A stretch of DNA of 64,000 nucleotides from an uncultured Acidimicrobiia bacterium (GCA_965368815.1 CBDUOH010000001.1:33087-97086); one strand, 5' to 3'; positions 1 to 64,000 are shown, numbered from the stretch's first letter. A program made the numbers and translations. The notes: a model not told the origin generated them from the sequence alone.

Positions 1-185
1 CATCGTCGGTGTGTCGTGAGCCTAGACCGGACTTGCCCGTTCGCCGTGACGTGACAAACCGTCGCATCTGTGGTCACATGAATGCATTGCGTAGGTTTCC
101 GTCCCACTGTGGTGTGAGAGGGAGGGGTTCGTGCATGCGTCCGGAATGCCCGATATTGCGGTGTTCGATGCCTAGGGTTGCCGTC

Positions 186-2390
186 ATGAGACGATTTCTG
201 CTTGGAATCGGCTTGGTGGCGCTCGTCGTCACCCAGCTCACAATCGCTGGGGCCGAGGCGAACGACGCAGCCACGAGTCTTGCCAACTTCTCCGAGTCAC
301 GGGGGTGTGAACCCCATGAGGCGGGAGTCGTTCGCCCGTATGTCCAGCACACCGGAGCGATGCCGGCCTCTGAGCAGATCCTCGGCCCGTGGGGCGACAT
401 GTTCGGTCGGAATTCATACCAGGTCTCAGCTGCGATCGTGCCGTGGGCGCTTCCGGGGTCGAACAAGACCCTCTACGTGCACGAACGTGCTCTCCCGGCA
501 CTCGAGATCGCCGGCTCGTCACTTTCGAACCATCTCGCTGGTGGTGCCTGGTACTCGATCTACTCGGCGTTTGCCCGGAACTGGCGGACCGTTGGCGGCA
601 CCTACCGGCCCTCCGAACACGCCTTCGGGACCGCTTTCGACGTGAATCCTGCGGACAACCCGTACAGCCGGGACAACTACCTCCGAACCAATCTGCCTGC
701 CTGGTTCATCGATTCGTTCGTCAACGCCGGATTCTGCTGGGGCGGCGATTGGATCGATGTCAAGGATGCCATGCATTTCTCGTGGAGTGGCCCGGCGGAA
801 ACGCCGAACTATCCCTCCCGTCAGGCGCCGTTCCCCGCGTTGACGTCGGCCTCGGGTTTCGAAGGTCGCATCATCGGCTACCAATCCGCGGTGACATCGT
901 CCGGTGCCACATCGATGACCGTTGCCGACATGACGGGTGAAGGTGCGCCCGACATCGTCCGGATCTCAGGTTCGGGACTCGTCGAAGCGTCCGCAGCGGT
1001 CGGCGACTACCAACGGGTGGCGTATCGCGCCCAAGCAGGTTCGGGCTCGGCCGAAACCGTCGTCGGTGACTATGACCTGGACGGCGTCGCTGACGCCTGG
1101 ATGATCGACCGCTCGGGTTCGACGATCAAGCTTCGTATCTGGCGCGGCGTCACCGGTCTCGACTCCGAGATCGTGGTGAGCACCGGAGTGCCGTCCTCCA
1201 CGGGCAAGGTGTTGCTCGGCTACTACGACGGCGATTTCGTCCCCGACCTGTATGTCCGATCCGGCGGAGGCTTTTCGGTCTATCCGTCGTCGAGCAGCTA
1301 CTCGTCCCCGGTGGCGCAATATGCATTCGTGGGGGCGACGAACGACTCGTGGCACTTCGCAACGGGTGACGCAGACATGGACGGCAAGGCCGATGTGTAC
1401 GCGATCTCGAATGCGGGCGACCCGATCATGCACGTTCGTCTTGCGACCGGCAGCTATCAGACGTTCACACCTGCGGTGTCGATGGCCTCGGGTGACTTCT
1501 TCGAGATCGCCGATTACGACGGCGACGGACGTGACGACGTGTTCGCAATGTCAGGTTCGAAGCTGACGATCCTCCTCGGCGGGAACTCGAGCGGGAGTGC
1601 TGACCGCTGGTTCCAGACGGCGTCGACGCTGCCTCCCGATGCCGGGCCGAAGTGCGACGACCCCGGTCAGTGTGATTCGATCGGACACGTTGATGCGGGA
1701 GGGGTGTGGAGCCTTGCGGACAGCCCCGGTTTCAACGCCACCACAACCGACTTCTACTACGGCAACCCGGGAGATGAGCCATTCACAGGGGACTGGGACT
1801 GTGATGGGGACGAGACGCCGGGCCTGTATCGCCGGTCCGATGGGTTCGTCTACCTTCGCCAGTCGAATACCGAAGGTGTCGCGGATCTGGAGTTCTACTT
1901 CGGCAACCCGGGGGACAAGCCGCTCGTCGGCGACTTCAATGGCGACGGCTGCGACACGGTCAGCCTGTATCGGCCCTCTGAGCACCGCATCTACATCATC
2001 AATGATCTCGGCGAGGACGGCAAGGGACTCGGTGCCGCTGATTTCCACTACACCTTCGGCGATACCGGTGATGTACCGTTCGTCGGCGACTTCGATGGCG
2101 ACGGGATCGACGAGGTGGCCCTCCGTCGCCCGTCGACCGGCAAGATCCTTCTCAAGTGGGAGTTGTCCGCCGGCAACGCCGACTATCAGTTCATCTACGG
2201 TCAGACCGGTGATGTTCCGGTCGCAGGTGACTGGAACGGGGACGGGGTCGATACGGTTGCCGTGTATCGGCCGTCGAACGGCAACTGGTACATCCGCATC
2301 AACAACTCCGGCGGCGCAGCTGACCACGTCGTGCACATGAAGGCATCGGGGTCGGTCTCGTTGCCTGTCGTCGGCGTCTTCGGACTCTGA
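186..2390 (+). CDS. Secreted multidomain wall enzyme: M15-family (VanY/hedgehog-DD-peptidase fold) zinc peptidase + FG-GAP/VCBS-like repeats + C-terminal four-repeat GNPGD module
   Basis: ORF 9..2390. Start moved to ATG 186, where MRRFLLGIGLVALVVTQLTIAGAEA looks like a signal peptide. SEHAFGTAFD and DAMHFSW fit the M15 H-x-D ... H zinc-ligand pattern. About five DxDGxxD FG-GAP-like repeats follow (e.g. GDYDLDGVADAW, GDADMDGKADVY, ADYDGDGRDDVF). Four F[YF]xGNPGDxPxxGD[WF][DN]GDG repeats sit at the C-terminus. Confidence 0.85.
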   Translation: MRRFLLGIGLVALVVTQLTIAGAEANDAATSLANFSESRGCEPHEAGVVRPYVQHTGAMPASEQILGPWGDMFGRNSYQVSAAIVPWALPGSNKTLYVHERALPALEIAGSSLSNHLAGGAWYSIYSAFARNWRTVGGTYRPSEHAFGTAFDVNPADNPYSRDNYLRTNLPAWFIDSFVNAGFCWGGDWIDVKDAMHFSWSGPAETPNYPSRQAPFPALTSASGFEGRIIGYQSAVTSSGATSMTVADMTGEGAPDIVRISGSGLVEASAAVGDYQRVAYRAQAGSGSAETVVGDYDLDGVADAWMIDRSGSTIKLRIWRGVTGLDSEIVVSTGVPSSTGKVLLGYYDGDFVPDLYVRSGGGFSVYPSSSSYSSPVAQYAFVGATNDSWHFATGDADMDGKADVYAISNAGDPIMHVRLATGSYQTFTPAVSMASGDFFEIADYDGDGRDDVFAMSGSKLTILLGGNSSGSADRWFQTASTLPPDAGPKCDDPGQCDSIGHVDAGGVWSLADSPGFNATTTDFYYGNPGDEPFTGDWDCDGDETPGLYRRSDGFVYLRQSNTEGVADLEFYFGNPGDKPLVGDFNGDGCDTVSLYRPSEHRIYIINDLGEDGKGLGAADFHYTFGDTGDVPFVGDFDGDGIDEVALRRPSTGKILLKWELSAGNADYQFIYGQTGDVPVAGDWNGDGVDTVAVYRPSNGNWYIRINNSGGAADHVVHMKASGSVSLPVVGVFGL
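1751..2330 (+). repeat. Four-repeat GNPGD / GDWDGDG (FG-GAP-like) module, copy 1 of 6 in the window
   Basis: FYYGNPGDEPFTGDWDCDGDETPGLYRRSDGFVYLR, FYFGNPGDKPLVGDFNGDGCDTVSLYRPSEHRIYIINDLG, YTFGDTGDVPFVGDFDGDGIDEVALRR, FIYGQTGDVPVAGDWNGDGVDTVAVYRPS. The repeat order matches the paralogs at 32.4, 33.7, 35.1 and 35.9 kb. Confidence 0.85.
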
Positions 2391-2429
2391 CCGGCGAACA
2401 CGGACCGTGGAAGTTCGGCGCTACCATCA

Positions 2430-2451
2430 CGCCTGCCTGATCGGGCAGGCG
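2430..2451 (+). terminator. Possible stem-loop terminator after the first gene (no U-tract)
   Basis: Perfect 8-bp GC-rich inverted repeat cgcctgcc / ggcaggcg with a 6-nt loop, 40 nt after the stop at 2390. No T-run follows, so this is only a candidate. Confidence 0.3.
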
Positions 2452-2537
2452 GCTCGCCGTGGCAGTAACACGGGAGTCCAATCGCCGGTCCACCAGGCAC
2501 CGGTCGACAATGGGGCCGCACGAGGACGGGATGGGTT

Positions 2538-3707
2538 GTGACGATGCGATGGCTGTCAGCGCTCGTCCGACGCTTGCCTCGCCCGTGGGTTCGCGCACTC
2601 AAACGGATTCCCTGGCTCAGATCGATTCGGGATCGACTCTACGGTGAGCCTCGGATCGATGGTCCGCCATCAGGTTCCCTACGGGCCATCGTGTATCTCC
2701 CGACCTGGGCCCGTTGGGACGACATGCGTCAGCGCCCGCAGTACCTCGTTCAGGCTTTTGCGAAAGCCGGCCACGACACCTATTTCGTCGACGGCAGCGA
2801 GCCGAAGCCTCGCTTCGTCGATGGAGTCCACATCGTCCCCTCGTTGCGACACGTTCCTTCCGCCGGTGTGATCCTGTACGTGCATTTTGCGCCGGTACGG
2901 AGTCTGTTCGACTCGTTCGACGACCCTGTGATCGTGTATGACATCCTTGACGACCTTTCGATCTATGACGCTGACGAGGCGGGGCTCCCCGAGGAGCGCC
3001 GCGTCCGGGCACATCACCCCTTGGTCATGGACCGTGCCGATGTCGTGACCGCGTCCGCGCCGCTCCTGGTTGAACGACACCTCGGGGAACGATCCGACAT
3101 CCTGTTCGTCGAGAACGGGGTCGACGTCGCTGCCTTCACAACCAGCGCGGCTCCGCCCGAGGTGTTCACGGACATCCCGCGACCTGTCGCCGGCTACCAC
3201 GGGATGATGTCGAGGTGGTTCGACTTCGATCTCGTCGCCGAGACTGCACGGCTTCTTCCCGAGGTTTCTTTCGTGCTGGTCGGGCCGGTCGATCTTGGGT
3301 CACGAGCAGCGATGGATCGACTTGTGTCGCTCGGGAATGTGTTCGAGACCGGACCCATGCCGAGCGACACCATGCCCGGCGTGGTGCAGGGTTTCGATGT
3401 CGGACTGGTTCCGTTCGTCGTCGACGACATGACACGAGCCGTGAGCCCGCTCAAGATGTTCGAGTACCTTGCCGCTGGAATCGGAGTCGTGGCATCTCCA
3501 CTACCGGTGTGCGTTGATCATCCGCTCGTGACGGTCGCACCGGATGCGGCATCGTTTGCGTCGGCTGTCGTCGAGGGTCTGGAATCGAGGAACGATCCGG
3601 CGGCATCTGCCGAGCGTCGATCGGCTGCCGAGGCTGCGGATTGGAGTGCTCGGATTGCGCCGGTTCGTGCTCGTTTGGCGGACCTCGACCGACTGCGGGT
3701 GCCATGA
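2538..3707 (+). CDS. GT-B glycosyltransferase (GT4/TuaH-like)
   Basis: GTG 2538 (alternative ATG 2544). The C-terminal SPLKMFEYLAAGIGVVASPLP resembles the GT-B nucleotide-sugar binding helix. It is a paralog of the C-terminal half of 6280..7890 (YHG..W.D.. / VGLVPF / SPLK.[FY]EYLA.G). Confidence 0.8.
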   Translation: MTMRWLSALVRRLPRPWVRALKRIPWLRSIRDRLYGEPRIDGPPSGSLRAIVYLPTWARWDDMRQRPQYLVQAFAKAGHDTYFVDGSEPKPRFVDGVHIVPSLRHVPSAGVILYVHFAPVRSLFDSFDDPVIVYDILDDLSIYDADEAGLPEERRVRAHHPLVMDRADVVTASAPLLVERHLGERSDILFVENGVDVAAFTTSAAPPEVFTDIPRPVAGYHGMMSRWFDFDLVAETARLLPEVSFVLVGPVDLGSRAAMDRLVSLGNVFETGPMPSDTMPGVVQGFDVGLVPFVVDDMTRAVSPLKMFEYLAAGIGVVASPLPVCVDHPLVTVAPDAASFASAVVEGLESRNDPAASAERRSAAEAADWSARIAPVRARLADLDRLRVP

Positions 3708-6283
3708 CGCGGCACCTCGCTTTCGTCACCACCGAACTGGCGCCGTACACACGCGGCGGAGCGGGGGTTCTGGTTTCCACGCTTGCGTCGGAGCTCCGTG
3801 CCACCGGCAACCGTGTGTCAGTGGTGTTGTGTGCCGAGCTCCGGACCCCGACCGACGATCCGGACGTGATTGTCGCCGACAGCCTTCTTGCGCCGGGTTG
3901 GGACTTCGGATTCATGGATCTGTCGATGGCGGCTGCCGAGACCCTTTCCGCGCTGCACCGGTCCGATCCACTCGACGAAGTCGAGATGCAGGACTTCGAT
4001 GGGATCGGTTTCTGGACCTTGACGCACCGCTCGGACCTTGGTCTCGCCGACGTGCCGTTGTCGGTTCGCGTACACGGTCCGACCGGTCTTCAGACGATGG
4101 CCATGGGCGCGTCCACGTTCGACCTTGATGTGGTCGCCGCGATGGAGGCCGAGACCCTGCGCATGGCTGACCGGGTGGTTGTGCCAAGCGGCGGCATCGG
4201 CAGGCTGGTCGTCGATCATTACAACCTCGATCCCGAGCGCATCGCGATCGGAGCCCCGATTGTGCGTCAGCCGGTCATCGACGCCAGGTGGCGCCCCGGA
4301 GGTGCAGAGTTCCTCGTCATCGGAAGGCTGTCGGAGGTCAAGGGATCGCACGACATGATCGCAGCCGCCGTGCCGGTCCTGCGCTCCCACGGATCTGCGT
4401 CGGTCGCGTTCGTCGGCGACGATGGCTGGAGCGTTTCGGCGAACCAGCCGATGTCGGCTTGGCTCGCAGCGATGATCCCGGACGATGTCAGGGATCGGAT
4501 CACCTTTGAGCCCTTCATCGACCACCCTGCCCTGTGCGACAGGATCGCCAGATGTCACGCTGTCGTGGTGCCAAGCCGGTTCGAGACATTCAATCTCGCT
4601 GCGCACGAGGCGCGCGTCATCGGGGCGCCGGTCATCGTTCCGTCGATTCCCGCGTTCACTGACGTATTCACCGACGGTGACGGCGTCCGCTTCTTCGAAC
4701 AGGGGAGGAGCTCGTTGACGGAGGTACTGGATTCGTTCGCCTCAGATCCCGGTTTGGCGGCCGAAGTCGCTGCCGGTGGCGTGCCGCGCCCCGGAGAGCC
4801 GCTGGCACCGTATCTGAGCATGGCTCAGGTGAGGCACGTCCGCAGTCAGGGAGGTGTCGCGACCGCCGCCCTCGCGCGCGTGGAAGCGATACGGTTCGCC
4901 GATCGAACCGATCCCAGCGGGCTATGGCGTTCGCTTGTGGCCAGGATGCCGACGGGTGCCATCGCTGCCGTCAAGCGGGTCGTTCCCCGATCGTTGAAGG
5001 ACTGGGTCAAGCGTCGGGCCGGATGGGACAGTCTCGCGGAACAACGAAGGTGGGATGCAAGGTGGGCGGGCCTCCGAGCCGCGGTTGCCACAGGTCGTTG
5101 GAATCCTGTCGGACGACCGAGGGTGTCGGTCGTCATCCCCTGTTTCAACCAGGGTGGCTTCCTGCATCAGGCCATCCTGTCGGTATTCGACCAGACCTTC
5201 ACGGACTTCGAGATAGTCATCGTCGATGACGGGTCCACCGATCCGTCAACGGTGGCCGTGATCGATGCACTCGACCTGCCACGGGTCAGCGTCATCCGTC
5301 AGGAGAATGGAGGACTACCGAACGCCCGCAACACAGGGATCCGTGCAAGCGTCGGAGAGTATGTGGTGACACTCGATGCCGACGACATGCTCGCAGAGAC
5401 CTACCTCGAAGAGCTGGCTGCGGTCCTGGACCGGGCGCCGAACGCTGGATACGCGCATTGTTGGGCCGAGCTGTTCGGTGACTTCCAAGCGGTGTGGGCA
5501 ACCCGACCGCCGAATCCGTATCAGCTGCTCTTGTCGAACAGCGTTGTGGGATGTGTCATGCTCCGACGGTCGGCCTGGGAGGACGCGGGCGGATACGACG
5601 AGTCGATGGTGCACGGCAACGAGGACTGGGATCTTTGGATCAGGCTATCGGCTGCGGGCTGGGGGAGCGTGCAGGTTGAGAAACCTCTCTTTCGCTATCG
5701 GAAGCACGGTGTGTCGATGAGTGTCGAAACCGAGGGCGACTACGAGTCAGCCATTCGTGCCCTCCCCGAGCGCCTCCCGAGCGTCTACAACGCCGAGTAC
5801 ATGGTCGCAACGAAGTCGGAGCACTACCCACTGGTGACGGTCATCGGATCGGTTGCGGCGTCCGGTTTCCGCCACGCCGTGGGAGACGATCACCAACATC
5901 TCGAGATTGAGGTCGACGAATTGGCATCGCTCCAGGATGCAATCCACGGCAAGTACGTTGTGGCATGGCCGGCCGATGCCTCGGCGGACGACGACGTCGT
6001 TGTTGAGCTGTGTCGGTATCTCGAGGCTCATCCGGATATCGGCGCCGTGCGCACGCAACGGTCGAATCCCTTGACCGTTGTGCGGACGTGGTCACTCAAG
6101 GACCCCGCAGCACCATCGGAAGTCGCCACCATCGATGTCGCCGGCACGGCGTCGGTGTCGCTCGGGATCGGGCAGTTGCCCGATCCCGCCTGGCATGTTC
6201 CCGCAGAGCTCGGTGGTCTCCCCGTCCAACGCCAACGGCCCGAAGAAGCCGGCATGATCCCAGCATGGGTGTTGGGTCGATGA
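3704..6283 (+). CDS. Fused dual glycosyltransferase (N-terminal GT4-like GT-B + GT2 GT-A) with an uncharacterised ~200-aa C-terminal region
   Basis: ATG 3704 overlaps the upstream stop (ATGA). N-terminus MTRHLAFVTTELAPYTRGGAGV is a GT4-type start. The later RVSVVIPCFNQGGFLHQAILSVFDQTFTDFEIVIVDDGSTD and LDADD are GT2 signatures. Confidence 0.85.
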   Translation: MTRHLAFVTTELAPYTRGGAGVLVSTLASELRATGNRVSVVLCAELRTPTDDPDVIVADSLLAPGWDFGFMDLSMAAAETLSALHRSDPLDEVEMQDFDGIGFWTLTHRSDLGLADVPLSVRVHGPTGLQTMAMGASTFDLDVVAAMEAETLRMADRVVVPSGGIGRLVVDHYNLDPERIAIGAPIVRQPVIDARWRPGGAEFLVIGRLSEVKGSHDMIAAAVPVLRSHGSASVAFVGDDGWSVSANQPMSAWLAAMIPDDVRDRITFEPFIDHPALCDRIARCHAVVVPSRFETFNLAAHEARVIGAPVIVPSIPAFTDVFTDGDGVRFFEQGRSSLTEVLDSFASDPGLAAEVAAGGVPRPGEPLAPYLSMAQVRHVRSQGGVATAALARVEAIRFADRTDPSGLWRSLVARMPTGAIAAVKRVVPRSLKDWVKRRAGWDSLAEQRRWDARWAGLRAAVATGRWNPVGRPRVSVVIPCFNQGGFLHQAILSVFDQTFTDFEIVIVDDGSTDPSTVAVIDALDLPRVSVIRQENGGLPNARNTGIRASVGEYVVTLDADDMLAETYLEELAAVLDRAPNAGYAHCWAELFGDFQAVWATRPPNPYQLLLSNSVVGCVMLRRSAWEDAGGYDESMVHGNEDWDLWIRLSAAGWGSVQVEKPLFRYRKHGVSMSVETEGDYESAIRALPERLPSVYNAEYMVATKSEHYPLVTVIGSVAASGFRHAVGDDHQHLEIEVDELASLQDAIHGKYVVAWPADASADDDVVVELCRYLEAHPDIGAVRTQRSNPLTVVRTWSLKDPAAPSEVATIDVAGTASVSLGIGQLPDPAWHVPAELGGLPVQRQRPEEAGMIPAWVLGR

Positions 6284-7890
6284 TGCGAACCGTCCTCATG
6301 CAACTCAAGCGAGTCGTTCGGCGATTCATCCCCGACCGGGTCATGGCGCGGATACGCAGGAGCGAGCACTCACGTGCCGTGCGGCGCAATGTGGATCTGT
6401 ACGTTGTGGACCCGGTGTCGGCTCGGCGTTGGGTCAAGCTCACGCCCGATACATACCGGGTCATCTCGACCGTCCCGCCCGAATCGGTCAGTGGGGTCGA
6501 TGTCGTCACCGCCGGACCGCCCGACACCGAACTCGCCCGCTATCTCGGTTGGCACGGTTCCGACGTCGTGGTGCGCGGCAGCGTCGGGCGACCGGGCATG
6601 CGTGGGATGAGGGTGGTGGAACCGCCGATTGTGCCGATCACTGCCGTCACCTCTCCGAGGATTGCCGATACCTTGCCACCAGAAGCTGCCGAATCGCCGG
6701 CATCAATGCTGTCGATCGCTTCGGCCGCAGGTCTACGAATCGGCGTGATCCCGGAGGTCGTCGCCGACCTTTCGCTGCCCATCACGCAGATTGCGGGCGC
6801 CCATGTTGTGATATTCGCAGCGGTTCCGCTGCACGACATCGGTGGGGGCAGCAGGGCCGCCCAGATCGCGATCGAGCTGTTGCGTCGTGGCTATGGCGTG
6901 ACGTACGTCTACCGGTATCCGACTGTGGAAAGTGGCGACCTCGGGCTCCGGTTCGTCCACCCGGATCTGGCAGAGGTCGATGTTGCGGTGTTCGAGCCAG
7001 GGCTGATCCGGCGCGCCAACGGCGACGCCATCGTGATCGTGGAGGCACCCATCGCCGAGTTCGTTTCGCCCGTCGAGCGTCTTGCGTCCGAGGGCTGGAC
7101 TGTCGTGTACGACGTGATCGATGACTGGACCGATGTTGCCCTTGGTGGTGATTGGTACCGCAGAGACGCAGAGCAGAGGCTTGTGGACGCTTCCACGGGG
7201 ATCACATGTTCCGCGGACGATCTGACCGCTCACATCGCCACATTCGGTCGGGAGGCCGTCGTGGTGCCCAACGCAGTGAACGAATCCATATTCGGTGTCG
7301 CAGAACCACAGAGTCGCCCGAGTGACCTACCCACAGGGCCGGTCCTGGGCTACCACGGGTCGCTCTATGGCGAGTGGTTCGACTGGGGAGCTCTCGAGTC
7401 AGTCGCCGCGGCGTTCCCTGATCATGTGGTTGCGGTCATCGGCGACGCACGCGGGGTGCCGAAGGTTTCGGCCGACAACATCGTGTTTCTCGGACTCAAG
7501 CGTCAGAGCGAGTTGCCGGCCTATCTGCAGTCGTTCGAGGTCGGACTTGTGCCTTTCGAGGTCAGCAATCTGACCCACACGGTTTCGCCGCTCAAGATCT
7601 ACGAATACCTTGCGAGCGGGGTTCCTGTCGCGGCTCCGCCGCTGCGCCCCCTCAAAGGTCTCGACGGCGTGTACCTGGATCCTCATCTTCCGACGGCCGT
7701 TGCCAAGGCCATCGAAGGGGGCCCTCCGGACCGGAACGTGGCGCTGAGGGACCACACGTGGGGTGCGAGACTTGCGATCATGTTCCGACACATCGATAGA
7801 CAGCTCCAGCCGATCGACAATGACGGAGTCACGACCGCCGTGCGGTTGCCCGTCCGGTATGGCAAAGCCGAACGGTGGATCAGGGCATGA
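6280..7890 (+). CDS. GT-B glycosyltransferase (TuaH-like) with ~170-aa N-terminal extension
   Basis: ATG 6280 overlaps the upstream stop by 4 nt. C-terminal motifs GYHGSLYGEWFDW, VGLVPF and SPLKIYEYLASGVPVAAPPL are paralogous to 2538..3707. Confidence 0.75.
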   Translation: MMRTVLMQLKRVVRRFIPDRVMARIRRSEHSRAVRRNVDLYVVDPVSARRWVKLTPDTYRVISTVPPESVSGVDVVTAGPPDTELARYLGWHGSDVVVRGSVGRPGMRGMRVVEPPIVPITAVTSPRIADTLPPEAAESPASMLSIASAAGLRIGVIPEVVADLSLPITQIAGAHVVIFAAVPLHDIGGGSRAAQIAIELLRRGYGVTYVYRYPTVESGDLGLRFVHPDLAEVDVAVFEPGLIRRANGDAIVIVEAPIAEFVSPVERLASEGWTVVYDVIDDWTDVALGGDWYRRDAEQRLVDASTGITCSADDLTAHIATFGREAVVVPNAVNESIFGVAEPQSRPSDLPTGPVLGYHGSLYGEWFDWGALESVAAAFPDHVVAVIGDARGVPKVSADNIVFLGLKRQSELPAYLQSFEVGLVPFEVSNLTHTVSPLKIYEYLASGVPVAAPPLRPLKGLDGVYLDPHLPTAVAKAIEGGPPDRNVALRDHTWGARLAIMFRHIDRQLQPIDNDGVTTAVRLPVRYGKAERWIRA

Positions 7891-7899
7891 GCGAGGCGG

Positions 7900-8889
7900 T
7901 CACGCCGAACGCCCGGTGAACGCCTTCCAGCGGTAGGCGCTGTCCGCGTCCGTTCGGTCCAGGCTCGCGTTGGCACGGTCGATCGCCTCGGTGCGATTGT
8001 CCAACAATTCTGTCGCCTGGCCGGCGATCGCCGACGGGTCGTCCGCCCGTGTCAGTGTGGTCAGCGCCATGAGTTCCTGATCGTCCGTGAACAGAGCCGA
8101 CGTCCTCGACATGAGGCAAGGAACCCCGAGCCGGTACGACTCCATCGGCATCATGGGGTGGCATTCGGACAGCGTCACGTTGAAGCTGATGTCCATGGCC
8201 GCTTGGGTTCTGAAATAGGTGCTGCGATCGAGCTCACCGTGGACCACGATCCGATCCCTCGGCAGGTAGTCGGCACCGGGGTCGCCCATGACATGGGGCC
8301 GCCACCCGTTGCCGAGAGCGGCGAGGACCTGTGTCGTGACATTCTTGCGCCACAACGGGTGCAGGAAGATCCCCACGTTCGTGCCGTCGGGCACCTCGAT
8401 CGGCGCAACCGCATCGATGACGGGCACCCGGTTCGGCGTGTAGTGGATGGTGTGTCCGATCGATGCGAAGGCATCCACGAGTCCTGATTTGACAGTGCCG
8501 ATACGAGCGACGCGTCCTTCGTCGCTGAGCCGCATCATCGATGTGACCGCTTCCGCCTCCCCGCCATCAACACCGTGCTGCGCCGGTGAGGAGTGGAACA
8601 CGGTCAGGACCTCGATACCGACCTGCGAAGCTGCAGAGGCAAAGGCCTCGGCTCCGGGTGGCCAGCCCTGGATGACGGCGCATGACACGCCTGCGCCGAC
8701 GAGAGCATCGACATGCGGTGCGAGCATCCCGAGGTCCTCCGCCTCGATCACCGGATCACCGAATGCGTGTGTTGATGCTCGCACTCCTCGCCAGTGGGGA
8801 TGGCACAGCTGAAGGATTCCGTCACGAATCGTCGGGATGTCCGGTGGTCCAGCCAGTTCCGGGGTCGGGCGCCGCAACCGCCGTCTCAC
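7900..8889 (-). CDS. Probable GT-B-fold glycosyltransferase (weak assignment)
   Basis: GTG start overlaps the wecB stop (GTGA). The C-terminal SECHPMMPMESYRLGVPCLMS resembles the E-x7-E helix region of GT4 enzymes. There are no other strong motifs. Confidence 0.55.
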   Translation of the reverse strand: MRRRLRRPTPELAGPPDIPTIRDGILQLCHPHWRGVRASTHAFGDPVIEAEDLGMLAPHVDALVGAGVSCAVIQGWPPGAEAFASAASQVGIEVLTVFHSSPAQHGVDGGEAEAVTSMMRLSDEGRVARIGTVKSGLVDAFASIGHTIHYTPNRVPVIDAVAPIEVPDGTNVGIFLHPLWRKNVTTQVLAALGNGWRPHVMGDPGADYLPRDRIVVHGELDRSTYFRTQAAMDISFNVTLSECHPMMPMESYRLGVPCLMSRTSALFTDDQELMALTTLTRADDPSAIAGQATELLDNRTEAIDRANASLDRTDADSAYRWKAFTGRSA

Positions 8890-9995
8890 AGCTGCTCCCC
8901 GATGAGGTCGTTGATGGCCCTCACAGCGCGCGCTGGCGACTCTCGATCACCATACGGACTCGGCAGTGACCCGAGGTACTCAGTGCGCTCGGGCGCCATC
9001 TTCCACGCCTTGTGAAGATCGGCAGCGAGGTCGTCGGAAACCTCGAGCCGAGTGACGAACGTCCCTTCGACCTCCTGGCGTTCGGTGGAACGTCGGACGA
9101 CGACCGCAGGCTTCTTGTACACCGACACTTCTTCCTGTACTCCGCCGGAATCCGAAACGATCAGCCCGGCACCGGCACCCAGCCCGATGAAATCGCGGTA
9201 GCCGATCGGATCGACGATGGTGAGGTGATCGGTGTCGATCGAAAGCCCGAACTGCTCGATGCGGTTCTGCGTCCTGGGATGGAGCGGGAGAAGGACCGGA
9301 GCGCCCATCTGATTGATGGCTTCGATCAAGGTGCGGAGCGTCGTCGGATCGTCGACATTCTCGGGGCGGTGGAACGTGGCGAGCACATAGGCATCAGGCT
9401 CGATTCCGTAGCGGGCCCGTGTGACGGCCCGCTCATCGTCCGTGGGCATCAGCCGCAGGACCGCCTCGACGATCGGATTGCCCACAAGAACGACTCGATC
9501 GCCGGTGATACCTTCGTTGGCGAGGTGTTCCACGTTCAGCGGAGTCGCGGCAAGACACAGATCGGACAGATGGTCAGCAATCACGCGATTGTGTTCCTCA
9601 GGCATGCGCCGGTCGAAGGAACGGAGCCCGGCCTCGACATGGACGAGCGGTATCCCGCGTGAGTTGGCCGCCATCGCGCCAGCGGCAACGGCGTTCGTAT
9701 CGCCCTGGACGATCACGGCTGCAGGCTCGATATCCCCGAACAGTGTGTCGAGCGCGGACACGCCGTTTCCGATCTGTTGGCCCCGCGTCAGGCCGCCCAC
9801 GTCCAGGTGCCTGTCGGGTGTACGCATGTTGAACTCGGTGAAGAAGTCCTGGGACAAGGTCGGGTCGTAGTGCTGGCCGGTGTGCACGACATAGGCCGCG
9901 TCGCCAAGAAGTTCGGTGATCTTGGCGAGCTTGATGATTTCTGGCCTGGTTCCCAGCACGACGGCAATGCGCCGCGGATCAGTCGAATGAGACAT
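8886..9995 (-). CDS. wecB: UDP-N-acetylglucosamine 2-epimerase (non-hydrolysing)
   Basis: Start moved to ATG 9995 (MSHSTDPRRIAVVLGTRPEIIKLAKI is a typical WecB/MnaA N-terminus). HRPENVD, QGDTN and SDSGGVQEE motifs are present. Confidence 0.9.
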   Translation of the reverse strand: MSHSTDPRRIAVVLGTRPEIIKLAKITELLGDAAYVVHTGQHYDPTLSQDFFTEFNMRTPDRHLDVGGLTRGQQIGNGVSALDTLFGDIEPAAVIVQGDTNAVAAGAMAANSRGIPLVHVEAGLRSFDRRMPEEHNRVIADHLSDLCLAATPLNVEHLANEGITGDRVVLVGNPIVEAVLRLMPTDDERAVTRARYGIEPDAYVLATFHRPENVDDPTTLRTLIEAINQMGAPVLLPLHPRTQNRIEQFGLSIDTDHLTIVDPIGYRDFIGLGAGAGLIVSDSGGVQEEVSVYKKPAVVVRRSTERQEVEGTFVTRLEVSDDLAADLHKAWKMAPERTEYLGSLPSPYGDRESPARAVRAINDLIGEQL

Positions 9996-10031
9996 GTGAT
10001 TCGCCGATGGTCGAGGGCTACGCTGCGGCGC

Positions 10032-11189
10032 ATGATACGGGGTGTCCTCTGGTTCGTGCAGATTGTGCTTGTCGTGCCGGCGGTCTACTCGTCGGTCGTG
10101 GCTCTGTGGGGGCTGCGATCGCGACGCCCCCGTCCTGCAGGTGCACCATGCCCGCTCCGAGTGGTCGTGGCTGCGCACGATGAGGCTGCTGTGATCGCCG
10201 GGATCGCTGCGGATCTCGGCTCACAAACCCTCGCCGACTCCCTGCTTGACGTGTGTGTCATCGCCGATCGTTGTACCGATGACACCGCCGAGATCGCCCG
10301 TCGATGGGTTCCGGTTGTCGAGCGGCCGGATGGGCAGGGGGCCAAGGGCGCCGCGATCGCCTGGTACCTCGACCAGTTTCCACTCGGGGAGGATGAATCG
10401 CTCCTGATCATCGATGCCGACAATCGGATTGCTCAGGACTTCTGCGAGGCGGTCGCTACCGAACTCGGGTCCGGCGCGACGGTTGTGCAGACATACCTCG
10501 ACGTCGGCAATCCGGACGGGTCCGCCTTGGCGACCGCGAATGCGCTGACGTATTGGGCGTCGAACCGGATGGTTCAGCTTGCGAGGACGAACCTTGGGTG
10601 GTCGTGTGATCTCGGTGGGACTGGAATGGCTCTCACGAGGGCAGCCCTTGCCGATGCCGGTGGATTCTCCGATGATCTCGCCGAGGACCTTTCGTTGAAT
10701 GTTCGGCTGAATCTCGCAGGGCATCGCGCCGAGTGGTTGCACGACATCCGCGTCATGGATGAGAAGCCGACCGGCACGGGCTCGACGGTCACGCAAAGGG
10801 CGAGGTGGGTGCGAGGTAAACGGGCCGTGCAACGGACGTACGGCCCCCGCCTCGTTGGTGAGGCGATTCGTCAGCGACAGCTCGCCTTGTTCGACCTTGC
10901 CTATCGCCTCTACAACCCCGGTCGTTCTTTCATCGCGCTTGCCATCGGCATCCTTGCCGTTGCCGCAGCGATCTGGCCGGGCGCCGGGCTCTGGCCGTGG
11001 TGGCTGCTGGCTGCGATCGGTGGAGTCGTCGTGTTGCTGCCCCTCGTGTTCCTGGCCGCCGACGGTGTGCGTGTTCGTTACCTGATTCGCTACCCGTACG
11101 TGACACTCATCGCCATGTTGTGGCTACCGATCCGCATCGCCTCGAGGCTCATCCCCAATTGGCGCAGGACTGCCCACACCGGTGGCTAG
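10032..11189 (+). CDS. Membrane-embedded processive-type GT2 synthase (D,D,D,QxxRW class)
   Basis: N-terminal TM (GVLWFVQIVLVVPAVY), IIDADN, GGTGMALTR, AEDLSLNVRLNLAG and QRARWVRG (Q-x-x-R-W), then 3-4 C-terminal TM helices. Start is uncertain: ATG 10032 is chosen, while ATG 9987 would overlap wecB. Confidence 0.8.
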   Translation: MIRGVLWFVQIVLVVPAVYSSVVALWGLRSRRPRPAGAPCPLRVVVAAHDEAAVIAGIAADLGSQTLADSLLDVCVIADRCTDDTAEIARRWVPVVERPDGQGAKGAAIAWYLDQFPLGEDESLLIIDADNRIAQDFCEAVATELGSGATVVQTYLDVGNPDGSALATANALTYWASNRMVQLARTNLGWSCDLGGTGMALTRAALADAGGFSDDLAEDLSLNVRLNLAGHRAEWLHDIRVMDEKPTGTGSTVTQRARWVRGKRAVQRTYGPRLVGEAIRQRQLALFDLAYRLYNPGRSFIALAIGILAVAAAIWPGAGLWPWWLLAAIGGVVVLLPLVFLAADGVRVRYLIRYPYVTLIAMLWLPIRIASRLIPNWRRTAHTGG

Positions 11190-12605
11190 GGGTTCAGACG
11201 TGATGTTTGGGACTTGGCGGTCCGCGACGAACAGCCACAGGGGGAGTGAAGCCAGGGCGACAAGGTACAAGCCGAAGGCGTATCGGAACTCATGGCTCGG
11301 GGACGTGAAGAACACGTTTGCCAGGTGGAGTACGAAGAGCGCACCGATCAAACGCAGTGGTCGTAGCCGTCGCCGAGCCCATATCGCGGCGAAGGTTGCC
11401 AGACCGGCCAACATCGCCAAGGCCGGCCGCCAGGTGAGCCACTCGATGGCAGAGCGTTCTGCCTCGACATAGAGCCACGAGGTCACGGCGAACGCACGGT
11501 CTGAGACCGGGTCGCGTGTGAGGGCGATGGTGTTGGGCCAAATGTCGTAGGGAGGACGATGCACGAAGGTTCCGGTGCGATTGAACGGCGAGATCAGATA
11601 TTCGCCGGCACACCACCGATGCCCGAGCACTGTCATCGGTGCACCGGCCGCGGAGCGGACGACGAGCCAGCGGTAGTCCCACGGATTGTCCCTGATGGTT
11701 GTGTTGCTGAACTGCTGATCGAACAGCAACGGGGAGCTGTCGCCACACGCATACCGATCCTGCCACACAGGAAGAGGTGCCACGGCCTCGATGAGAGCGA
11801 CGTCGCGGTCCGACAGGGATGCGGGAGCGTGGTTCACCACTGCGGCCACATCGGGCATGAATACTTGTGCTGGCTCGATCGGTTGATCCGTGACCGGGAG
11901 AGCGAGGATGAGTATTGCGGGAATCACGACCCCCACGAACCCGACGGTCGTGGCTGTGACAAACACCCGACGGATCCGTTCGCGCTCGACGATCCCGATC
12001 ACGATCAGGAAGGTGGCCACGGTGTACTTCCCGTTTGCTCGCAAAGCCCACATCAGGCCGAGGCCGATACCGAGGCGACCAGGACCCCACCACGACGCCC
12101 AGAATCTCGAACGGTCGATGGCAAGGAGCAGCAGCTCGGTGAACACCCAGCCCATGGCGATGGCGAAGGGGACATCCTTCCATATCGTCATGGTCATCGC
12201 CCCGGTCATCGGGAGCAGAGCGATGACCCATACCGTCGCGACGCCTACCGACAGGGGGACACCGATCTGGACCAGACGTCTTGCCATGAACCCGAACAGC
12301 GTTGCCATGGCGACAACCTGCAGGAGAGCAACAGCTCCCGGGGTCTCCCACATCAGTGACACAAGCCACATGAGAGATGTGTGGGCGATCGGGTGGGCGG
12401 TGCGGAACTCGAAAGTGAGCACCTGATTCCACTGATCGATCGAGTCGCTGCTCATGAACCCTGGGAACCAGCCGGCCCACCACACGAGAAGCGGGATGAC
12501 CGTTGCCACGCCGAGGGCAAACGCTGCAGTGGATGGACGTTCGAATCGCTTCTTCACAGGGTCAGCAGCGTACGGGAATCGCCCTGATATCACAGGGAAT
12601 GCCAT
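11124..12605 (-). CDS. Polytopic integral membrane protein, GT-C-like (possible polyprenyl-phosphate-sugar-dependent glycosyltransferase or polymerase)
   Basis: Start moved to ATG 12605, with GGAG 5 nt upstream. There are more than 10 predicted TM segments, an acidic first loop (FMSSDSIDQWNQ) and a large extracytoplasmic loop. Function is inferred from topology only. Confidence 0.7.
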   Translation of the reverse strand: MAFPVISGRFPYAADPVKKRFERPSTAAFALGVATVIPLLVWWAGWFPGFMSSDSIDQWNQVLTFEFRTAHPIAHTSLMWLVSLMWETPGAVALLQVVAMATLFGFMARRLVQIGVPLSVGVATVWVIALLPMTGAMTMTIWKDVPFAIAMGWVFTELLLLAIDRSRFWASWWGPGRLGIGLGLMWALRANGKYTVATFLIVIGIVERERIRRVFVTATTVGFVGVVIPAILILALPVTDQPIEPAQVFMPDVAAVVNHAPASLSDRDVALIEAVAPLPVWQDRYACGDSSPLLFDQQFSNTTIRDNPWDYRWLVVRSAAGAPMTVLGHRWCAGEYLISPFNRTGTFVHRPPYDIWPNTIALTRDPVSDRAFAVTSWLYVEAERSAIEWLTWRPALAMLAGLATFAAIWARRRLRPLRLIGALFVLHLANVFFTSPSHEFRYAFGLYLVALASLPLWLFVADRQVPNITSEPLATGVGSPAPIGDEPRGDADR

Positions 12606-12721
12606 CGGATCTCCACGGAACCGAGAATGGGCATGCTTGACGAAATCAAAGGAGAAATCCGGCGGATGGGTACACTTCGGCACCTCGTGGCACCCACCAG
12701 CTGACCCTGGAGTTTTCTTAC

Positions 12722-12907
12722 ATGCGAATCTTTGCCTACCTCGACCCTGCAACCGGGACCTTGATCGTCTCGGCGATCGTCGGCGCCTTTGCTGCCGTAG
12801 CGCTCGTGTTCAAGAACTTCTGGTACAAGATCAAAGGTGCCGTCACCCGCGATGGGTCCGATCGGGTGACTGCGGTGGAAGCATCAACCGAGGATTCGAA
12901 GAACTAG
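12722..12907 (+). CDS. Small single-pass membrane protein (61 aa)
   Basis: ATG start. MRIFAYLDPATGTLIVSAIVGAFAAVALVF is followed by a basic/acidic tail. The N-terminal YLDPxTG motif recalls small conserved proteins I have seen near polysaccharide loci. This rests on memory only. Confidence 0.5.
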   Translation: MRIFAYLDPATGTLIVSAIVGAFAAVALVFKNFWYKIKGAVTRDGSDRVTAVEASTEDSKN

Positions 12908-12929
12908 TTCTTGGTTCGCGCGTGACGAA

Positions 12930-14108
12930 CTAGATCTGGGTCCGCCCGAGGCGATCCTTGGCCAGTTCGACAAGTACCTCGGCACCCGCAGCCGCTGAAC
13001 GGCCGACGTTGTAGACCGCGGTATCGCGAATCGCCGCAAGACGTTCGCGGTATTCGTCAGCCCGGGACAACAGGTTTTCGACTGCTGCCGCCGCCGCAGG
13101 TATGTCACCGGGCTCGACGACGGTTCCGACCTGGTGTCGCATCTGATCCTCGAATGGAACGATCCCGAGCGCTTCCCAACCGGGGTTGTTCACTTTGGGA
13201 GGGACGTCGACGAACAGCACCGGACGTTGCGTGCCGAGCGCGTACTCGAATGATGCACCCGACCAGTCCGAGATGAGCAGATCGGCTTCCATGAAGCTGT
13301 CCTCGCTCGTGATGGAAGTCTCGAGCACGACATTGTCCGTTTGGCCGAAGGTGTGTGCGATCTCGTCGACAATGCCGGCACCCTCCGGGTAGATGGATTC
13401 GAAGAACGCAGGATGTGGTCGCACGACGACGCGGTATCCGGTCGTGGCCAACGCGTCAATCAGCTCGACCCCCTGGGTCGCGAGGATGTTGGCCTTGCCC
13501 CATGACGGTGCCAGGAGCACAGTCTGTCGGTCGGGATGGACCTTGGTGTACCGGTCGTAGCGACCGATGATGCCGTCGAGTTTCGGGTACCCGACGTCGA
13601 ACAGTTGATAATCGGTCTTCCCGATCTTGGCGAAGTGCTTGTCAAGCTCGTCGCGGATGTGCGGACCGGGGCACAGGAACGAGTCATACGCATCGAACGC
13701 CCCGGGCCGATACGCCATGTGGATGCTGTTGAGCGAGTGGAACGCGTAGGTCACATTGGCGTTGCGGGGTCGCTTGATGTGGAACGAGTCGAGGTCGGGC
13801 ATGGTCGTCACGAACACCGGGCTGTCGACGCGGGGCAGGAACGATACGATCGAATCCTTCACCGTATGGACGGTCATCAGGTCGTCGTGATCGTCGATCC
13901 TGGGATCGTCGGGATCCGATGTCACATACACGACGGGCATGTGATGATCCCGGACGACGGATCGGACGTAGGGACCGAGCTGGTTCCATGAATAATCGTC
14001 TTCGGCATAGACGAGTATCGGCCGATCGGTGAGCGGCATCGACAGAATGGCCTGCGCAGTTTCCTTCTCGCGCATCTGGGCCTTGATCTGTTGAAAGAAA
14101 TTCGCCAT
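12930..14108 (-). CDS. TagF-family CDP-alcohol-type phosphotransferase (CDP-glycerol glycerophosphotransferase-like)
   Basis: Start moved to ATG 14108 (MANFFQQ). VLLAPSWG, VVVRPHP and LLISDWSGASFEYALGTQRPVLFV match the Glyphos_transf pattern (LYAPTWR / HP / DYSS..F.. / PiiF). Confidence 0.78.
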   Translation of the reverse strand: MANFFQQIKAQMREKETAQAILSMPLTDRPILVYAEDDYSWNQLGPYVRSVVRDHHMPVVYVTSDPDDPRIDDHDDLMTVHTVKDSIVSFLPRVDSPVFVTTMPDLDSFHIKRPRNANVTYAFHSLNSIHMAYRPGAFDAYDSFLCPGPHIRDELDKHFAKIGKTDYQLFDVGYPKLDGIIGRYDRYTKVHPDRQTVLLAPSWGKANILATQGVELIDALATTGYRVVVRPHPAFFESIYPEGAGIVDEIAHTFGQTDNVVLETSITSEDSFMEADLLISDWSGASFEYALGTQRPVLFVDVPPKVNNPGWEALGIVPFEDQMRHQVGTVVEPGDIPAAAAAVENLLSRADEYRERLAAIRDTAVYNVGRSAAAGAEVLVELAKDRLGRTQI

Positions 14109-14175
14109 GTTTGCCCTTGTCTGTGTCGTCGTGCCGGTCGCTGCCCGGCCCATGATATGGGAATCGGTCCGTTCC

Positions 14176-15306
14176 TCAGGGAAGAGAGGCGACCAATTCG
14201 CTGAGTGCTGACGCGCTGAAATGCCGCGGGTTGCCGGCGAGGCGCTCGGTGTTCACCGACCGGGCCATCCGGTCCCTCGATTCACCTGCGGGAACTCCGA
14301 GTCGTGTGAGGCTGGTCTCGAGTCCCAGCGATGACACGAAGCTTCCCCACGCCGCCCGTGCGTCCGAGACCGGTGACCCCAGGGCATCGGCAACCTCGGC
14401 AATGACGGTCCTGACGTGGGTGCTCCCGCGGTCGTCCACGCAATCTGCATCCGTTGTCTGGCTGTTGAACTCCAGAACCGCACCGAGCGTGAGCGCGACG
14501 GCGTGGCCGTGAGGAATGCCGTAGGTGCTCGTCAGGTGGTACGACAGGGCGTGCGGAGCAGTGGTGGTGGTCTCGTCGATCGCATGCCCTGCGAGATGGG
14601 CTGCTCTGGCCATTGCAGCCCGAGCGGAGGGATCCGGATTGACGACCGCCGTGTGGAGGTTCTCGATCGCGAGGCGCATGGCTTCACGCGCACAAGTCAT
14701 CGAGGTCTCGGTGGATCTCGCGCTCCACAGCGATTCGATTGCCTGGGTGAGCGCGTCGAGTCCGGTTACGGCCGTCGTGTTCGGGGACGCTGAATAGGTG
14801 AGCGTCGGATCCAACACTGCGTGGTCCGGTCGCACCCACTCATGGGCCAGGGAGTGCTTTGTGCCATCGACGTACACGACGGAGAAATGTGTCACCTCGC
14901 TTCCGGTACCGGCGGTGGTCGGTATCGCGATCAGGGGAACAGGCCGGATCGCGATTCCCGATCCGCCAGCCAGGATGATGTCGAGCGGTGGGGTCGGCTG
15001 TGGCGCAAGAACGCGCACGCTCTTGGCGAGGTCGATCACGGACCCTCCTCCAACAGCCACGATGAGATCGGGGCTCGTGTCGGTGTGGCGGTCGATCGCC
15101 GATTCGATGGCCTCGATGGTCGGGTTCGGCGCCACATCGGATACTCGCGTGAGCGCGATGCCGTCGAGTGCTGAATCAATGAGATCGGCGGCGCCCGACT
15201 CCAGATACGAGGATCCACCGGTGAACAGCATCACCTGTCGTGGAGCGGTATGCCGCACGATGTCGGCAACATCCGCAAGTTCACTCCCGGAACAGCAGAC
15301 ACTCAC
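14176..15306 (-). CDS. Iron-type alcohol dehydrogenase, probable phosphonoacetaldehyde reductase (FomC/PhpC-like)
   Basis: VAVGGGSVIDLAK and a His-rich metal site (AHLAGHAI..HGHAV) indicate a group III Fe-ADH. GTG start overlaps the ppd stop (GTGA). The substrate is inferred from context. Confidence 0.8.
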   Translation of the reverse strand: MSVCCSGSELADVADIVRHTAPRQVMLFTGGSSYLESGAADLIDSALDGIALTRVSDVAPNPTIEAIESAIDRHTDTSPDLIVAVGGGSVIDLAKSVRVLAPQPTPPLDIILAGGSGIAIRPVPLIAIPTTAGTGSEVTHFSVVYVDGTKHSLAHEWVRPDHAVLDPTLTYSASPNTTAVTGLDALTQAIESLWSARSTETSMTCAREAMRLAIENLHTAVVNPDPSARAAMARAAHLAGHAIDETTTTAPHALSYHLTSTYGIPHGHAVALTLGAVLEFNSQTTDADCVDDRGSTHVRTVIAEVADALGSPVSDARAAWGSFVSSLGLETSLTRLGVPAGESRDRMARSVNTERLAGNPRHFSASALSELVASLP

Positions 15307-16433
15307 TGGACGCCCAGATGGGTCATGATCGCCCTCTTGTTCTCCTCAGGAGTCGAGGCAGGGCGCCCGAGGTCGCTTCGCGCACCGGACCGGACGACAA
15401 TCTCGAGCAAGGCTGGTCCCGGAGCGGCTATCAGCTCGTCGAGCTTGACGGAGATCTCCGTAGGTGTTTGTGCCGTTGCGGTGCTCCGGTACCCCGCGGC
15501 CGTTGCCAGATCCGGAATCGACGTTCTTGTGAGCGGCGTCGGCTGACCGCCCACAGAGTCATGAACACGGTTGTTGAGGACGATGTGCTTGAAGTTCCCC
15601 GAGCCGTGCTGTGCGATGACCGGTAGTGCACCGAGGTGCATCAGGAGTGCTCCGTCGCCATCGAGGACCCACACCGTGCGTTCGGTTCCCGCAAGGTCGA
15701 TGCCAAGGGCGATCTGGGAGGCATGCCCCATGCCTCCGACGGTCAGGAAGTCCTGTCCACCGTTCCTGCCGGTTTCCTGCCGGTATTCGTAGAGCTCACG
15801 AGACGTCTTGCCTGTGGTGGCCACGAGGACATCGCGCTCGCTGATGACTTCGGCAATCGCCCGGATCGCTTGTTCCCGTGAAACCGGGATGTCGCCGTCG
15901 TCGATGCCGTCGTGCACATAGCTGGCAAACGTTCCGGCCCGCACGACGATTGCGTGTGGGCGAGACTCGGATACAGCCGATGCGACCGTTGATGCGATCT
16001 GCAGTGCTGCTTCGGACTGATCGTCGGCGAGTACCACGTGGGGGATGTCGCTCGCCTCGAGCATGGCTGTCGTCACGATGCCCTGTTTCACGTGCTGAGG
16101 CTCGTCCTTGGTTCCCGGCTCACCTCTCCACCCGATCAACAACACCATGGGAATCCCGTATACCTCGTTGGCCGCCAACGACACAAGCGGGTTGATCGTG
16201 TTGCCGAGACCGGAATTCTGTAGGTATACGACTGCGGGTTTGCCAGTGGCCAGATAGTGGCCCGATGCCAGGGCGACCGCGCCGCCCTCGTTTGCTGCAA
16301 TCACGTGATTCGAGTCCACAACAGTGTCGGTCAGGTAACCGCAGAAGTCCTTGAGGAGTGAATCAGGAACACCCGTCCAGAAGCTGACGCCGGCCTCGGT
16401 GAACGTTGCAAGCGTTGCAGCGGGGTCAAGCAC
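15303..16433 (-). CDS. ppd: Phosphonopyruvate decarboxylase (ThDP-dependent)
   Basis: 376 aa. FWTGVPDSLLKDFCGYL at the N-terminus is characteristic of Ppd/sulfopyruvate decarboxylase. The ThDP motif GDGALLMHLGAL...NN is present. The gene starts 2 nt after the pepM stop. Confidence 0.9.
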   Translation of the reverse strand: MLDPAATLATFTEAGVSFWTGVPDSLLKDFCGYLTDTVVDSNHVIAANEGGAVALASGHYLATGKPAVVYLQNSGLGNTINPLVSLAANEVYGIPMVLLIGWRGEPGTKDEPQHVKQGIVTTAMLEASDIPHVVLADDQSEAALQIASTVASAVSESRPHAIVVRAGTFASYVHDGIDDGDIPVSREQAIRAIAEVISERDVLVATTGKTSRELYEYRQETGRNGGQDFLTVGGMGHASQIALGIDLAGTERTVWVLDGDGALLMHLGALPVIAQHGSGNFKHIVLNNRVHDSVGGQPTPLTRTSIPDLATAAGYRSTATAQTPTEISVKLDELIAAPGPALLEIVVRSGARSDLGRPASTPEENKRAIMTHLGVQ

Positions 16434-16435
16434 CG

Positions 16436-17734
16436 TCAGGCCCCACCCTCGATCAGCGTCAGGATCTCTCTGATGGGCATGCAGAATTCATCGGCCTCAA
16501 GCGCTCGCTTGTGCTCGAGGATCGACAACGCGGTCTTCTCCATGGCGGGATAGGCGGCTCGGAGCAGGTGGTTTGCGTAGATGACGATTTGGAACCCGTG
16601 ATCGCGTAGCTCCTCCTCGGTGACCTGTGCGTAGCCCGATGGAACAGCGATGAGAGGAACCGACATCCCGTTCGCCGCATATTGTTCCGCGAACTGGAAC
16701 AGCTTGGTCGGGTCCTTCTCCTTGTGGTGGGGCATGATGCAGTCCGCCCCCGCTTCGACGTAGAGCTTGGCCCGCTCGATCGCATCGTCCACGGATTTGC
16801 CGAGAATCAAGGATTCGATGCGGGCGATGACGGCGAAATCGCTGGTCACCTGGGCAGCCTTCCCCGCTCGGATCTTGTTGGCGAATGCCACCGGATCATC
16901 CTGTGTCTGATCGACATCCGTCCCGAACAGGGAGTTCTTCTTCAAGCCCACCTTGTCCTCAATGATCACAGCGCTCACGCCGAGGCGTTCCAAGGTCTTG
17001 ACCTGGAACGCGAAGTGCTCGGTGATGCCGCCCGAATCCCCGTCGAGGATGATCGGTTTGGTCGTGACCTCGAGGATGTCCTGGATCGTCTGGAGTCGCG
17101 ACGTCAGGTCGACGTATTCGATGTCCGGCCTGCCCTTGGCCGTCGAGTCGGTGAGGCTCGATATCCAGATCGCATCGAACTCCTCGTTGACGCCGTCGTC
17201 CTTGTAGGCGGTGTGCTCGGCGATCAATCCCGTGAGTCCGTTGTGGGCCTCGATCACCCGGACCGTGGGCTTGGCGTCGAGGAGACGTCGGAATCGGCGC
17301 ATGCGGACCTCAGGAGTCGTTCCGACCTCCTTGACCGCCTTGTTGAGTTGGGTCGACGAGATACCGGGTGTGTATTCGGGCTCGACGAGCTGTCCGCCCC
17401 ACTGTGCAAGCGCGTCGATGACCCTTTGGCGCGTCTTTTGTTGAGGACCGGTCTTCCAGTCGTCGCCATGGACCACATAGTCGGGCTTGAGGGCCATCAG
17501 ATTCGGTACATAGTCCAATGTCTCCTGAGCTACCACCTTGACGACACCCTGGAGTTCGCTCACCACCGCGAACCGGTCACGATACGTCATGTACGGGAGC
17601 CGCTTGTAGCTGGCAATTGCCTCGTCGGTCAGGAGACCAATGGTCACATCGCCCAGTCCGCGGGCAACGTTGAGGACATTGATATGTCCCGGATGGATCA
17701 GATCGGCGCTCATCGCGACGTAGACAGATGGCAT
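16436..17734 (-). CDS. pepM: Bifunctional cytidylyltransferase-PEP phosphomutase (Fom1-like fusion)
   Basis: Start moved to ATG 17734, with GAGGAG upstream. The N-terminal ~135 aa carries [10 protein letters not shown] (HxGH) and [10 protein letters not shown] (RTxGISTT-like), i.e. the TagD/ECT cytidylyltransferase family. The remainder carries [19 protein letters not shown] and [12 protein letters not shown] (the EDKxxxxxNS PepM signature). Confidence 0.9.
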
Positions 17735-17897
17735 GGGTGGTGCTCCTCGGAGGTTGTGACCGCCTCGGTCCTGCTCGACGCGGGCGATACCGCTGCCATT
17801 GCAAGCCGTATCTGGGGACATGATACCGACAGGGATAGGGTTGCGCCGTCACGGATCGTCGGACCTGTTTCAGGTTCATCGTCATACACTTGCCCGG
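17735..17897. promoter_or_regulatory. Divergent intergenic region between the phosphonate operon and the LtaS-like gene (presumed promoters)
   Basis: Positional only: 163 bp between divergent start codons at 17734 (-) and 17898 (+). I could not call -10/-35 elements confidently. Confidence 0.3.
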
Positions 17898-20057
17898 ATG
17901 CCAGAGGACTCGAACGACACATCCACCACGGAGCCTCAGCCCACCGATGTGTCGGTTCAGGATTATCCGTCGTGGTTCCGCCGATCCGTATCGCTGTTCG
18001 CATTGTCGGGATTTGCTGTCGCCCAGCCATTGTTCGGGCTGATAGGTGCAGAACCGGAATTCTGGGTTGCCAGGGACGCCGGCTATCTGGACTTGCTCGT
18101 GCTTGTGATCGGGGTTGTGGCAGTCATCCCCGGTACGCTGCTCGTCGCTGAGTACGTGGTTTCGCGCTTCCACGAACGGGTCAGCTGGTACCTTCATCTT
18201 GCCTTTGTCGCCGGGCTGTCAGCGCTCGTCGGAGTCGACATCCTCGATACCGTGACCGGGGGCGACGTCCGCGGGTTGTATCTCATGGTGGCGGCGGCCT
18301 TGGTCGGGATAGGGCTGGCGGCGGTCTACCTCCGATCGAAATCGCTCCGGGACTTCGTGTCGATCCTTGCGATTGGCCCGGTCGTCTTCACCCTGCTCTT
18401 GGTGTTCTCGGTGCCATCGCTCGGTGCCCCGGACGCTGCGACGGTGGACGCATCGATCGATTCCGAGACGTCCGTTGTCGTGGTTGTCCTCGATGAGTTC
18501 CAGCTGGCAAGCATCCAGAACGCCGACGGGACCATCGACGATTCCCGGTTCCCCAACATCGCCAGACTCGCAGAGCGATCGACGTGGTATCCGTACGCAA
18601 CAACCGTCCACGACAACACCCTCAAGGCTGTTCCAGCGATCTTGACCGGCTCATATCCGAACCCGGATTTCGTTGCAACTGCTGCCGACTACCCGGTGAA
18701 TCTGTTCACCATCCTTGGTGAATCCCACACGATGCGTGTGTCCGAGGATGTGACACAACTGTGCCCGGTGTCTTTGTGCGCGGACACGGATTCGGATGAA
18801 TCGCTGGGCACCCATCTCTTCACCCTGGTGTCCGACACCGCTGTCGTGTACCTCCACACCGTGACCCCGACCACACTTCGATATCGACTGCCCCCGATCG
18901 GGACTCGCTGGGAGGGATTCCTTGTCGACGACGGTGCGCCGTCGGGAACAACGGCGGTGCCGGCTGACCTGGGGGAGTACGAACGCAAGTTCTCGGCCCA
19001 GACCAACGGGGACAAGCGTGCGGTCGGCTACGGACGTTTCCTGGATTCGTTCGACCCCGCTCTCGGCCCGACGTTGTACTACGCGCATGTGGATCTCCCA
19101 CACGCCCCGTGGTCAACCCTTCCCGGTGGAGCGTGGTATCCGTACTCGGATCTGATACCCGGGCAATCCCCACAGGGGGTGTGGACGGGGGATCATTGGT
19201 ATGTCCAGCAGGCGTATCAGCGATTCCAACTCAACGTCGGTTATGTGGATGTGCTCGTGGGGGCAACCCTTGATCGGCTCGACGAATTGGGTATGTTCGA
19301 CGACTCGTTGATCGTCTTCGTTTCGGACCATGGCGAGAACTTCGCAATCAATGAGTCCCGCAGAGCCATCACCGATGTTTCGCTCGCTGCTGTCGGAGGC
19401 ATTCCCCTTTTCGTCAAGTATCCGGGTCAGACAGAACCCGTCCTGTCACAGGCGAATGCGCAGACGGTCGACATTGTTCCCACTGTCGTCGCCGCTCTGG
19501 GGGGGTCTGTGACTGGGTTCGACGGTGCGGTCCTGGATGGTTCCCTACCTTCTGACAAGCGAATCCTGACCAACGCCGGAAGCGAGTACGTGCTTGCCCA
19601 TCAGGATTATGTTGCCCTGGCGGATGAGCACCGAGCAGAAATGCTCGGGCTGTTGCCGGCCGGCAGCGGGTTTCAAGGCGTGTTTACGAGCGCTGGACCA
19701 CGACCCGATCTCAATGGTGTTCCCATAAGTTCGTTTGACATCGTTGAGAGACAGGGTGCTGTTGAACTTCCTGCTCAATCCTTCGTCACAAATTTCGATT
19801 CGTCAGCGAGCATGGATCCTGTGGGGGTGCCCGCAGTGATCTCGTTCGGAAACGCCGAGGATCGGACAGAACACTTTGCGATAGCTGTGAACGGAATCAT
19901 CCGTACGACGATTACCGCCTACCTCGCTGACGGTGGATCGGTCACGCTGTACGCCGTGGTACCGCAGGGGTCCTTTGCGCACGGCTCGAACGAGGTCGAG
20001 GTGTTCGGCATCGGCGGCTCGACAAACGAGCCCGTTCTGGTTCGCTACAGCCGTTAG
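17898..20057 (+). CDS. Membrane-anchored alkaline-phosphatase-superfamily transferase (LtaS / phosphoglycerol- or phosphoethanolamine-transferase-like)
   Basis: Start moved to ATG 17898. About five N-terminal TM helices precede an extracytoplasmic domain with VVVVLDEF, NTLKAVPAILTG (Thr-nucleophile-type rather than the CxPxR sulfatase type) and FVSDHGENF. Confidence 0.8.
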   Translation: MPEDSNDTSTTEPQPTDVSVQDYPSWFRRSVSLFALSGFAVAQPLFGLIGAEPEFWVARDAGYLDLLVLVIGVVAVIPGTLLVAEYVVSRFHERVSWYLHLAFVAGLSALVGVDILDTVTGGDVRGLYLMVAAALVGIGLAAVYLRSKSLRDFVSILAIGPVVFTLLLVFSVPSLGAPDAATVDASIDSETSVVVVVLDEFQLASIQNADGTIDDSRFPNIARLAERSTWYPYATTVHDNTLKAVPAILTGSYPNPDFVATAADYPVNLFTILGESHTMRVSEDVTQLCPVSLCADTDSDESLGTHLFTLVSDTAVVYLHTVTPTTLRYRLPPIGTRWEGFLVDDGAPSGTTAVPADLGEYERKFSAQTNGDKRAVGYGRFLDSFDPALGPTLYYAHVDLPHAPWSTLPGGAWYPYSDLIPGQSPQGVWTGDHWYVQQAYQRFQLNVGYVDVLVGATLDRLDELGMFDDSLIVFVSDHGENFAINESRRAITDVSLAAVGGIPLFVKYPGQTEPVLSQANAQTVDIVPTVVAALGGSVTGFDGAVLDGSLPSDKRILTNAGSEYVLAHQDYVALADEHRAEMLGLLPAGSGFQGVFTSAGPRPDLNGVPISSFDIVERQGAVELPAQSFVTNFDSSASMDPVGVPAVISFGNAEDRTEHFAIAVNGIIRTTITAYLADGGSVTLYAVVPQGSFAHGSNEVEVFGIGGSTNEPVLVRYSR

Positions 20058-23000
20058 CGATCGGACAACGAGCTGATTGCGTCGTCGTAGGCCTCGAGCA
20101 TCCGGTTCAGGGTCAGCTCCTCGGGCAGTTCGATACCGAGTTCTTTGTCACCAGCCACGAGCTTGAGCGTCGTGTCGACGAACTCATCGACACGTTTTGG
20201 GTGTGTCAGATGGAGTCCTCGGACGTGCTCGAGTTCCGGAAGTCCACCGACGGCGGTCGCAACGACGGGTGTACCGACGGCCAATGACTCCATCGCCGTG
20301 AGCGGAATGCCCTCGATCTTGGACGGGAGCACGGCCGCCGAACTTGTGGCAAGGAGTGGGTACGGATCCGAGATCCTCTTGAGCCAGATGATCGCGTCGT
20401 GTCGTTTGAAATCATCGCCAAGCTTCTTCCGCAGCGGTCCTGTGCCGACGATCACCACCTTGGCACCGAGTGGCTCGAGTGCGTCTGCGAGTGGTAGCAG
20501 CCACTTCGGCCGCTTCTCCTTGGAGAGGCGGCCGACGAAGGAAACGAGCTGCGTTGTCGAGTCGACTCCGAGCTCTCGGCGGATCTCATCGATCTCGGGT
20601 TGTGTCACAGAACGAGGTTCGATGCCGATGTACACGGTCTGATGCGGATCATCGTCCTCCAGGTCAAGTGCGTCACGCAGGTCGCGGTACGCAGTCACCG
20701 TGAGGTCGATCGACTTGCGGGCTTTGGCATTGCCCGCAACGTGACCGGAGTCGTTGAACTGCTGATCGATGATTCGCACGTCCGGGCAATCGGCTTTGAG
20801 TCGGGCGGCGTGGTGGTACAGCCACGCGGATCCAATGTTCATCACAGTCGCGTTCGGGAGTGCCCTGACTACGGACCGTACGAAGCCGTACCAATGCTGG
20901 GGAGGCAGGATGCTTGGTAGCTGATAGGCGTACGGTGTGATGTCGAGGAGATCATCGATGCGGTCCTTCATGCCTTCGTCGACGCCGACGGTGGCGATGA
21001 CGACGACGGTGCGTCCGGATTCCTGCCAGTGCCGAGTCAGGTTCTCGACGACGGTGTCGGCTCCGCCGACCGTGAACCATGGCACCGTAAGGATGATCGG
21101 GTCTGCGTCGCCTGTCGGGATTGCAGGAGGCGTGAAGTCGAGGAGCAGCGGTTCCGCTCCGTGGGTGCGCGTGTTGGCAACCCACTCGAGCTGTGGATGT
21201 CGGTCCCGGATGAGGTCTCCAAGCTCCGCCCTGAAGTCGCGAGCTGCCGCATCGCGGGACTCTGACGGGTCCGACGAGTGGCGATACTCGAACAACGCCT
21301 CGCGGATGACCCGCCCTCGGAAACCGAGCGCTGCGGCATGTGTCCAGAACTCCCAGTCCTCGAAGCCCCTGTCCATGTCAGAGGAGAACCCGCCGGTCCT
21401 CTCAAACACCTCTCGGCGGAACATCGCACACACGGGGACGTGGTTGCCGTCTGCGATGGTCTTGGGATCGAGGTTCTGTGTCTCCCACACTTCTTCGACC
21501 GACCCGATGCTTCGCTGCCATGGATAGACGATCGCCGTGTCTGGCTGGCTCCGCAGGAACAGTGCCGCCTTCTCGAGATACGTCGGATGTATGGTGTCGT
21601 CCGGGTCGAGACAGACCATGAATTCCCCGCGTGCGAGGCGCATCGCGGCGTTCCTGGCAGCCACGACGCCACGATTGGTGCTCCGCACCACCGTAAGCCG
21701 GGGGAGGTCCTCCAGTGCTTCGAGCTCGGCAATCGTCGCCGGATCGGTCGAGCCGTCGTCCCACACGATGACTTCTACGTCGCGAAGCGTCTGATTGAGG
21801 ACGCTGTCGATCGACTCACGGATTGTGCGACCCTTGTTGTACACCGGCATGATCACGGACACCAAGACCCCCGGAGCCGGCAGACCCGGTTCGATTGGTT
21901 CGGTGTCGAAGAAATCCCCAGCGCGATCATCGTCATCAGGACGACCTCGCGGGGTGAGACGCTTGAGATTCCACAGTGAACTTGCGATCTTCCATGCCCG
22001 CGAGGCATAGATGCCATCGAGGGTCGCCGCGTGTCTGTCGGCGCGCTTGCGTTCCTCGTCAGCTACATCGACGGCGTGGAGCCTCCTCGCCTCGGACCAT
22101 TCCAGAGCGCCGCTGAGATCCCGAGCAGCCATCTCTGCTCGCCGCGCACGTTCCTCGGCCTCGTGCGCCTCCTGCCGTGCCTGATCGACCAACGTCTCCA
22201 CCAGATGTTCGGGCCCGTCGTACGAAGAATCACCACCGATGGTGTCCTCAATGACGCTCTTGAGTGTCTCGGCCGCATCGAGTCGCTGATGCATGCGCTG
22301 GAAGCCGGCCGTGAGGCCCGGCTCGGCTATGCCGAGCATGGTCGTGAGGTCGTCGACGACCTCGATCAGGAGCTGGGCAGCGAGTGGGTCCTCGTTCTCC
22401 GAGTCACCGAGCACACGATGCTCCAGGAGGCGCATCGCTCGATAGATCTCGCCACGATTGCGAAATACCTGGGCGGTCACCGTCGCGAGGTCGGCATCGG
22501 AACCGCCGAGTTCTCGCGCTCGCTCAAGAGCATCGTCGGCGAGGCTGGGGACGAAGAACTTCGCCGCCATCAGGCTGGTGGCAATCGCTTCGTCGATGGT
22601 TCTGATCGCCTCGATGGTTGCTTCACCGTTGAGAATGTCGAAGATCTTCTGTTCGGGTGTGCTCTGTGCCGGTACAGAGCGGATAACCCCCAGCGCCGCC
22701 GACACGGTCTGTCCCCATTGCTCGACGTTGGGTGTGTAGAGCGTGAGGGAGCCATCGCCGAATACCTCCTCGCACGCTGATTTCAGGAGAGTCGGGTTGA
22801 GATACAGCGTGTGATCGAACGACTTGTTGAAATCCAATGCCTGTGCCCCGTATGACCGGATGATGTCGTCCGTGACATTGGGAACGAGGAACACGAACAC
22901 GCCGTCGTCGGCCATGATCGACTTGAGGCCCGCGAGCGTCGCCCTGAGATCCCCCACATGCTCAAGGACCTCGAGGGCGGTCACGACATCGAATTGCTGA

Positions 23001-23497
23001 CCATCCCAGTCAGAGGGATCGAACCAGCCCTGTCGTAACGCTATGCCTTTGGCTCCTGCCGCAGCCACGCCCTCGGTCGTCAACTCGCTGCCGACGACGT
23101 TGAACCCTTCCTTTCGGGCCATGGCGAGGAACGTCCCCGTGGCGGCACCGAAGTCGAACAACGATCCCTTCCCGGGCTTGATCGACGCCAGGAGTGCCGT
23201 CAACCATCGGAACGACGACGGTGTGTACTCGCGTTCGTAGTGTTCGTAGCCGCTGACCGCCGGGGCGGTTCCCGGGATGATGCTCCGCTCGTAGTACTCG
23301 GCGTCGTAGAACACGGCGAGGTCAGTCGGCAGTTCCGCAAGGAACCCAAGGTGACATTCCCTGCACCGTTTCACCTCAAGTCCGTCGCCACGATGGACCA
23401 GATGGTCGACGTCGTCACTGCTGCACCACGGACATGCGGTGACAGGCTCAAACGTGGTGGTCTTCTTGAGATAGCCGAGATCAGCTTGGCGACTCAT
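20054..23497 (-). CDS. Giant multidomain protein: Zn-ribbon + class I SAM methyltransferase / long helical coiled-coil-like region / GT2 / GT4-like GT-B
   Basis: Start moved to ATG 23497, with AGGAG upstream. Motifs in order: CPWCSS..CRECH; DFGAATGTFLAMARKEGFNVVGSE (SAM motif I); the charged helical segment EAHEAEERARRAEMAARDL..EERKRADRH; VSVIMPVYNKGRTIRESIDSVLNQTLRDVEVIVWDDGSTD (GT2); LPSKIEGIPLTAMESLAVGTPVVATAVGGLPE (GT-B). Confidence 0.85.
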   Translation of the reverse strand: MSRQADLGYLKKTTTFEPVTACPWCSSDDVDHLVHRGDGLEVKRCRECHLGFLAELPTDLAVFYDAEYYERSIIPGTAPAVSGYEHYEREYTPSSFRWLTALLASIKPGKGSLFDFGAATGTFLAMARKEGFNVVGSELTTEGVAAAGAKGIALRQGWFDPSDWDGQQFDVVTALEVLEHVGDLRATLAGLKSIMADDGVFVFLVPNVTDDIIRSYGAQALDFNKSFDHTLYLNPTLLKSACEEVFGDGSLTLYTPNVEQWGQTVSAALGVIRSVPAQSTPEQKIFDILNGEATIEAIRTIDEAIATSLMAAKFFVPSLADDALERARELGGSDADLATVTAQVFRNRGEIYRAMRLLEHRVLGDSENEDPLAAQLLIEVVDDLTTMLGIAEPGLTAGFQRMHQRLDAAETLKSVIEDTIGGDSSYDGPEHLVETLVDQARQEAHEAEERARRAEMAARDLSGALEWSEARRLHAVDVADEERKRADRHAATLDGIYASRAWKIASSLWNLKRLTPRGRPDDDDRAGDFFDTEPIEPGLPAPGVLVSVIMPVYNKGRTIRESIDSVLNQTLRDVEVIVWDDGSTDPATIAELEALEDLPRLTVVRSTNRGVVAARNAAMRLARGEFMVCLDPDDTIHPTYLEKAALFLRSQPDTAIVYPWQRSIGSVEEVWETQNLDPKTIADGNHVPVCAMFRREVFERTGGFSSDMDRGFEDWEFWTHAAALGFRGRVIREALFEYRHSSDPSESRDAAARDFRAELGDLIRDRHPQLEWVANTRTHGAEPLLLDFTPPAIPTGDADPIILTVPWFTVGGADTVVENLTRHWQESGRTVVVIATVGVDEGMKDRIDDLLDITPYAYQLPSILPPQHWYGFVRSVVRALPNATVMNIGSAWLYHHAARLKADCPDVRIIDQQFNDSGHVAGNAKARKSIDLTVTAYRDLRDALDLEDDDPHQTVYIGIEPRSVTQPEIDEIRRELGVDSTTQLVSFVGRLSKEKRPKWLLPLADALEPLGAKVVIVGTGPLRKKLGDDFKRHDAIIWLKRISDPYPLLATSSAAVLPSKIEGIPLTAMESLAVGTPVVATAVGGLPELEHVRGLHLTHPKRVDEFVDTTLKLVAGDKELGIELPEELTLNRMLEAYDDAISSLSDR

Positions 23498-23553
23498 CGG
23501 GCTCCTGACAGCTCGTGGACTCAAGGCGGAAGGCTACCCGCCGTTTCCTGTGA

Positions 23554-24423
23554 TTACCGTTCCAACGCCGTGGATACGAGTTCGGGGATCGATCGGGTCC
23601 AGATCAACCCGGTCTCCTCCGCAAGACGTTCGGGATCACCGACGACTCTGTCAGCGGCGGGAAGTGCAGCAAGCTCGGGATCCTTGACCATGGTGAGCGG
23701 GAGGCCCAGCTCGGCTGCCATAGCGGCGATGATCTCGCCCAGCGTCATGCCCGTTCCCGAACAGATGTTGTACGAACCAGAAGCAGTCTGCGCAGTGGCC
23801 AAGGCAATCAGCGCATCGGCGACGAATCGCACGGGGATGAAGTCGCGGACAATGTCAGTGCGGCCGACTCTGAGGGTTGCAGCACCTCGCCTGCGCGCAG
23901 CAAGCAACGTCGACGCGGCGTTGCCAAGGGCAGTGCTCGTTGGCATTGCTGGGCTCACGACGTTGAATGGTCGAGCAATCGTCACGCGCACGCCACGTCG
24001 GGCGCCAATCGTTGAAGCGGTACCGGTTTGCTGCGCCTTGGACTTTCCGTACCGTGAAAGGGGAGCGAGTGGCGCGTCAGACGCCACGATATCCGTCGCT
24101 GGTGCACCGAATTCTGCTGCGGATCCGACAACGATGAGATGTACGGCCGGATCGACTGATTCGACAAGGTTGCGCGTCGTCACCACGTTGGCCAGTGCAA
24201 GTGCCGCCTCGCTACCGGTGACTGCTCCTGCAAGATGAATCACGGCGTCGGGCCTCACGGAGCCGAGCATCGTCGTCACGCCATCGATGTCAGCGAGATC
24301 GGCCACGGTGTGTCGACCTCCCTCGGTGCCTGTACGAGAAGTCGTCCATATTTCGTGATTGTCGAGGTCCTTCGGCATCTGGCGTCCGACCGTGCCGGAA
24401 GCCCCGGTTACGAGAATCCTCAT
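23554..24423 (-). CDS. Extended-SDR NAD(P)-dependent sugar epimerase/reductase (probable NDP-4-keto-6-deoxyhexose reductase)
   Basis: MRILVTGASGTVG is a Rossmann start and YGKSK is a YxxxK motif. ATGA overlap with the upstream nucleotidyltransferase gene. Confidence 0.75.
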   Translation of the reverse strand: MRILVTGASGTVGRQMPKDLDNHEIWTTSRTGTEGGRHTVADLADIDGVTTMLGSVRPDAVIHLAGAVTGSEAALALANVVTTRNLVESVDPAVHLIVVGSAAEFGAPATDIVASDAPLAPLSRYGKSKAQQTGTASTIGARRGVRVTIARPFNVVSPAMPTSTALGNAASTLLAARRRGAATLRVGRTDIVRDFIPVRFVADALIALATAQTASGSYNICSGTGMTLGEIIAAMAAELGLPLTMVKDPELAALPAADRVVGDPERLAEETGLIWTRSIPELVSTALER

Positions 24424-25130
24424 CCGCCGAGGAACCGTGACGGATCCGACGAGAAGACGTTGGTACCGGTCTCAAGGTCTTCGAGACGTCCGAGGTCGAG
24501 CCAATAGGCGTCGGGCTGGCTGACAGCGACCCGCAGCCCTGCATCGCGGAATCGACGGATCAGATCAGGCATGTCGAGGCGCTCGCCCGGTTCGAGATGG
24601 GACCGAAGGGCGTCGACGGTCAGGATGTTGGTCCCCATCGAGACGAGGTACCGCATCGTTGGTTTCTCCGAGTACCCGGACAGGAGACCTTCAGTGTCGA
24701 CTTCGAGGACACCGAAGTCGACATGCACGACGCGTTCGTTCGACATGATCGTCGCAGCATCACTGGTGTTGTGGTCCCGATAGGCGGCAGCGAAGTCAAG
24801 GTCGGTCAGTGTGTCGCCGTTGACGACGAGCACCCGGTCGTCAGGGAATTCCGATATCAGGCCGAGGCTCCCCACCGTCCCCAAAGGTGTGTCCTCATAG
24901 ACATAGTCGATCGATACGTCCCACTTCGATCCATCGCCGCAGAAGCTCTCGATGAGCGTGGCAAGATGCCCCACGGAAATCGTGATTCGTTCGAAGCCTT
25001 GGGTACCGAGCTGTTTGATCAAGAGCTCGATGATCGGGATGTCACCGATGGGAACGAGCGGTTTCGGGATCGCAAAGGTGAACGGGGCGAGGCGGCTGCC
25101 CTTGCCGCCGGCGAGTATCACGGCGTGCAT
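24420..25130 (-). CDS. Sugar-1-phosphate nucleotidyltransferase
   Basis: MHAVILAGGKGSRLAPFTFAIPKPLVPI is the canonical G-x-G-t-R-L NTP-transferase signature. GGAGGA RBS upstream. Confidence 0.85.
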   Translation of the reverse strand: MHAVILAGGKGSRLAPFTFAIPKPLVPIGDIPIIELLIKQLGTQGFERITISVGHLATLIESFCGDGSKWDVSIDYVYEDTPLGTVGSLGLISEFPDDRVLVVNGDTLTDLDFAAAYRDHNTSDAATIMSNERVVHVDFGVLEVDTEGLLSGYSEKPTMRYLVSMGTNILTVDALRSHLEPGERLDMPDLIRRFRDAGLRVAVSQPDAYWLDLGRLEDLETGTNVFSSDPSRFLGG

Positions 25131-25139
25131 GTCGTCCTC

Positions 25140-26147
25140 CTAGACGTTGTAGGTACCGGGCTTGTACTGGGCCCGATTGGCCCCATCCGAGAACCACGAC
25201 ACCGTTTCTGATATGCCGCGGTTGAACCCGTCGAGTCCTCCGTACTCGGGTTCCCAGCCGAGGATCTCCCGAGCCTTCTCGTTCGAAGCCCACAGGCGAT
25301 CGACCTCACTGTCAGCCGGTCGGACGCGTGCGTCTTCCGTCTCAACCTCGAGTTCCCGTCCGATCGCCGTTCCCACGGCTTCAACCACCTGACCGACCGA
25401 GATCTCGAAATTCGATCCGAAGTTGATGACTTCGCCGAGCCCGACGGTGCTTTCCGCCTCGATCGCGAAGCCACGGGCGATGTCCTTGACGAAGTTGAAG
25501 TCTCTTGTCGGGGTGAGTGTGCCGAGGCGAATGGGGTTTCGGGTTGTGAGCGCCTGGATGATGATGGTCGGGATCACGGCGCGAGCGGATTGTCGCGGCC
25601 CATAGGTGTTGAAGGGTCTCGCGACCGTCACCGGCGTGCCGAACGACCTGTGATACGACAGCGCGAGCTGGTCAGCCCCGATCTTCGATGCGGCGTAGGG
25701 GGATTGCGCTCGGAGCGGGTGTTCCTCGGTGATCGGCACGAACTGGGCAGTTCCGTACACCTCGCTCGTGGAGGTCTGGACGATTCGTCGTACCTCGAGT
25801 TCCCTCGCCGCCTCGAGCACGTTCAAGGTCCCCGTCACGTTGGTGTCGACGTACGACTGGGGGGCGATGTACGAGTACGGAATCCCGATGAGGGCGGCAA
25901 GATGGAGAACCGTGTCGGTTCCGCGCATGACGTTTCTGACGAGGAACGGGTCTCTGACGTCGCCAAGCACGATGTTCATGGCACTTGTGACGTCCGGAGG
26001 AAGGTTGTCGAGCCAACCCCACGTCCCGAACGAGGTGTAGTAGGCCAGCGCCGTGACCTCATGGCCCCGTGCCACGAGCTCCTCGCACACGTGGGAACCG
26101 ATGAAACCGTCTGCTCCGGTAACCAGGATGTTTCTCGATGCGGTCAA
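25140..26147 (-). CDS. NDP-hexose 4,6-dehydratase-like extended SDR
   Basis: ILVTGADGFIGSHVCEELV, STSEVYG and YAASKIGADQL (S/YxxxK). YYTSFGTWGWLD resembles the LegB-type/archaeal-type 4,6-dehydratase subgroup (from memory). It appears to start at TTG 26147, with GAAGGGA upstream. Confidence 0.8.
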   Translation of the reverse strand: MTASRNILVTGADGFIGSHVCEELVARGHEVTALAYYTSFGTWGWLDNLPPDVTSAMNIVLGDVRDPFLVRNVMRGTDTVLHLAALIGIPYSYIAPQSYVDTNVTGTLNVLEAARELEVRRIVQTSTSEVYGTAQFVPITEEHPLRAQSPYAASKIGADQLALSYHRSFGTPVTVARPFNTYGPRQSARAVIPTIIIQALTTRNPIRLGTLTPTRDFNFVKDIARGFAIEAESTVGLGEVINFGSNFEISVGQVVEAVGTAIGRELEVETEDARVRPADSEVDRLWASNEKAREILGWEPEYGGLDGFNRGISETVSWFSDGANRAQYKPGTYNV

Positions 26148-26265
26148 CTGTTGTCCCTTCGGTCTCGGTGTAGCTTATCGAGCGGGTGTGATCGGTCGGA
26201 TCGGGTTTCGTGGTCGCCGATCCACATTCATCGGTCGGGCCGGGGTACTTCAAGTCCCGCCGTCG

Positions 26266-28581
26266 ATGGTCGTACGATGCGGGTGCCGTCCGGCGCATCG
26301 CTCAAGGGACGGTACCGGTTTGGCTGAGAAAGGTGATGCCATCCACAACTTCCGTCCAGACATACCCAACCCGGCATCAGCCAGCCGGCCCGGTCATGCC
26401 CGGCTTCGGGCCGATGATGCATCGGCCCCGGTGGTCTCGATCGTGACACCGTTCTTCAATACCGGGCCGGTGTTCGCTGAGACGGCGCTGAGCATTGCTC
26501 GCCAGACATTCCTGCAATGGGAATGGATCATCGTCAACGACGGTTCCGACGACCCTCAATCGCTGGCACTCCTCGACGGATTCCGGACCGGGGATACGCG
26601 GATCAGGGTCGTCGACCTGGCCAGGAACAGTGGGCCCGGCGCGGCCAGGAATCGTGGCTTCGCAGAAGCAGCGGGACGGTATGTGTTCCAGCTCGACAGT
26701 GATGACCTCGCTGAGCCGACCGCAGTCGAGACGTTGTACTGGTATCTCGAAACCCACCCGGAGATGGCCTTTGCAAAGGGTTACACAGTGGGGTTCGGTG
26801 CGGAGTCATACATCTGGGTCAACGGCTTCCATTTCGCGGAAGCCTTCCTCGACGGAAACCGGGCTGACACCATCGCCATGATCCGCACCGACGTCGCGAG
26901 ATCCATCGGATACGACGAATCGAACACGGACGGCCTCGAGGATTGGGAGTTCTGGGTTGCATGCGCCGCAGCGGGCTACTGGGGTGGAACCGTCCATGAA
27001 CCGCTCGGGTGGGTTCGTCGGAGATCATCCCATTCGGGTTCGTGGGCGAACTGGGACGATGGCCCTCGGGAGGAGGCGTTCCGGATCCGGCTCACACAGC
27101 GGTATCCGGCGCTGTTCGACGGCGGCTTTCCCGATGTCCGGTCACGGCCGGAGGAGCCATCCGGGTTCAATGCAGCACCGCCGCCTGCAGTCAACAGGAG
27201 CAATGCCGACGCATCAGGGCTCCTGATGCTCGTTCCGTGGCTTGAGGTCGGGGGAGCAGACCGCATCAACCGCGCCATTGTCGGGTGGATGATCGGCGCC
27301 GGTTGGCATGTCTCGGTCGTCACAACGCTGCCCGCACCGAACGCATGGGAGTCCGAGTTCCGGCTGCTGACGGCGGACGTGTTCGTGATGGATCGCTTTC
27401 TTGCAATCGACGAGCGTGTTCGGTTCATCAGTTACCTCATCGAGTCGCGCTCGATCGACGTCGTGATGATCTCGAACAGCTGGTTCGGGTACGACGTTGT
27501 GCCGATGTTGCGCAGGATGCACCCCGAGTGTGCATTCGTCGATCTGACCCATGCCGAGGAGGAATGGAACGACGGCGGGTATCCCCGGTTGTCATGCGAG
27601 TATCGGAACAGCCTTGACCTCAGGATTGCCGGAAGCGCGCATCTCAAAGCGTGGATGGAAGAGCGTTGTGGCAGTGATCCGAGCGTCGAGGTCTGGTACG
27701 GAGGGATAGATACGGCGAAGTTCGCTCCGGATCAGGCCGCCCGCATCGCGACGCGACAGGAGCTTGGAGTCACCGGCAGTCAGACGGTGCTGTTGTTCGT
27801 GGGACGACTCGCCCCCGAAAAGCAACCGCTGGTTTTCGTCGATGTGGTTCGGTCTGTGTCGCAACGGGGCCACGATGTGGTCGGCATCGTTGTCGGCGAC
27901 GGTGAGCTGCGAGGAGCCCTCAACGAACGAATCGTCGATGCCCAGGATTCCGCACCGGTGCATGTGGAGAATTCGGCAGGCGATGAACGGGTTCTGGACC
28001 TGATGCGCGCGGCGGATGTGCTCGTGATGCCGTCGCTGCGCGAGGGGGTCGCGGTCGCCACCTACGAGGCGATGGCTGCTGGTCTGGTGGTCGTCGCCAC
28101 CGAGGTCGGGGCACAGGATGAACTCATCGCGCATGGCGCGGGCGTGCTGATCCCGGATCCGTCCGGTCACGATCTGGCGGAAAGAATCGCTTCGGCGGTT
28201 GAGAATCTCATCGTGGACCCCGAAGTCCGTGAGGCGATGTCGTCCACGGCACGCACCCGCGTCGTCGAGCGATTCTCCTCTGATCGTGCAAGGGATCGCA
28301 TTGCCGGACTGCTCGCCGACGTCGGCGCACGGCACCGCGACGGGTCAGAAGGCGCGCCACCCGACGGATATGACGAGAACGCCGTGTTCGTCAGGCACAA
28401 GGGTCTCGAGACCCAGCAGCTGTACACGCTGAGCCTTCGGGAGCCGAGCGGGCTGCCGGGAGTCGATGCCGGACGAACCCTCGGGTACAGGATTCTGCGG
28501 CGCTTCTATCGGTCGATCCGACGCATCCCCGGATTGGGGCGCCCTTTGGAACGGCTCGCCCGGAGGGTCGGTGGATCGTAG
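26266..28581 (+). CDS. Fused dual glycosyltransferase (GT2 + GT4-like GT-B)
   Basis: VVSIVTPFFNTGPVFAETALSIARQTFLQWEWIIVNDGSDD, LDSDD and EDWEFW (GT2). The C-terminal MPSLREGVAVATYEAMAAGLVVVATEVGAQDE is GT-B. Start ATG 26266 is the first ATG after the divergent gene, and the N-terminus is uncertain. Confidence 0.8.
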   Translation: MVVRCGCRPAHRSRDGTGLAEKGDAIHNFRPDIPNPASASRPGHARLRADDASAPVVSIVTPFFNTGPVFAETALSIARQTFLQWEWIIVNDGSDDPQSLALLDGFRTGDTRIRVVDLARNSGPGAARNRGFAEAAGRYVFQLDSDDLAEPTAVETLYWYLETHPEMAFAKGYTVGFGAESYIWVNGFHFAEAFLDGNRADTIAMIRTDVARSIGYDESNTDGLEDWEFWVACAAAGYWGGTVHEPLGWVRRRSSHSGSWANWDDGPREEAFRIRLTQRYPALFDGGFPDVRSRPEEPSGFNAAPPPAVNRSNADASGLLMLVPWLEVGGADRINRAIVGWMIGAGWHVSVVTTLPAPNAWESEFRLLTADVFVMDRFLAIDERVRFISYLIESRSIDVVMISNSWFGYDVVPMLRRMHPECAFVDLTHAEEEWNDGGYPRLSCEYRNSLDLRIAGSAHLKAWMEERCGSDPSVEVWYGGIDTAKFAPDQAARIATRQELGVTGSQTVLLFVGRLAPEKQPLVFVDVVRSVSQRGHDVVGIVVGDGELRGALNERIVDAQDSAPVHVENSAGDERVLDLMRAADVLVMPSLREGVAVATYEAMAAGLVVVATEVGAQDELIAHGAGVLIPDPSGHDLAERIASAVENLIVDPEVREAMSSTARTRVVERFSSDRARDRIAGLLADVGARHRDGSEGAPPDGYDENAVFVRHKGLETQQLYTLSLREPSGLPGVDAGRTLGYRILRRFYRSIRRIPGLGRPLERLARRVGGS

Positions 28582-28665
28582 CGGCGAGTTCGATACCCGT
28601 GGTGCGCACGATGCGCGGGTACCATACCGACGCTCCATGAATCCTCGACTGAGCGACGACCACCG

Positions 28666-29496
28666 ATGACCGATACGACATTCACACACGATTCTGCTCG
28701 TGGCCGGCGGCCGCTTCTGACCGACGTCGCCAACCTGCGAAAGTATCGCGGGCTGCTCCGCTTGCTCGTTGTGCGAGATCTCACGGTCAGGTACAAGCGA
28801 TCCGCGCTCGGTGTGTGGTGGACATTGCTGAACCCGCTGCTGTTCTCTGCAGTCATCTGGGTGGTGTTCGGACAGATCTTCCGGTTCGAGACGCCGGGGG
28901 TCCCGTACATCGTGTACCTGCTCTCCGGTGTGATCTGGATGGGCTTCTTCTCCCAGGGCGTCATGACGACTGGTTCGTCGATCGTGAACAGTGCCTCGAT
29001 TCTCACCAAGGTGAGTGTGCCGCCAGAAGTGTTCTCGTTCGCGGCAGCGATAGCGGCAGGATCGAACTTCGTTCTCAGCCTCCCGATTCTGATTGCTGCC
29101 CAGCTCGCCTTCGGCGTCGGTATCCCGTGGACGATCGTGCTCGTCCCGATCCCGCTTCTCGCAACCGTTGTCCTTGTGACGGGTATCGGACTCCTGGTTG
29201 CTTCTGCAGCGGTGTTCTTCTTCGACGTGCTCGACTTCACGGCCGTTCTCGTTCAGCTTGCGAGCTACTTGACGCCGACGTTCTACCCGATCGAAATCAT
29301 TCCTGACCACCTCCGCTGGCTGGTCGGACTCAACCCCCTCTATTCCTATCTGGAGATCTTCCGCGGGTTCATGTACGGCGGGACATTCGCTCCTGCCTGG
29401 CAATTCGCATACATGTCCGTCACGGCCGTGGTCGCGCTCATGCTCGGCGTATGGGTGTTCAATCGCAGTTGGAAGAATCTCGTGGTGAGGATCTGA
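28666..29496 (+). CDS. ABC-2 type polysaccharide/teichoic-acid export permease (Wzm/TagG-like)
   Basis: LLRLLVVRDLTVRYKRSALGVWWTLLNPLL is the typical ABC-2 N-terminal motif. Six TM helices. Confidence 0.85.
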   Translation: MTDTTFTHDSARGRRPLLTDVANLRKYRGLLRLLVVRDLTVRYKRSALGVWWTLLNPLLFSAVIWVVFGQIFRFETPGVPYIVYLLSGVIWMGFFSQGVMTTGSSIVNSASILTKVSVPPEVFSFAAAIAAGSNFVLSLPILIAAQLAFGVGIPWTIVLVPIPLLATVVLVTGIGLLVASAAVFFFDVLDFTAVLVQLASYLTPTFYPIEIIPDHLRWLVGLNPLYSYLEIFRGFMYGGTFAPAWQFAYMSVTAVVALMLGVWVFNRSWKNLVVRI

Positions 29497-30239
29497 TGTC
29501 CAACGACGCAGTTGTCAGGGTTGAGGACGTGTCGCTCGCCTTTCGCATCGGTCGGAGTCAGGTGGGAACGATGAAGGAACACCTCATCAACCTTCTGAAG
29601 GGAAACACGACCTACGAGAAGCTCTGGGCGCTCAAAGGCGTGTCGTTCGAGGTGCAACGCGGAGAGGTGCTGGGCATCATCGGGCCGAATGGCGCTGGCA
29701 AGTCAACCCTGATGAAGATCATCGCGCAGGTACTCCCACCGACATCGGGAAGAGTCAGGGTCGACGGTTCGATCGCACCGATGATCGAACTCGGGGCCGG
29801 GTTCAACTCCGAGATGACCGGGGTGGAGAACATCGTGTTGTACGGCACCCTGCTCGGTCGTGATCCGAAGGAAATGCGAGAGCGTGTCGGCGCCATTGCC
29901 GAGTGGGCAGAGTTGGAGGAATTCATCGACACGCCGATCCGCAATTACTCGTCCGGGATGTTGGCCCGACTCGGGTTCGCCGTTGCGACCGATCAACGAC
30001 CCGATGTCCTGGTGGTCGACGAGGTGTTGTCGGTGGGCGATGAGAGCTTCCAAAGCAAGTCAGGCAAGCGCATCGAAGCCATGATCGCCGAAGGGACCTC
30101 GGTTGTCCTTGTCTCGCACGTGCTCGGGACAGTCGCGGAATTGGCCGACCGGGTGGTCTGGCTCGACCATGGGAACATCGTCAAAGAGGGCGACCCGAAA
30201 GACATCGTCGAGTCCTATCGAGAGGCTGCTACCGGTTGA
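29496..30239 (+). CDS. ABC exporter ATP-binding protein (Wzt/TagH-like, no C-terminal carbohydrate-binding domain)
   Basis: Start moved to ATG 29496 (TGATG overlap). Walker A GPNGAGKST, signature YSSGMLARL, Walker B VLVVDE. Only ~247 aa. Confidence 0.9.
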   Translation: MSNDAVVRVEDVSLAFRIGRSQVGTMKEHLINLLKGNTTYEKLWALKGVSFEVQRGEVLGIIGPNGAGKSTLMKIIAQVLPPTSGRVRVDGSIAPMIELGAGFNSEMTGVENIVLYGTLLGRDPKEMRERVGAIAEWAELEEFIDTPIRNYSSGMLARLGFAVATDQRPDVLVVDEVLSVGDESFQSKSGKRIEAMIAEGTSVVLVSHVLGTVAELADRVVWLDHGNIVKEGDPKDIVESYREAATG

Positions 30240-31221
30240 GTGAACCGGTTGGTTCGGTGCGGAGCGATCGCGCCTTGCCGAAACCAAGCAGCAGGCCCAC
30301 CCAGAGGCCGGATCCGTAGGCCAGGTGCATCGTCGCTGCGGCGATGCTCACACCGAGCGGCCGTTCTGACGCTCTGATACCCACGACAGCGAGTGCAGCG
30401 GTCCATGACCCGACCAGGACGATCAGGGGGATCCACGAGACGGTCAATCCCACGATCACGCCGACAAGCATTCCTGCCACGAGGAACGCAGGCGCAAGCG
30501 GTCGTGGCGACGGGAGCCTGCCGTTGGCGATGAGGAGTTCACTCTTGCCCTGCCCGTAGCGCCAGTATTGGCGTGCAAGTTGACGCCATGAACTCCGTGG
30601 CCGGTACCACGAGCGTATGTCCGGATCGACAACAACAGTGCGACCGGACGCACGCCACCGTGCGTAGAAGTCGGCATCTTCAACGGTCCCGGAAGGAAAT
30701 GTGCGGTAGCCGCCGGTGTCGAGGAAGTCGACACGAGCGAACGTCCCGAGATACACGGTATCGACAGTTTCACGTTGTGTCGCATGACGGAAACGGCCCG
30801 GTCCGATGGCAATCGGATCCGCCATGGCGGCTGCCACTGACCGCTCCCAGGCAGTGGCTCCCTCACCGACCATGGGGCCACCGACCGCAGAACCCGGTAC
30901 CCAACCATCGATGCTCGCGGTCACGTAGTTCTCTGCATACCTCGTGTGCGCATCGAGGCGGACAAGCAGGTCGCCGGTCGCCTGGGAGGCCACGGCGTTG
31001 AGCCCGATCGATTGCACGCGGTCCGGGTTCGGATGAAGTTGCACTCGTGGATCGATTCGGCTGCGGGCCTGAACTCGTTCAACCGTGCCATCGGTCGACC
31101 CACCATCGGCAACCAGGACCTCGATGACACGCCGGTCGGTGAGGGCGACATCCATTACGTGATCGACGTTCTCGACCTCGTTGAACGTCGCGACGATCAC
31201 TGACACGGAAGGTAAATGCAT
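30229..31221 (-). CDS. GT2 glycosyltransferase with C-terminal TM helices (ExoA-like)
   Basis: VSVIVATFNEVENVDHVM, VADGGSTDGT and a DAH motif. Two or three C-terminal TM segments. The 3' end overlaps the convergent ABC ATPase gene by 11 nt. Confidence 0.8.
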   Translation of the reverse strand: MHLPSVSVIVATFNEVENVDHVMDVALTDRRVIEVLVADGGSTDGTVERVQARSRIDPRVQLHPNPDRVQSIGLNAVASQATGDLLVRLDAHTRYAENYVTASIDGWVPGSAVGGPMVGEGATAWERSVAAAMADPIAIGPGRFRHATQRETVDTVYLGTFARVDFLDTGGYRTFPSGTVEDADFYARWRASGRTVVVDPDIRSWYRPRSSWRQLARQYWRYGQGKSELLIANGRLPSPRPLAPAFLVAGMLVGVIVGLTVSWIPLIVLVGSWTAALAVVGIRASERPLGVSIAAATMHLAYGSGLWVGLLLGFGKARSLRTEPTGSLNR

Positions 31222-31294
31222 TTCGCCACCACAATACCTGTCGGTGGTACTTCCAAGCTCTCAAGCCAGACACGACTTTTGCCGATATCAAGGA

Positions 31295-33055
31295 ATGCGT
31301 CTCCTTCGCGCCCTTGTCACGATCGCAAGTGTTCTCGCCTTGCTCGCTCCCGCCGGCGCGATTGCCGGTGAGGTACCTGCGCAGCTGCACACGGGTTTGT
31401 ACTCGGATGACTTCGATTCCTCCGGCGACCTCAACGCCGTCGGATCGGCGGCAGGGCAGAAAGTGACGTTCGGTGGAACGTTCCACGACATTTCCGAGGC
31501 CAGCGGAAGCTACAACCCCTCTGACCCGAACTCGTGGTCGAACACCGTGCAGATCCTTGACGGTGTGTGGGCCGGCAAGGCGACACCGTTTGCCAACGTG
31601 GGCGTCAATGCATCGGCCGCGGCGATCGCAAGCGGCGCCCATGACGCTCAGATAGCCGAGTGGGTTCGTCATGTGAAGGCCTGGCTCGACAAGCTTGAGA
31701 ATCGCAGCCTTGTCGTGGCCCCGCTCCAGGAACACAACGGGAACTGGACGCCGTACGGCTGTAATCCAACAGCGTTCAAGGCCGCCTACCAGAAGTTCGT
31801 CGATGCATTCGACAACGCCGGCATAGGCGAGAACAAGGTGAGGTTCGCCTGGGCACCGAACGGTTGGACATCCCCGGGCTGTGGATCGCTTGCGGACTAC
31901 TACCCGGGTGACGGGGTCGTCGACGTGGTCGGAATCTCGGCATACAACTGGTCGGCCTGCCCGGGCAACGCAGCCTACGACACGCCCGCCGAGGCGATGG
32001 GGCCCTATCTCGACGAGATCCGAGGCACGATCCCCGGGGCGGGGGTGAAGCCGTTCGTGATCGCCCAGACAGCCTCGCCTCGTGGGTCATGCCAGAGCGA
32101 CTGGATCACGTCGATGGTTCCGTACCTGAAAGCCGATCCCAATGTCGTCGGATTCGTCTGGTTCAACTTCAACAAACCGGGCGAACCGGACTTCCGTGTC
32201 TGGACGACATCGCTGACGAAGGGCTGGAAGGATGCAGTTGCCACCGGGGACACGACGTACACGTGGCCTCTGACGTCCTGGTTCACGCCCGGCCCGTTGA
32301 CCGTCGGTGGGCTGCCACCCGAGGACCCTCCGTGCGGCAAAGGACCCTGCGACACCATCGCATCGATCGATGGCGGCGGACTCTGGTCTCGATGGGCTGA
32401 GCTGTTGTCGACGTCGGGAACGAATGACTTCTACTTCGGCAATCCCGGGGACTTCCCATTCATGGGTGACTGGAACGGAGACGGAACCGCAACGCCGGGT
32501 CTGTACAGGCAGTCGGACGGGTTTGTGTATGTCCGGTACTCCAACAGCCAAGGCATAGCGGATCGTGAGTTCTTCTTCGGCAACCCGGGAGACGTCCCGT
32601 TGGTTGGCGATTTCGACGGCGATGGTCGCGACTCGGTCTCGATCTGGCGTGCCAGCGAGGCACGGGTCTACATCATCAACGAGCTCGGCGCCGACGGAGC
32701 TGGGCTTGGTGCAGCCGACTTCAGCTACTACTTCGGGAACCCGGGCGACCAGCCCTATGTCGGCGATTTCGACGGTGACGGCATCGACACAGTCGGTCTG
32801 TACCGGCAATCAACCGGGTTCGTGTACTTCCGGAATTCGCTCACGACCGGCAATGCGGACTTCTCGTTCTTCTACGGGAACCCCGGAGATCGCATCATCG
32901 CCGGCGACTGGGACGGTGATGGCGACGACACGGTGGCCGTGTACCGACCGTCCACCCGTCGGATCTACGTCAATCTTGAGAACTCGAGCGGAGCAGCCGA
33001 CTGGACCGGGTACGTCGGAACCGTGTCCCACGTCGTGACTGCGGGCAACCGTTGA
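31295..33055 (+). CDS. Secreted GH26-like glycoside hydrolase + four-repeat GNPGD module
   Basis: Start moved to ATG 31295 (MRLLRALVTIASVLALLAPAGAIA signal peptide). VAPLQEHNGNWTPYG, FAWAPNGW and YYPGDGVVDVVGISAYNW resemble GH26 motifs (PLHEMNG.W / YYPGD.YVD..G.D.Y). The family call is tentative. Confidence 0.8.
   Translation: MRLLRALVTIASVLALLAPAGAIAGEVPAQLHTGLYSDDFDSSGDLNAVGSAAGQKVTFGGTFHDISEASGSYNPSDPNSWSNTVQILDGVWAGKATPFANVGVNASAAAIASGAHDAQIAEWVRHVKAWLDKLENRSLVVAPLQEHNGNWTPYGCNPTAFKAAYQKFVDAFDNAGIGENKVRFAWAPNGWTSPGCGSLADYYPGDGVVDVVGISAYNWSACPGNAAYDTPAEAMGPYLDEIRGTIPGAGVKPFVIAQTASPRGSCQSDWITSMVPYLKADPNVVGFVWFNFNKPGEPDFRVWTTSLTKGWKDAVATGDTTYTWPLTSWFTPGPLTVGGLPPEDPPCGKGPCDTIASIDGGGLWSRWAELLSTSGTNDFYFGNPGDFPFMGDWNGDGTATPGLYRQSDGFVYVRYSNSQGIADREFFFGNPGDVPLVGDFDGDGRDSVSIWRASEARVYIINELGADGAGLGAADFSYYFGNPGDQPYVGDFDGDGIDTVGLYRQSTGFVYFRNSLTTGNADFSFFYGNPGDRIIAGDWDGDGDDTVAVYRPSTRRIYVNLENSSGAADWTGYVGTVSHVVTAGNR
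32429..33013 (+). repeat. Four-repeat GNPGD module, copy 2
   Basis: FYFGNPGDFPFMGDWNGDGTATPGLYRQSDGFVYVR, FFFGNPGDVPLVGDFDGDGRDSVSIWRASEARVYIINELGADGAGLG, YYFGNPGDQPYVGDFDGDGIDTVGLYRQSTGFVYFR, FFYGNPGDRIIAGDWDGDGDDTVAVYRPSTRRIYVNL. Confidence 0.9.
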
Positions 33056-34299
33056 TGGTCCCCGCTCACCGTCTCGGTCGATCCTTTGCCATTCTTGCGG
33101 CGTTCGCAATCGTTGCTGGCTTGTTCAGCACGGCGTCCGTCGCCCCGGCGTCGGCTGCATCAGCCGGCGTCGACCCGGGTCTCGAGGAGTGTCTGTTGAA
33201 CCTGCACAACGCAGAGCGAACGGCGCGAGGTCTGCACCCGCTCGTCCCCGATCCCACGCTCACCGCGTATGCGCGGGATTGGTCGTGGGAGATGTATGAC
33301 TCACGCGATTTCCGCCACTCCGACCTGTCGTGGCCGGGCACGTGGTGGGGGCGGAGCGAGAACATCTCGTACAGCTACGGGTACGGTCATCAATGTGAGA
33401 CCCACCACGATGGGTTCATGAATTCCTCGGGCCATCGAGCCAACATCCTGAGAGCATCCTCGGATCGCGTCGGGGTCGGCATCGTCTTTGACGGCGATTC
33501 GAACGATCTGATGTATGTCACGGTGGTCTTCGGGGATTCAGACGGCACCGACGGGCCCGCACCGGGCTCCGACCCACCTCCGTCGCCTTGCGGTGGTGAC
33601 TGTGCAGGATTCGCTGCAGTCGATGCAGGCGGCGAGTGGACTCTGTTCGATGAGATCGGAGATCAGAACCCCTCGACATTCTTCTTCGGCAATCCCGGTG
33701 ACATCCCGTTCATGGGCGACTGGAACGGGGACGGGACGCCTACCCCTGGTCTGTATCGCCAGAGCGATGGCTTCGTGTACCTGAGGGATTCGAACACCCA
33801 GGGTGTCGCGGATCACGAGTTCTTCTTCGGTAACCCCGGTGATGTTCCGATCGTCGGGGACTGGGACGCCGATGGCGACGACACGGTGTCCGTCTATCGG
33901 CCAGCGACGGGCCGGTTCTACATCATCAACGAACTCGGGACCGACGGTGGGGGACTCGGCGAAGCGGACTACGACTTCGCCTTCGGAAACGTCGGTGACA
34001 CCCCGTTCGTCGGTGACTTCGATGGCGATGGCGTCGATTCGATCGGTCTGTATCGCCAGTCGACCGGCTACCTGTACTTCCGGAACGAACTTTCGACGGG
34101 TGTCGCCGATAACTCGTTCTACTACGGCGATCCCGGGGATCGGATCATGGCCGGCGACTGGGACGGTGACGGCATCGACACGGTTGCGGTCTATCGCCCG
34201 TCCGTGTGGCACCTGTATGTGAAGCTCGCCAACAGCGCGGGTACAGCCGATTGGGATGCGTACCTCGGCGATTTTCGGTACGTCGTATCGGCACGATGA
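33055..34299 (+). CDS. Secreted CAP/SCP (PR-1-like) domain protein + four-repeat GNPGD module
   Basis: ATG 33055 (TGATG overlap; TTG 33052 is also possible). LLNLHNAERTARGLHPLVPDPTLTAYARDWSWEM, GENISY, HDGFMNSSGHRANIL and VGVGIV are bacterial SCP-domain motifs. Confidence 0.85.
   Translation: MVPAHRLGRSFAILAAFAIVAGLFSTASVAPASAASAGVDPGLEECLLNLHNAERTARGLHPLVPDPTLTAYARDWSWEMYDSRDFRHSDLSWPGTWWGRSENISYSYGYGHQCETHHDGFMNSSGHRANILRASSDRVGVGIVFDGDSNDLMYVTVVFGDSDGTDGPAPGSDPPPSPCGGDCAGFAAVDAGGEWTLFDEIGDQNPSTFFFGNPGDIPFMGDWNGDGTPTPGLYRQSDGFVYLRDSNTQGVADHEFFFGNPGDVPIVGDWDADGDDTVSVYRPATGRFYIINELGTDGGGLGEADYDFAFGNVGDTPFVGDFDGDGVDSIGLYRQSTGYLYFRNELSTGVADNSFYYGDPGDRIMAGDWDGDGIDTVAVYRPSVWHLYVKLANSAGTADWDAYLGDFRYVVSAR
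33679..34263 (+). repeat. Four-repeat GNPGD module, copy 3
   Basis: FFFGNPGDIPFMGDWNGDGTPTPGLYRQSDGFVYLR, FFFGNPGDVPIVGDWDADGDDTVSVYRPATGRFYIINELG, FAFGNVGDTPFVGDFDGDGVDSIGLYRQSTGYLYFR, FYYGDPGDRIMAGDWDGDGIDTVAVYRPSVWHLYVKL. Confidence 0.9.
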
Positions 34300-35699
34300 G
34301 GTATACGGAAACCCCGGGATTCAAGAATGTCGGTGACGCTGCCGATACCAACAAGATGCGCAACGGAGCCACCGCCGCCGCCGCACGATTGATTGCGGTC
34401 GTATTCGCCGTGTTCTCGCTCGCGCTCGTGGCGACGCCGGCGAGGGCGGACGAACCGCCGCCGCCGTGGATCTTCCCTGTTGTCGGCGAGGACGGCGTCG
34501 ATTTCGGCTATTACGACACGTTCGGTGCACCACGCGGCGGTGGCCGCAGTCATCACGGCGTTGACATCGGTACCTACGGCGTCAAAGGCGTTCCTGTCGT
34601 TGCAGCGGCCGACGGGTACGTGAAGCAGGTGAACTGGTCCTCGGATCCCGACAATCTCAACCCCGATCGATGCTGCACCATCGCACTCGTCCATGAGGGG
34701 GGCTGGGAGACCTGGTACATCCATCTGGACAACGACACCGAGGGCACCGACGATGGCCTCGGCTGGGGCATCGCCGACGGCGTCGTTCCCGGGGCAGATG
34801 TTGTGGCCGGTCAACTGATCGGTTGGGTCGGCGACTCTGGCAACGCCGAAGGCACGTACCCGCATCTTCATTGGGAGGTCCATGCACCGGGTGGCGTTGT
34901 GGTCAACCCGACGCCACATGCCGACTCGGCCATGCGGATCCCGGAGCCGGGAATCGTGAGCTACGACCCGCCATGTACCGACGGCGCCACCTGCGATTCG
35001 ATCGCAGTCGTCGACAGCGGTAGCCGATTCGGATTGTGGAGCCAGCTCGACGATCCACACGAGACCGATTGGTTCTATTTCGGCAACCCGGGCGATATCC
35101 CGTTCATGGGTGACTGGGACGGTGACGGTATCGCAACACCGGGTCTGTACCGTCAATCCGACGGTTTTGTCTACCTCCGCGAGTCCAACACCGAAGGTGT
35201 CGCAGATCGTGAATTCTTCTTCGGGAATCCCGGGGACGTTCCATTGATCGGCGACTTCGACGGCGATGGGAGGGATTCGGTGTCGATCTGGCGTTCGAGC
35301 GAGGCTCGGGTGTACGTGATCAACGAGCTCGGTGCCGACGGCGAGGGGCTCGGAGCGGCGGACTACGACTTCATGTTCGGCAACCCCGGTGACCAGCCGT
35401 TCGTCGGTGACTTCGACGGGGACGGGATCGATACGATCGGGCTCTACCGGACATCGACGGGATTCGTCTACTTCACGAATGCCAACGAGACCGGTGCCGC
35501 CGACAACGAGTTCTTCTACGGCAACCCCGGTGACGTGATCTTCGCCGGTGACTGGGACGGCGACGGCGACGACACCGTTGCCGTGTTCCGCCCCTCGAGT
35601 CGACGCGTCTACATGAATCTCAACAACGCACCAGGTACGGCCGATTGGGCCGGATACGTCGGCACGAACCCATACGTGGTCGTGGCCGGTCGCCGATGA
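34296..35699 (+). CDS. Secreted M23 (LytM-type) peptidoglycan endopeptidase + four-repeat GNPGD module
   Basis: ATGA overlap with the upstream stop. Signal/TM segment RLIAVVFAVFSLALVATPARA. HHGVDIG (HxxxD), WYIHLDN and GDSGNAEGTYPHLHWEV (HxH) motifs. Confidence 0.85.
   Translation: MRYTETPGFKNVGDAADTNKMRNGATAAAARLIAVVFAVFSLALVATPARADEPPPPWIFPVVGEDGVDFGYYDTFGAPRGGGRSHHGVDIGTYGVKGVPVVAAADGYVKQVNWSSDPDNLNPDRCCTIALVHEGGWETWYIHLDNDTEGTDDGLGWGIADGVVPGADVVAGQLIGWVGDSGNAEGTYPHLHWEVHAPGGVVVNPTPHADSAMRIPEPGIVSYDPPCTDGATCDSIAVVDSGSRFGLWSQLDDPHETDWFYFGNPGDIPFMGDWDGDGIATPGLYRQSDGFVYLRESNTEGVADREFFFGNPGDVPLIGDFDGDGRDSVSIWRSSEARVYVINELGADGEGLGAADYDFMFGNPGDQPFVGDFDGDGIDTIGLYRTSTGFVYFTNANETGAADNEFFYGNPGDVIFAGDWDGDGDDTVAVFRPSSRRVYMNLNNAPGTADWAGYVGTNPYVVVAGRR
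35073..35657 (+). repeat. Four-repeat GNPGD module, copy 4
   Basis: WFYFGNPGDIPFMGDWDGDGIATPGLYRQSDGFVYLR, FFFGNPGDVPLIGDFDGDGRDSVSIWRSSEARVYVINELG, FMFGNPGDQPFVGDFDGDGIDTIGLYRTSTGFVYFT, FFYGNPGDVIFAGDWDGDGDDTVAVFRPSSRRVYMNL. By eye, nucleotide identity to copies 2 and 5 in repeat 2 is roughly four positions in five. Confidence 0.9.
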
Positions 35700-36985
35700 A
35701 AACCCGTGCGATCGTGCAAACCCTCGGTATGGTGCCCGCTGGTGAGGAGGCTGGAATGACCACGAGATCGACGTCAACTGCGAACCGGTCGTTGCGGCGC
35801 GCCCTGATACTCGCGTTCACGGTTGCAGCGTTCCTGCTGACGGCGGCCGGTATGGCTGCCGCATCGGACGATGTGGGGCTCGTCGACGGTGAGACCGGCA
35901 TCTGGTACCTCAGGGACGCTGCGTCGGGGGAGACCACCTCGTTCTACTACGGCAATCCCTCCGACTACCCGTTCGCGGGGGACTGGGACTGCGACGGCGT
36001 CGACACGCCAGGGCTCTACCGCCAGTCCGACGGATATGTGTATCTGCGGAACTCGAACACGCAAGGGATTGCCGACATCCGGTTCTTCTTCGGCAACCCG
36101 GGCGATATCCCGCTTCCCGGTGATTTCGACGGCGATGGGTGCGACTCGGTGTCGATCTACCGTCCATCCGAGGCACGGGTCTACATCATCAACGAGATCG
36201 GTGCCCACGGCGCAGGTTTGGGTGCCGCGGACTTCAGCTTCGCCTACGGGAACTACGGGGACATCCCGGTTGTCGGCGACGCCGATGGTGACGGTACCGA
36301 TTCCATCCACATGTTCCGGGAACAGACGGGGATGGTCTACCTCAACGACGTCGTGGGGGATGGGCCGACGACTGCGGTGGAGGTCGCAGACCGTACCGTA
36401 CCGCTGATCGGAGACTGGCCCGGAAGCGGAGCCGTGGCGACGTTCGGGTCGAACCCGTCCGAGTTCGACGTGCCCGGTACCGGAGTGTTCGCATACGGTG
36501 GCCCTGACATGTCCCCGATCTCGGGTGACTTCGGAGTCCTCCCCGGTGGCGACGACCCGCCGCCGGTTCCACCTCCGTATCCGGATGTGGGTGACGGCAA
36601 ACGGATCATCTACTCCAATTCCGAGCAGCACGTCTGGTTGGTCGATGAGAACAACAAACTCGTCGACGATTACCCCGTGTCCGGTCGCAAGGGTATTCCC
36701 TACGCAGGCACGTACTCGGTCTTCAGCAAGTCGGTGAATGCCTACGCGCCCTACGGCGGGATCACGATGCAGCACATGGTCCGATTCGTCCGTCCTGGTA
36801 CATGGGGCAACCAATGGTCCTACGGCTTCCACTCGATACCCAGATATCCCAATGGACAGCCGATGCAGACGGTCGACGAACTCGGGTACTACCGGTCAGG
36901 TGGATGTGTTCGGCAGGAGGATGGCAAGGCTGCGGCGTTGTTCGAATGGGCCGACATCGGCACCGTCGTCCACGCGCTGCCGTAG
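35696..36985 (+). CDS. Secreted protein: N-terminal GNPGD repeat module + C-terminal L,D-transpeptidase (YkuD) domain
   Basis: ATGA overlap with the upstream stop. TM/signal segment ALILAFTVAAFLLTAAGMAAA. The C-terminal YGFHSIP....SGGCVRQ matches the YkuD catalytic H...S-x-G-C-x-R motif. Confidence 0.85.
   Translation: MKTRAIVQTLGMVPAGEEAGMTTRSTSTANRSLRRALILAFTVAAFLLTAAGMAAASDDVGLVDGETGIWYLRDAASGETTSFYYGNPSDYPFAGDWDCDGVDTPGLYRQSDGYVYLRNSNTQGIADIRFFFGNPGDIPLPGDFDGDGCDSVSIYRPSEARVYIINEIGAHGAGLGAADFSFAYGNYGDIPVVGDADGDGTDSIHMFREQTGMVYLNDVVGDGPTTAVEVADRTVPLIGDWPGSGAVATFGSNPSEFDVPGTGVFAYGGPDMSPISGDFGVLPGGDDPPPVPPPYPDVGDGKRIIYSNSEQHVWLVDENNKLVDDYPVSGRKGIPYAGTYSVFSKSVNAYAPYGGITMQHMVRFVRPGTWGNQWSYGFHSIPRYPNGQPMQTVDELGYYRSGGCVRQEDGKAAALFEWADIGTVVHALP
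35942..36447 (+). repeat. GNPGD repeat module, copy 5 (N-terminal position, last repeat degenerate)
   Basis: FYYGNPSDYPFAGDWDCDGVDTPGLYRQSDGYVYLR, FFFGNPGDIPLPGDFDGDGCDSVSIYRPSEARVYIINEIG, FAYGNYGDIPVVGDADGDGTDSIHMFREQTGMVYLN, then a degenerate VPLIGDWPGSG. Confidence 0.85.
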
Positions 36986-36987
36986 AC

Positions 36988-38007
36988 CTAGTGCGTCGGC
37001 ATGTCCCTGCCGCCGCGTCTCCCCGGCGTCGGCGCACCCCTGTGGAGCGTGCGGGTCTGGCTCCTCGGGTATCGCAGCGACATCGCGTTGACCATGTGCA
37101 GGGCAGATACGGTTCGGAACCGCTCGACCTCGCGTCGGCGTTGGAGCCTGCCGCGTCGCCGTGTCCAGACGCTTTGATACGACCGCCATTTGGCTCCCGC
37201 AAGCCCGGATCGTTTCCGAACGGCGTACACCCAGACCGCGAGCTCGGTGGCGACGATGATCGGGCTGACCAACAGCCTCGTTGCGAACCCGAGGTACGTC
37301 ATCAGCATTTCGATGCGGTTGCGCTCCAGGAGGAAGAACTTCTCGGGTGACATCGTGAGGTGATAGTCGTGGACAACGGCTGGTGTCGGTACGTGCCAGA
37401 CCTGGTATCCAGCGGCCATGATGGCCCATGACAGTTCGACGTCCTCGTGATAGAGGAATCCGCGTTCGGACCAACCACCGATCTGCTCGAGAACGTCCCG
37501 CTTGATCACGAACGCGGTCCCCTGGACACCGTGAACTCTCGCCGGGGTCACGGCTGCCGTGTCGGTGGCATGGCCCAGGTGCCGATTGAAGCCGAACCCT
37601 GCTTTGTGGAGCAGCAATCCTTCGGCGTTGATGCCCGTTCCGTCAGCCAGGATCACCGTGGGACACGCCGCAGCGATTCGGTCGTTGCGTTCCAGTATGT
37701 CGACGCAGGGCGCAATCCAGTCGCCCTCGACGACGCAATCAGCGTTCATGACAGCGATGTGCTGCGTTGTGACCGAGCGCACCCCGAGGTTGACTCCGCC
37801 CGCATAGCCGAGGTTCTTCTCGGATCGGACGACCTTGACTCCATCGAGGCGCCCGGCGACCGCATGCGCGATCGATGCCGTGTCATCGGTGGACGCGTTG
37901 TCGACGATCACCAGCGGGCCGGCGAAACCGGACTGCCGCACGGATTCGATGCATCGTTCGAGTGTCCCTGCATCGTTGTACGCCACGATGATGAGCGCCG
38001 ATGCCAC
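36988..38007 (-). CDS. GT2 glycosyltransferase (soluble, rhamnosyltransferase-like architecture)
   Basis: ALIIVAYNDAGTLERCIESV, VIVDNASTDDT, NLGYAGGVNLG and MNADCVV motifs. It starts 1 nt after the upstream gene ends. Confidence 0.8.
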   Translation of the reverse strand: MASALIIVAYNDAGTLERCIESVRQSGFAGPLVIVDNASTDDTASIAHAVAGRLDGVKVVRSEKNLGYAGGVNLGVRSVTTQHIAVMNADCVVEGDWIAPCVDILERNDRIAAACPTVILADGTGINAEGLLLHKAGFGFNRHLGHATDTAAVTPARVHGVQGTAFVIKRDVLEQIGGWSERGFLYHEDVELSWAIMAAGYQVWHVPTPAVVHDYHLTMSPEKFFLLERNRIEMLMTYLGFATRLLVSPIIVATELAVWVYAVRKRSGLAGAKWRSYQSVWTRRRGRLQRRREVERFRTVSALHMVNAMSLRYPRSQTRTLHRGAPTPGRRGGRDMPTH

Positions 38008-38008
38008 G

Positions 38009-39175
38009 CTAGGACGTCCGGTCGGTCAACAGTGTGATGAAGAGCGAAGCGGACAACATCTGGAGGCCGAAGACGGCTCCCGTGGCTGTCGCGACCAGCG
38101 TGCGGGTATCGGTGAATGCAGGTCCTCCCGCGGCAAGCCACGCGACAATCGTCGCGAGCAGCCAGAGGCCACACACCATCACGAGCGTGAGCCCGGTGAG
38201 TGCAGCGATGGCACGAGCCCGGCCCGATGTCAGCGCGTCGACGGCGCGCGACACGCGGAATCCGAGTTGCTTGCGGTACACAGCGCCCGCGATACCAAAG
38301 ATCAGGAGCTGGAATCCTGCGAGGATCCCGAGGGCGGACACGATGAACGAATGAATCGACAGACCGAGGTAACCGGTCATCACGGGTCCTCCTGCGAGCG
38401 CGACGGCGGCGATCAGCGACACGGTCGTCAGGATCGCCCCGGGTACGCCGAAGAGCATCAGTGGGCGATACACGAGCACCAGGCGCAGGATGCGCCCGAA
38501 GATGCGTGCCCCGTCGCGGAGGGGATTGAGCTTCTTCTCGCCGACCCTCGGGAGATAGTCGATGGGGACCGACGCGGTACGGAGCTCTCGCTCCTTGACC
38601 TTGATGCCGATCTCGACCTCGATGTCGAAGCCTCGCGCTTCGGTACCGAGATCGCCGAATATGGCCCGCCTGAAACCGTACAGCCCACTGAGGTGATCAC
38701 CGCGATCGAGGCCGTGCAGGGTCTGGAGCACGCGCTCCATCAGGGCGTTGCCGATTCGGTTGATCATCGGGGTATTCGATGCATCGATGGCTCGATCAGC
38801 CCGCACATAGTCGTTGTCAGCGAGCAGCTCGACCATGGCAGGAATCGCTTGTGCCGGGTATGTCGCATCGGCGTCCATGAAGAAGACATAATCACCGCTT
38901 GATGCCTCGAACCCGGTCCTGAGGGCACTGCCTTTGCCGAGATTGCTCTGATGCGGGGCAACGACGCAGCCGAGTCCTGCTGCCTCGGCGGCCGTGGCGT
39001 CCGTGCTGGCATCGTCGACCACCACGATCTCGGCATCGGGCAGATGGGTCCGGATGTCCGCGACGACGATCGGGATGGCGTCAGCCTCGTTGTACGCAGG
39101 CAGCACGACGGTCACCGTGGGCGAGTTCGACCGTCGGGCGACGGCGTCTGGTTGGGTCGAGATCGAGTGTGACAC
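38009..39175 (-). CDS. Polyprenyl-phosphate glycosyltransferase (GtrB/DPM1/ArnC-like GT2) with extended C-terminal TM region
   Basis: VTVVLPAYNEADAIPIVVADI, VVVDDASTDAT, NLGKGSALRTGF and FMDADATY, followed by at least four TM helices. Confidence 0.85.
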   Translation of the reverse strand: MSHSISTQPDAVARRSNSPTVTVVLPAYNEADAIPIVVADIRTHLPDAEIVVVDDASTDATAAEAAGLGCVVAPHQSNLGKGSALRTGFEASSGDYVFFMDADATYPAQAIPAMVELLADNDYVRADRAIDASNTPMINRIGNALMERVLQTLHGLDRGDHLSGLYGFRRAIFGDLGTEARGFDIEVEIGIKVKERELRTASVPIDYLPRVGEKKLNPLRDGARIFGRILRLVLVYRPLMLFGVPGAILTTVSLIAAVALAGGPVMTGYLGLSIHSFIVSALGILAGFQLLIFGIAGAVYRKQLGFRVSRAVDALTSGRARAIAALTGLTLVMVCGLWLLATIVAWLAAGGPAFTDTRTLVATATGAVFGLQMLSASLFITLLTDRTS

Positions 39176-39197
39176 GTCGCAACGATAGTGCGACTTG

Positions 39198-41309
39198 TCA
39201 GCCGCCCCAGTATCCGGCGATCGGGTTCATCCAGGAATCCCCGAATTGGAAGATCACGTTCGCCGACGTCTGGGTGTAGGTGTCGCGGAGGTAGAAGGTT
39301 CCGTTCGACGGCCGGAACACCCCGAGTGTGTCGTCTCCGTCGTTGTCCCAGTCGCCCGCGATCACGAGATCACCCGCTGCCGCTCCCCGGTAGTTGTAGG
39401 CAACAGACACGGCGCCGGTTGCGAGGTTGTCCGTGAGGTACACCATCTTGGTCGACGGGCGATAGACACCCACGGTGTCCTTGCCGTCTCCGTTCCAGTC
39501 GCCTGCGATCGGCTGATCGCCCGAGTTGCCGAACGACACCACGATGTCGGCGATGCCCTGCGTGTTTGTGTTGCGGAGGTAGAACTTCGATTCCGATGGA
39601 CGGTAGACGCCGACGGTGTCAGTCCCGTTTCCGTTCCAGTCGCCTGCGATCGGGATGTCACCGGGGATGCCGTAGTAGATGTCGATGTCGGCGACACCTT
39701 GCGTGTTGGAGTTCCGGATGAACAGGAACCCGACGCTTCGGCGGTACAAACCGACGGTCTCGATGCCATCTCCGTTCCAATCACCGATGAACGGCTCATC
39801 GTTCGGGTCCCCGTAGTAGAACGTCTTGACCGCGCCAGACGGCATCCGGATTGACCAGACACCGGTCGTCGGGTCCTGCATGCCGACCGACGATGCGCCT
39901 GCGGGAACAGTCATCGGGGGCGGTCCTTCGACCTCGGCGTCATCGATGTCGAAGTACCAGCTGTAGAGACCGAATCTCGAGCTGACCGTGCCCACCGGCA
40001 GCGTGACGGTCTTGATGCCGTCCTCGCCGGCGTCTGCGGTGAACCGCACGGTCTTGGCACTCCCCGAGGTGTGCCGGGCGATGACATCGGCAGCGGTGAG
40101 GCGATATCCGTCGTAGAGCGAGCTGGTACCCCAGACCTTGTCGATGACCACGTCGGTCGTGAACGTGGATGTCCATGTCCCGAGCGGATTGGCCGCGGTG
40201 ATCGACTGCCCATCCGACTTCGAAATCAGATACGACCGATACGAACCCCACTTCTCTTCCGACGACTCGGTCGCTCCACCGTTCGACGAGCTGTAGTACG
40301 CCTTGACGATCTTGCCGTCAGGGGCCTGGGCATGGGTCATCACCATGCCCGCTGTGGCGTTCGCAGCGGCTTCCCACAGCGTTCCCATCGTGAAACTCCG
40401 GGTCCAGCCGGCGTACACCTGGTCTGAGGAGCTGTTCTTGATGTCGCAGAAGCATCCCGCATTCCTGTGGTTGACCGTGTAGGCAGTGGCTGCGCCATAC
40501 GACCGTGCCGCCACCGCCTGGGTCCTGAGGGCGTTGGATGGCCACGAGTACGGCACCTCGGAGATCCCCCGTGTGTACTCGTCGAGGGTGGTCACGACAA
40601 CGAGATCGAAGCCCGGATAGGCCAGCTCGTTGTTGTTGCCGCACGGGTGTGCATAGCAGTCATGGAGGGATCGGTGACTGCTGACGTTGTCGACCACGTG
40701 GAAGGCGGTGCCGTATCCGTAGGTGCATTGGGTCGGTCGCCTGCAGTTGGTGGCGGATATGAGATTGGACGGTTCGCCACCGGGAGCGTTGAGCGCTGCT
40801 GTCACATCGCAGCTCCCGACCCCCCAATCGGTGGCGACGTCATCGATGGTCACGACGATCTGGCAACCGCCGGGTGCACCCTCCTGGGGTGTGGTGTCGA
40901 CGATCGATACGGTGTCGCCGCTGAACAGGGTCGTCGACGGTGTGGCTGTCACGGTGGGATCGCGGGTGATCACGATCCCGGCTTCAGGAGCCGCAGGACC
41001 GGGGTGCACCGTGAGTGTCGTGCTCGTGATGTCCGATGCCACGTTGGTGTAGATCGAATCGACGGCTCCGACACCGCCCTGACCGAGGACGCCGATCGTT
41101 GCCCCGTGGTAGTAGAAGCCGAGGATGGTCGAGTACGACTGGCCGTCGAGTGCCCTTTGGTATGCGCCGTATTGGCTCATACCCACGCCATGACCGAATC
41201 CGGAGCCTTCGAAGTCGATCGTCGCAGGAGGTTCCGCAGCGGTAGCCGTCGAAGGAATCGATGTCATGGAGACCAACAACGCAATCAATATCAGAGATCT
41301 GCGAACCAT
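39198..41309 (-). CDS. Secreted SpoIID/LytB-domain protein + C-terminal five-repeat GDWNGDG module
   Basis: Signal peptide MVRRSLILIALLVSMTSIPSTATAA. GHGVGMSQYGA and YYSSSNGGATE are SpoIID-domain motifs. The C-terminal repeats are a diverged version of the GNPGD module. Confidence 0.85.
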   Translation of the reverse strand: MVRRSLILIALLVSMTSIPSTATAAEPPATIDFEGSGFGHGVGMSQYGAYQRALDGQSYSTILGFYYHGATIGVLGQGGVGAVDSIYTNVASDITSTTLTVHPGPAAPEAGIVITRDPTVTATPSTTLFSGDTVSIVDTTPQEGAPGGCQIVVTIDDVATDWGVGSCDVTAALNAPGGEPSNLISATNCRRPTQCTYGYGTAFHVVDNVSSHRSLHDCYAHPCGNNNELAYPGFDLVVVTTLDEYTRGISEVPYSWPSNALRTQAVAARSYGAATAYTVNHRNAGCFCDIKNSSSDQVYAGWTRSFTMGTLWEAAANATAGMVMTHAQAPDGKIVKAYYSSSNGGATESSEEKWGSYRSYLISKSDGQSITAANPLGTWTSTFTTDVVIDKVWGTSSLYDGYRLTAADVIARHTSGSAKTVRFTADAGEDGIKTVTLPVGTVSSRFGLYSWYFDIDDAEVEGPPPMTVPAGASSVGMQDPTTGVWSIRMPSGAVKTFYYGDPNDEPFIGDWNGDGIETVGLYRRSVGFLFIRNSNTQGVADIDIYYGIPGDIPIAGDWNGNGTDTVGVYRPSESKFYLRNTNTQGIADIVVSFGNSGDQPIAGDWNGDGKDTVGVYRPSTKMVYLTDNLATGAVSVAYNYRGAAAGDLVIAGDWDNDGDDTLGVFRPSNGTFYLRDTYTQTSANVIFQFGDSWMNPIAGYWGG
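39201..39821 (-). repeat. GDWNGDG repeat module, copy 6 (five repeats, diverged)
   Basis: FYYGDPNDEPFIGDWNGDGIETVGLYRRSVGFLFIRN, IYYGIPGDIPIAGDWNGNGTDTVGVYRPSESKFYLRN, VSFGNSGDQPIAGDWNGDGKDTVGVYRPSTKMVYL, AAGDLVIAGDWDNDGDDTLGVFRPSNGTFYLRD, FQFGDSWMNPIAGYW. Confidence 0.85.
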
Positions 41310-41460
41310 GGGGAGAGCTCCGTTGTCTACGCGTTGCGGCTGAACCTGACCCCGGTCAACCTACATGGGCTTTCAAATAACTCGATGCAAATCGGATCTG
41401 TGCGGGCCTGATACATCTATCGGCCACTTCCGTGCCGGTCTGAACATTTGTGTTCCCGGT

Positions 41461-42473
<1,013 letters not shown>

Positions 42474-42477
<4 letters not shown>

Positions 42478-44354
42478 TGGCCTGCCTCCCCATCAAGGAG
42501 TCGATGGATCTCGGTCTCGATCTCTCTGGCTCTCATCGGTTGTCCCTGGATCCGGTTGAACGATACGGTCGGGATCAGGTACTCGGCTCTGATGAGTCGC
42601 GAAAGCTGTCCCATGTTGATCTCGGGCACGAGGACCGACTTGTACCGGCGCAGGACCTCTTCGAGATTCTTCGGCATCGGGTTGAGGTGCCGCAGGTGCA
42701 CGTGGGCCACGGGGCGACCGGCCTTGATCACCCGGTTGACCGCGGTTCGTGCCGCGCCATATGTCGATCCCCAGCTGAGAACCAGAAGCTCGTCGCCTTC
42801 GCCGTGGACGACGACATCGGGTATGTCCTGTGCTATTCGCTTGATCTTCTCCGCACGGGTATGGGTCATCGCCTCGTGGTTGTCGGGATCGTACGAAACG
42901 TTGCCCGTGGTTGCGTCCTTCTCGAGACCACCGACTCTGTGTTCCAACCCGGGTTGGCCCGGAATCGCCCAAGGTCGCGACATCGTCTCCGGGTCTCGTA
43001 GGTAGGGGAGGAACGGCCCATCCTCCTCGGAGTGGGTCGCATACGGGCGGGAGATGTCCGGCAGGTCGTCGAGGTTGGGCAGTGCCCACGGTTCGGACGA
43101 CGTTGCGATGTAACCATCGGTCAGCAGGATCACAGGAGTCATGTACTTGATGGCGATGCGTGCCGCTTCGAACGCTGCACCGAAGGCATCCGACGGCGAC
43201 GAGGTCGACACGATGGGGAGAGGCGATTCGCCATGTCGTCCGTACATCGCGAACAGGAGGTCGGACTGTTCGACCTTGGTGGGCAACCCCGTCGAAGGCC
43301 CACCTCGCTGGATGTCCACGACGACCATCGGCAGTTCGATCATCAACGCGAGTGACAACGTCTCGGATTTGAGGGCGAGCCCCGGTCCCGAGGTCGTCGT
43401 CACGGCGAGTCTGCCGGTGAACGCGGCCCCGAGGGCGGTCCCGATTCCTGCGATTTCATCCTCTGCCTGGAACGACTTCACACCGAAATTCTTGTGCCGT
43501 GCGAGTTCCTCGAGGATCGTCGTCGCCGGGGTGATCGGGTACGAACCGATGAACAACGGGATGTTGGCCTTGTCCGACGCCGCCATCAGCCCCCATGCGG
43601 TGGCCGTGTTCCCCACGACGTTGGTGTACTCGCCCGGGGGAAGTTCGGCAGGTTTGATCTCGAATGTCTGATGGAACGCTTCGGTCGTTATCCCGAAGTT
43701 GTACCCCGCCTTGAGGGCGGCAGTGTTGGCATTCGTCACCGGTGTGTCGGATCCGAACTTGGTGACGACCCAGTCGATCACAGGATCGAGAGGCCGCTGG
43801 TAGATCCACGACATGAGGCCGAGGGCGAAGAAGTTCTTCGACCGCAGGGTTTCGCGACCTTTCACCCCTGTGTCCTTGACCGCCTCCTTGGTGAGTTCGT
43901 CCATCGGCGCCTGCAGGAACCGATAGGCATCGAGGCTGCCGTCTTCAAGGGGATTCGTGTCGTAGCCGGCCTTGGCGAGGTTGCGTTCCTCGAACGCATC
44001 ACTGTTGACAATCAGCAGACCACCCTTGACCAGGTCGTGGAGGTGAGCTTTGAGCGCAGCCGGGTTCATCGCAACGAGGCAGTCAGGGTTGTCGCCGGGC
44101 GTCAGGATGTCCCAGTCCGCGATGTGGACCTGGAAGGATGAGACGCCTGCGATGGTGCCGGCGGGAGCACGGATCTCTGCCGGGAAGTTCGGAAGGGTCG
44201 CGAGGTCATTGCCGAACAGGGCAGAGCTTGCTGTGAACTGCGTTCCTGCGAGCTGCATTCCGTCACCGGAGTCGCCAGCGAATCGGATGACCACGTCCTC
44301 GATCTGCTCGGGGGCTGGTCGTTCTTCGGTCAGGGTCTCTTCGGACACGGTCAA
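42474..44354 (-). CDS. korA: 2-oxoacid:ferredoxin oxidoreductase, alpha subunit
   Basis: FAGDSGDGMQLAG, GSYPITPAT and TTSGPGLALK motifs. The start is either TTG 44354 or, more likely given GGAG spacing, GTG 44348. Confidence 0.9.
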
Positions 44355-44449
44355 GGCTCCTGGTTGGCAGATGAAGCTCTCGCTTCGGCATGTCTCGGGA
44401 CCAACCGATCTACGCGGTCCCGCTGCTCGCTTGCATGGACGTCTACAGC

Positions 44450-45880
44450 TTATTGCACTGCTGGGTCATCGCTGCCATTTCCCGCAAACGCAGGATCGGC
44501 CATCGGAGGAAGCGGCGATCCGAGTATGCCGAGACCTTCGAGCAGCCCAGCTGTCTCGAGGATCACGTTCTCCCGCCACATGGGCGCGATCAGCTGAACG
44601 GACACCGGCACCCCGGAAGGGCCGATGACCGGGGCTGCGAGAGCAGGCAGACCGATCCGATTGATCGGGGCGGTGAAGCTCGCAAGGAGTTCACGATGGA
44701 AGTATGTGTTCCCGTCGATCTCCATGTCCTCGTCGCCTATCAATTGGCGAAGCCCACCCACCGTCGGGCAGGTCAGGACGTCGATGCCCGACCGTTCGAG
44801 CGCCGCCACCGTGTTGCGGGCGCCCGCGGCCCAGGCTGCGGCCTCGAGGAGATCGTCCACCGTTCCCTGCGAGCATTGGGCGAGCCGCTCCCTGGTCAGG
44901 GGACCGTAGCCTTCGGGATGAGCGGCGAATCGTTCGCCGTGGATGGTGAGGATCTCAAGCCCGGCTGCCTGCGCAAGTCGGGTTGGCGGTGCGAGTGCGG
45001 GTTCATCGATCATCTCGACCGTGCATCCCGCCTGTGCCGCCGCCTCAAGGAAACGGCTGAATCCGTTGTCCACATGCTGGGAGCGAGGCGCGACCTCGAC
45101 CCATTGCCTGACCACACCGATCGTTGTGGCATGCGCCTGACGTCGGTCCGGACGGACCGGATCGGTCGGAACCGACCAGCGGTCTGACGCCTCGTAGCCG
45201 GCCATGGCAAGATACGAAGCCGTGATGTCGGCAACGTTGGTCGCAAGCGGGCCGACCGTGTCGAGTGATGGTGCAAGCGGGTAGACGCCGGTCAACGGCA
45301 CCCTTCCGTGGGTCACCTTCAGACCGAAGACGCCACACAGCGCCGCCGGCACGCGTACCGAACCACCGGTATCTGTTCCGATGCCAATCGGGACGACCCG
45401 CGCAGCAACAGCCGCACCGGAGCCCCCCGATGAGCCACCGGCCGATGTGGCAGTGTCCCAGGGGTTGCGGACCGGTCCGAAGAAGTGGTTCTCGCTGGTG
45501 AATCCGAATGCAAACTCGTGGAGTCCGGTCCTGCCGATGATCACCGCACCTGCTGCGCCGAGCCTGCGAACGACAGGCGCGGAATGTTCCGGGACGTCAG
45601 ATGGGAGGCCCGACCCCCGTGTGTTGGGGAGACCGGTTTGATCGATGAGGTCCTTCAGTCCGACCGGAACACCGGCAAGGGGACCGGGGTCCTTCCCAGC
45701 GTCCACGAGGCGATCGATGCCCTCGGCGCGAGCCATTGCGCCGGATCGGTCGACCAAGGTGAATGCGTTGAGTTCATCGTGCGAGTCGAGCGCGGATTCG
45801 ATGGCGGCTGCGACGATGTCGGTGGCGCGCAGCCTGCCGGAGCGGACCTGTTCGCCGATCGCTGTTGCGCTCTGGGTCAT
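44450..45880 (-). CDS. Amidase-signature family amidase
   Basis: GGSSGGSGAAVA and GTDTGGSVRVPA (the amidase-signature Ser-cisSer-Lys region). LKDLID contains the Lys. Confidence 0.85.
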   Translation of the reverse strand: MTQSATAIGEQVRSGRLRATDIVAAAIESALDSHDELNAFTLVDRSGAMARAEGIDRLVDAGKDPGPLAGVPVGLKDLIDQTGLPNTRGSGLPSDVPEHSAPVVRRLGAAGAVIIGRTGLHEFAFGFTSENHFFGPVRNPWDTATSAGGSSGGSGAAVAARVVPIGIGTDTGGSVRVPAALCGVFGLKVTHGRVPLTGVYPLAPSLDTVGPLATNVADITASYLAMAGYEASDRWSVPTDPVRPDRRQAHATTIGVVRQWVEVAPRSQHVDNGFSRFLEAAAQAGCTVEMIDEPALAPPTRLAQAAGLEILTIHGERFAAHPEGYGPLTRERLAQCSQGTVDDLLEAAAWAAGARNTVAALERSGIDVLTCPTVGGLRQLIGDEDMEIDGNTYFHRELLASFTAPINRIGLPALAAPVIGPSGVPVSVQLIAPMWRENVILETAGLLEGLGILGSPLPPMADPAFAGNGSDDPAVQ

Positions 45881-45889
45881 GGCCGCATG

Positions 45890-46978
45890 TTACGACCAGC
45901 TGACCGTCCCGGTGTCAGGGAAGATGGCGATGAACATCTTCGATGGCGGCAGGAGGATCGGGTTGTCGTCCGCATCGAGGAGGACGAATGGGTCCGTGGT
46001 GCGATCGCGCTGCCATGTTCCTTCGATGACGGTTCCGTTCCGGAACACGCGCGCCGTGCCGGCTCCGACCGTATGGATCGCGGGCACCGAGCTACCGGAA
46101 CCCGATGGGCTCGCGGTGTACCTGTCGCCGGTCAGGACCACCACCATGGGGGTGCTGATGATGTCCTCCTCACCGTCCTTGGTCACCCAATTGTGCGGCG
46201 TGTCGGCGTTGAACCGTTCATACACCTCACCGTTCCACACCCAGCGCACAGGTGGCTGCTGGGACCAGTCGAGTGTGATCTCGGTTGCCGTCGCAGTCGA
46301 TTCCGTGGGTTCCCAACTGAAAGCGAACACGTTGCCCGGCGAAGCGTCGGGCCAGTTCTTGTCGTCGGCCACGTCGCGGATGAGCGTGGTGCTTGCGTAC
46401 AGGTTGTGGGGGGCGCTGCGGTGGTTCTCACGCCATGTCGTGGCGCCGGTGTCGTACACCATCCGCAGGTTCGCAGCGGTGAAGATGTCCTGGACCCAGG
46501 GCTGGGCCCCGGACACCTGGAATGGTCCGTCGAGGGGCTTGACGATCTCGGCATCCGTCGGTCGGCCTGAGCGCACGGGCCCGACGTATTCGACATCGTT
46601 CGACTGGAACACGGCGAGGAAACGGGTGAGACCGGCTTCGACAAGGATCTCGTACACGATGTCGGCGTCCATGACGCCTGATTGCGGCCGGGCAGCGACG
46701 GCGTTGTCGATCTTGATCGCAACCGTTCGCCGATCCACGCTCGCGGCGTCCTCCGGTACCAGCCCGTTGACACCCTGTGAGATCTCGGGAAGGGTCGTGG
46801 TCGTGGCTGTTGTGGTGGGTGGTTGGGTTGTCGGGGTCTGTGAGGTCGTCGGGGCGATGGTCGTAACCGGAGCCAAGGTTGTTGTGGTTGTCGAATCGTC
46901 CGAGGCCGACGGGCTGCACGCAGCAGCAGTGAGGGCAAGGACGACCGCAAGAGACATGAGGGTGGTGGTGCGACGCAT
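45890..46978 (-). CDS. Lipoprotein, DUF3048 (YerB-like) family
   Basis: Lipobox LALTAAAC, a Thr/Pro-rich linker, then VAIKIDNAVAARPQSGVMDADIVYEILVEAGLTRFLAVF, which is typical of DUF3048. Confidence 0.8.
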   Translation of the reverse strand: MRRTTTLMSLAVVLALTAAACSPSASDDSTTTTTLAPVTTIAPTTSQTPTTQPPTTTATTTTLPEISQGVNGLVPEDAASVDRRTVAIKIDNAVAARPQSGVMDADIVYEILVEAGLTRFLAVFQSNDVEYVGPVRSGRPTDAEIVKPLDGPFQVSGAQPWVQDIFTAANLRMVYDTGATTWRENHRSAPHNLYASTTLIRDVADDKNWPDASPGNVFAFSWEPTESTATATEITLDWSQQPPVRWVWNGEVYERFNADTPHNWVTKDGEEDIISTPMVVVLTGDRYTASPSGSGSSVPAIHTVGAGTARVFRNGTVIEGTWQRDRTTDPFVLLDADDNPILLPPSKMFIAIFPDTGTVSWS

Positions 46979-47029
46979 CTTGATGAGGTTAGAACCCGAT
47001 CAGAGTATTGGGATATCTATCGTCTGACC

Positions 47030-47710
47030 GTGGAACACGATCCCATCGTTGACGTCGCACGCAGAGAACTCGGGGCCCTGGCGGATCCTGCGAAGGCTGC
47101 GGCGATGGCGGCATACATGAAGACCGACATGCCGTTCTACGGGGTTCAGAAGAAGGGCCGTTCGACGGTCCTGCGTTTGCTGATCCGCTCATTTCCCGCC
47201 CAGGTGCGTGATGTGTACGAATCCAATGTGCTTGCGCTGTGGAGCGAACCCCATCGTGAGGTGAAGTATCTGGCTCTCGGCTACGCGAGAGCGTGGAAGG
47301 CCTTCATCACGATCGAATCCATGGCGATGTATCGGGATCTCATCGTGCAAGGTGCGTGGTGGGACCTCGTTGATGAGGCGGCCGTGCAGCTCGTCGGCCC
47401 GGTCCATCTCGCCGACCCGTCGAAGTCGGAACACCTGGTGCGGTCGTGGATCCGATCGGACGACATGTGGCTTCGCCGCACGAGCATCATCTGCCAGATC
47501 AAGCACAAGGCTGCGACGGACACCGGGCTGTTGTCCGATGCGTGTCGTTGGAATCTCAGTGACACCGACTTCTTCATTCGCAAGGCCATCGGGTGGGCGC
47601 TCCGCGAATATGCCAAGACCGACCCTCAGTGGGTGCGGACCTTTGTAGCGTCCCACAAGGATGAGATGGCCCCGCTGTCGTTCAGGGAGGCGACGAAGCA
47701 CCTGTCCTAA
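47030..47710 (+). CDS. DNA alkylation repair protein (AlkD/HEAT-repeat family)
   Basis: GTG start. KAAAMAAYMKTDMPFYGV, WWDLVD and IRKAIGWALREYAKTDP motifs of the DNA_alkylation family. Confidence 0.8.
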   Translation: MEHDPIVDVARRELGALADPAKAAAMAAYMKTDMPFYGVQKKGRSTVLRLLIRSFPAQVRDVYESNVLALWSEPHREVKYLALGYARAWKAFITIESMAMYRDLIVQGAWWDLVDEAAVQLVGPVHLADPSKSEHLVRSWIRSDDMWLRRTSIICQIKHKAATDTGLLSDACRWNLSDTDFFIRKAIGWALREYAKTDPQWVRTFVASHKDEMAPLSFREATKHLS

Positions 47711-47720
47711 TCCGGCTCGT

Positions 47721-49244
47721 TCACCAGGGTTCGCTCATGTCGCGATCGAACGGCCACAGTGGGCGTGTGATTCTCCGGTACGGCAAGCGGGTGAGCTCGC
47801 TGTCACATGGGCCCTCTGTGTCGAGGTCGTAGACGACCGAGGCGATCGGTTCGTACTCGGCGCGGTACGCACCTGCAGATTTCACCTGTACGAGAGCGAA
47901 GTCGCGCGGGTCGAATCCGTGTTGCATGTACGGAAAGAGCTTGCGTCCGTCGGCCTTGAACTCCGTGACGAGGATGGTCGTGTTCTCCACACGCAGCACC
48001 GCTGTCTTCCCCAGCTCGAACATCGTCGAGGTTCCCGTGTCCGCAATGTCCGCTCGTGGGTCGCCGGGCCTGTGGACCGAGAGGACCTCAGCGGTGACAG
48101 GAAGCGGCGTATAGAACTCCGTGGTGATCCGCCCTCCCAGTTCGATGTCGATGACCGCCCCCGGACCGGCTGCAATCGCGGCGTCGACACTGACGGGGTC
48201 GGTCACGAGCATGAGGGCACGCACATCGTTGTGCGTTGCCACGATCTCGGCGAGCATCGCAGTGCCATCGCCTGCGGCCCCTGCCGTGGGGGAGTCCGGT
48301 CCGTCGGAGGCGACCACGGGGCCACCGGCGCCGTCGCGGGCCACTGCTTCGGCCAGGACGACGGGTATCGGCGTCTTCACGACGTCATACAGTTCGCGCT
48401 GGTCCCAGAGTTCACGTGCCAAAGTATCGGCTGCTTGCTGGGCCAGTTCCACGTCGCCGTCGGTACTCACCACCGCCGACCAACCGATGTCGGGAACATC
48501 CATCCACGGCTGCGTGGCGAAGATCGAGATTGCCAGGACACCGGGCGTCTTCTCGAGTTCACGGGCGCGGGCCTGCATTGCTGTGAGCGGACCGAATGTC
48601 GTGTCGTGTGCCTCAGCCGAGGCGATGAGCGGGATCTTGCGCTGCACTGTTGTGGCTCGCGGCCCGCGAGCGCCGCTGATCATGTCGGCGAGTGACTCCA
48701 TGAGCCGAGCGCCGGTTTCGACAACGTCGGTGTGGGGGCAGGTCCGGAATCCGACGACGAGGTCGGTTCCTTTTGCCATGCGATCGGTGAAGTGGGCATG
48801 GAGATCGAGGCTGATTGCGATGGGTACGTCCGGTCCGACAATGGCGCGAACCTGCTCGATCAGTTCTCCTTCGGGGTCATCGTGGCTTGTCGTTGCCATC
48901 GCCCCGTGCAGATGCAGGTACACACCGTCAACCGGCTTCTGTGCGACCTCCTGTTGGGCCAGCTCAAGCAAGCGGGTGGAGAGTGCGGCGTACGCCTCGT
49001 CCTCCACACGACCACCGGCGCCACCGTGGGCGGTCAACGTGGGTACGAGCTCGATGTTGCGGCGCCGCGCGACCTCGACAGCGCCGATCATGGAGCTTGT
49101 CGGGTCGTCGACGATCGCACGGCCTTCTCCCAACATGGTTCGGCGATACGTATCGAGGTCCACCGTGCCCGGGACGAAACTATTGAGTTCGTGTCGGATG
49201 CCACCAACGAGGATGCGGGGTCTGTTCAGGGATGAGTCAGTCAT
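47721..49244 (-). CDS. M81-family (MlrC-like) metallopeptidase
   Basis: Start moved to ATG 49244. RILVGGIRHELNSFVP at the N-terminus and the overall length (~507 aa) fit MlrC-like proteins. Recalled from memory, moderate certainty. Confidence 0.72.
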   Translation of the reverse strand: MTDSSLNRPRILVGGIRHELNSFVPGTVDLDTYRRTMLGEGRAIVDDPTSSMIGAVEVARRRNIELVPTLTAHGGAGGRVEDEAYAALSTRLLELAQQEVAQKPVDGVYLHLHGAMATTSHDDPEGELIEQVRAIVGPDVPIAISLDLHAHFTDRMAKGTDLVVGFRTCPHTDVVETGARLMESLADMISGARGPRATTVQRKIPLIASAEAHDTTFGPLTAMQARARELEKTPGVLAISIFATQPWMDVPDIGWSAVVSTDGDVELAQQAADTLARELWDQRELYDVVKTPIPVVLAEAVARDGAGGPVVASDGPDSPTAGAAGDGTAMLAEIVATHNDVRALMLVTDPVSVDAAIAAGPGAVIDIELGGRITTEFYTPLPVTAEVLSVHRPGDPRADIADTGTSTMFELGKTAVLRVENTTILVTEFKADGRKLFPYMQHGFDPRDFALVQVKSAGAYRAEYEPIASVVYDLDTEGPCDSELTRLPYRRITRPLWPFDRDMSEPW

Positions 49245-49358
49245 GTTCCACCATGAGCCGCAGCGTAGAGGCATGTGTTCGGCAGGTATCAGGCGGGGAC
49301 AATCCACGCTGCGGTGGCGTGGGTGTTGCATCGCTCTTCGGTGCGCGACCCGTTCCGA

Positions 49359-49874
49359 TCAGCTGATGGAACCTACCCGGGACGTCGGCCAGTATCGGGC
49401 CGTGGCGATCCAGCCGATTGCATCGACCCGGACGGGGCCGATCATCCGGCTGTCGGACGAGGACAATCCGCGATTGTCGCCGAGAACCCAGACGTGATCG
49501 TCCGGGATGCTCCACTCGCCATCGGGTTCGGTGATTCCCTGGGCCCACCGGTCGGCGAGGAGGGCTCCATCGATGGTCACCCGTCCACCATCGACGCCGA
49601 CCCGTTCAGAACCGAGACCGATGACTCGTTTGATCAGGGTGCGACCGGTAGCTGCCGGATCAGGGAACGCCACGATGTCGCCGCGATCGGGAGTCCCTGT
49701 CGCTCGTTTGGCGATGATCCAGTCACCTTCCATCAAGGTTGGGGCCATTGACGATTCCCGAACCTCGAATCTGCGCACGACTCCGCGGGCGGCCGCACCA
49801 GCCACCAACACCGCGCCGACAGCCCCCGCAACCACTCCCCGTTTCCGCATCGTCCGTTTCCTCCGCGTTCCCAT
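49359..49874 (-). CDS. sodX: S26-family signal-peptidase-like protease, probable NiSOD maturation protease
   Basis: SSMAPTL (catalytic Ser), KRVIG (Lys) and GDNRGLSSSDSR boxes. It is divergent from and adjacent to sodN, as in Streptomyces. Confidence 0.8.
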   Translation of the reverse strand: MGTRRKRTMRKRGVVAGAVGAVLVAGAAARGVVRRFEVRESSMAPTLMEGDWIIAKRATGTPDRGDIVAFPDPAATGRTLIKRVIGLGSERVGVDGGRVTIDGALLADRWAQGITEPDGEWSIPDDHVWVLGDNRGLSSSDSRMIGPVRVDAIGWIATARYWPTSRVGSIS

Positions 49875-49949
49875 GATCGGACTGTCCAGCGTAAACCACG
49901 GTTACCACCTTGAGTAGTGTTGATGACGAAACCCGATACGGAGGTACCC
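49875..49949. promoter_or_regulatory. sodX-sodN divergent intergenic region (presumed promoters; GGAGG RBS for sodN near 49940)
   Basis: 75 bp lie between the divergent starts. GGAGG lies 6-7 nt before ATG 49950. No operator was identified. Confidence 0.35.
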
Positions 49950-50378
49950 ATGCGAGTGATTGAGAAGTTGCTGCGTCCCAAGACAGAGGTCCATGCCCAC
50001 TGTGATCTGTTCTGTGGCGTGTATGACCCGGCGCAGGCGATGATCGAAGCGACATCATGCCTGAAGGCTGCCGAGAAATACCACGCCTCCGACGACGACG
50101 TGTTCCGCGCACGATGCATTGCCATCAAGGAAGAGCGGGCCGAACTCGTCAAGCATCATCTCAACGTGTTGTGGGCTGATTTCTTCAAGCCGCACCATGT
50201 CGAACAGTTCCCCGGACTCCATGATCTGTTCTGGCGCGCGATCAAGGCTGCAGGTGATGCAAAGAAGTCGATGGACCCAACCGTGTCCCAGGGGATGATC
50301 GATCTCATCGGTGAGATCAGCGAGATGTTCTGGCAGACGGAAGAATCCAAGGCCACCGGGTTGTATCCGCCGTCCTAG
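49950..50378 (+). CDS. sodN: Nickel superoxide dismutase precursor
   Basis: Start moved to ATG 49950. The propeptide MRVIEKLLRPKTEVHA is followed by HCDLFCGVYDPAQA (Ni-hook). The rest aligns by eye with Streptomyces SodN (KEERAELVKHH..VLW.D.FKP). Confidence 0.92.
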   Translation: MRVIEKLLRPKTEVHAHCDLFCGVYDPAQAMIEATSCLKAAEKYHASDDDVFRARCIAIKEERAELVKHHLNVLWADFFKPHHVEQFPGLHDLFWRAIKAAGDAKKSMDPTVSQGMIDLIGEISEMFWQTEESKATGLYPPS

Positions 50379-52009
50379 ACGTCTGATCGATCGACAACCG
50401 AGTCCGAACTGAGCGCCGTACTGCGGGTCGTCCGACCTGCCGTGCGGCGTTTCGCGTTGGTCCACAACCAGTCATGGATCGCGCCACCAAGACCGACCAC
50501 GACACCGCCGTACACAAGCCCTCCGAAGATGACGGCGAACAGTGCTGCAATCCACCGTGGTCCTTGGAGTCCGCCGACGATGAACCACGACACACCAAAC
50601 GCACAGAATGATGCAGGCACTGCCAGAGGAATCGACCGTCCAGCCGATCGGACCACACCGACGAGGCCTTCTCGTGCCTCGGTCGGCCGGTACCAGACAG
50701 CCAACAGGATGAAGGTGTAGAGGCCCAGCGCCAAGACCGAAGCCAGCGCAACGCCTTCGATACCGAAGGCCTCCTGGAACACGAAATAGGTGGGGACGGC
50801 CGCAACGGTGGCCACTGTGCCAACGATGACGGGGGTCCACATCTGGCGGCGAGCGTAGAACGCGCGCGTCACGATCTGGAGGGCGCCCCACACCGGGATC
50901 GAGAGCGCGTACATGAACAATGCCGACGCCGAAGCATCGGTCGAGGCCTGCTCGAACGCACCGCGCTCGAACAGCAGCCTCATGATCGGATTGGCCATGC
51001 CCATTGCGACTCCGGCTGCACCGATCGACAGAACCAGGACGTACCGAAGGGCCCGGTTGACGGTCCTGCGCATCGCCTCGTGTCTGCCTTCGGCGAAGAG
51101 TCGGGCCAAGGTCGGGTACGCGGCCACCGCGGCGGCCTGTGCGATCACACCGACCGGGACGAGCATGGTGCGGCGCGCAAACTGGAGCTCTGTCGCCACA
51201 CCGTCGCCGACCATCGCACCGAAGACGGACATGAACGTCTCATCGAGCGCGACAACGGACTGGCCAAGCATCAGGGGGAGAGCGATCGTCAGATAGGTTC
51301 TGACCGCGGGATGCCGCCACGAGCCTGACCACTCGATGCGCATGCCGACCCTCGACGCACCCCAGATCTGCAACGCCAGGTTGCCCACAAGCGCCCCCGC
51401 GAGCGCACCCCAGATGAACCCCGCCGGATCCGCCGTGCCGGTCACCAGTGCATAGCCGACGCCACCGACAATGATGCCGAGGTTGTAGATGATCGGAGCC
51501 AATGTCGGGATACCGAACGACCCCTTCGCGTACTGGACCGCCGTGAACATCGATCCGACGACAAAGGCGAACTGTGCCGGTAGCACGATTCGCGTGAGGT
51601 GGATGGTGGACTCGATCTGGGACGGCTCGAAGTCCGGATACAACGCCTGGACCAGGGTCGGGGTCAGTATCCATGCGATTGCAATGAGGCCGCTGATGCC
51701 GATGGCGAGCCACCGCAGGATCGCTGTGAAGCCGATCCAGGCGCCTGGCTCGTCATCATCGGCGAGATACTTGGCGAAGATCGGGATGAATGTGATCGTC
51801 AGGAACCCGCCGGCGAGCAGATAATTCGCAAAGTCCGGGATGCGGAATGCAGCCACATACTCGTCGGTGACGCCGTCGGCGCCGAGCATCGACGCGAACA
51901 CGATGTCACGGATGATGCCCAATATGCGTGACAGCAGGACACCGCCACCGACAATGAGAGCGGCTGCACCGATGTCACCACGTTTGAGACGCGTCAGAAA
52001 GGTCTGCAC
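50375..52009 (-). CDS. murJ: Lipid II flippase MurJ/MviN
   Basis: GTG start. LLSRILGIIRDIVFASMLGA..DEYVAAFRIPDFANYLLAGG is the canonical MurJ N-terminus. About 14 TM helices. Confidence 0.85.
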   Translation of the reverse strand: MQTFLTRLKRGDIGAAALIVGGGVLLSRILGIIRDIVFASMLGADGVTDEYVAAFRIPDFANYLLAGGFLTITFIPIFAKYLADDDEPGAWIGFTAILRWLAIGISGLIAIAWILTPTLVQALYPDFEPSQIESTIHLTRIVLPAQFAFVVGSMFTAVQYAKGSFGIPTLAPIIYNLGIIVGGVGYALVTGTADPAGFIWGALAGALVGNLALQIWGASRVGMRIEWSGSWRHPAVRTYLTIALPLMLGQSVVALDETFMSVFGAMVGDGVATELQFARRTMLVPVGVIAQAAAVAAYPTLARLFAEGRHEAMRRTVNRALRYVLVLSIGAAGVAMGMANPIMRLLFERGAFEQASTDASASALFMYALSIPVWGALQIVTRAFYARRQMWTPVIVGTVATVAAVPTYFVFQEAFGIEGVALASVLALGLYTFILLAVWYRPTEAREGLVGVVRSAGRSIPLAVPASFCAFGVSWFIVGGLQGPRWIAALFAVIFGGLVYGGVVVGLGGAIHDWLWTNAKRRTAGRTTRSTALSSDSVVDRSDV

Positions 52010-52063
52010 ACGGGCACGGTACCGGTAGTCGGTCGTTCTCCGAGGGAGCGCACCCGACCTGCC

Positions 52064-52813
52064 CTAGGCGAGGTCCTTCTTGGCGATGAGGTACGAGGTG
52101 AGAGCGACCCCGATTGCGCCATACACCAAAAGTGTCAGACCGACCGATCCCATTCCGAAGTTGAGCCGTGACGTCATACCGGAGATCCAGGCCTGGGCGT
52201 CGGGAGCGAGGGCACCGAAGGCGGCGACTCCGGTCCGTGACGGCGAGAGTGATGCCAGGCCGGGGAGGGCCGCAACAACGCCGTTCTCGAACACGAGGAG
52301 CAAGGCAAGGCCGATGATCACGGACCGGTCGGTTATGAAGCCGAGGGGCACGAACAGCAATGAGTATGCGACTGCCGCCACGATGCCCCCGCCCATGACA
52401 CCGAGAATCAACGTGGTGTCGAACGAGAATCGGGTGGCGTAGGTGAAACCGAGGAGCACCGCTCCGCCGACGGCGTACAGCGAGGCGACCGTCGCAGCGG
52501 CGATCATCTTCATCAAGGCGATGCGCCAACGTGGAATCGGTCGAAGTGTGATGAAGCTGAGGGTTTGGTCCCTGCGTTCCACACCGAGCGCCGACGAGGA
52601 GACGACGATCGCGATGATCGGCAGGACGAGAGCGAAGTACGACACGACCGTGACCTCCACGAAGATCTGGAACCCCGCATCCGGAGACCGGTCGCTCACG
52701 CCGATGATGAACAGAATCGCCGGTGCGGCCTGCATTGCAGCGAGCGCCAATGACCTCTTCAGCGGCAGAAGCTGACGAATGGACCCGACGAGGAGGGCAA
52801 GTGATGGTGTCAT
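52064..52813 (-). CDS. ABC-2-type transporter permease
   Basis: Six hydrophobic segments. 4-nt overlap with the upstream ATPase gene. Confidence 0.7.
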   Translation of the reverse strand: MTPSLALLVGSIRQLLPLKRSLALAAMQAAPAILFIIGVSDRSPDAGFQIFVEVTVVSYFALVLPIIAIVVSSSALGVERRDQTLSFITLRPIPRWRIALMKMIAAATVASLYAVGGAVLLGFTYATRFSFDTTLILGVMGGGIVAAVAYSLLFVPLGFITDRSVIIGLALLLVFENGVVAALPGLASLSPSRTGVAAFGALAPDAQAWISGMTSRLNFGMGSVGLTLLVYGAIGVALTSYLIAKKDLA

Positions 52814-53766
52814 CGGCGTTCCACAAGGTATCGAAACACCGATTCGAGCGATTCGTCTTGCGGGAGGAAGGCCGTCAGGCGTGATCCCGCGTCGACCGCC
52901 AGTGCTGCAATGTCAGAGCCGAGCCCTTCGACGTCGCTCGTGCGGACGGTCAGCGTGCCGTCGCCCGCCTCGACGCTGTCGACGTGGCCGGCAGCGAACA
53001 TCGCTGCTCCGAGCTCGCGCGGGCGGTCGGTTCCGATCCGCACGATGTAGGGGATGTTGTTCATAGCCGCCCTGATGGCGTGGACCGACCCTGCGGCTGC
53101 GAGCCGCCCGTCGACGATGGCGACGACCCGCGTTGATACCCGTTCGACCTCCTCGAGCACATGGGAGGACACGATCACGGTCTTGCCAGCCGCCCCGAGT
53201 CCTTCGAAGAGCTCGATGAGGCGGGCGCGCTGGAGGGGGTCGGTGCCGTTGAGCGGCTCGTCGAGGATCAGGACCGATGGGTCGGTGGCGAGTGCCGCGG
53301 CGACCTTGATTCGTTGGCGCATCCCTTTGGAATACCCGCCGACGTTCCTGTCTGCGGCGTCCTGCATCGACACGGCCTCGATCGCCTCGTCGGCTCCACT
53401 GCCACGTTTCCCCGACAATTGGACCGCGTAGCGGACGAGCTCGCGCCCGGTCATGGATTCGTAGACGGCGTCTTCGTCGGGAACCAGGGCGATGTCGCGG
53501 TACACACTGTGGTTCCGGCGCGGATCGGACCCCAACACCGTCACTGAGCCGTTGGATGCGTCGGTGAGGCCGGCGACCATCCGGAGTAAGGTCGTCTTGC
53601 CGGCTCCGTTGGGACCGAGGAGTCCGGTGACCCCTGGGCCGAACGAGCACGACAGATTCGAGACGGCGACCTTCTGGCCGAACCACTTCGAGACGTTGGT
53701 GACCTCGATGGTCGCGTGCTCGACGAATGCCGGGTCACGGGCACCGTCGGTGGTGGCCGTGGTCAC
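52810..53766 (-). CDS. ABC transporter ATP-binding protein
   Basis: Walker A GPNGAGKTT, signature YSKGMRQR, Walker B VLILDEP. Confidence 0.9.
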   Translation of the reverse strand: MTTATTDGARDPAFVEHATIEVTNVSKWFGQKVAVSNLSCSFGPGVTGLLGPNGAGKTTLLRMVAGLTDASNGSVTVLGSDPRRNHSVYRDIALVPDEDAVYESMTGRELVRYAVQLSGKRGSGADEAIEAVSMQDAADRNVGGYSKGMRQRIKVAAALATDPSVLILDEPLNGTDPLQRARLIELFEGLGAAGKTVIVSSHVLEEVERVSTRVVAIVDGRLAAAGSVHAIRAAMNNIPYIVRIGTDRPRELGAAMFAAGHVDSVEAGDGTLTVRTSDVEGLGSDIAALAVDAGSRLTAFLPQDESLESVFRYLVERR

Positions 53767-54656
53767 AGCAACCTCCTGTATCGCCTGATGACGAACGCCA
53801 CCGACGCTGCGCCGATGACCACCAAGGCCACGAGCGCGACACTCGGGTGGATGTCCGCAGCGGCCAGGAGCGACCCCGAGTCCGTATCGCCGAAGATCCA
53901 GTAGGTCACGGCGTGAGCGCTGTCAACCGGTGCGAACAGAGCGGCGAACCGGCCGCCCGGGATCGCAGAACCCCGCACCAGCGACTCACCGACGGCACTC
54001 GTGAAGATCATGACGGCCACGTAGATACTTGCGGCGATCGCCTTCCGATTGGAGAGTGCGGCGATGACGAATGCAAGTGGTACGAAGGCAACGACGTAGA
54101 CGCCCACAGCTGCTGCAATCCGAGGGATGGTGTCGGCTGCTTCGACCAGACCGTCGAAGATCCCGTCCGGATCCGTTCCTGCCTGTCCGATGTACAGCAC
54201 GATCTGGGGAATCAGCAGGAACCCGCCGACTATCCACAGCATTCCGGCGAAACGCGCAAACACGTAGTCATCCGACGACAGCGGCCTCGACGACAACATC
54301 GAGAGCACGCCGTCACGTCGGTCAGGGATGAACAGCTCAGGTGCCGACAGTGCGGCGAAGAGCATCGCGATGGTCCCACCCCACACGAAGAAGTTTGCAT
54401 TCTCGGCAGCAATGTCGATTTCATCGGCCGCACCGGCAGGAAGGAAGAACGCCAACCCCACTGCGACGATCGCGGGCAGCATGGCAATCACGACCATGCC
54501 CCACGGCATGATCTTTCTGCGCGCCTTTCTGCGAAGACCGAGAACGCGACGCACGCCGTCGGCAATGACGGCACGGCGTGCACCTGATCGCCCTCGTCGC
54601 TCGCCTTCGTATGGCTCGTACCCGAGGTCATATACGGCGCCGGTCCGCTCACTCAT
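53763..54656 (-). CDS. ABC-2-type transporter permease
   Basis: Polytopic membrane protein. 4-nt overlaps with both neighbours. Confidence 0.7.
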   Translation of the reverse strand: MSERTGAVYDLGYEPYEGERRGRSGARRAVIADGVRRVLGLRRKARRKIMPWGMVVIAMLPAIVAVGLAFFLPAGAADEIDIAAENANFFVWGGTIAMLFAALSAPELFIPDRRDGVLSMLSSRPLSSDDYVFARFAGMLWIVGGFLLIPQIVLYIGQAGTDPDGIFDGLVEAADTIPRIAAAVGVYVVAFVPLAFVIAALSNRKAIAASIYVAVMIFTSAVGESLVRGSAIPGGRFAALFAPVDSAHAVTYWIFGDTDSGSLLAAADIHPSVALVALVVIGAASVAFVIRRYRRLL

Positions 54657-55561
54657 GGCATATCTCCGTGGCGGATGAACAGCTCCTCAAGTGATGCGCC
54701 TTCGCCATCGAGACGACGCAGCTGCCCCCCGAGCCGAGCCGTGGTGTCGCGCACGAGGTCGAACACATCGAGCCGGTCGTGCCTGACGGCGAGACGGCGA
54801 CCATCGAGGGTCACCTCGGCCCCGGCGGCGGTCAGCGCGGCGACGATCAGGACCGGATCGTCGGCGTACTCGACCCGCACCGTGTGCTCGTCGACGCTTG
54901 CTCCGATCGGGCCGGTGTGCAGCACCGTGCCTTCGTCAAGCATGACGACCCAATCACAGGTGCGCTCGATGTCTCGCAGCACATGGGACGAGACGACGAC
55001 ATCGATGCCGAATGTGCCGAGGCGACTGATGAGTTCGAGCATTTCCTCTCGTCCGCTCGGGTCGAGTCCGGATGTCGGCTCGTCCAGGAAGACAAGTTCG
55101 GGGTCGTGCACGATCGCCTGTGCGAGCTTTGCCCGTTGCTTCATACCTGTCGAGAAATCACCGAGGTACCGGAACCGTTCCTCATCCAGCCCGACAAGAG
55201 TCAGGACGTCCGATGCGCGTTGTCGCGCTGCCTGCATCGGGAGCCCAGCTGTTCCTGCGGCGTACACGAGGAAGTCCGCGGCCGTCTGGTCGAGCGGCAG
55301 ACACGGTCCTTCCGGCATGTAGCCGATCACGGATCGGATATCGACCAGTTGTTGGCGGGGGTCCATGTCGAGAACAGTCGTGGACCCGACGGTCGGATCC
55401 AGAATGCCGAGCAGGATCTTGATCAGGGTCGACTTACCTGCGCCGTTGGCTCCCACGAGCCCGGTGCGGCCCCGCGGCACGGACACGTCGAGGCTATGCA
55501 GAGCGGCGATCTTGCCGTAGGCGTGACCGAGATCGGTTGCAGTGAAAGCGGTGTTTGGCAC
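54653..55561 (-). CDS. ABC transporter ATP-binding protein
   Basis: GTG start 55561. Walker A GANGAGKST, signature FSTGMKQR, Walker B LVFLDEP. Confidence 0.9.
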   Translation of the reverse strand: MPNTAFTATDLGHAYGKIAALHSLDVSVPRGRTGLVGANGAGKSTLIKILLGILDPTVGSTTVLDMDPRQQLVDIRSVIGYMPEGPCLPLDQTAADFLVYAAGTAGLPMQAARQRASDVLTLVGLDEERFRYLGDFSTGMKQRAKLAQAIVHDPELVFLDEPTSGLDPSGREEMLELISRLGTFGIDVVVSSHVLRDIERTCDWVVMLDEGTVLHTGPIGASVDEHTVRVEYADDPVLIVAALTAAGAEVTLDGRRLAVRHDRLDVFDLVRDTTARLGGQLRRLDGEGASLEELFIRHGDMP

Positions 55562-55618
55562 GGCAGAACATTAGGGGAGTCTGTGCTATCGGGGGTGCAC
55601 AGCGGTACGCTCGCCGCG

Positions 55619-56311
55619 ATGGATCTCGTGTTTGCAATCCCCGCTGCAGCCGTCGCCACCGGCCTTGCGATCGATCTGTGGTTGGGGTGGCGTCGGCGGC
55701 CGCGCCTCCACGCAGAGGTGTGGACGATGGCGTTCGCAGCCTACGCACTTGCATCATGGGCCCTTGTCATCGGACTTGCCTTCGGCTGGTCGAGCGTGTC
55801 ATTCCGGCTCTTCTACTACCTGGGCGGCATCGCCAACATCCCCTTGCTTGCCGCCGGTTCGATAGCACTCGTCGTTTCGGAGAGAGCTTCACGGCGCTTT
55901 CTGACGCCCACCCTGCTGTGGCTCGTCTTCGGTTTCTTTGCAACGTTTCTCGCACCGTTTGTATCGTCGCTCCCGGCCGAGGGGATACCGGAGGGCAGCG
56001 ATGTCTTCGAATTCACATTCGGTCTCGAGGCGCTCACACTTCCCGGGCCGAGGCTGTTCGCAGCCATTTCCGGGGGCGTCGGCACGGTCGTCATCATCGG
56101 ACTGTCGGTTGTCACGATCGTGCGGACGATCGCGACCAACCGCAAGCTTGCATCCGCGAACGTGTTGATCATCGCGGGGACGTTGGCGCCAGCGATCGGG
56201 GGAACCCTTACCGCCTTCGGTGAGTCGGCCGGTCTGTCTGTTTCCCTGATGGTCGGCGTGACACTGCTGTGGCTCGGGTACCGCCGAGCCGTGTCGGCAC
56301 GCGCCGGCTGA
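55619..56311 (+). CDS. Integral membrane protein, unknown function
   Basis: Only the 3' third of ORF 54779..56311 is used, from ATG 55619. It has six or seven hydrophobic helices. The upstream part of that ORF is antisense to a well-supported ABC ATPase. Confidence 0.6.
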   Translation: MDLVFAIPAAAVATGLAIDLWLGWRRRPRLHAEVWTMAFAAYALASWALVIGLAFGWSSVSFRLFYYLGGIANIPLLAAGSIALVVSERASRRFLTPTLLWLVFGFFATFLAPFVSSLPAEGIPEGSDVFEFTFGLEALTLPGPRLFAAISGGVGTVVIIGLSVVTIVRTIATNRKLASANVLIIAGTLAPAIGGTLTAFGESAGLSVSLMVGVTLLWLGYRRAVSARAG

Positions 56312-56312
56312 G

Positions 56313-56789
56313 TCAGTGCCCGGAAGGGAGCGGAGCGAGAACCGGACGGCGGGTCAACCCGACCAGCGCTGCGACAGTCACGGCTGCGAGCAATCCGGCG
56401 AGCATGAGTGGCGAGTTCGGGGTGACGCCGATCGGTGCGCGCTCAGCGGTCTCGCCATAGACCAACATCAGCGTTGCGGTTTCACCCGGTTCCAGATGGG
56501 GAACCAGCCACGAACCGTTCTCGATCGTCGCACCGATGGACGTCCCGACGACGTCACATTCGCATGGGACCTCAGTCAACCCGATCGTCTGGTCCGAGGT
56601 AGGTGTGTCGAGGATGTTGGTGACCGTGATCGTTCGGTGCCCACCGACGATCTGGCCATCCACAACTATCGATTCCCAGGATGAGAGGGTGGTGACGGTT
56701 GGCGCCGCAGATGCAGTTCCAGCCATCACCACCACCATCGCCACCGCGAGGATGCCTGTCAACAAGGTTTTCCTAACCATGGTGCGCAC
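56313..56789 (-). CDS. Secreted protein with C-terminal membrane anchor, unknown function
   Basis: Signal peptide LLTGILAVAMVVVMAGTASAAP. C-terminal hydrophobic helix LMLAGLLAAVTVAALVGL followed by TRRP. Confidence 0.6.
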   Translation of the reverse strand: MRTMVRKTLLTGILAVAMVVVMAGTASAAPTVTTLSSWESIVVDGQIVGGHRTITVTNILDTPTSDQTIGLTEVPCECDVVGTSIGATIENGSWLVPHLEPGETATLMLVYGETAERAPIGVTPNSPLMLAGLLAAVTVAALVGLTRRPVLAPLPSGH

Positions 56790-56883
56790 GGTAGGTCAGG
56801 CGACCCACGGTGCCTAGACACATCCCGACGTGTCCAGAGGGACTAGTCACGTTCGGGTCGGCGCGACGGTCGCTGGCGAGCAC

Positions 56884-57690
56884 CTATCGACGGCGTCTGC
56901 GGTCCCGCCATCCCGTGGTGAGATAGCGCCAGTAGGTGGTCGTTCCGGATCCGGAGGGAGCGGCGACGCCAGGTGGAACCGTTCCGCCGTTGTTGACATC
57001 GTGGGACGGCTCGCTGGCCGGTTCTGGGTCCGGATGGTGGTCCTCACCGATGACGACCTGTCCGGGTGTCGTTGCCGCAGCCAGGTCGGAGCGAAGTTCC
57101 CTCAACCGTTCCCGTAGGAATTGGGATTCCGTTTCTGCTTTGGCAGCTCGCTCGCGTGCATCGGCGAGCTGTTGCCCTGCCTCGTGGAGGTTTCCCAACT
57201 GGTTGAGCATCTTGTTCCACGCATCGACGGGGACGAGCATCGTGCCCTCGGGGTGTTCGGGTGAGGTGTCTGGTTGCGGCGAAGGAGCCGTTTGCTGGCT
57301 TGGCTGTGCGGCACTGCTTGCGTTGACGGCGGCCGGAGTGCGGGTGTCCTGATGTGCGGATCCGCTTGGCGAGTCATCCGAGTGGTGCTCAGGATCGGGC
57401 GTCGCGAGGTCACGTCCGAGCGATCGTGCACGCTCCCGGATCGAATCGAGATCGACCATACGAAGCGCGAGCTCGCCATCGGATTCGAGGTACGTCGCGA
57501 CCGTCTCCTTGCGCACCCATTTGCGCAACGTATTGGTGGGGATCCCTGTGGCGGCCTCGGCTTCCTTGAGCGTCACCCACGTACCCGACGCAGCGTTCGG
57601 ACCTCGTTTGGATGTCGGACGCGGTGGTGTGGTTCGCTTCGCCGGCGATGCTCGTATCGCCTCTGTTTCCCATCTGGTGGTGGCATCCAT
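56884..57690 (-). CDS. Helix-turn-helix (excisionase/MerR-like HTH) DNA-binding protein with coiled-coil and low-complexity tail
   Basis: WVTLKEAEAATGIPTNTLRKWVRK is an HTH_17-like segment. The later QLADARERAAKAETESQFLRERLRELR is helical. It is divergent from the BMC operon. Confidence 0.6.
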   Translation of the reverse strand: MDATTRWETEAIRASPAKRTTPPRPTSKRGPNAASGTWVTLKEAEAATGIPTNTLRKWVRKETVATYLESDGELALRMVDLDSIRERARSLGRDLATPDPEHHSDDSPSGSAHQDTRTPAAVNASSAAQPSQQTAPSPQPDTSPEHPEGTMLVPVDAWNKMLNQLGNLHEAGQQLADARERAAKAETESQFLRERLRELRSDLAAATTPGQVVIGEDHHPDPEPASEPSHDVNNGGTVPPGVAAPSGSGTTTYWRYLTTGWRDRRRRR

Positions 57691-57771
57691 TGTGATCCCA
57701 TCCTATCGGCCCCGCACCCTGCGCGAATGCGAGGCGAAGGGATGCCCCGTGGAGGTGCCACGGGTTCTAGG
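57691..57771. promoter_or_regulatory. Divergent intergenic region between the HTH gene and the BMC operon (presumed promoter/operator)
   Basis: Positional only: 81 bp between the start at 57690 (-) and ATG 57772 (+). If rpiB instead uses TTG 57793, the region extends to 57792. Confidence 0.3.
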
Positions 57772-58398
57772 ATGACATGTGAAGGAGCCGCATTGACCGC
57801 ACGAGATCCCAACATCGAAGCTGACGTGCGTTCACTTGTCCGCCGTATCGTCGACGGCATCATGGACGGTGGCGTCGATGACGGAAACGCTCCATCGACC
57901 GACCCGCGTGAACCGGTGGATGTGGACAGTGGATCATCGCCGGTCGGTGCTGTGGCCATTGGTGGGGATCACGGTGGATACGCGATGAAAGAAAAGCTTG
58001 CGTTCCGCCTCAAGGAGCTGGGGATGCGGGTGGTGGATTGCGGTACCGACTCGACGGATTCGGTCGATTATCCCGACATCGCCGCGGCGGTCGCTCATGA
58101 GGTCGCATCGGGGAACACGGACGTCGGAATCGTGGTGGACGGTGCCGGTATCGGTTCAGCGATCGCGGCCAACAAGGTCATGGGCATCCGAGCAGCGAGA
58201 TGTGATGACATCTCGACTGCGCGCAATGCCCGCGAACACAACCATGCCAACGTCCTGACGCTCGGCGCCGGGCTCATCGGTGACGCCCTTGCGTGGCAGA
58301 TCGTGGAGGAGTTCCTCGCAACACCCTACGGTGAGGGGCGTCACGCCCGCAGAGTGGACAAGATTTCCGACCTCGAACGGAGCCGAAGCCGGTCATGA
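57772..58398 (+). CDS. rpiB: Ribose-5-phosphate isomerase B-type sugar-phosphate isomerase with ~60-aa N-terminal extension
   Basis: Core [16 protein letters not shown]...[23 protein letters not shown]...[17 protein letters not shown] is RpiB/LacAB family. Start is ATG 57772, or TTG 57793 which has a strong GAAGGAG 5 nt upstream. Confidence 0.85.
57814..57864 (+). other. Encapsulation-peptide-like amphipathic helix on RpiB
   Basis: [17 protein letters not shown] is followed by the Gly/Asp/Pro/Ser-rich linker [26 protein letters not shown]. The pattern resembles PduP/PduD-type N-terminal targeting helices. Confidence 0.55.
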
Positions 58399-59237
58399 CC
58401 GACGTCAGCAGAGATCAGCTTGTTGAGATTGTCACCCGAGAGGTCTTGTCGGCGCTCGCGGAACGGTCCGACATCTGCGCAAGCCCTGAGAAGTTGCGCA
58501 GCGTGGTCGCCAGCGGAGCCGATCGCGTGTCGTTCCACGGCGACGCAGAGGACGTTCCCCTCGACCTCGCCAAGTACATCGACCACACGTTGCTGCGACC
58601 AGATGCGACCGCGGACGAGATCGACACGATGTGTGATGAAGCGATGGAGTACGGATTCGCATCGGTGTGCATCAACCCGACCTGGGTCAAACGAGCAGCC
58701 GAGCGACTCCGTGGATCAGAGGTCAAGGTCTGCACCGTGATCGGTTTCCCCCTTGGTGCAACACCGCCGGAGATCAAGGCGATGGAGGCCAGGCGTGCGC
58801 TTCGCGACGGCGCTCGCGAGGTCGACATGGTCATCAATGTCGGTGCCCTCAAGTCCGGGGACCAGGAGCTTGTGCTCCGGGACATCGAAAAGGTGGTGGA
58901 TGCCGCACATGAGGGCGGAGCCATTGCCAAGGTGATCCTCGAAACGGCACTGCTCACGGACGAGGAGAAAGTGATCGCCTCGGCGCTCGCTCGTCAGGCT
59001 CGTGCTGACTTCGTCAAGACATCGACCGGGTTCGGGGGCGGAGGCGCAACCGTGTACGACGTTGCATTGATGCGCGAGACCGTGGGGCCGAACATGGGAG
59101 TGAAGGCGAGCGGGGGAGTCCGGACACTCGCCGATGCCGAAGATATGATCGCTGCAGGTGCCACCAGGATCGGTGCTTCGGCGGGAGTCCAGATCGTCAG
59201 TGGTAATGAAGGAGATTCCGATGACAAGCGGTATTGA
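58395..59237 (+). CDS. deoC: Deoxyribose-phosphate aldolase (class I, DERA) with ~50-aa N-terminal extension
   Basis: ATGA overlap with rpi[22 protein letters not shown] and DFVKTSTGF (Schiff-base Lys) motifs. Confidence 0.9.
58410..58463 (+). other. Encapsulation-peptide-like amphipathic helix on DeoC
   Basis: [18 protein letters not shown] lies at residues 6-23, ahead of the conserved DERA core. Confidence 0.55.
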
Positions 59238-59847
59238 GCTGCGTTCGTATGCATTCCTCGACAGTCTGCAGCCTCAGTACGCAGCATTCATGGGGACGAC
59301 TGCCCAGGGTTTCCTTCCGCTTGCCGGAGAAGCGGTGCTCTTCGTCGAGGTTGCGCCCGGTATCGAGATCAACCGATTGACCGATGTCGCTCTCAAGGCC
59401 ACGAGCGTCAAGCCGGGGATGCAGATCATCGAGCGGGTCTTCGGCCTCCTCGAGGTCCATTCACCGGAGCAGTCCGAGACGCGAGCCGCAGGTGAAGCAA
59501 TTCTCGAGTCGCTCGGGGCAAAGGAATCGGACCGACTCAAGCCTGTGGTCCATACGAGCCAGATCATCCGCAGGATCGACGATCATCACGCTCAGCTGAT
59601 CAACCGCACACGCCACGGCCAGATGATCATTCCCGGCCAGACGCTGTACGTCCTCGAGTGTGCTCCCGCTGCCTACGCCGCACTTGCCGCGAACGAGGCG
59701 GAGAAGGCGGCGAACATCAATGTGCTCGAGGTTCGAGCATTCGGTGCGGTCGGGCGGATCTATCTCGGTGGCGAAGAGCAGGACATCGAGGTCGGCTGGC
59801 ACGCAGCCGTCGCAGCGATTGAAGGTCTCGACGGGCGATCGTCGTAG
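59221..59847 (+). CDS. Tandem BMC-domain shell protein (BMC-T-like)
   Basis: Start moved to ATG 59221, with GAAGGAG upstream; it overlaps the deoC 3' end by 17 nt. There are two BMC-like halves: [26 protein letters not shown]... and [44 protein letters not shown]. Confidence 0.7.
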
Positions 59848-59891
59848 TCAACGAACGAACAAGACACACATATCGATCCATAGGAGGGTCC

Positions 59892-60194
59892 ATGTCAGAC
59901 GCATTGGGAATGATTGAGTGCCGTAGTTTCGCGGCGATGGTCGAGGCAGCCGACGCCATGGTCAAGGCTGCCAAGGTCGAGCTCGTGAGCTATGAGGAGA
60001 CCGGGGGCGGCTACGTCACGGCCATCATCCGTGGGGACGTTGCTGCGGTCAAGGCAGCGGTCGACGCCGGTGTGCGCGGTGGCGAGAAGGTCGGCGAGGT
60101 CATCGCAACACACGTGATCGCACGTCCACACGTCAACCTCGATCTCATCCTCCCGCTCGGTCGAGCGGACGAGGCGAAGGACGCTGTCAGCTGA
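59892..60194 (+). CDS. BMC-H hexamer shell protein (PduA/EutM type)
   Basis: AGGAGGG RBS. ALGMIECRSFAAMVEAADAMVKAAKVELVSYEETGGGYVTAIIRGDVAAVKAAVDAG is a textbook single BMC domain. Confidence 0.92.
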   Translation: MSDALGMIECRSFAAMVEAADAMVKAAKVELVSYEETGGGYVTAIIRGDVAAVKAAVDAGVRGGEKVGEVIATHVIARPHVNLDLILPLGRADEAKDAVS

Positions 60195-60237
60195 TTCCTG
60201 CATCGATCCGACGTGATCGCAATCGAAAGGAGCTGAC

Positions 60238-60525
60238 GTGAATCTCGGAAGGGTGACAGGAACGCTGGTCGCCTCCCGCAAGGAGCCCTTGCTTGAGGGG
60301 CTGCCTCTGCTCGTCGTGCGCCAGCTGGACGAAACCGGAGCTCCCAAGGGTGGCTACGTCGTTGCCGTGGACAGCGTCGGCGCCGGAATCGACGAAGTCG
60401 TGTTGTATGCAAGCGGAAGCTCCGCCCGCCAGACATCGGTGACCAGGGACAAACCCTGTGACGCCGTCATCATGGCCATCGTCGACCAATGGGATGTCGA
60501 TGGAGAAACGGTCTACGTGAAGTGA
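60238..60525 (+). CDS. BMC-P pentamer vertex protein (EutN/CcmL family), paralog 1
   Basis: GTG start with GAAAGGAG upstream. [15 protein letters not shown]...LLVV..LD...[11 protein letters not shown]...GSSAR is the EutN_CcmL pattern. Confidence 0.9.
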
Positions 60526-60526
60526 C

Positions 60527-61990
60527 ATGGCGCGTCTGACCGACTCTGACATCCAGGCGATCATCTCCCGCGTCAAAGAGCGCGTTGCCTTCACCGACAT
60601 AGAGGGAAAGACGTCGCAGGCCCTCCGGGCCGGGCAAGCGATAGCCGATCCCGACGAAGACCTCGGGGACGGCGTGTTTGCGACCGTTGATGAAGCCGTT
60701 GCAGCAGCCAAGCAGGCGTTCATGCGATATCAGACCAGCGGACTCGACGCCCGCAAGGAGATCATCGAGTCGATCCGTGCGTCGATGCGTGAGAACAACG
60801 AACGCCTCGCATACATGGCCAGACAGGAGACCGGCCTCGGTCGTGCCGACGACAAGGTGCTGAAGAACCATCTGGTGATCGAGCGCACACCGGGGCCCGA
60901 AGACCTCGAACCACAGGTCATCACAGGGGACAAGGGCATGACCATCACCGAGTTTGCTCCGTACGGGGTCATCGGTGCGATCACGCCGACGACCAACCCG
61001 ACATCGACGATCATCAACAACACCATCGCGATCCTGTCGGCAGGCAATGCCGTGACGTTCAACGTCCACCCGAGTGCCCGCAAGGTTTCGACCGAGAACG
61101 TGAAACTGATCAATCAGGCGGTGCGGCGCGCCGGCGGCCCCGAGAACCTGGTCACCAGTGTCGCGGTCCCCACGCTGGATTCGGCTCAGGCGCTCATGCA
61201 ACACCCTGACGTTCGGGTCCTCTTGGTCACCGGCGGACCGGGCGTTGTCAAAGAAGCCCTCCGCACTCCCAAGAAGGCCATCACAGCAGGACCGGGCAAC
61301 CCACCGGCAGTCGTCGACCAGACCGCTGACATCGAGAAGGCTGCCAAGGCGATCGTCCGGGGCGCTTCGTTCGACAACAACGTCATCTGCGTCGACGAGA
61401 AGACCACCATCGTCGTGGACACCGTCGCTGACCGCCTGGTGCAACACATGGTGGCCGCCGGCGCGTACCGTTTGAAGGAGCATGAACTCAAGCGTCTCGA
61501 ACGCGTGATCTTCAAGGAGATGGGTCCACCGAACAAACCCGGAGTCATCAACGGGCAGTTCATCGGCAAGGACGCGGCCGTCATCCTCAACGAGATCGGG
61601 GTCAGCGTCCCTCCCGAGGTCCGCCTCGTCATCGCCGAGGTCCCGGTTGAACACAGCCTCGTGTGGACGGAGCAGATGATGCCCGTGATGCCGGTGGTGC
61701 GGGTCAAGGACGTGGAAACCGCGATCGACCTCGCCGTCCGTTCCGAGCATGGTTTCCGCCACACCGCTTCGATCCACTCGACCAACGTCGACACGATCAC
61801 CACGATGGCCAAAGCGATGAACTGTTCGATCTTCGTGGCTAACGGTTCCAACGTCGCCGGTCTCGGCTCCGAGGGCGAGGGCTACACGAGCTTCTCGATC
61901 GCCAGTCCGACGGGCGAGGGGCTCACCAAACCCCGCACCTTCTCGCGCGAGCGACGCATTTCGGTGGTTGGAGCGTTGCGCATTGTCTGA
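60527..61990 (+). CDS. CoA-acylating aldehyde dehydrogenase (PduP/EutE-like)
   Basis: ITPTTNPTST, GGPGVV, AGPGNPP and FDNNVICVDEK (catalytic Cys context) motifs. N-terminal targeting-like helix. The gene starts 1 nt after the BMC-P stop. Confidence 0.9.
   Translation: MARLTDSDIQAIISRVKERVAFTDIEGKTSQALRAGQAIADPDEDLGDGVFATVDEAVAAAKQAFMRYQTSGLDARKEIIESIRASMRENNERLAYMARQETGLGRADDKVLKNHLVIERTPGPEDLEPQVITGDKGMTITEFAPYGVIGAITPTTNPTSTIINNTIAILSAGNAVTFNVHPSARKVSTENVKLINQAVRRAGGPENLVTSVAVPTLDSAQALMQHPDVRVLLVTGGPGVVKEALRTPKKAITAGPGNPPAVVDQTADIEKAAKAIVRGASFDNNVICVDEKTTIVVDTVADRLVQHMVAAGAYRLKEHELKRLERVIFKEMGPPNKPGVINGQFIGKDAAVILNEIGVSVPPEVRLVIAEVPVEHSLVWTEQMMPVMPVVRVKDVETAIDLAVRSEHGFRHTASIHSTNVDTITTMAKAMNCSIFVANGSNVAGLGSEGEGYTSFSIASPTGEGLTKPRTFSRERRISVVGALRIV
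60539..60586 (+). other. Encapsulation-peptide-like amphipathic helix on the aldehyde dehydrogenase
   Basis: TDSDIQAIISRVKERV lies at residues 5-20, comparable to the PduP N-terminal targeting sequence. Confidence 0.6.
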
Positions 61991-62594
61991 TCCCGCCAGG
62001 ACCGCCCCATCGATCTCTCTGTGGGAGTTCTCATCGATCGCCGAGGGCGTCCGGATCGCCGATCAGATAGCCAAGGGTGCACCGGTTGCCGTTCTCACGT
62101 CCGGGACCACCCACCCGGGCAAGTACCTCGTCCTCGTGGCGGGAGACACGGCCTCGGTTGTCGTTGCAAATGACATCGTGGCCGATGATGGACCTGAGAC
62201 CCTGCTCGACCATGTGTTCCTTGCAGACATCGCCCCGTCGGTGGCTGAAGCTCTGGCGAGCGGACGCGGTGCAGCGCACCTCGCCGGTGAAGCGGCAGGT
62301 ATCGTCGAAACCGACTCCGTTGCAGCGGCCATCGAAGCCGCGGACGCGGCGGTGAAGGACGCCGATGTCGCCTTGGGCATCATCCGGATGGCCGATGGAC
62401 TCGGCGGGAAGGGGTTCTTCATCGTCGACGGTTCGGTTGGGGAGGTCACTTCGAGTGTTGCCGCAGCCCGGGAACGGGCCGGCGCACACCTGATCGGCAC
62501 TGTCGTGATACCTCAGCTCACCGACGAGGTGCGAGCAGACCTCGCAGTGTCGCTCCGATTCGGGGACACCGTCGTATCGGGGGATCCGACATGA
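61968..62594 (+). CDS. Tandem BMC-domain shell protein (BMC-T, PduT-like architecture)
   Basis: First half ISLWEFSSIAEGVRIADQIAKGAPVAVL...GKYLVLVAGD; second half AAGIVETDSVAAAIEAADAAVKDADVALGIIRMADGLGGKGFFIVDGSVGEV. The start is non-ATG (TTG 61968 or TTG 61983) and overlaps the aldehyde dehydrogenase 3' end. Confidence 0.8.
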   Translation: MERCALSDPARTAPSISLWEFSSIAEGVRIADQIAKGAPVAVLTSGTTHPGKYLVLVAGDTASVVVANDIVADDGPETLLDHVFLADIAPSVAEALASGRGAAHLAGEAAGIVETDSVAAAIEAADAAVKDADVALGIIRMADGLGGKGFFIVDGSVGEVTSSVAAARERAGAHLIGTVVIPQLTDEVRADLAVSLRFGDTVVSGDPT

Positions 62595-62863
62595 TGCTTG
62601 GGCGTGTCCGTGGTTCGGTGGTGGCCACGGTGAAGGACGAGAACATGGAAGGGATGAAGCTGCTCGTCGTGCAGCCAGTCGCCGATGACGGCTCCGATGC
62701 GGGCGGCTGCGTGGTTGCAGCCGACGCCGTCCACCAGGCGGGTGTCGGCGACCTCGTGTATTTCGTGGCGTCCCGTGAGGCAGCAGAGGCGATGGAACCA
62801 CGTTTCGTTCCGGTCGACCACGCGATTGTCGGCATCGTCGATGCCGTGGATGTGAACCGATGA
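62591..62863 (+). CDS. BMC-P pentamer vertex protein, paralog 2
   Basis: ATGA overlap. MMLGRVRGSVVATVKDENMEGMKLLVVQP...AADAVHQAGVGDLVYFVASREA. Confidence 0.9.
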   Translation: MMLGRVRGSVVATVKDENMEGMKLLVVQPVADDGSDAGGCVVAADAVHQAGVGDLVYFVASREAAEAMEPRFVPVDHAIVGIVDAVDVNR

Positions 62864-63156
62864 AGGTCGGGCGTGTCGTCGGGACCGTGACATCGACCAT
62901 CAACCACGGGTTCTTCGACGGTCAGCGGCTGCTCGTGTGCGATCTGATCGATCGGGACGAAGCCGTCGGTGGATATCTGATCTGCACGGATCGTGTCGAT
63001 GCCGGACACGGTGACACGGTGCTCATCCTCGACGAGGGGACGTCGGCGCGTCAGATGCACGATGTCCCGACAGGCCCGATCAGGTCCGTTGTGGTCGGGA
63101 TCGTGGACGACATCAACGAGCTCGCCCCCGACGGCGACGATGCCGGAATCGGATAG
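62860..63156 (+). CDS. BMC-P pentamer vertex protein, paralog 3
   Basis: ATGA overlap. MKVGRVVGTVTSTINHGFFDGQRLLVCDLID...TDRVDAGHGDTVLILDEGTSARQ. Confidence 0.9.
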   Translation: MKVGRVVGTVTSTINHGFFDGQRLLVCDLIDRDEAVGGYLICTDRVDAGHGDTVLILDEGTSARQMHDVPTGPIRSVVVGIVDDINELAPDGDDAGIG

Positions 63157-63173
63157 ACCCCGACTAGCCGGGT

Positions 63174-63190
63174 CGGCAGGTAGCCTGCCG
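63174..63190 (+). terminator. Possible stem-loop after the BMC operon
   Basis: cggcagg-tag-cctgccg is a 7-bp GC stem with a 3-nt loop, 18 nt after the stop at 63156. There is no U-tract, and it abuts the next start codon, so it could instead affect translation of the lipoprotein gene. Confidence 0.3.
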
Positions 63191-63191
63191 T

Positions 63192-63563
63192 GTGATGAGA
63201 ACCCGTCTCCACATCGTGCTGCTCGTCGGTGCGCTCCTCGTAGCGGGATGCTCGGGTGGGAGCGCGGCGTCCAGTTGCGACGATCTTGCCGCTGAGACCA
63301 TTGATCTGCTCCAGGCGCTCATCGATGACGTCGATGCCGAGTTCGATTCGATGAGCATCGAGGAGTTCATCGCCCAGGGTGAGAATCTGCCCTCCCTGGA
63401 GTCGTTCCGTGAGAAATCGGCTGCGATCGACCGACGTGCCGAGGAACTCGAATGCACCGAACTCGAGATAACGACAGGTGTCGCACAACGCGTCGGTGAA
63501 CTGACAGCGAAGACCCGACTCGGCCAATTCGTGATCAACCTGCTCACTTCCGGGGGCCTGTAG
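63192..63563 (+). CDS. Small lipoprotein, unknown function
   Basis: MMRTRLHIVLLVGALLVAGC has a lipobox (LVAGC). The mature part is helical and acidic. Start is GTG 63192 or ATG 63195. Confidence 0.6.
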   Translation: MMRTRLHIVLLVGALLVAGCSGGSAASSCDDLAAETIDLLQALIDDVDAEFDSMSIEEFIAQGENLPSLESFREKSAAIDRRAEELECTELEITTGVAQRVGELTAKTRLGQFVINLLTSGGL

Positions 63564-63572
63564 CTCGAACGG

Positions 63573-64000
63573 TCAGAGGAGTCGGGCTGCTGGCTCGTCG
63601 AGTATCCAAAGGACCCGACCCCGTGCTGTGACGTGCGCTGCTGGCACGTCGTCGCCGGCAGCCACCTGCGCCACCATGTCCGCCTTGGCCGAGCCCATGA
63701 CCACGAAGAGCACGAGATCGGTGCTGTCCATGAGTGGGTAGGTGGCGGTGAGGCGCCATGTGTCGAGTTTGTCGACCCAGTTCGCGACGTAGAGGTGGTC
63801 ATCGACGGCGAGAGCGGTCGTTGCGGGAAACAGCGATGCAGTGTGACCATCGTCGCCCATCCCGAGCATCAATACGGACGGCGTCGATCCTCCTATGGCG
63901 TGTTCGACGAGCACGCGCTCGAAACTGTGAGCCGCCTCGTGCGGGTCGGCCATCGTTGTGTCCGGGGCGAGGAATCGCACACCGGTCGGTTCGACGAGCG
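63573..64000 (-). CDS. pgl: 6-phosphogluconolactonase (C-terminal part; the gene continues beyond the window end)
   Basis: LMLGMGDDGHTASLFP is the Pgl/NagB-family signature. The reading frame stays open to position 64000, so the ORF-track Met at 63980 is not the true start. Confidence 0.8.
   Translation of the reverse strand, partial: LVEPTGVRFLAPDTTMADPHEAAHSFERVLVEHAIGGSTPSVLMLGMGDDGHTASLFPATTALAVDDHLYVANWVDKLDTWRLTATYPLMDSTDLVLFVVMGSAKADMVAQVAAGDDVPAAHVTARGRVLWILDEPAARLL

Follow-up and report, generated by a model that had tools for sequence, protein, structure and literature searches.

The window analysed here is a 64,000-nucleotide stretch from an uncultured Acidimicrobiia bacterium. 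Nine co-directional genes are tightly packed on its + strand (57793..63156), shell genes interleaved with enzymes, in the order RpiB-like protein, deoxyribose-5-phosphate aldolase (DERA), CcmP-like BMC-Tdp, BMC-H, BMC-P, CoA-acylating aldehyde dehydrogenase (AldDH), PduT-like BMC-Ts, BMC-P and BMC-P. HMM searches matched all nine to their families (RpiB-like, DERA, BMC, EutN/CcmL and AldDH), bearing out the gene content and order of the original prediction, and the motifs that it quoted for BMC-H, the EutN/CcmL proteins, DERA and AldDH are all present in the translations. PF00936 is found in three genes and PF03319 in three more within 3.9 kb, among enzymes, the pattern by which bacterial microcompartment (BMC) loci are generally recognised. 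All nine genes are intact, with Shine-Dalgarno sequences and translational coupling. For every one of them dN/dS is 0.03-0.45 when compared with four orthologous loci, a signature of purifying selection on the whole set. The sequence marks the operon as a real, complete nine-gene cassette for a predicted protein-shelled organelle in an uncultured marine-type actinobacterium.

Details of the gene boundaries were revised. The first gene had been opened at ATG 57772, but its start is most likely TTG 57793, which stands behind the Shine-Dalgarno sequence GAAGGAG (57781..57787) and is also the start that was called independently on a near-identical contig. ATG 57772 falls inside a TAGGAT -10-like promoter hexamer of the TANNNT type (57768..57773, + strand), conserved in position upstream of the cassette, and in some of the related loci it does not share the gene's reading frame. 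About 20 Acidimicrobiia loci have a box of this kind (TAGGAT, TAGAAT, TAGTAT or TAGAGT) 15-40 nt 5′ of the start of the RpiB-like gene. Expression of the operon is probably driven from the box at 57768; a generic sigma-70 scan made no promoter call at 57768..57773. With the best starts, which for the two BMC-T genes are the corrected positions 59221 and 61983, the junctions in gene order are -4, -17, +44, +43, +1, -8, -4 and -4 nt, so that overlaps reach 17 nt rather than the 1-4 nt first claimed.

Shell proteins

The six shell genes encode one BMC-H, one BMC-Tdp, one BMC-Ts and three BMC-P paralogues. The BMC-H hexamer protein (100 aa; 59892..60194, + strand; PF00936 8e-30) has standard KAAK and ARPH edge motifs, and its gene is better conserved than any other in the operon (nine-gene loci from different phyla show 72-93% identity; dN/dS 0.03-0.10). 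The BMC-P pentamer (vertex) proteins are encoded on the same strand at 60238..60525 (95 aa; PF03319 1.7e-28), 62591..62863 (90 aa; 7.5e-24) and 62860..63156 (98 aa; 2.2e-19), the last being the final gene of the operon. They are mutually 34-39% identical, and the second and third genes overlap by 4 nt.

The first tandem-BMC protein (208 aa; 59221..59847, + strand) scores only 22 bits against Pfam BMC and is therefore of the permuted BMC-Tdp kind. It is CcmP-like, although its 328 bits against NCBIfam CcmP fall just below the cut-off of 340. Among its best PDB matches CcmP (4HT5/5LSR, E 3e-80) beats CsoS1D (2e-56), and the BMC-T protein 5V76 of the Haliangium ochraceum (HO) shell is matched at E 4e-71. 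A gating pair, Glu71-Arg72, is present, and every related locus keeps this E-R pair. The predicted assembly is a stacked, gated trimer. The second, PduT-like BMC-Ts (203 aa; 61983..62594, + strand; PF00936 twice, 1e-27) has His44 where PduT has its Fe-S-binding Cys38 (alignment to 3N79), and no cysteine occurs in the whole protein. Every related locus has either His or Gln at this pore position.

The design of this shell set is that of the HO shell, a 6.5-MDa model shell with a solved structure (PDB 5V74 and related): one BMC-H, a BMC-P triplet, a CcmP/CsoS1D-like BMC-Tdp and a PduT-like BMC-Ts. Against HO BMC-T proteins the Tdp gives E-values of 4e-71 and 1e-69; the Ts gives 3e-21 against HO BMC-T1 (5DIH). 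HO differs in having two Tdp paralogues, and its main locus encodes neither DERA nor RpiB. The Tdp alignment to beta-carboxysome CcmP is full-length and of high identity, with the Glu-Arg gating pair kept, and both organelles are thought to let sugar phosphates through; however, RuBisCO, carbonic anhydrase, CcmM and CcmN are all absent here, and the organelle would instead be catabolic and aldehyde-oxidising.

Cargo enzymes and subtype

DERA, the signature enzyme (280 aa; 58395..59237, + strand), scores 287 bits against TIGR00126, for which the cut-off is 117. Its residues 56-276 share high identity with the solved DERA 8qps (E 1e-87), the GVKASGG and Schiff-base Lys motif being aligned. Ahead of them lies an N-terminal extension of about 55 residues with a conserved helix, placed by an AF2 model at residues 6-22 with low pLDDT. 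AldDH (487 aa; 60527..61990, + strand; PRK15398 638 bits) has its catalytic Cys288 in FDNNVIC, a cysteine kept in related loci, and its best solved relatives are the microcompartment AldDHs 5JFL (E 3e-128) and 4C3S (E 1e-120). Its N-terminus has an encapsulation-peptide-like block, SDIQAIISRVKERV, followed by a linker. The RpiB/LacAB-family protein (201 aa; 57793..58398, + strand) matches PF02502 (1.8e-51; residues 61-198 in the 208-aa reading), and its N-terminal conservation pattern is that of an encapsulation-peptide-like helix followed by a variable linker of about 35 residues. All three cargo proteins thus begin with a conserved block and then a variable linker, the layout typical of encapsulation peptides, and we regard these N-termini as putative encapsulation peptides by position and conservation. 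In a hydrophobic-moment test of amphipathicity the signal was clear only for the RpiB-like helix.

A DeoC-type aldolase, an acylating AldDH and an RpiB-type protein in one locus support the original assignment to the sugar-phosphate-utilising (SPU) class, which was first named by Axen et al. 2014 and of which about 280 loci in seven subtypes have been catalogued (Sutter 2021). That the locus is not of a PDU, EUT or GRM type likewise held: neither diol dehydratase, ethanolamine ammonia-lyase nor glycyl-radical enzyme was found in the operon or the approximately 50 flanking ORFs scanned. The accompanying statement that SPU systems have no experimentally defined substrate is out of date, since dR5P (2-deoxyribose-5-phosphate) cleavage by an SPU6 DERA has been measured (PMC11585597); shells of an archaeal system of SPU type have also reportedly been reconstituted (2025 preprint, PMC12747264).

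Feature for feature the locus agrees with the catalogue's description of subtype SPU3, the encapsulation peptides of AldDH and DERA being putative, and it is an ordinary member rather than a novel system; the placement is by catalogue descriptors (Sutter et al. 2021, Nat Commun, Supplementary Data 2). Its only enzymes are AldDH, pfam02502 and pfam01791, with pfam02502 first and no PTAC, TPI or PduS. AldDH and DERA have N-terminal extensions, the BMC-Ts has neither a pore cysteine nor a PduS partner, and the BMC-Tdp is CcmP-like, as judged by best NCBIfam/PDB matches. There is a BMC-P triplet, in which, as the catalogue says is always so, two of the three genes are adjacent (here P2-P3), and Actinobacteria are among the host phyla listed. 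Three differences were seen. The RpiB-like protein and DERA come from separate genes here, whereas 12-20 of the catalogued SPU3 loci have them fused; the DERA extension has no C-x2-C-x3-C-x3-C motif, which many non-Acidimicrobiia relatives carry; and the upstream neighbour is a MerR/Xis-like protein, not a sugar-phosphate-sensing regulator.

Two other subtypes were ruled out. SPU2 has a fourth BMC-P copy besides the triplet and usually keeps the Ts pore cysteine; only three BMC-P genes are present in the window, and the BMC-Ts has no Cys. In SPU6 the AldDH belongs to the EUT3-like branch and carries its encapsulation peptide at the C-terminus, and the Tdp is of the blue clade; the AldDH here has an N-terminal block and is only about 30% identical to the AldDH of loci in SPU6 order.

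SPU6 nevertheless offers the closest biochemistry, the BMC of Chloroflexi bacterium GWB2_54_36 being the only SPU system with characterised enzymes (Commun Biol, PMC11585597). Shared with it are the DERA N-terminal extension and conserved catalytic triad, an RPI with Cys66->Asp and an N-terminal encapsulation peptide (putative here), the adjacency of RpiB and DERA, the BMC-P triplet, a BMC-Tdp and the lack of PduS. It differs in its AldDH (other branch, about 30% identity, C-terminal encapsulation peptide), its Tdp of a different clade, its GntR/UTRA regulator and its gene order, RpiB-DERA-P-AldDH-H-Tdp-P-P; no BMC-Ts copy was detected in loci of that order.

Proposed chemistry and the RpiB-like partner

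The proposed core chemistry, dR5P cleavage by DERA followed by capture of the acetaldehyde as acetyl-CoA, matches the published SPU-class model. We draw its steps from the protein families and that model, the host being known only from metagenomes. dR5P from DNA or deoxynucleoside breakdown would enter through BMC-H or BMC-Tdp pores and be split by DERA into glyceraldehyde-3-phosphate, which would exit to glycolysis, and acetaldehyde, which the shell would hold; the acylating AldDH would then turn acetaldehyde, CoA and NAD+ into acetyl-CoA and NADH. No phosphotransacylase, alcohol dehydrogenase or PduS is encoded in the nine-gene locus, and therefore acetyl-CoA/CoA and NADH/NAD+ must cross the shell. 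This cofactor exchange would most plausibly use the gated BMC-Tdp pore, a hypothesis in the literature. PduL, Fe-ADH and PduS are absent from the operon and the 10 kb downstream, and from the upstream genes scanned save for one Fe-ADH that belongs to a phosphonate cluster at a distance of 43 kb. The route of dR5P supply is unseen because deoA, deoB, deoD, a kinase and DNA/nucleoside transporters are all missing from the 64-kb window and the 10 kb beyond it. We think it likely that the operon encodes a self-contained SPU3-type catabolic BMC (metabolosome) with a DERA-AldDH pathway and a non-isomerase RpiB-like partner.

The place of that partner needs separate argument. In the original prediction the core scheme left an encapsulated RpiB unexplained. 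The accompanying hint of another pentose-phosphate substrate is weakened, because the protein has Asp for the catalytic Cys66 and Ala for Thr68 (E. coli numbering), as do 79/79 microcompartment-linked relatives, and because a canonical RpiB gene, with Cys and Ser kept at those two positions, lies about 10 kb downstream in the same genome. In RpiB, Cys66 is the base, Thr68 shuttles the proton between O1 and O2, and His99 donates a proton to the ring oxygen (PMC4783025). Asp at the Cys66 position is stated for all SPU RPIs, and the SPU RPI carrying it had negligible R5P isomerase activity, while the SPU6 DERA cleaved dR5P (Dwyer, Sutter and Kerfeld 2024, PMC11585597). We infer that the RpiB-like protein does not work as a ribose-5-phosphate isomerase, the isomerisation base and proton shuttle having been lost. 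A DERA-RPI complex of about 131 kDa has been isolated from the SPU6 homologue (PMC11585597), and here the protein is most likely a stoichiometric DERA partner that would aid assembly or targeting of the enzyme core.

A role that is only structural does not readily account for one feature: 79-80 of the 81 related sequences examined keep the same phosphate-binding and ring-opening residues, namely D9, H10, H99, N100, R133 and R137. Together with dN/dS of 0.13-0.19 for the gene and Asp66 in all 79 microcompartment-linked relatives, this agrees with a protein that is still a catalyst, using Asp as its new base or taking a sugar phosphate other than that of ribose, in an organelle handling an additional or different sugar phosphate. 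The M. tuberculosis RpiB does use a carboxylate base, Glu75 (PMC4783025), and rare sugar phosphates were left open by Dwyer 2024 (PMC11585597). We nonetheless judge such activity unlikely, as the Thr68 shuttle is also gone (Ala in 79/79), the SPU6 homologue was negligible on R5P, RpiB Cys->Ala and Cys->Ser mutants are inactive (PMC4783025), the locus has no transketolase or other enzyme leading from pentose phosphate to an aldehyde, and the SPU5 subtype does without any RPI.

The same residues could serve an accessory catalytic role, with the RpiB-like subunit binding the furanose, opening the ring or presenting the substrate, and passing open-chain dR5P to DERA in a crowded core. dR5P cannot undergo aldose-ketose isomerisation, yet the DERA Schiff base requires the open chain; just the two isomerisation residues have been replaced, with His99 and the phosphate clamp retained, and both the DERA-RPI complex and natural RPI-DERA fusions exist. 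This idea is a conjecture of ours; complex formation gave no gain in DERA efficiency or specificity in vitro (Dwyer 2024, PMC11585597) and free DERAs function without such a partner, so we hold it to be quite improbable. A partner for assembly or targeting remains our preferred role for the RpiB-like protein.

Distribution, neighbourhood and candidate regulator

The identical nine-gene order was found in roughly 40 other species-representative genomes from several phyla, the hosts including Acidimicrobiia, Nitriliruptoraceae, Gaiellaceae, Chloroflexota, Thermoanaerobaculia, Eisenbacteria and Planctomycetota. This recurrence and the dN/dS values above make the operon more than a chance arrangement. 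A horizontally acquired relic, unexpressed or no longer organelle-forming in this lineage, is scarcely credible: the cassette is clearly mobile across phyla, but its nine genes are intact, translationally coupled behind Shine-Dalgarno sequences and constrained (dN/dS 0.03-0.45), and the same chromosomal site is kept across Acidimicrobiia whose orthologous cassette genes have reached saturated dS (>1).

Downstream lie genes for a lipoprotein, 6-phosphogluconolactonase (pgl), a hydrolase, a MutT1-like protein, PPK and others; the upstream genes are unrelated to the operon. The pgl gene had been proposed as a possible pentose-phosphate link. It is on the opposite strand, and because no more than some of the close Acidimicrobiia relatives have it beside the cassette, we take it for lineage synteny and not for part of the system.

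The sole lineage-specific element of the locus is a 268-aa MerR/Xis-like protein (56884..57690, - strand), divergently transcribed from the operon. It has a MerR/excisionase-like winged helix-turn-helix (wHTH; residues about 38-90) and, at 155-206, a long helix of coiled-coil type; the C-terminal helix is basic and conserved. The protein gave no Pfam or NCBIfam match. Its 1230 homologues are nearly all unnamed; those labelled by organism are Acidimicrobiia/Actinomycetota MAGs, apart from two labelled as other phyla. Their alignment has four conserved blocks, and the AF2 model exceeds pLDDT 90 in the wHTH and coiled coil. The best Foldseek matches, to the DNA-binding domains of CvkR, Xis, CarH, NmlR and BldC, are weak (E 0.04-0.3). 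The gene adjoins the cassette in 22 related loci, some with different outer flanks, and in 3/3 further loci looked up. By this position it is a candidate lineage-specific regulator and may control the operon. A perfect 7-bp inverted repeat, CCCGTGG-N5-CCACGGG (57746..57764), just 5′ of the -10-like box, is a possible operator, although the case is weak and intergenic regions of related loci have no clearly conserved counterpart. In other lineages regulators of sugar-phosphate type (GntR/UTRA, SorC-type sugar-binding and LacI) are encoded directly upstream of the same cassette.

Gene content and subtype of the operon

The nine co-directional open reading frames of the original prediction (+ strand, 57.7-63.2 kb) are confirmed in the order given there, since each gene was matched in a profile search and dN/dS across all nine is 0.03-0.45 (against four orthologous loci, with dS saturated). 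They encode an RpiB-like protein (PF02502, 1.8e-51), DERA (TIGR00126, 287 bits against a cut-off of 117), a first tandem-BMC protein (NCBIfam CcmP, 328 bits; Pfam BMC, just 22 bits), BMC-H (PF00936, 8e-30), a BMC-P, AldDH (PRK15398, 638 bits), a second, PduT-like tandem-BMC protein (PF00936 twice, 1e-27) and two more BMC-P (PF03319 scores for the three BMC-P: 1.7e-28, 7.5e-24 and 2.2e-19). The weak Pfam BMC score and the strong CcmP score together place the first of the two tandem-BMC proteins in the BMC-Tdp kind, which is permuted and stacks. No further shell genes were found in the rest of the window.

With the best start codons, the successive gene junctions measure -4, -17, +44, +43, +1, -8, -4 and -4 nt, and the genes that lack translational coupling are preceded by Shine-Dalgarno sequences (GAAGGAG, GAAGGAG, TAGGAGG and AAAGGAG). 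The RpiB-like gene stands except for its start, which had been placed at ATG 57772 and is most likely TTG 57793. The former lies within a TAGGAT -10-like hexamer, which about 20 related loci have in the equivalent place, and in some of them an ATG at this site is not in frame with the gene; the latter is also used by an independent gene call on L001, a near-identical metagenome contig. This -10-like box was identified by comparing intergenic regions among related loci; a generic promoter and terminator scan gave nothing useful at the operon ends. Neither an Rfam match at gathering thresholds (riboswitch or RNA leader) nor a tRNA was found anywhere in the window.

The SPU class was defined in 2014 and extended by Sutter et al. 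2021, who recognised seven subtypes among more than 280 loci from 26 phyla; 206 SPU loci were curated by Dwyer, Sutter and Kerfeld 2024 (PMC11585597). The latter study found N-terminal extensions on all SPU DERAs and RPIs (the published name of the RpiB-type protein), measured dR5P cleavage by a purified truncated SPU6 DERA and isolated a DERA-RPI complex of ~131 kDa (PMC11585597); a 2025 preprint describes SPU-type compartments of Asgard archaea, with shells reconstituted. The operon had been placed correctly at the class level. The accompanying premise, that the class has no experimentally defined substrate or structure, is out of date in view of this enzymology and these shells.

By a point-by-point match to the catalogue descriptions, the operon is assigned to SPU3. 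The enzymes of that subtype are limited to pfam02502, which comes first, pfam01791 (DERA) and AldDH, the last two bearing N-terminal encapsulation peptides (putative in the window). Its shell has a single BMC-H whose edge motifs are standard, a BMC-P triplet, a Tdp resembling CcmP and a Ts with neither pore cysteine nor PduS partner; Actinobacteria are among the hosts. In the window, Tdp aligns over its full length with CcmP (E 3e-80; CsoS1D, 2e-56) and keeps the Glu-Arg gating pair. Ts aligns with PduT, has His44 at the position of the PduT Fe-S cysteine and contains no cysteine at all. BMC-H carries KAAK and ARPH motifs, and P2 and P3 are adjacent, as two of the three BMC-P always are in the SPU catalogue. 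The operon does not fit SPU2, which has a fourth BMC-P and usually retains the pore Cys, or SPU6, which has another gene order and an AldDH of another branch with a C-terminal peptide.

The locus is an ordinary SPU3 member of a class that already has published biochemistry: one more well-preserved example, from an uncultured Acidimicrobiia bacterium, of a BMC type catalogued in hundreds of genomes and already under experimental study. Its modest, practical value lies in its minimal and self-contained form (nine genes of SPU3 type, without satellite genes close by), in the canonical RpiB that its genome offers as a comparison and in the very many close homologues in metagenomes. It may serve as a compact template for questions on the role of a Cys-to-Asp RpiB-like protein, on CoA/NAD+ recycling without internal enzymes and on the need for three pentamer paralogues; these belong to the whole SPU class and are not sharpened by this locus. 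Acidimicrobiia had no match in the parts of the catalogue supplement examined, and the papers searched gave only incidental citations for any earlier description of microcompartments in this group.

Cargo enzymes and the RpiB-like protein

The sequence shows directly which genes are present, that the catalytic residues are conserved in DERA and AldDH, and how the shell is composed. Judging from the protein families and the published SPU model, dR5P would pass into the shell, DERA would cleave it to G3P and acetaldehyde, and AldDH would produce acetyl-CoA and NADH. Since no internal recycling enzymes are present, cofactors and acetyl-CoA would have to cross the shell, plausibly via the gated Tdp; exit of acetyl-CoA via the large BMC-Tdp pore has been proposed for subtypes without phosphotransacylase, and core packaging has been proposed as the function of RPI (PMC11585597). 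The RpiB-like protein would likewise partner DERA within the core.

The RpiB-like protein was aligned with E. coli RpiB, the genome's housekeeping RpiB and 79 microcompartment-linked homologues, with residues numbered as in E. coli RpiB; the numbering agrees with the literature. Cys66 is replaced by Asp, and Thr68 by Ala, in every microcompartment-linked copy (79/79); Asp9, His10, His99, Asn100, Arg133 and Arg137 are invariant among these copies. Housekeeping RpiB copies retain Cys and Ser at the two replaced positions. In RpiB, Cys66 acts as the base of catalysis, the proton moves between O1 and O2 by way of Thr68, His99 gives a proton to the ring oxygen, and the phosphate is clamped by His10 and two arginines; Cys-to-Ala and Cys-to-Ser mutants are dead (PMC4783025). 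With two residues replaced and the others kept, only the isomerisation step would be lost, and ligand binding and ring opening would be retained. The pattern agrees with the published assay, in which the R5P isomerase activity of the SPU RPI was negligible; the same study gives Asp for the catalytic Cys66 in "all SPU RPIs" (PMC11585597). Both the lost residues and this assay argue against the earlier suggestion that RpiB hints at an additional pentose-phosphate substrate.

Selection on the gene is nonetheless purifying (dN/dS 0.13-0.19). About 10.2 kb past the window end (L001:15241-15738, -) lies a canonical RpiB of 165 aa whose Cys and Ser are intact; its neighbours are polyphosphate kinase and a fusion of MutT1-like NUDIX and histidine-phosphatase domains. 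The microcompartment protein is 50% identical to this RpiB and, given this intact copy in the same genome, is a diverged paralogue and not the cell's isomerase.

2-Deoxyribose-5-phosphate cannot be isomerised, yet its ring must be opened for DERA. Since only the two isomerisation residues are lost and all ligand-binding residues are invariant, the RpiB-like protein is a candidate for a catalytic or ligand-binding role. As a repurposed sugar-phosphate-binding subunit, and not a degenerate scaffold, it would open furanose dR5P (through His99 and Asp9/His10) and present the open-chain aldehyde to DERA in a 1:1 complex, or else its invariant Asp would serve some other reaction; we consider such repurposing improbable. 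Ligand-dependent ring opening for DERA is possible but unlikely, because the published DERA-RPI complex gave no gain in DERA kinetics (PMC11585597). Either activity, ring opening or another reaction of the Asp, would if true give a catalytic role to the long-unexplained second SPU signature protein.

Across dozens of loci, the RpiB-like protein, DERA and AldDH each begin with a conserved block (E-x-E-V-R-x-L-V-x-R-I-V-D-G-V, R-E-x-L-V-E-x-I-T-R-E-V-L-x-A-L and E-I-Q-A-I-I-E-R-V-R-x-R-V, respectively) followed by a variable Pro/Ala/Ser-rich linker. In sequence, encapsulation peptides are usually built in this way, and the blocks match published descriptions. When the hydrophobic moments of the three N-terminal helices were compared with shuffles, only the RpiB-like helix stood out (2% of shuffles reach its value); those of DERA and AldDH could not be told from shuffles. 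The AF2 model of DERA has a confident barrel and adds little on the N-terminal extension, where pLDDT is 33-59 and the modelled helix is of low confidence.

Between the conserved helix and the barrel, the DERA extension has a strict C-x2-C-x3-C-x3-C motif in 19 of 84 related loci (L032-L034, L037, L038, L040-L048, L050, L051, L053, L063 and L079; example, ADACRDCEGSCAAHCPDKVR), from Chloroflexota, Nitriliruptoraceae, Thermoanaerobaculia and others, and looser four-Cys variants occur in a few further loci. The extension in the window (58395..58560) and those of its Acidimicrobiia relatives retain only the last Cys. The motif, on which the main text of PMC11585597 is silent, may be a metal or Fe-S site.

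The divergent gene and the flanks

Upstream, a gene for a 268-aa protein (56884..57690, -) diverges from the operon. The protein has no family assignment; nearly all of its 1230 homologues lack an organism label, and the labelled ones come from Acidimicrobiia/Actinomycetota MAGs, except for two that are labelled as other phyla. Its model has a confident winged helix-turn-helix, a disordered linker and a long coiled-coil helix. The winged helix-turn-helix resembles MerR-type, excisionase and BldC DNA-binding domains (Foldseek matches that are weak, E 0.04-0.3, and consistent), and a basic C-terminal helix is conserved (TTTYWRYLTTGWRDRKRR). The gene divergently adjoins the cassette in 22 related loci, some with different outer flanks, and again in three further look-ups, all of which share wider synteny. 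On this positional evidence the protein is a candidate lineage-specific regulator. Boxes of the -10 type (TAGGAT/TATGAT) precede both divergent genes; that of the 268-aa gene lies just 7-10 nt from the ATG in most loci (57690..57710 in the window, and equivalents), a spacing that points to a leaderless transcript. For a perfect 7-bp inverted repeat in the window intergenic region, no conserved counterpart was found in those of related loci, and we do not claim it as an operator of the 268-aa protein.

Together with L001, which reaches 10 kb past the window end, ~74 kb can be viewed. The last BMC-P is followed by a lipoprotein-like ORF of 122 aa, pgl (opposite strand), an alpha/beta hydrolase, the MutT1-like NUDIX-histidine phosphatase, polyphosphate kinase and the canonical 165-aa RpiB. 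Phosphotransacylase, alcohol dehydrogenase, PduS, triose-phosphate isomerase and class II aldolase are absent from the 10 kb downstream and from the scanned upstream genes, bar a distant Fe-alcohol dehydrogenase, and the operon is therefore complete with its nine genes. No deoxynucleoside-catabolic or uptake genes were seen in the available ~74 kb.

Three other genes were rejected as members. The possible pentose-phosphate link through pgl fails, as pgl runs on the other strand and does not adjoin the cassette in most related loci. The 122-aa ORF (63195..63563, +), which starts 38 nt past the last BMC-P, has no family match; a signal peptide with a lipobox (LLVAGC/LVAGC), fast evolution (dN/dS 0.43-0.49) and its presence in few loci argue against a shell or cargo protein. 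With detection beside the cassette in only ~10 close relatives, the ORF probably encodes a lipoprotein unrelated to the system. The Fe-alcohol dehydrogenase (14176..15306, -) is unlikely to be the missing alcohol dehydrogenase, as it lies 43 kb off within a PEP-mutase/phosphonopyruvate-decarboxylase module.

Besides this dehydrogenase, that phosphonate-biosynthesis module (12930..17821, -) has a PEP mutase with a fused cytidylyltransferase domain (16436..17821, -), a phosphonopyruvate-decarboxylase-like gene of the TPP-dependent type (15303..16433, -) and, at 12930..14153 (-), a glycerophosphotransferase-like gene. It lies inside a larger glycan cluster (~3600..33000) for cell-envelope polysaccharide, among many glycosyltransferases and an ABC-2 exporter, and suggests a phosphonate-decorated glycan. 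Elsewhere in the window, a two-subunit 2-oxoacid:ferredoxin oxidoreductase (41461..44354, -) lies ~5.6 kb from a nickel superoxide dismutase (49917..50378, +), an oxygen-sensitive-type enzyme mixed with an aerobic defence enzyme.

Distribution of the cassette

A DERA-seeded scan, limited to a single genome for each species, gave 80 loci. Among the species representatives, Acidimicrobiia MAGs are the closest (DERA identity, 75-84%), and named homologues come from Acidimicrobiia/Actinomycetota MAGs. The locus suggests that microcompartment-based DNA-sugar scavenging is widespread in Acidimicrobiia. Searching with the window proteins (tblastn) found the identical nine-gene order in Acidimicrobiia, Nitriliruptoraceae, Gaiellaceae, Chloroflexota, Thermoanaerobaculia, Eisenbacteria and Planctomycetota, and the SPU6 gene order in Anaerolineae. 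Judged by gene order, the cassette is a mobile, conserved unit.

The immediate upstream gene depends on lineage. Nitriliruptoraceae, Gaiellaceae and Anaerolineae have GntR/UTRA regulators there, Chloroflexia have a sugar-binding regulator of SorC type, and one Ilumatobacteraceae genome has a regulator of LacI type; in an Acidimicrobiaceae-labelled MAG the place is taken by an ECF sigma factor. DeoR of Bacillus subtilis, a deoxyribonucleoside regulator that senses dR5P, belongs to the SorC family. Regulators of sugar-phosphate type are consistent with a sugar-phosphate substrate.

Two loci from GTDB representative MAGs labelled Kiloniellales/Kiloniellaceae (L012 and L035) have Acidimicrobiia-type synteny (ABC-2 transporter genes, 268-aa protein, cassette, pgl) and DERAs 66-77% identical to that of the window; both are probably contigs of actinobacterial origin that were mis-binned into alphaproteobacterial MAGs. 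In a Candidatus Eisenbacteria locus (L055:7241-8686, +), the RpiB-like ORF is 481 aa long with PF02502 at residues 333-470, and has either a very long N-terminal extension or is an over-extended ORF in GC-rich DNA.
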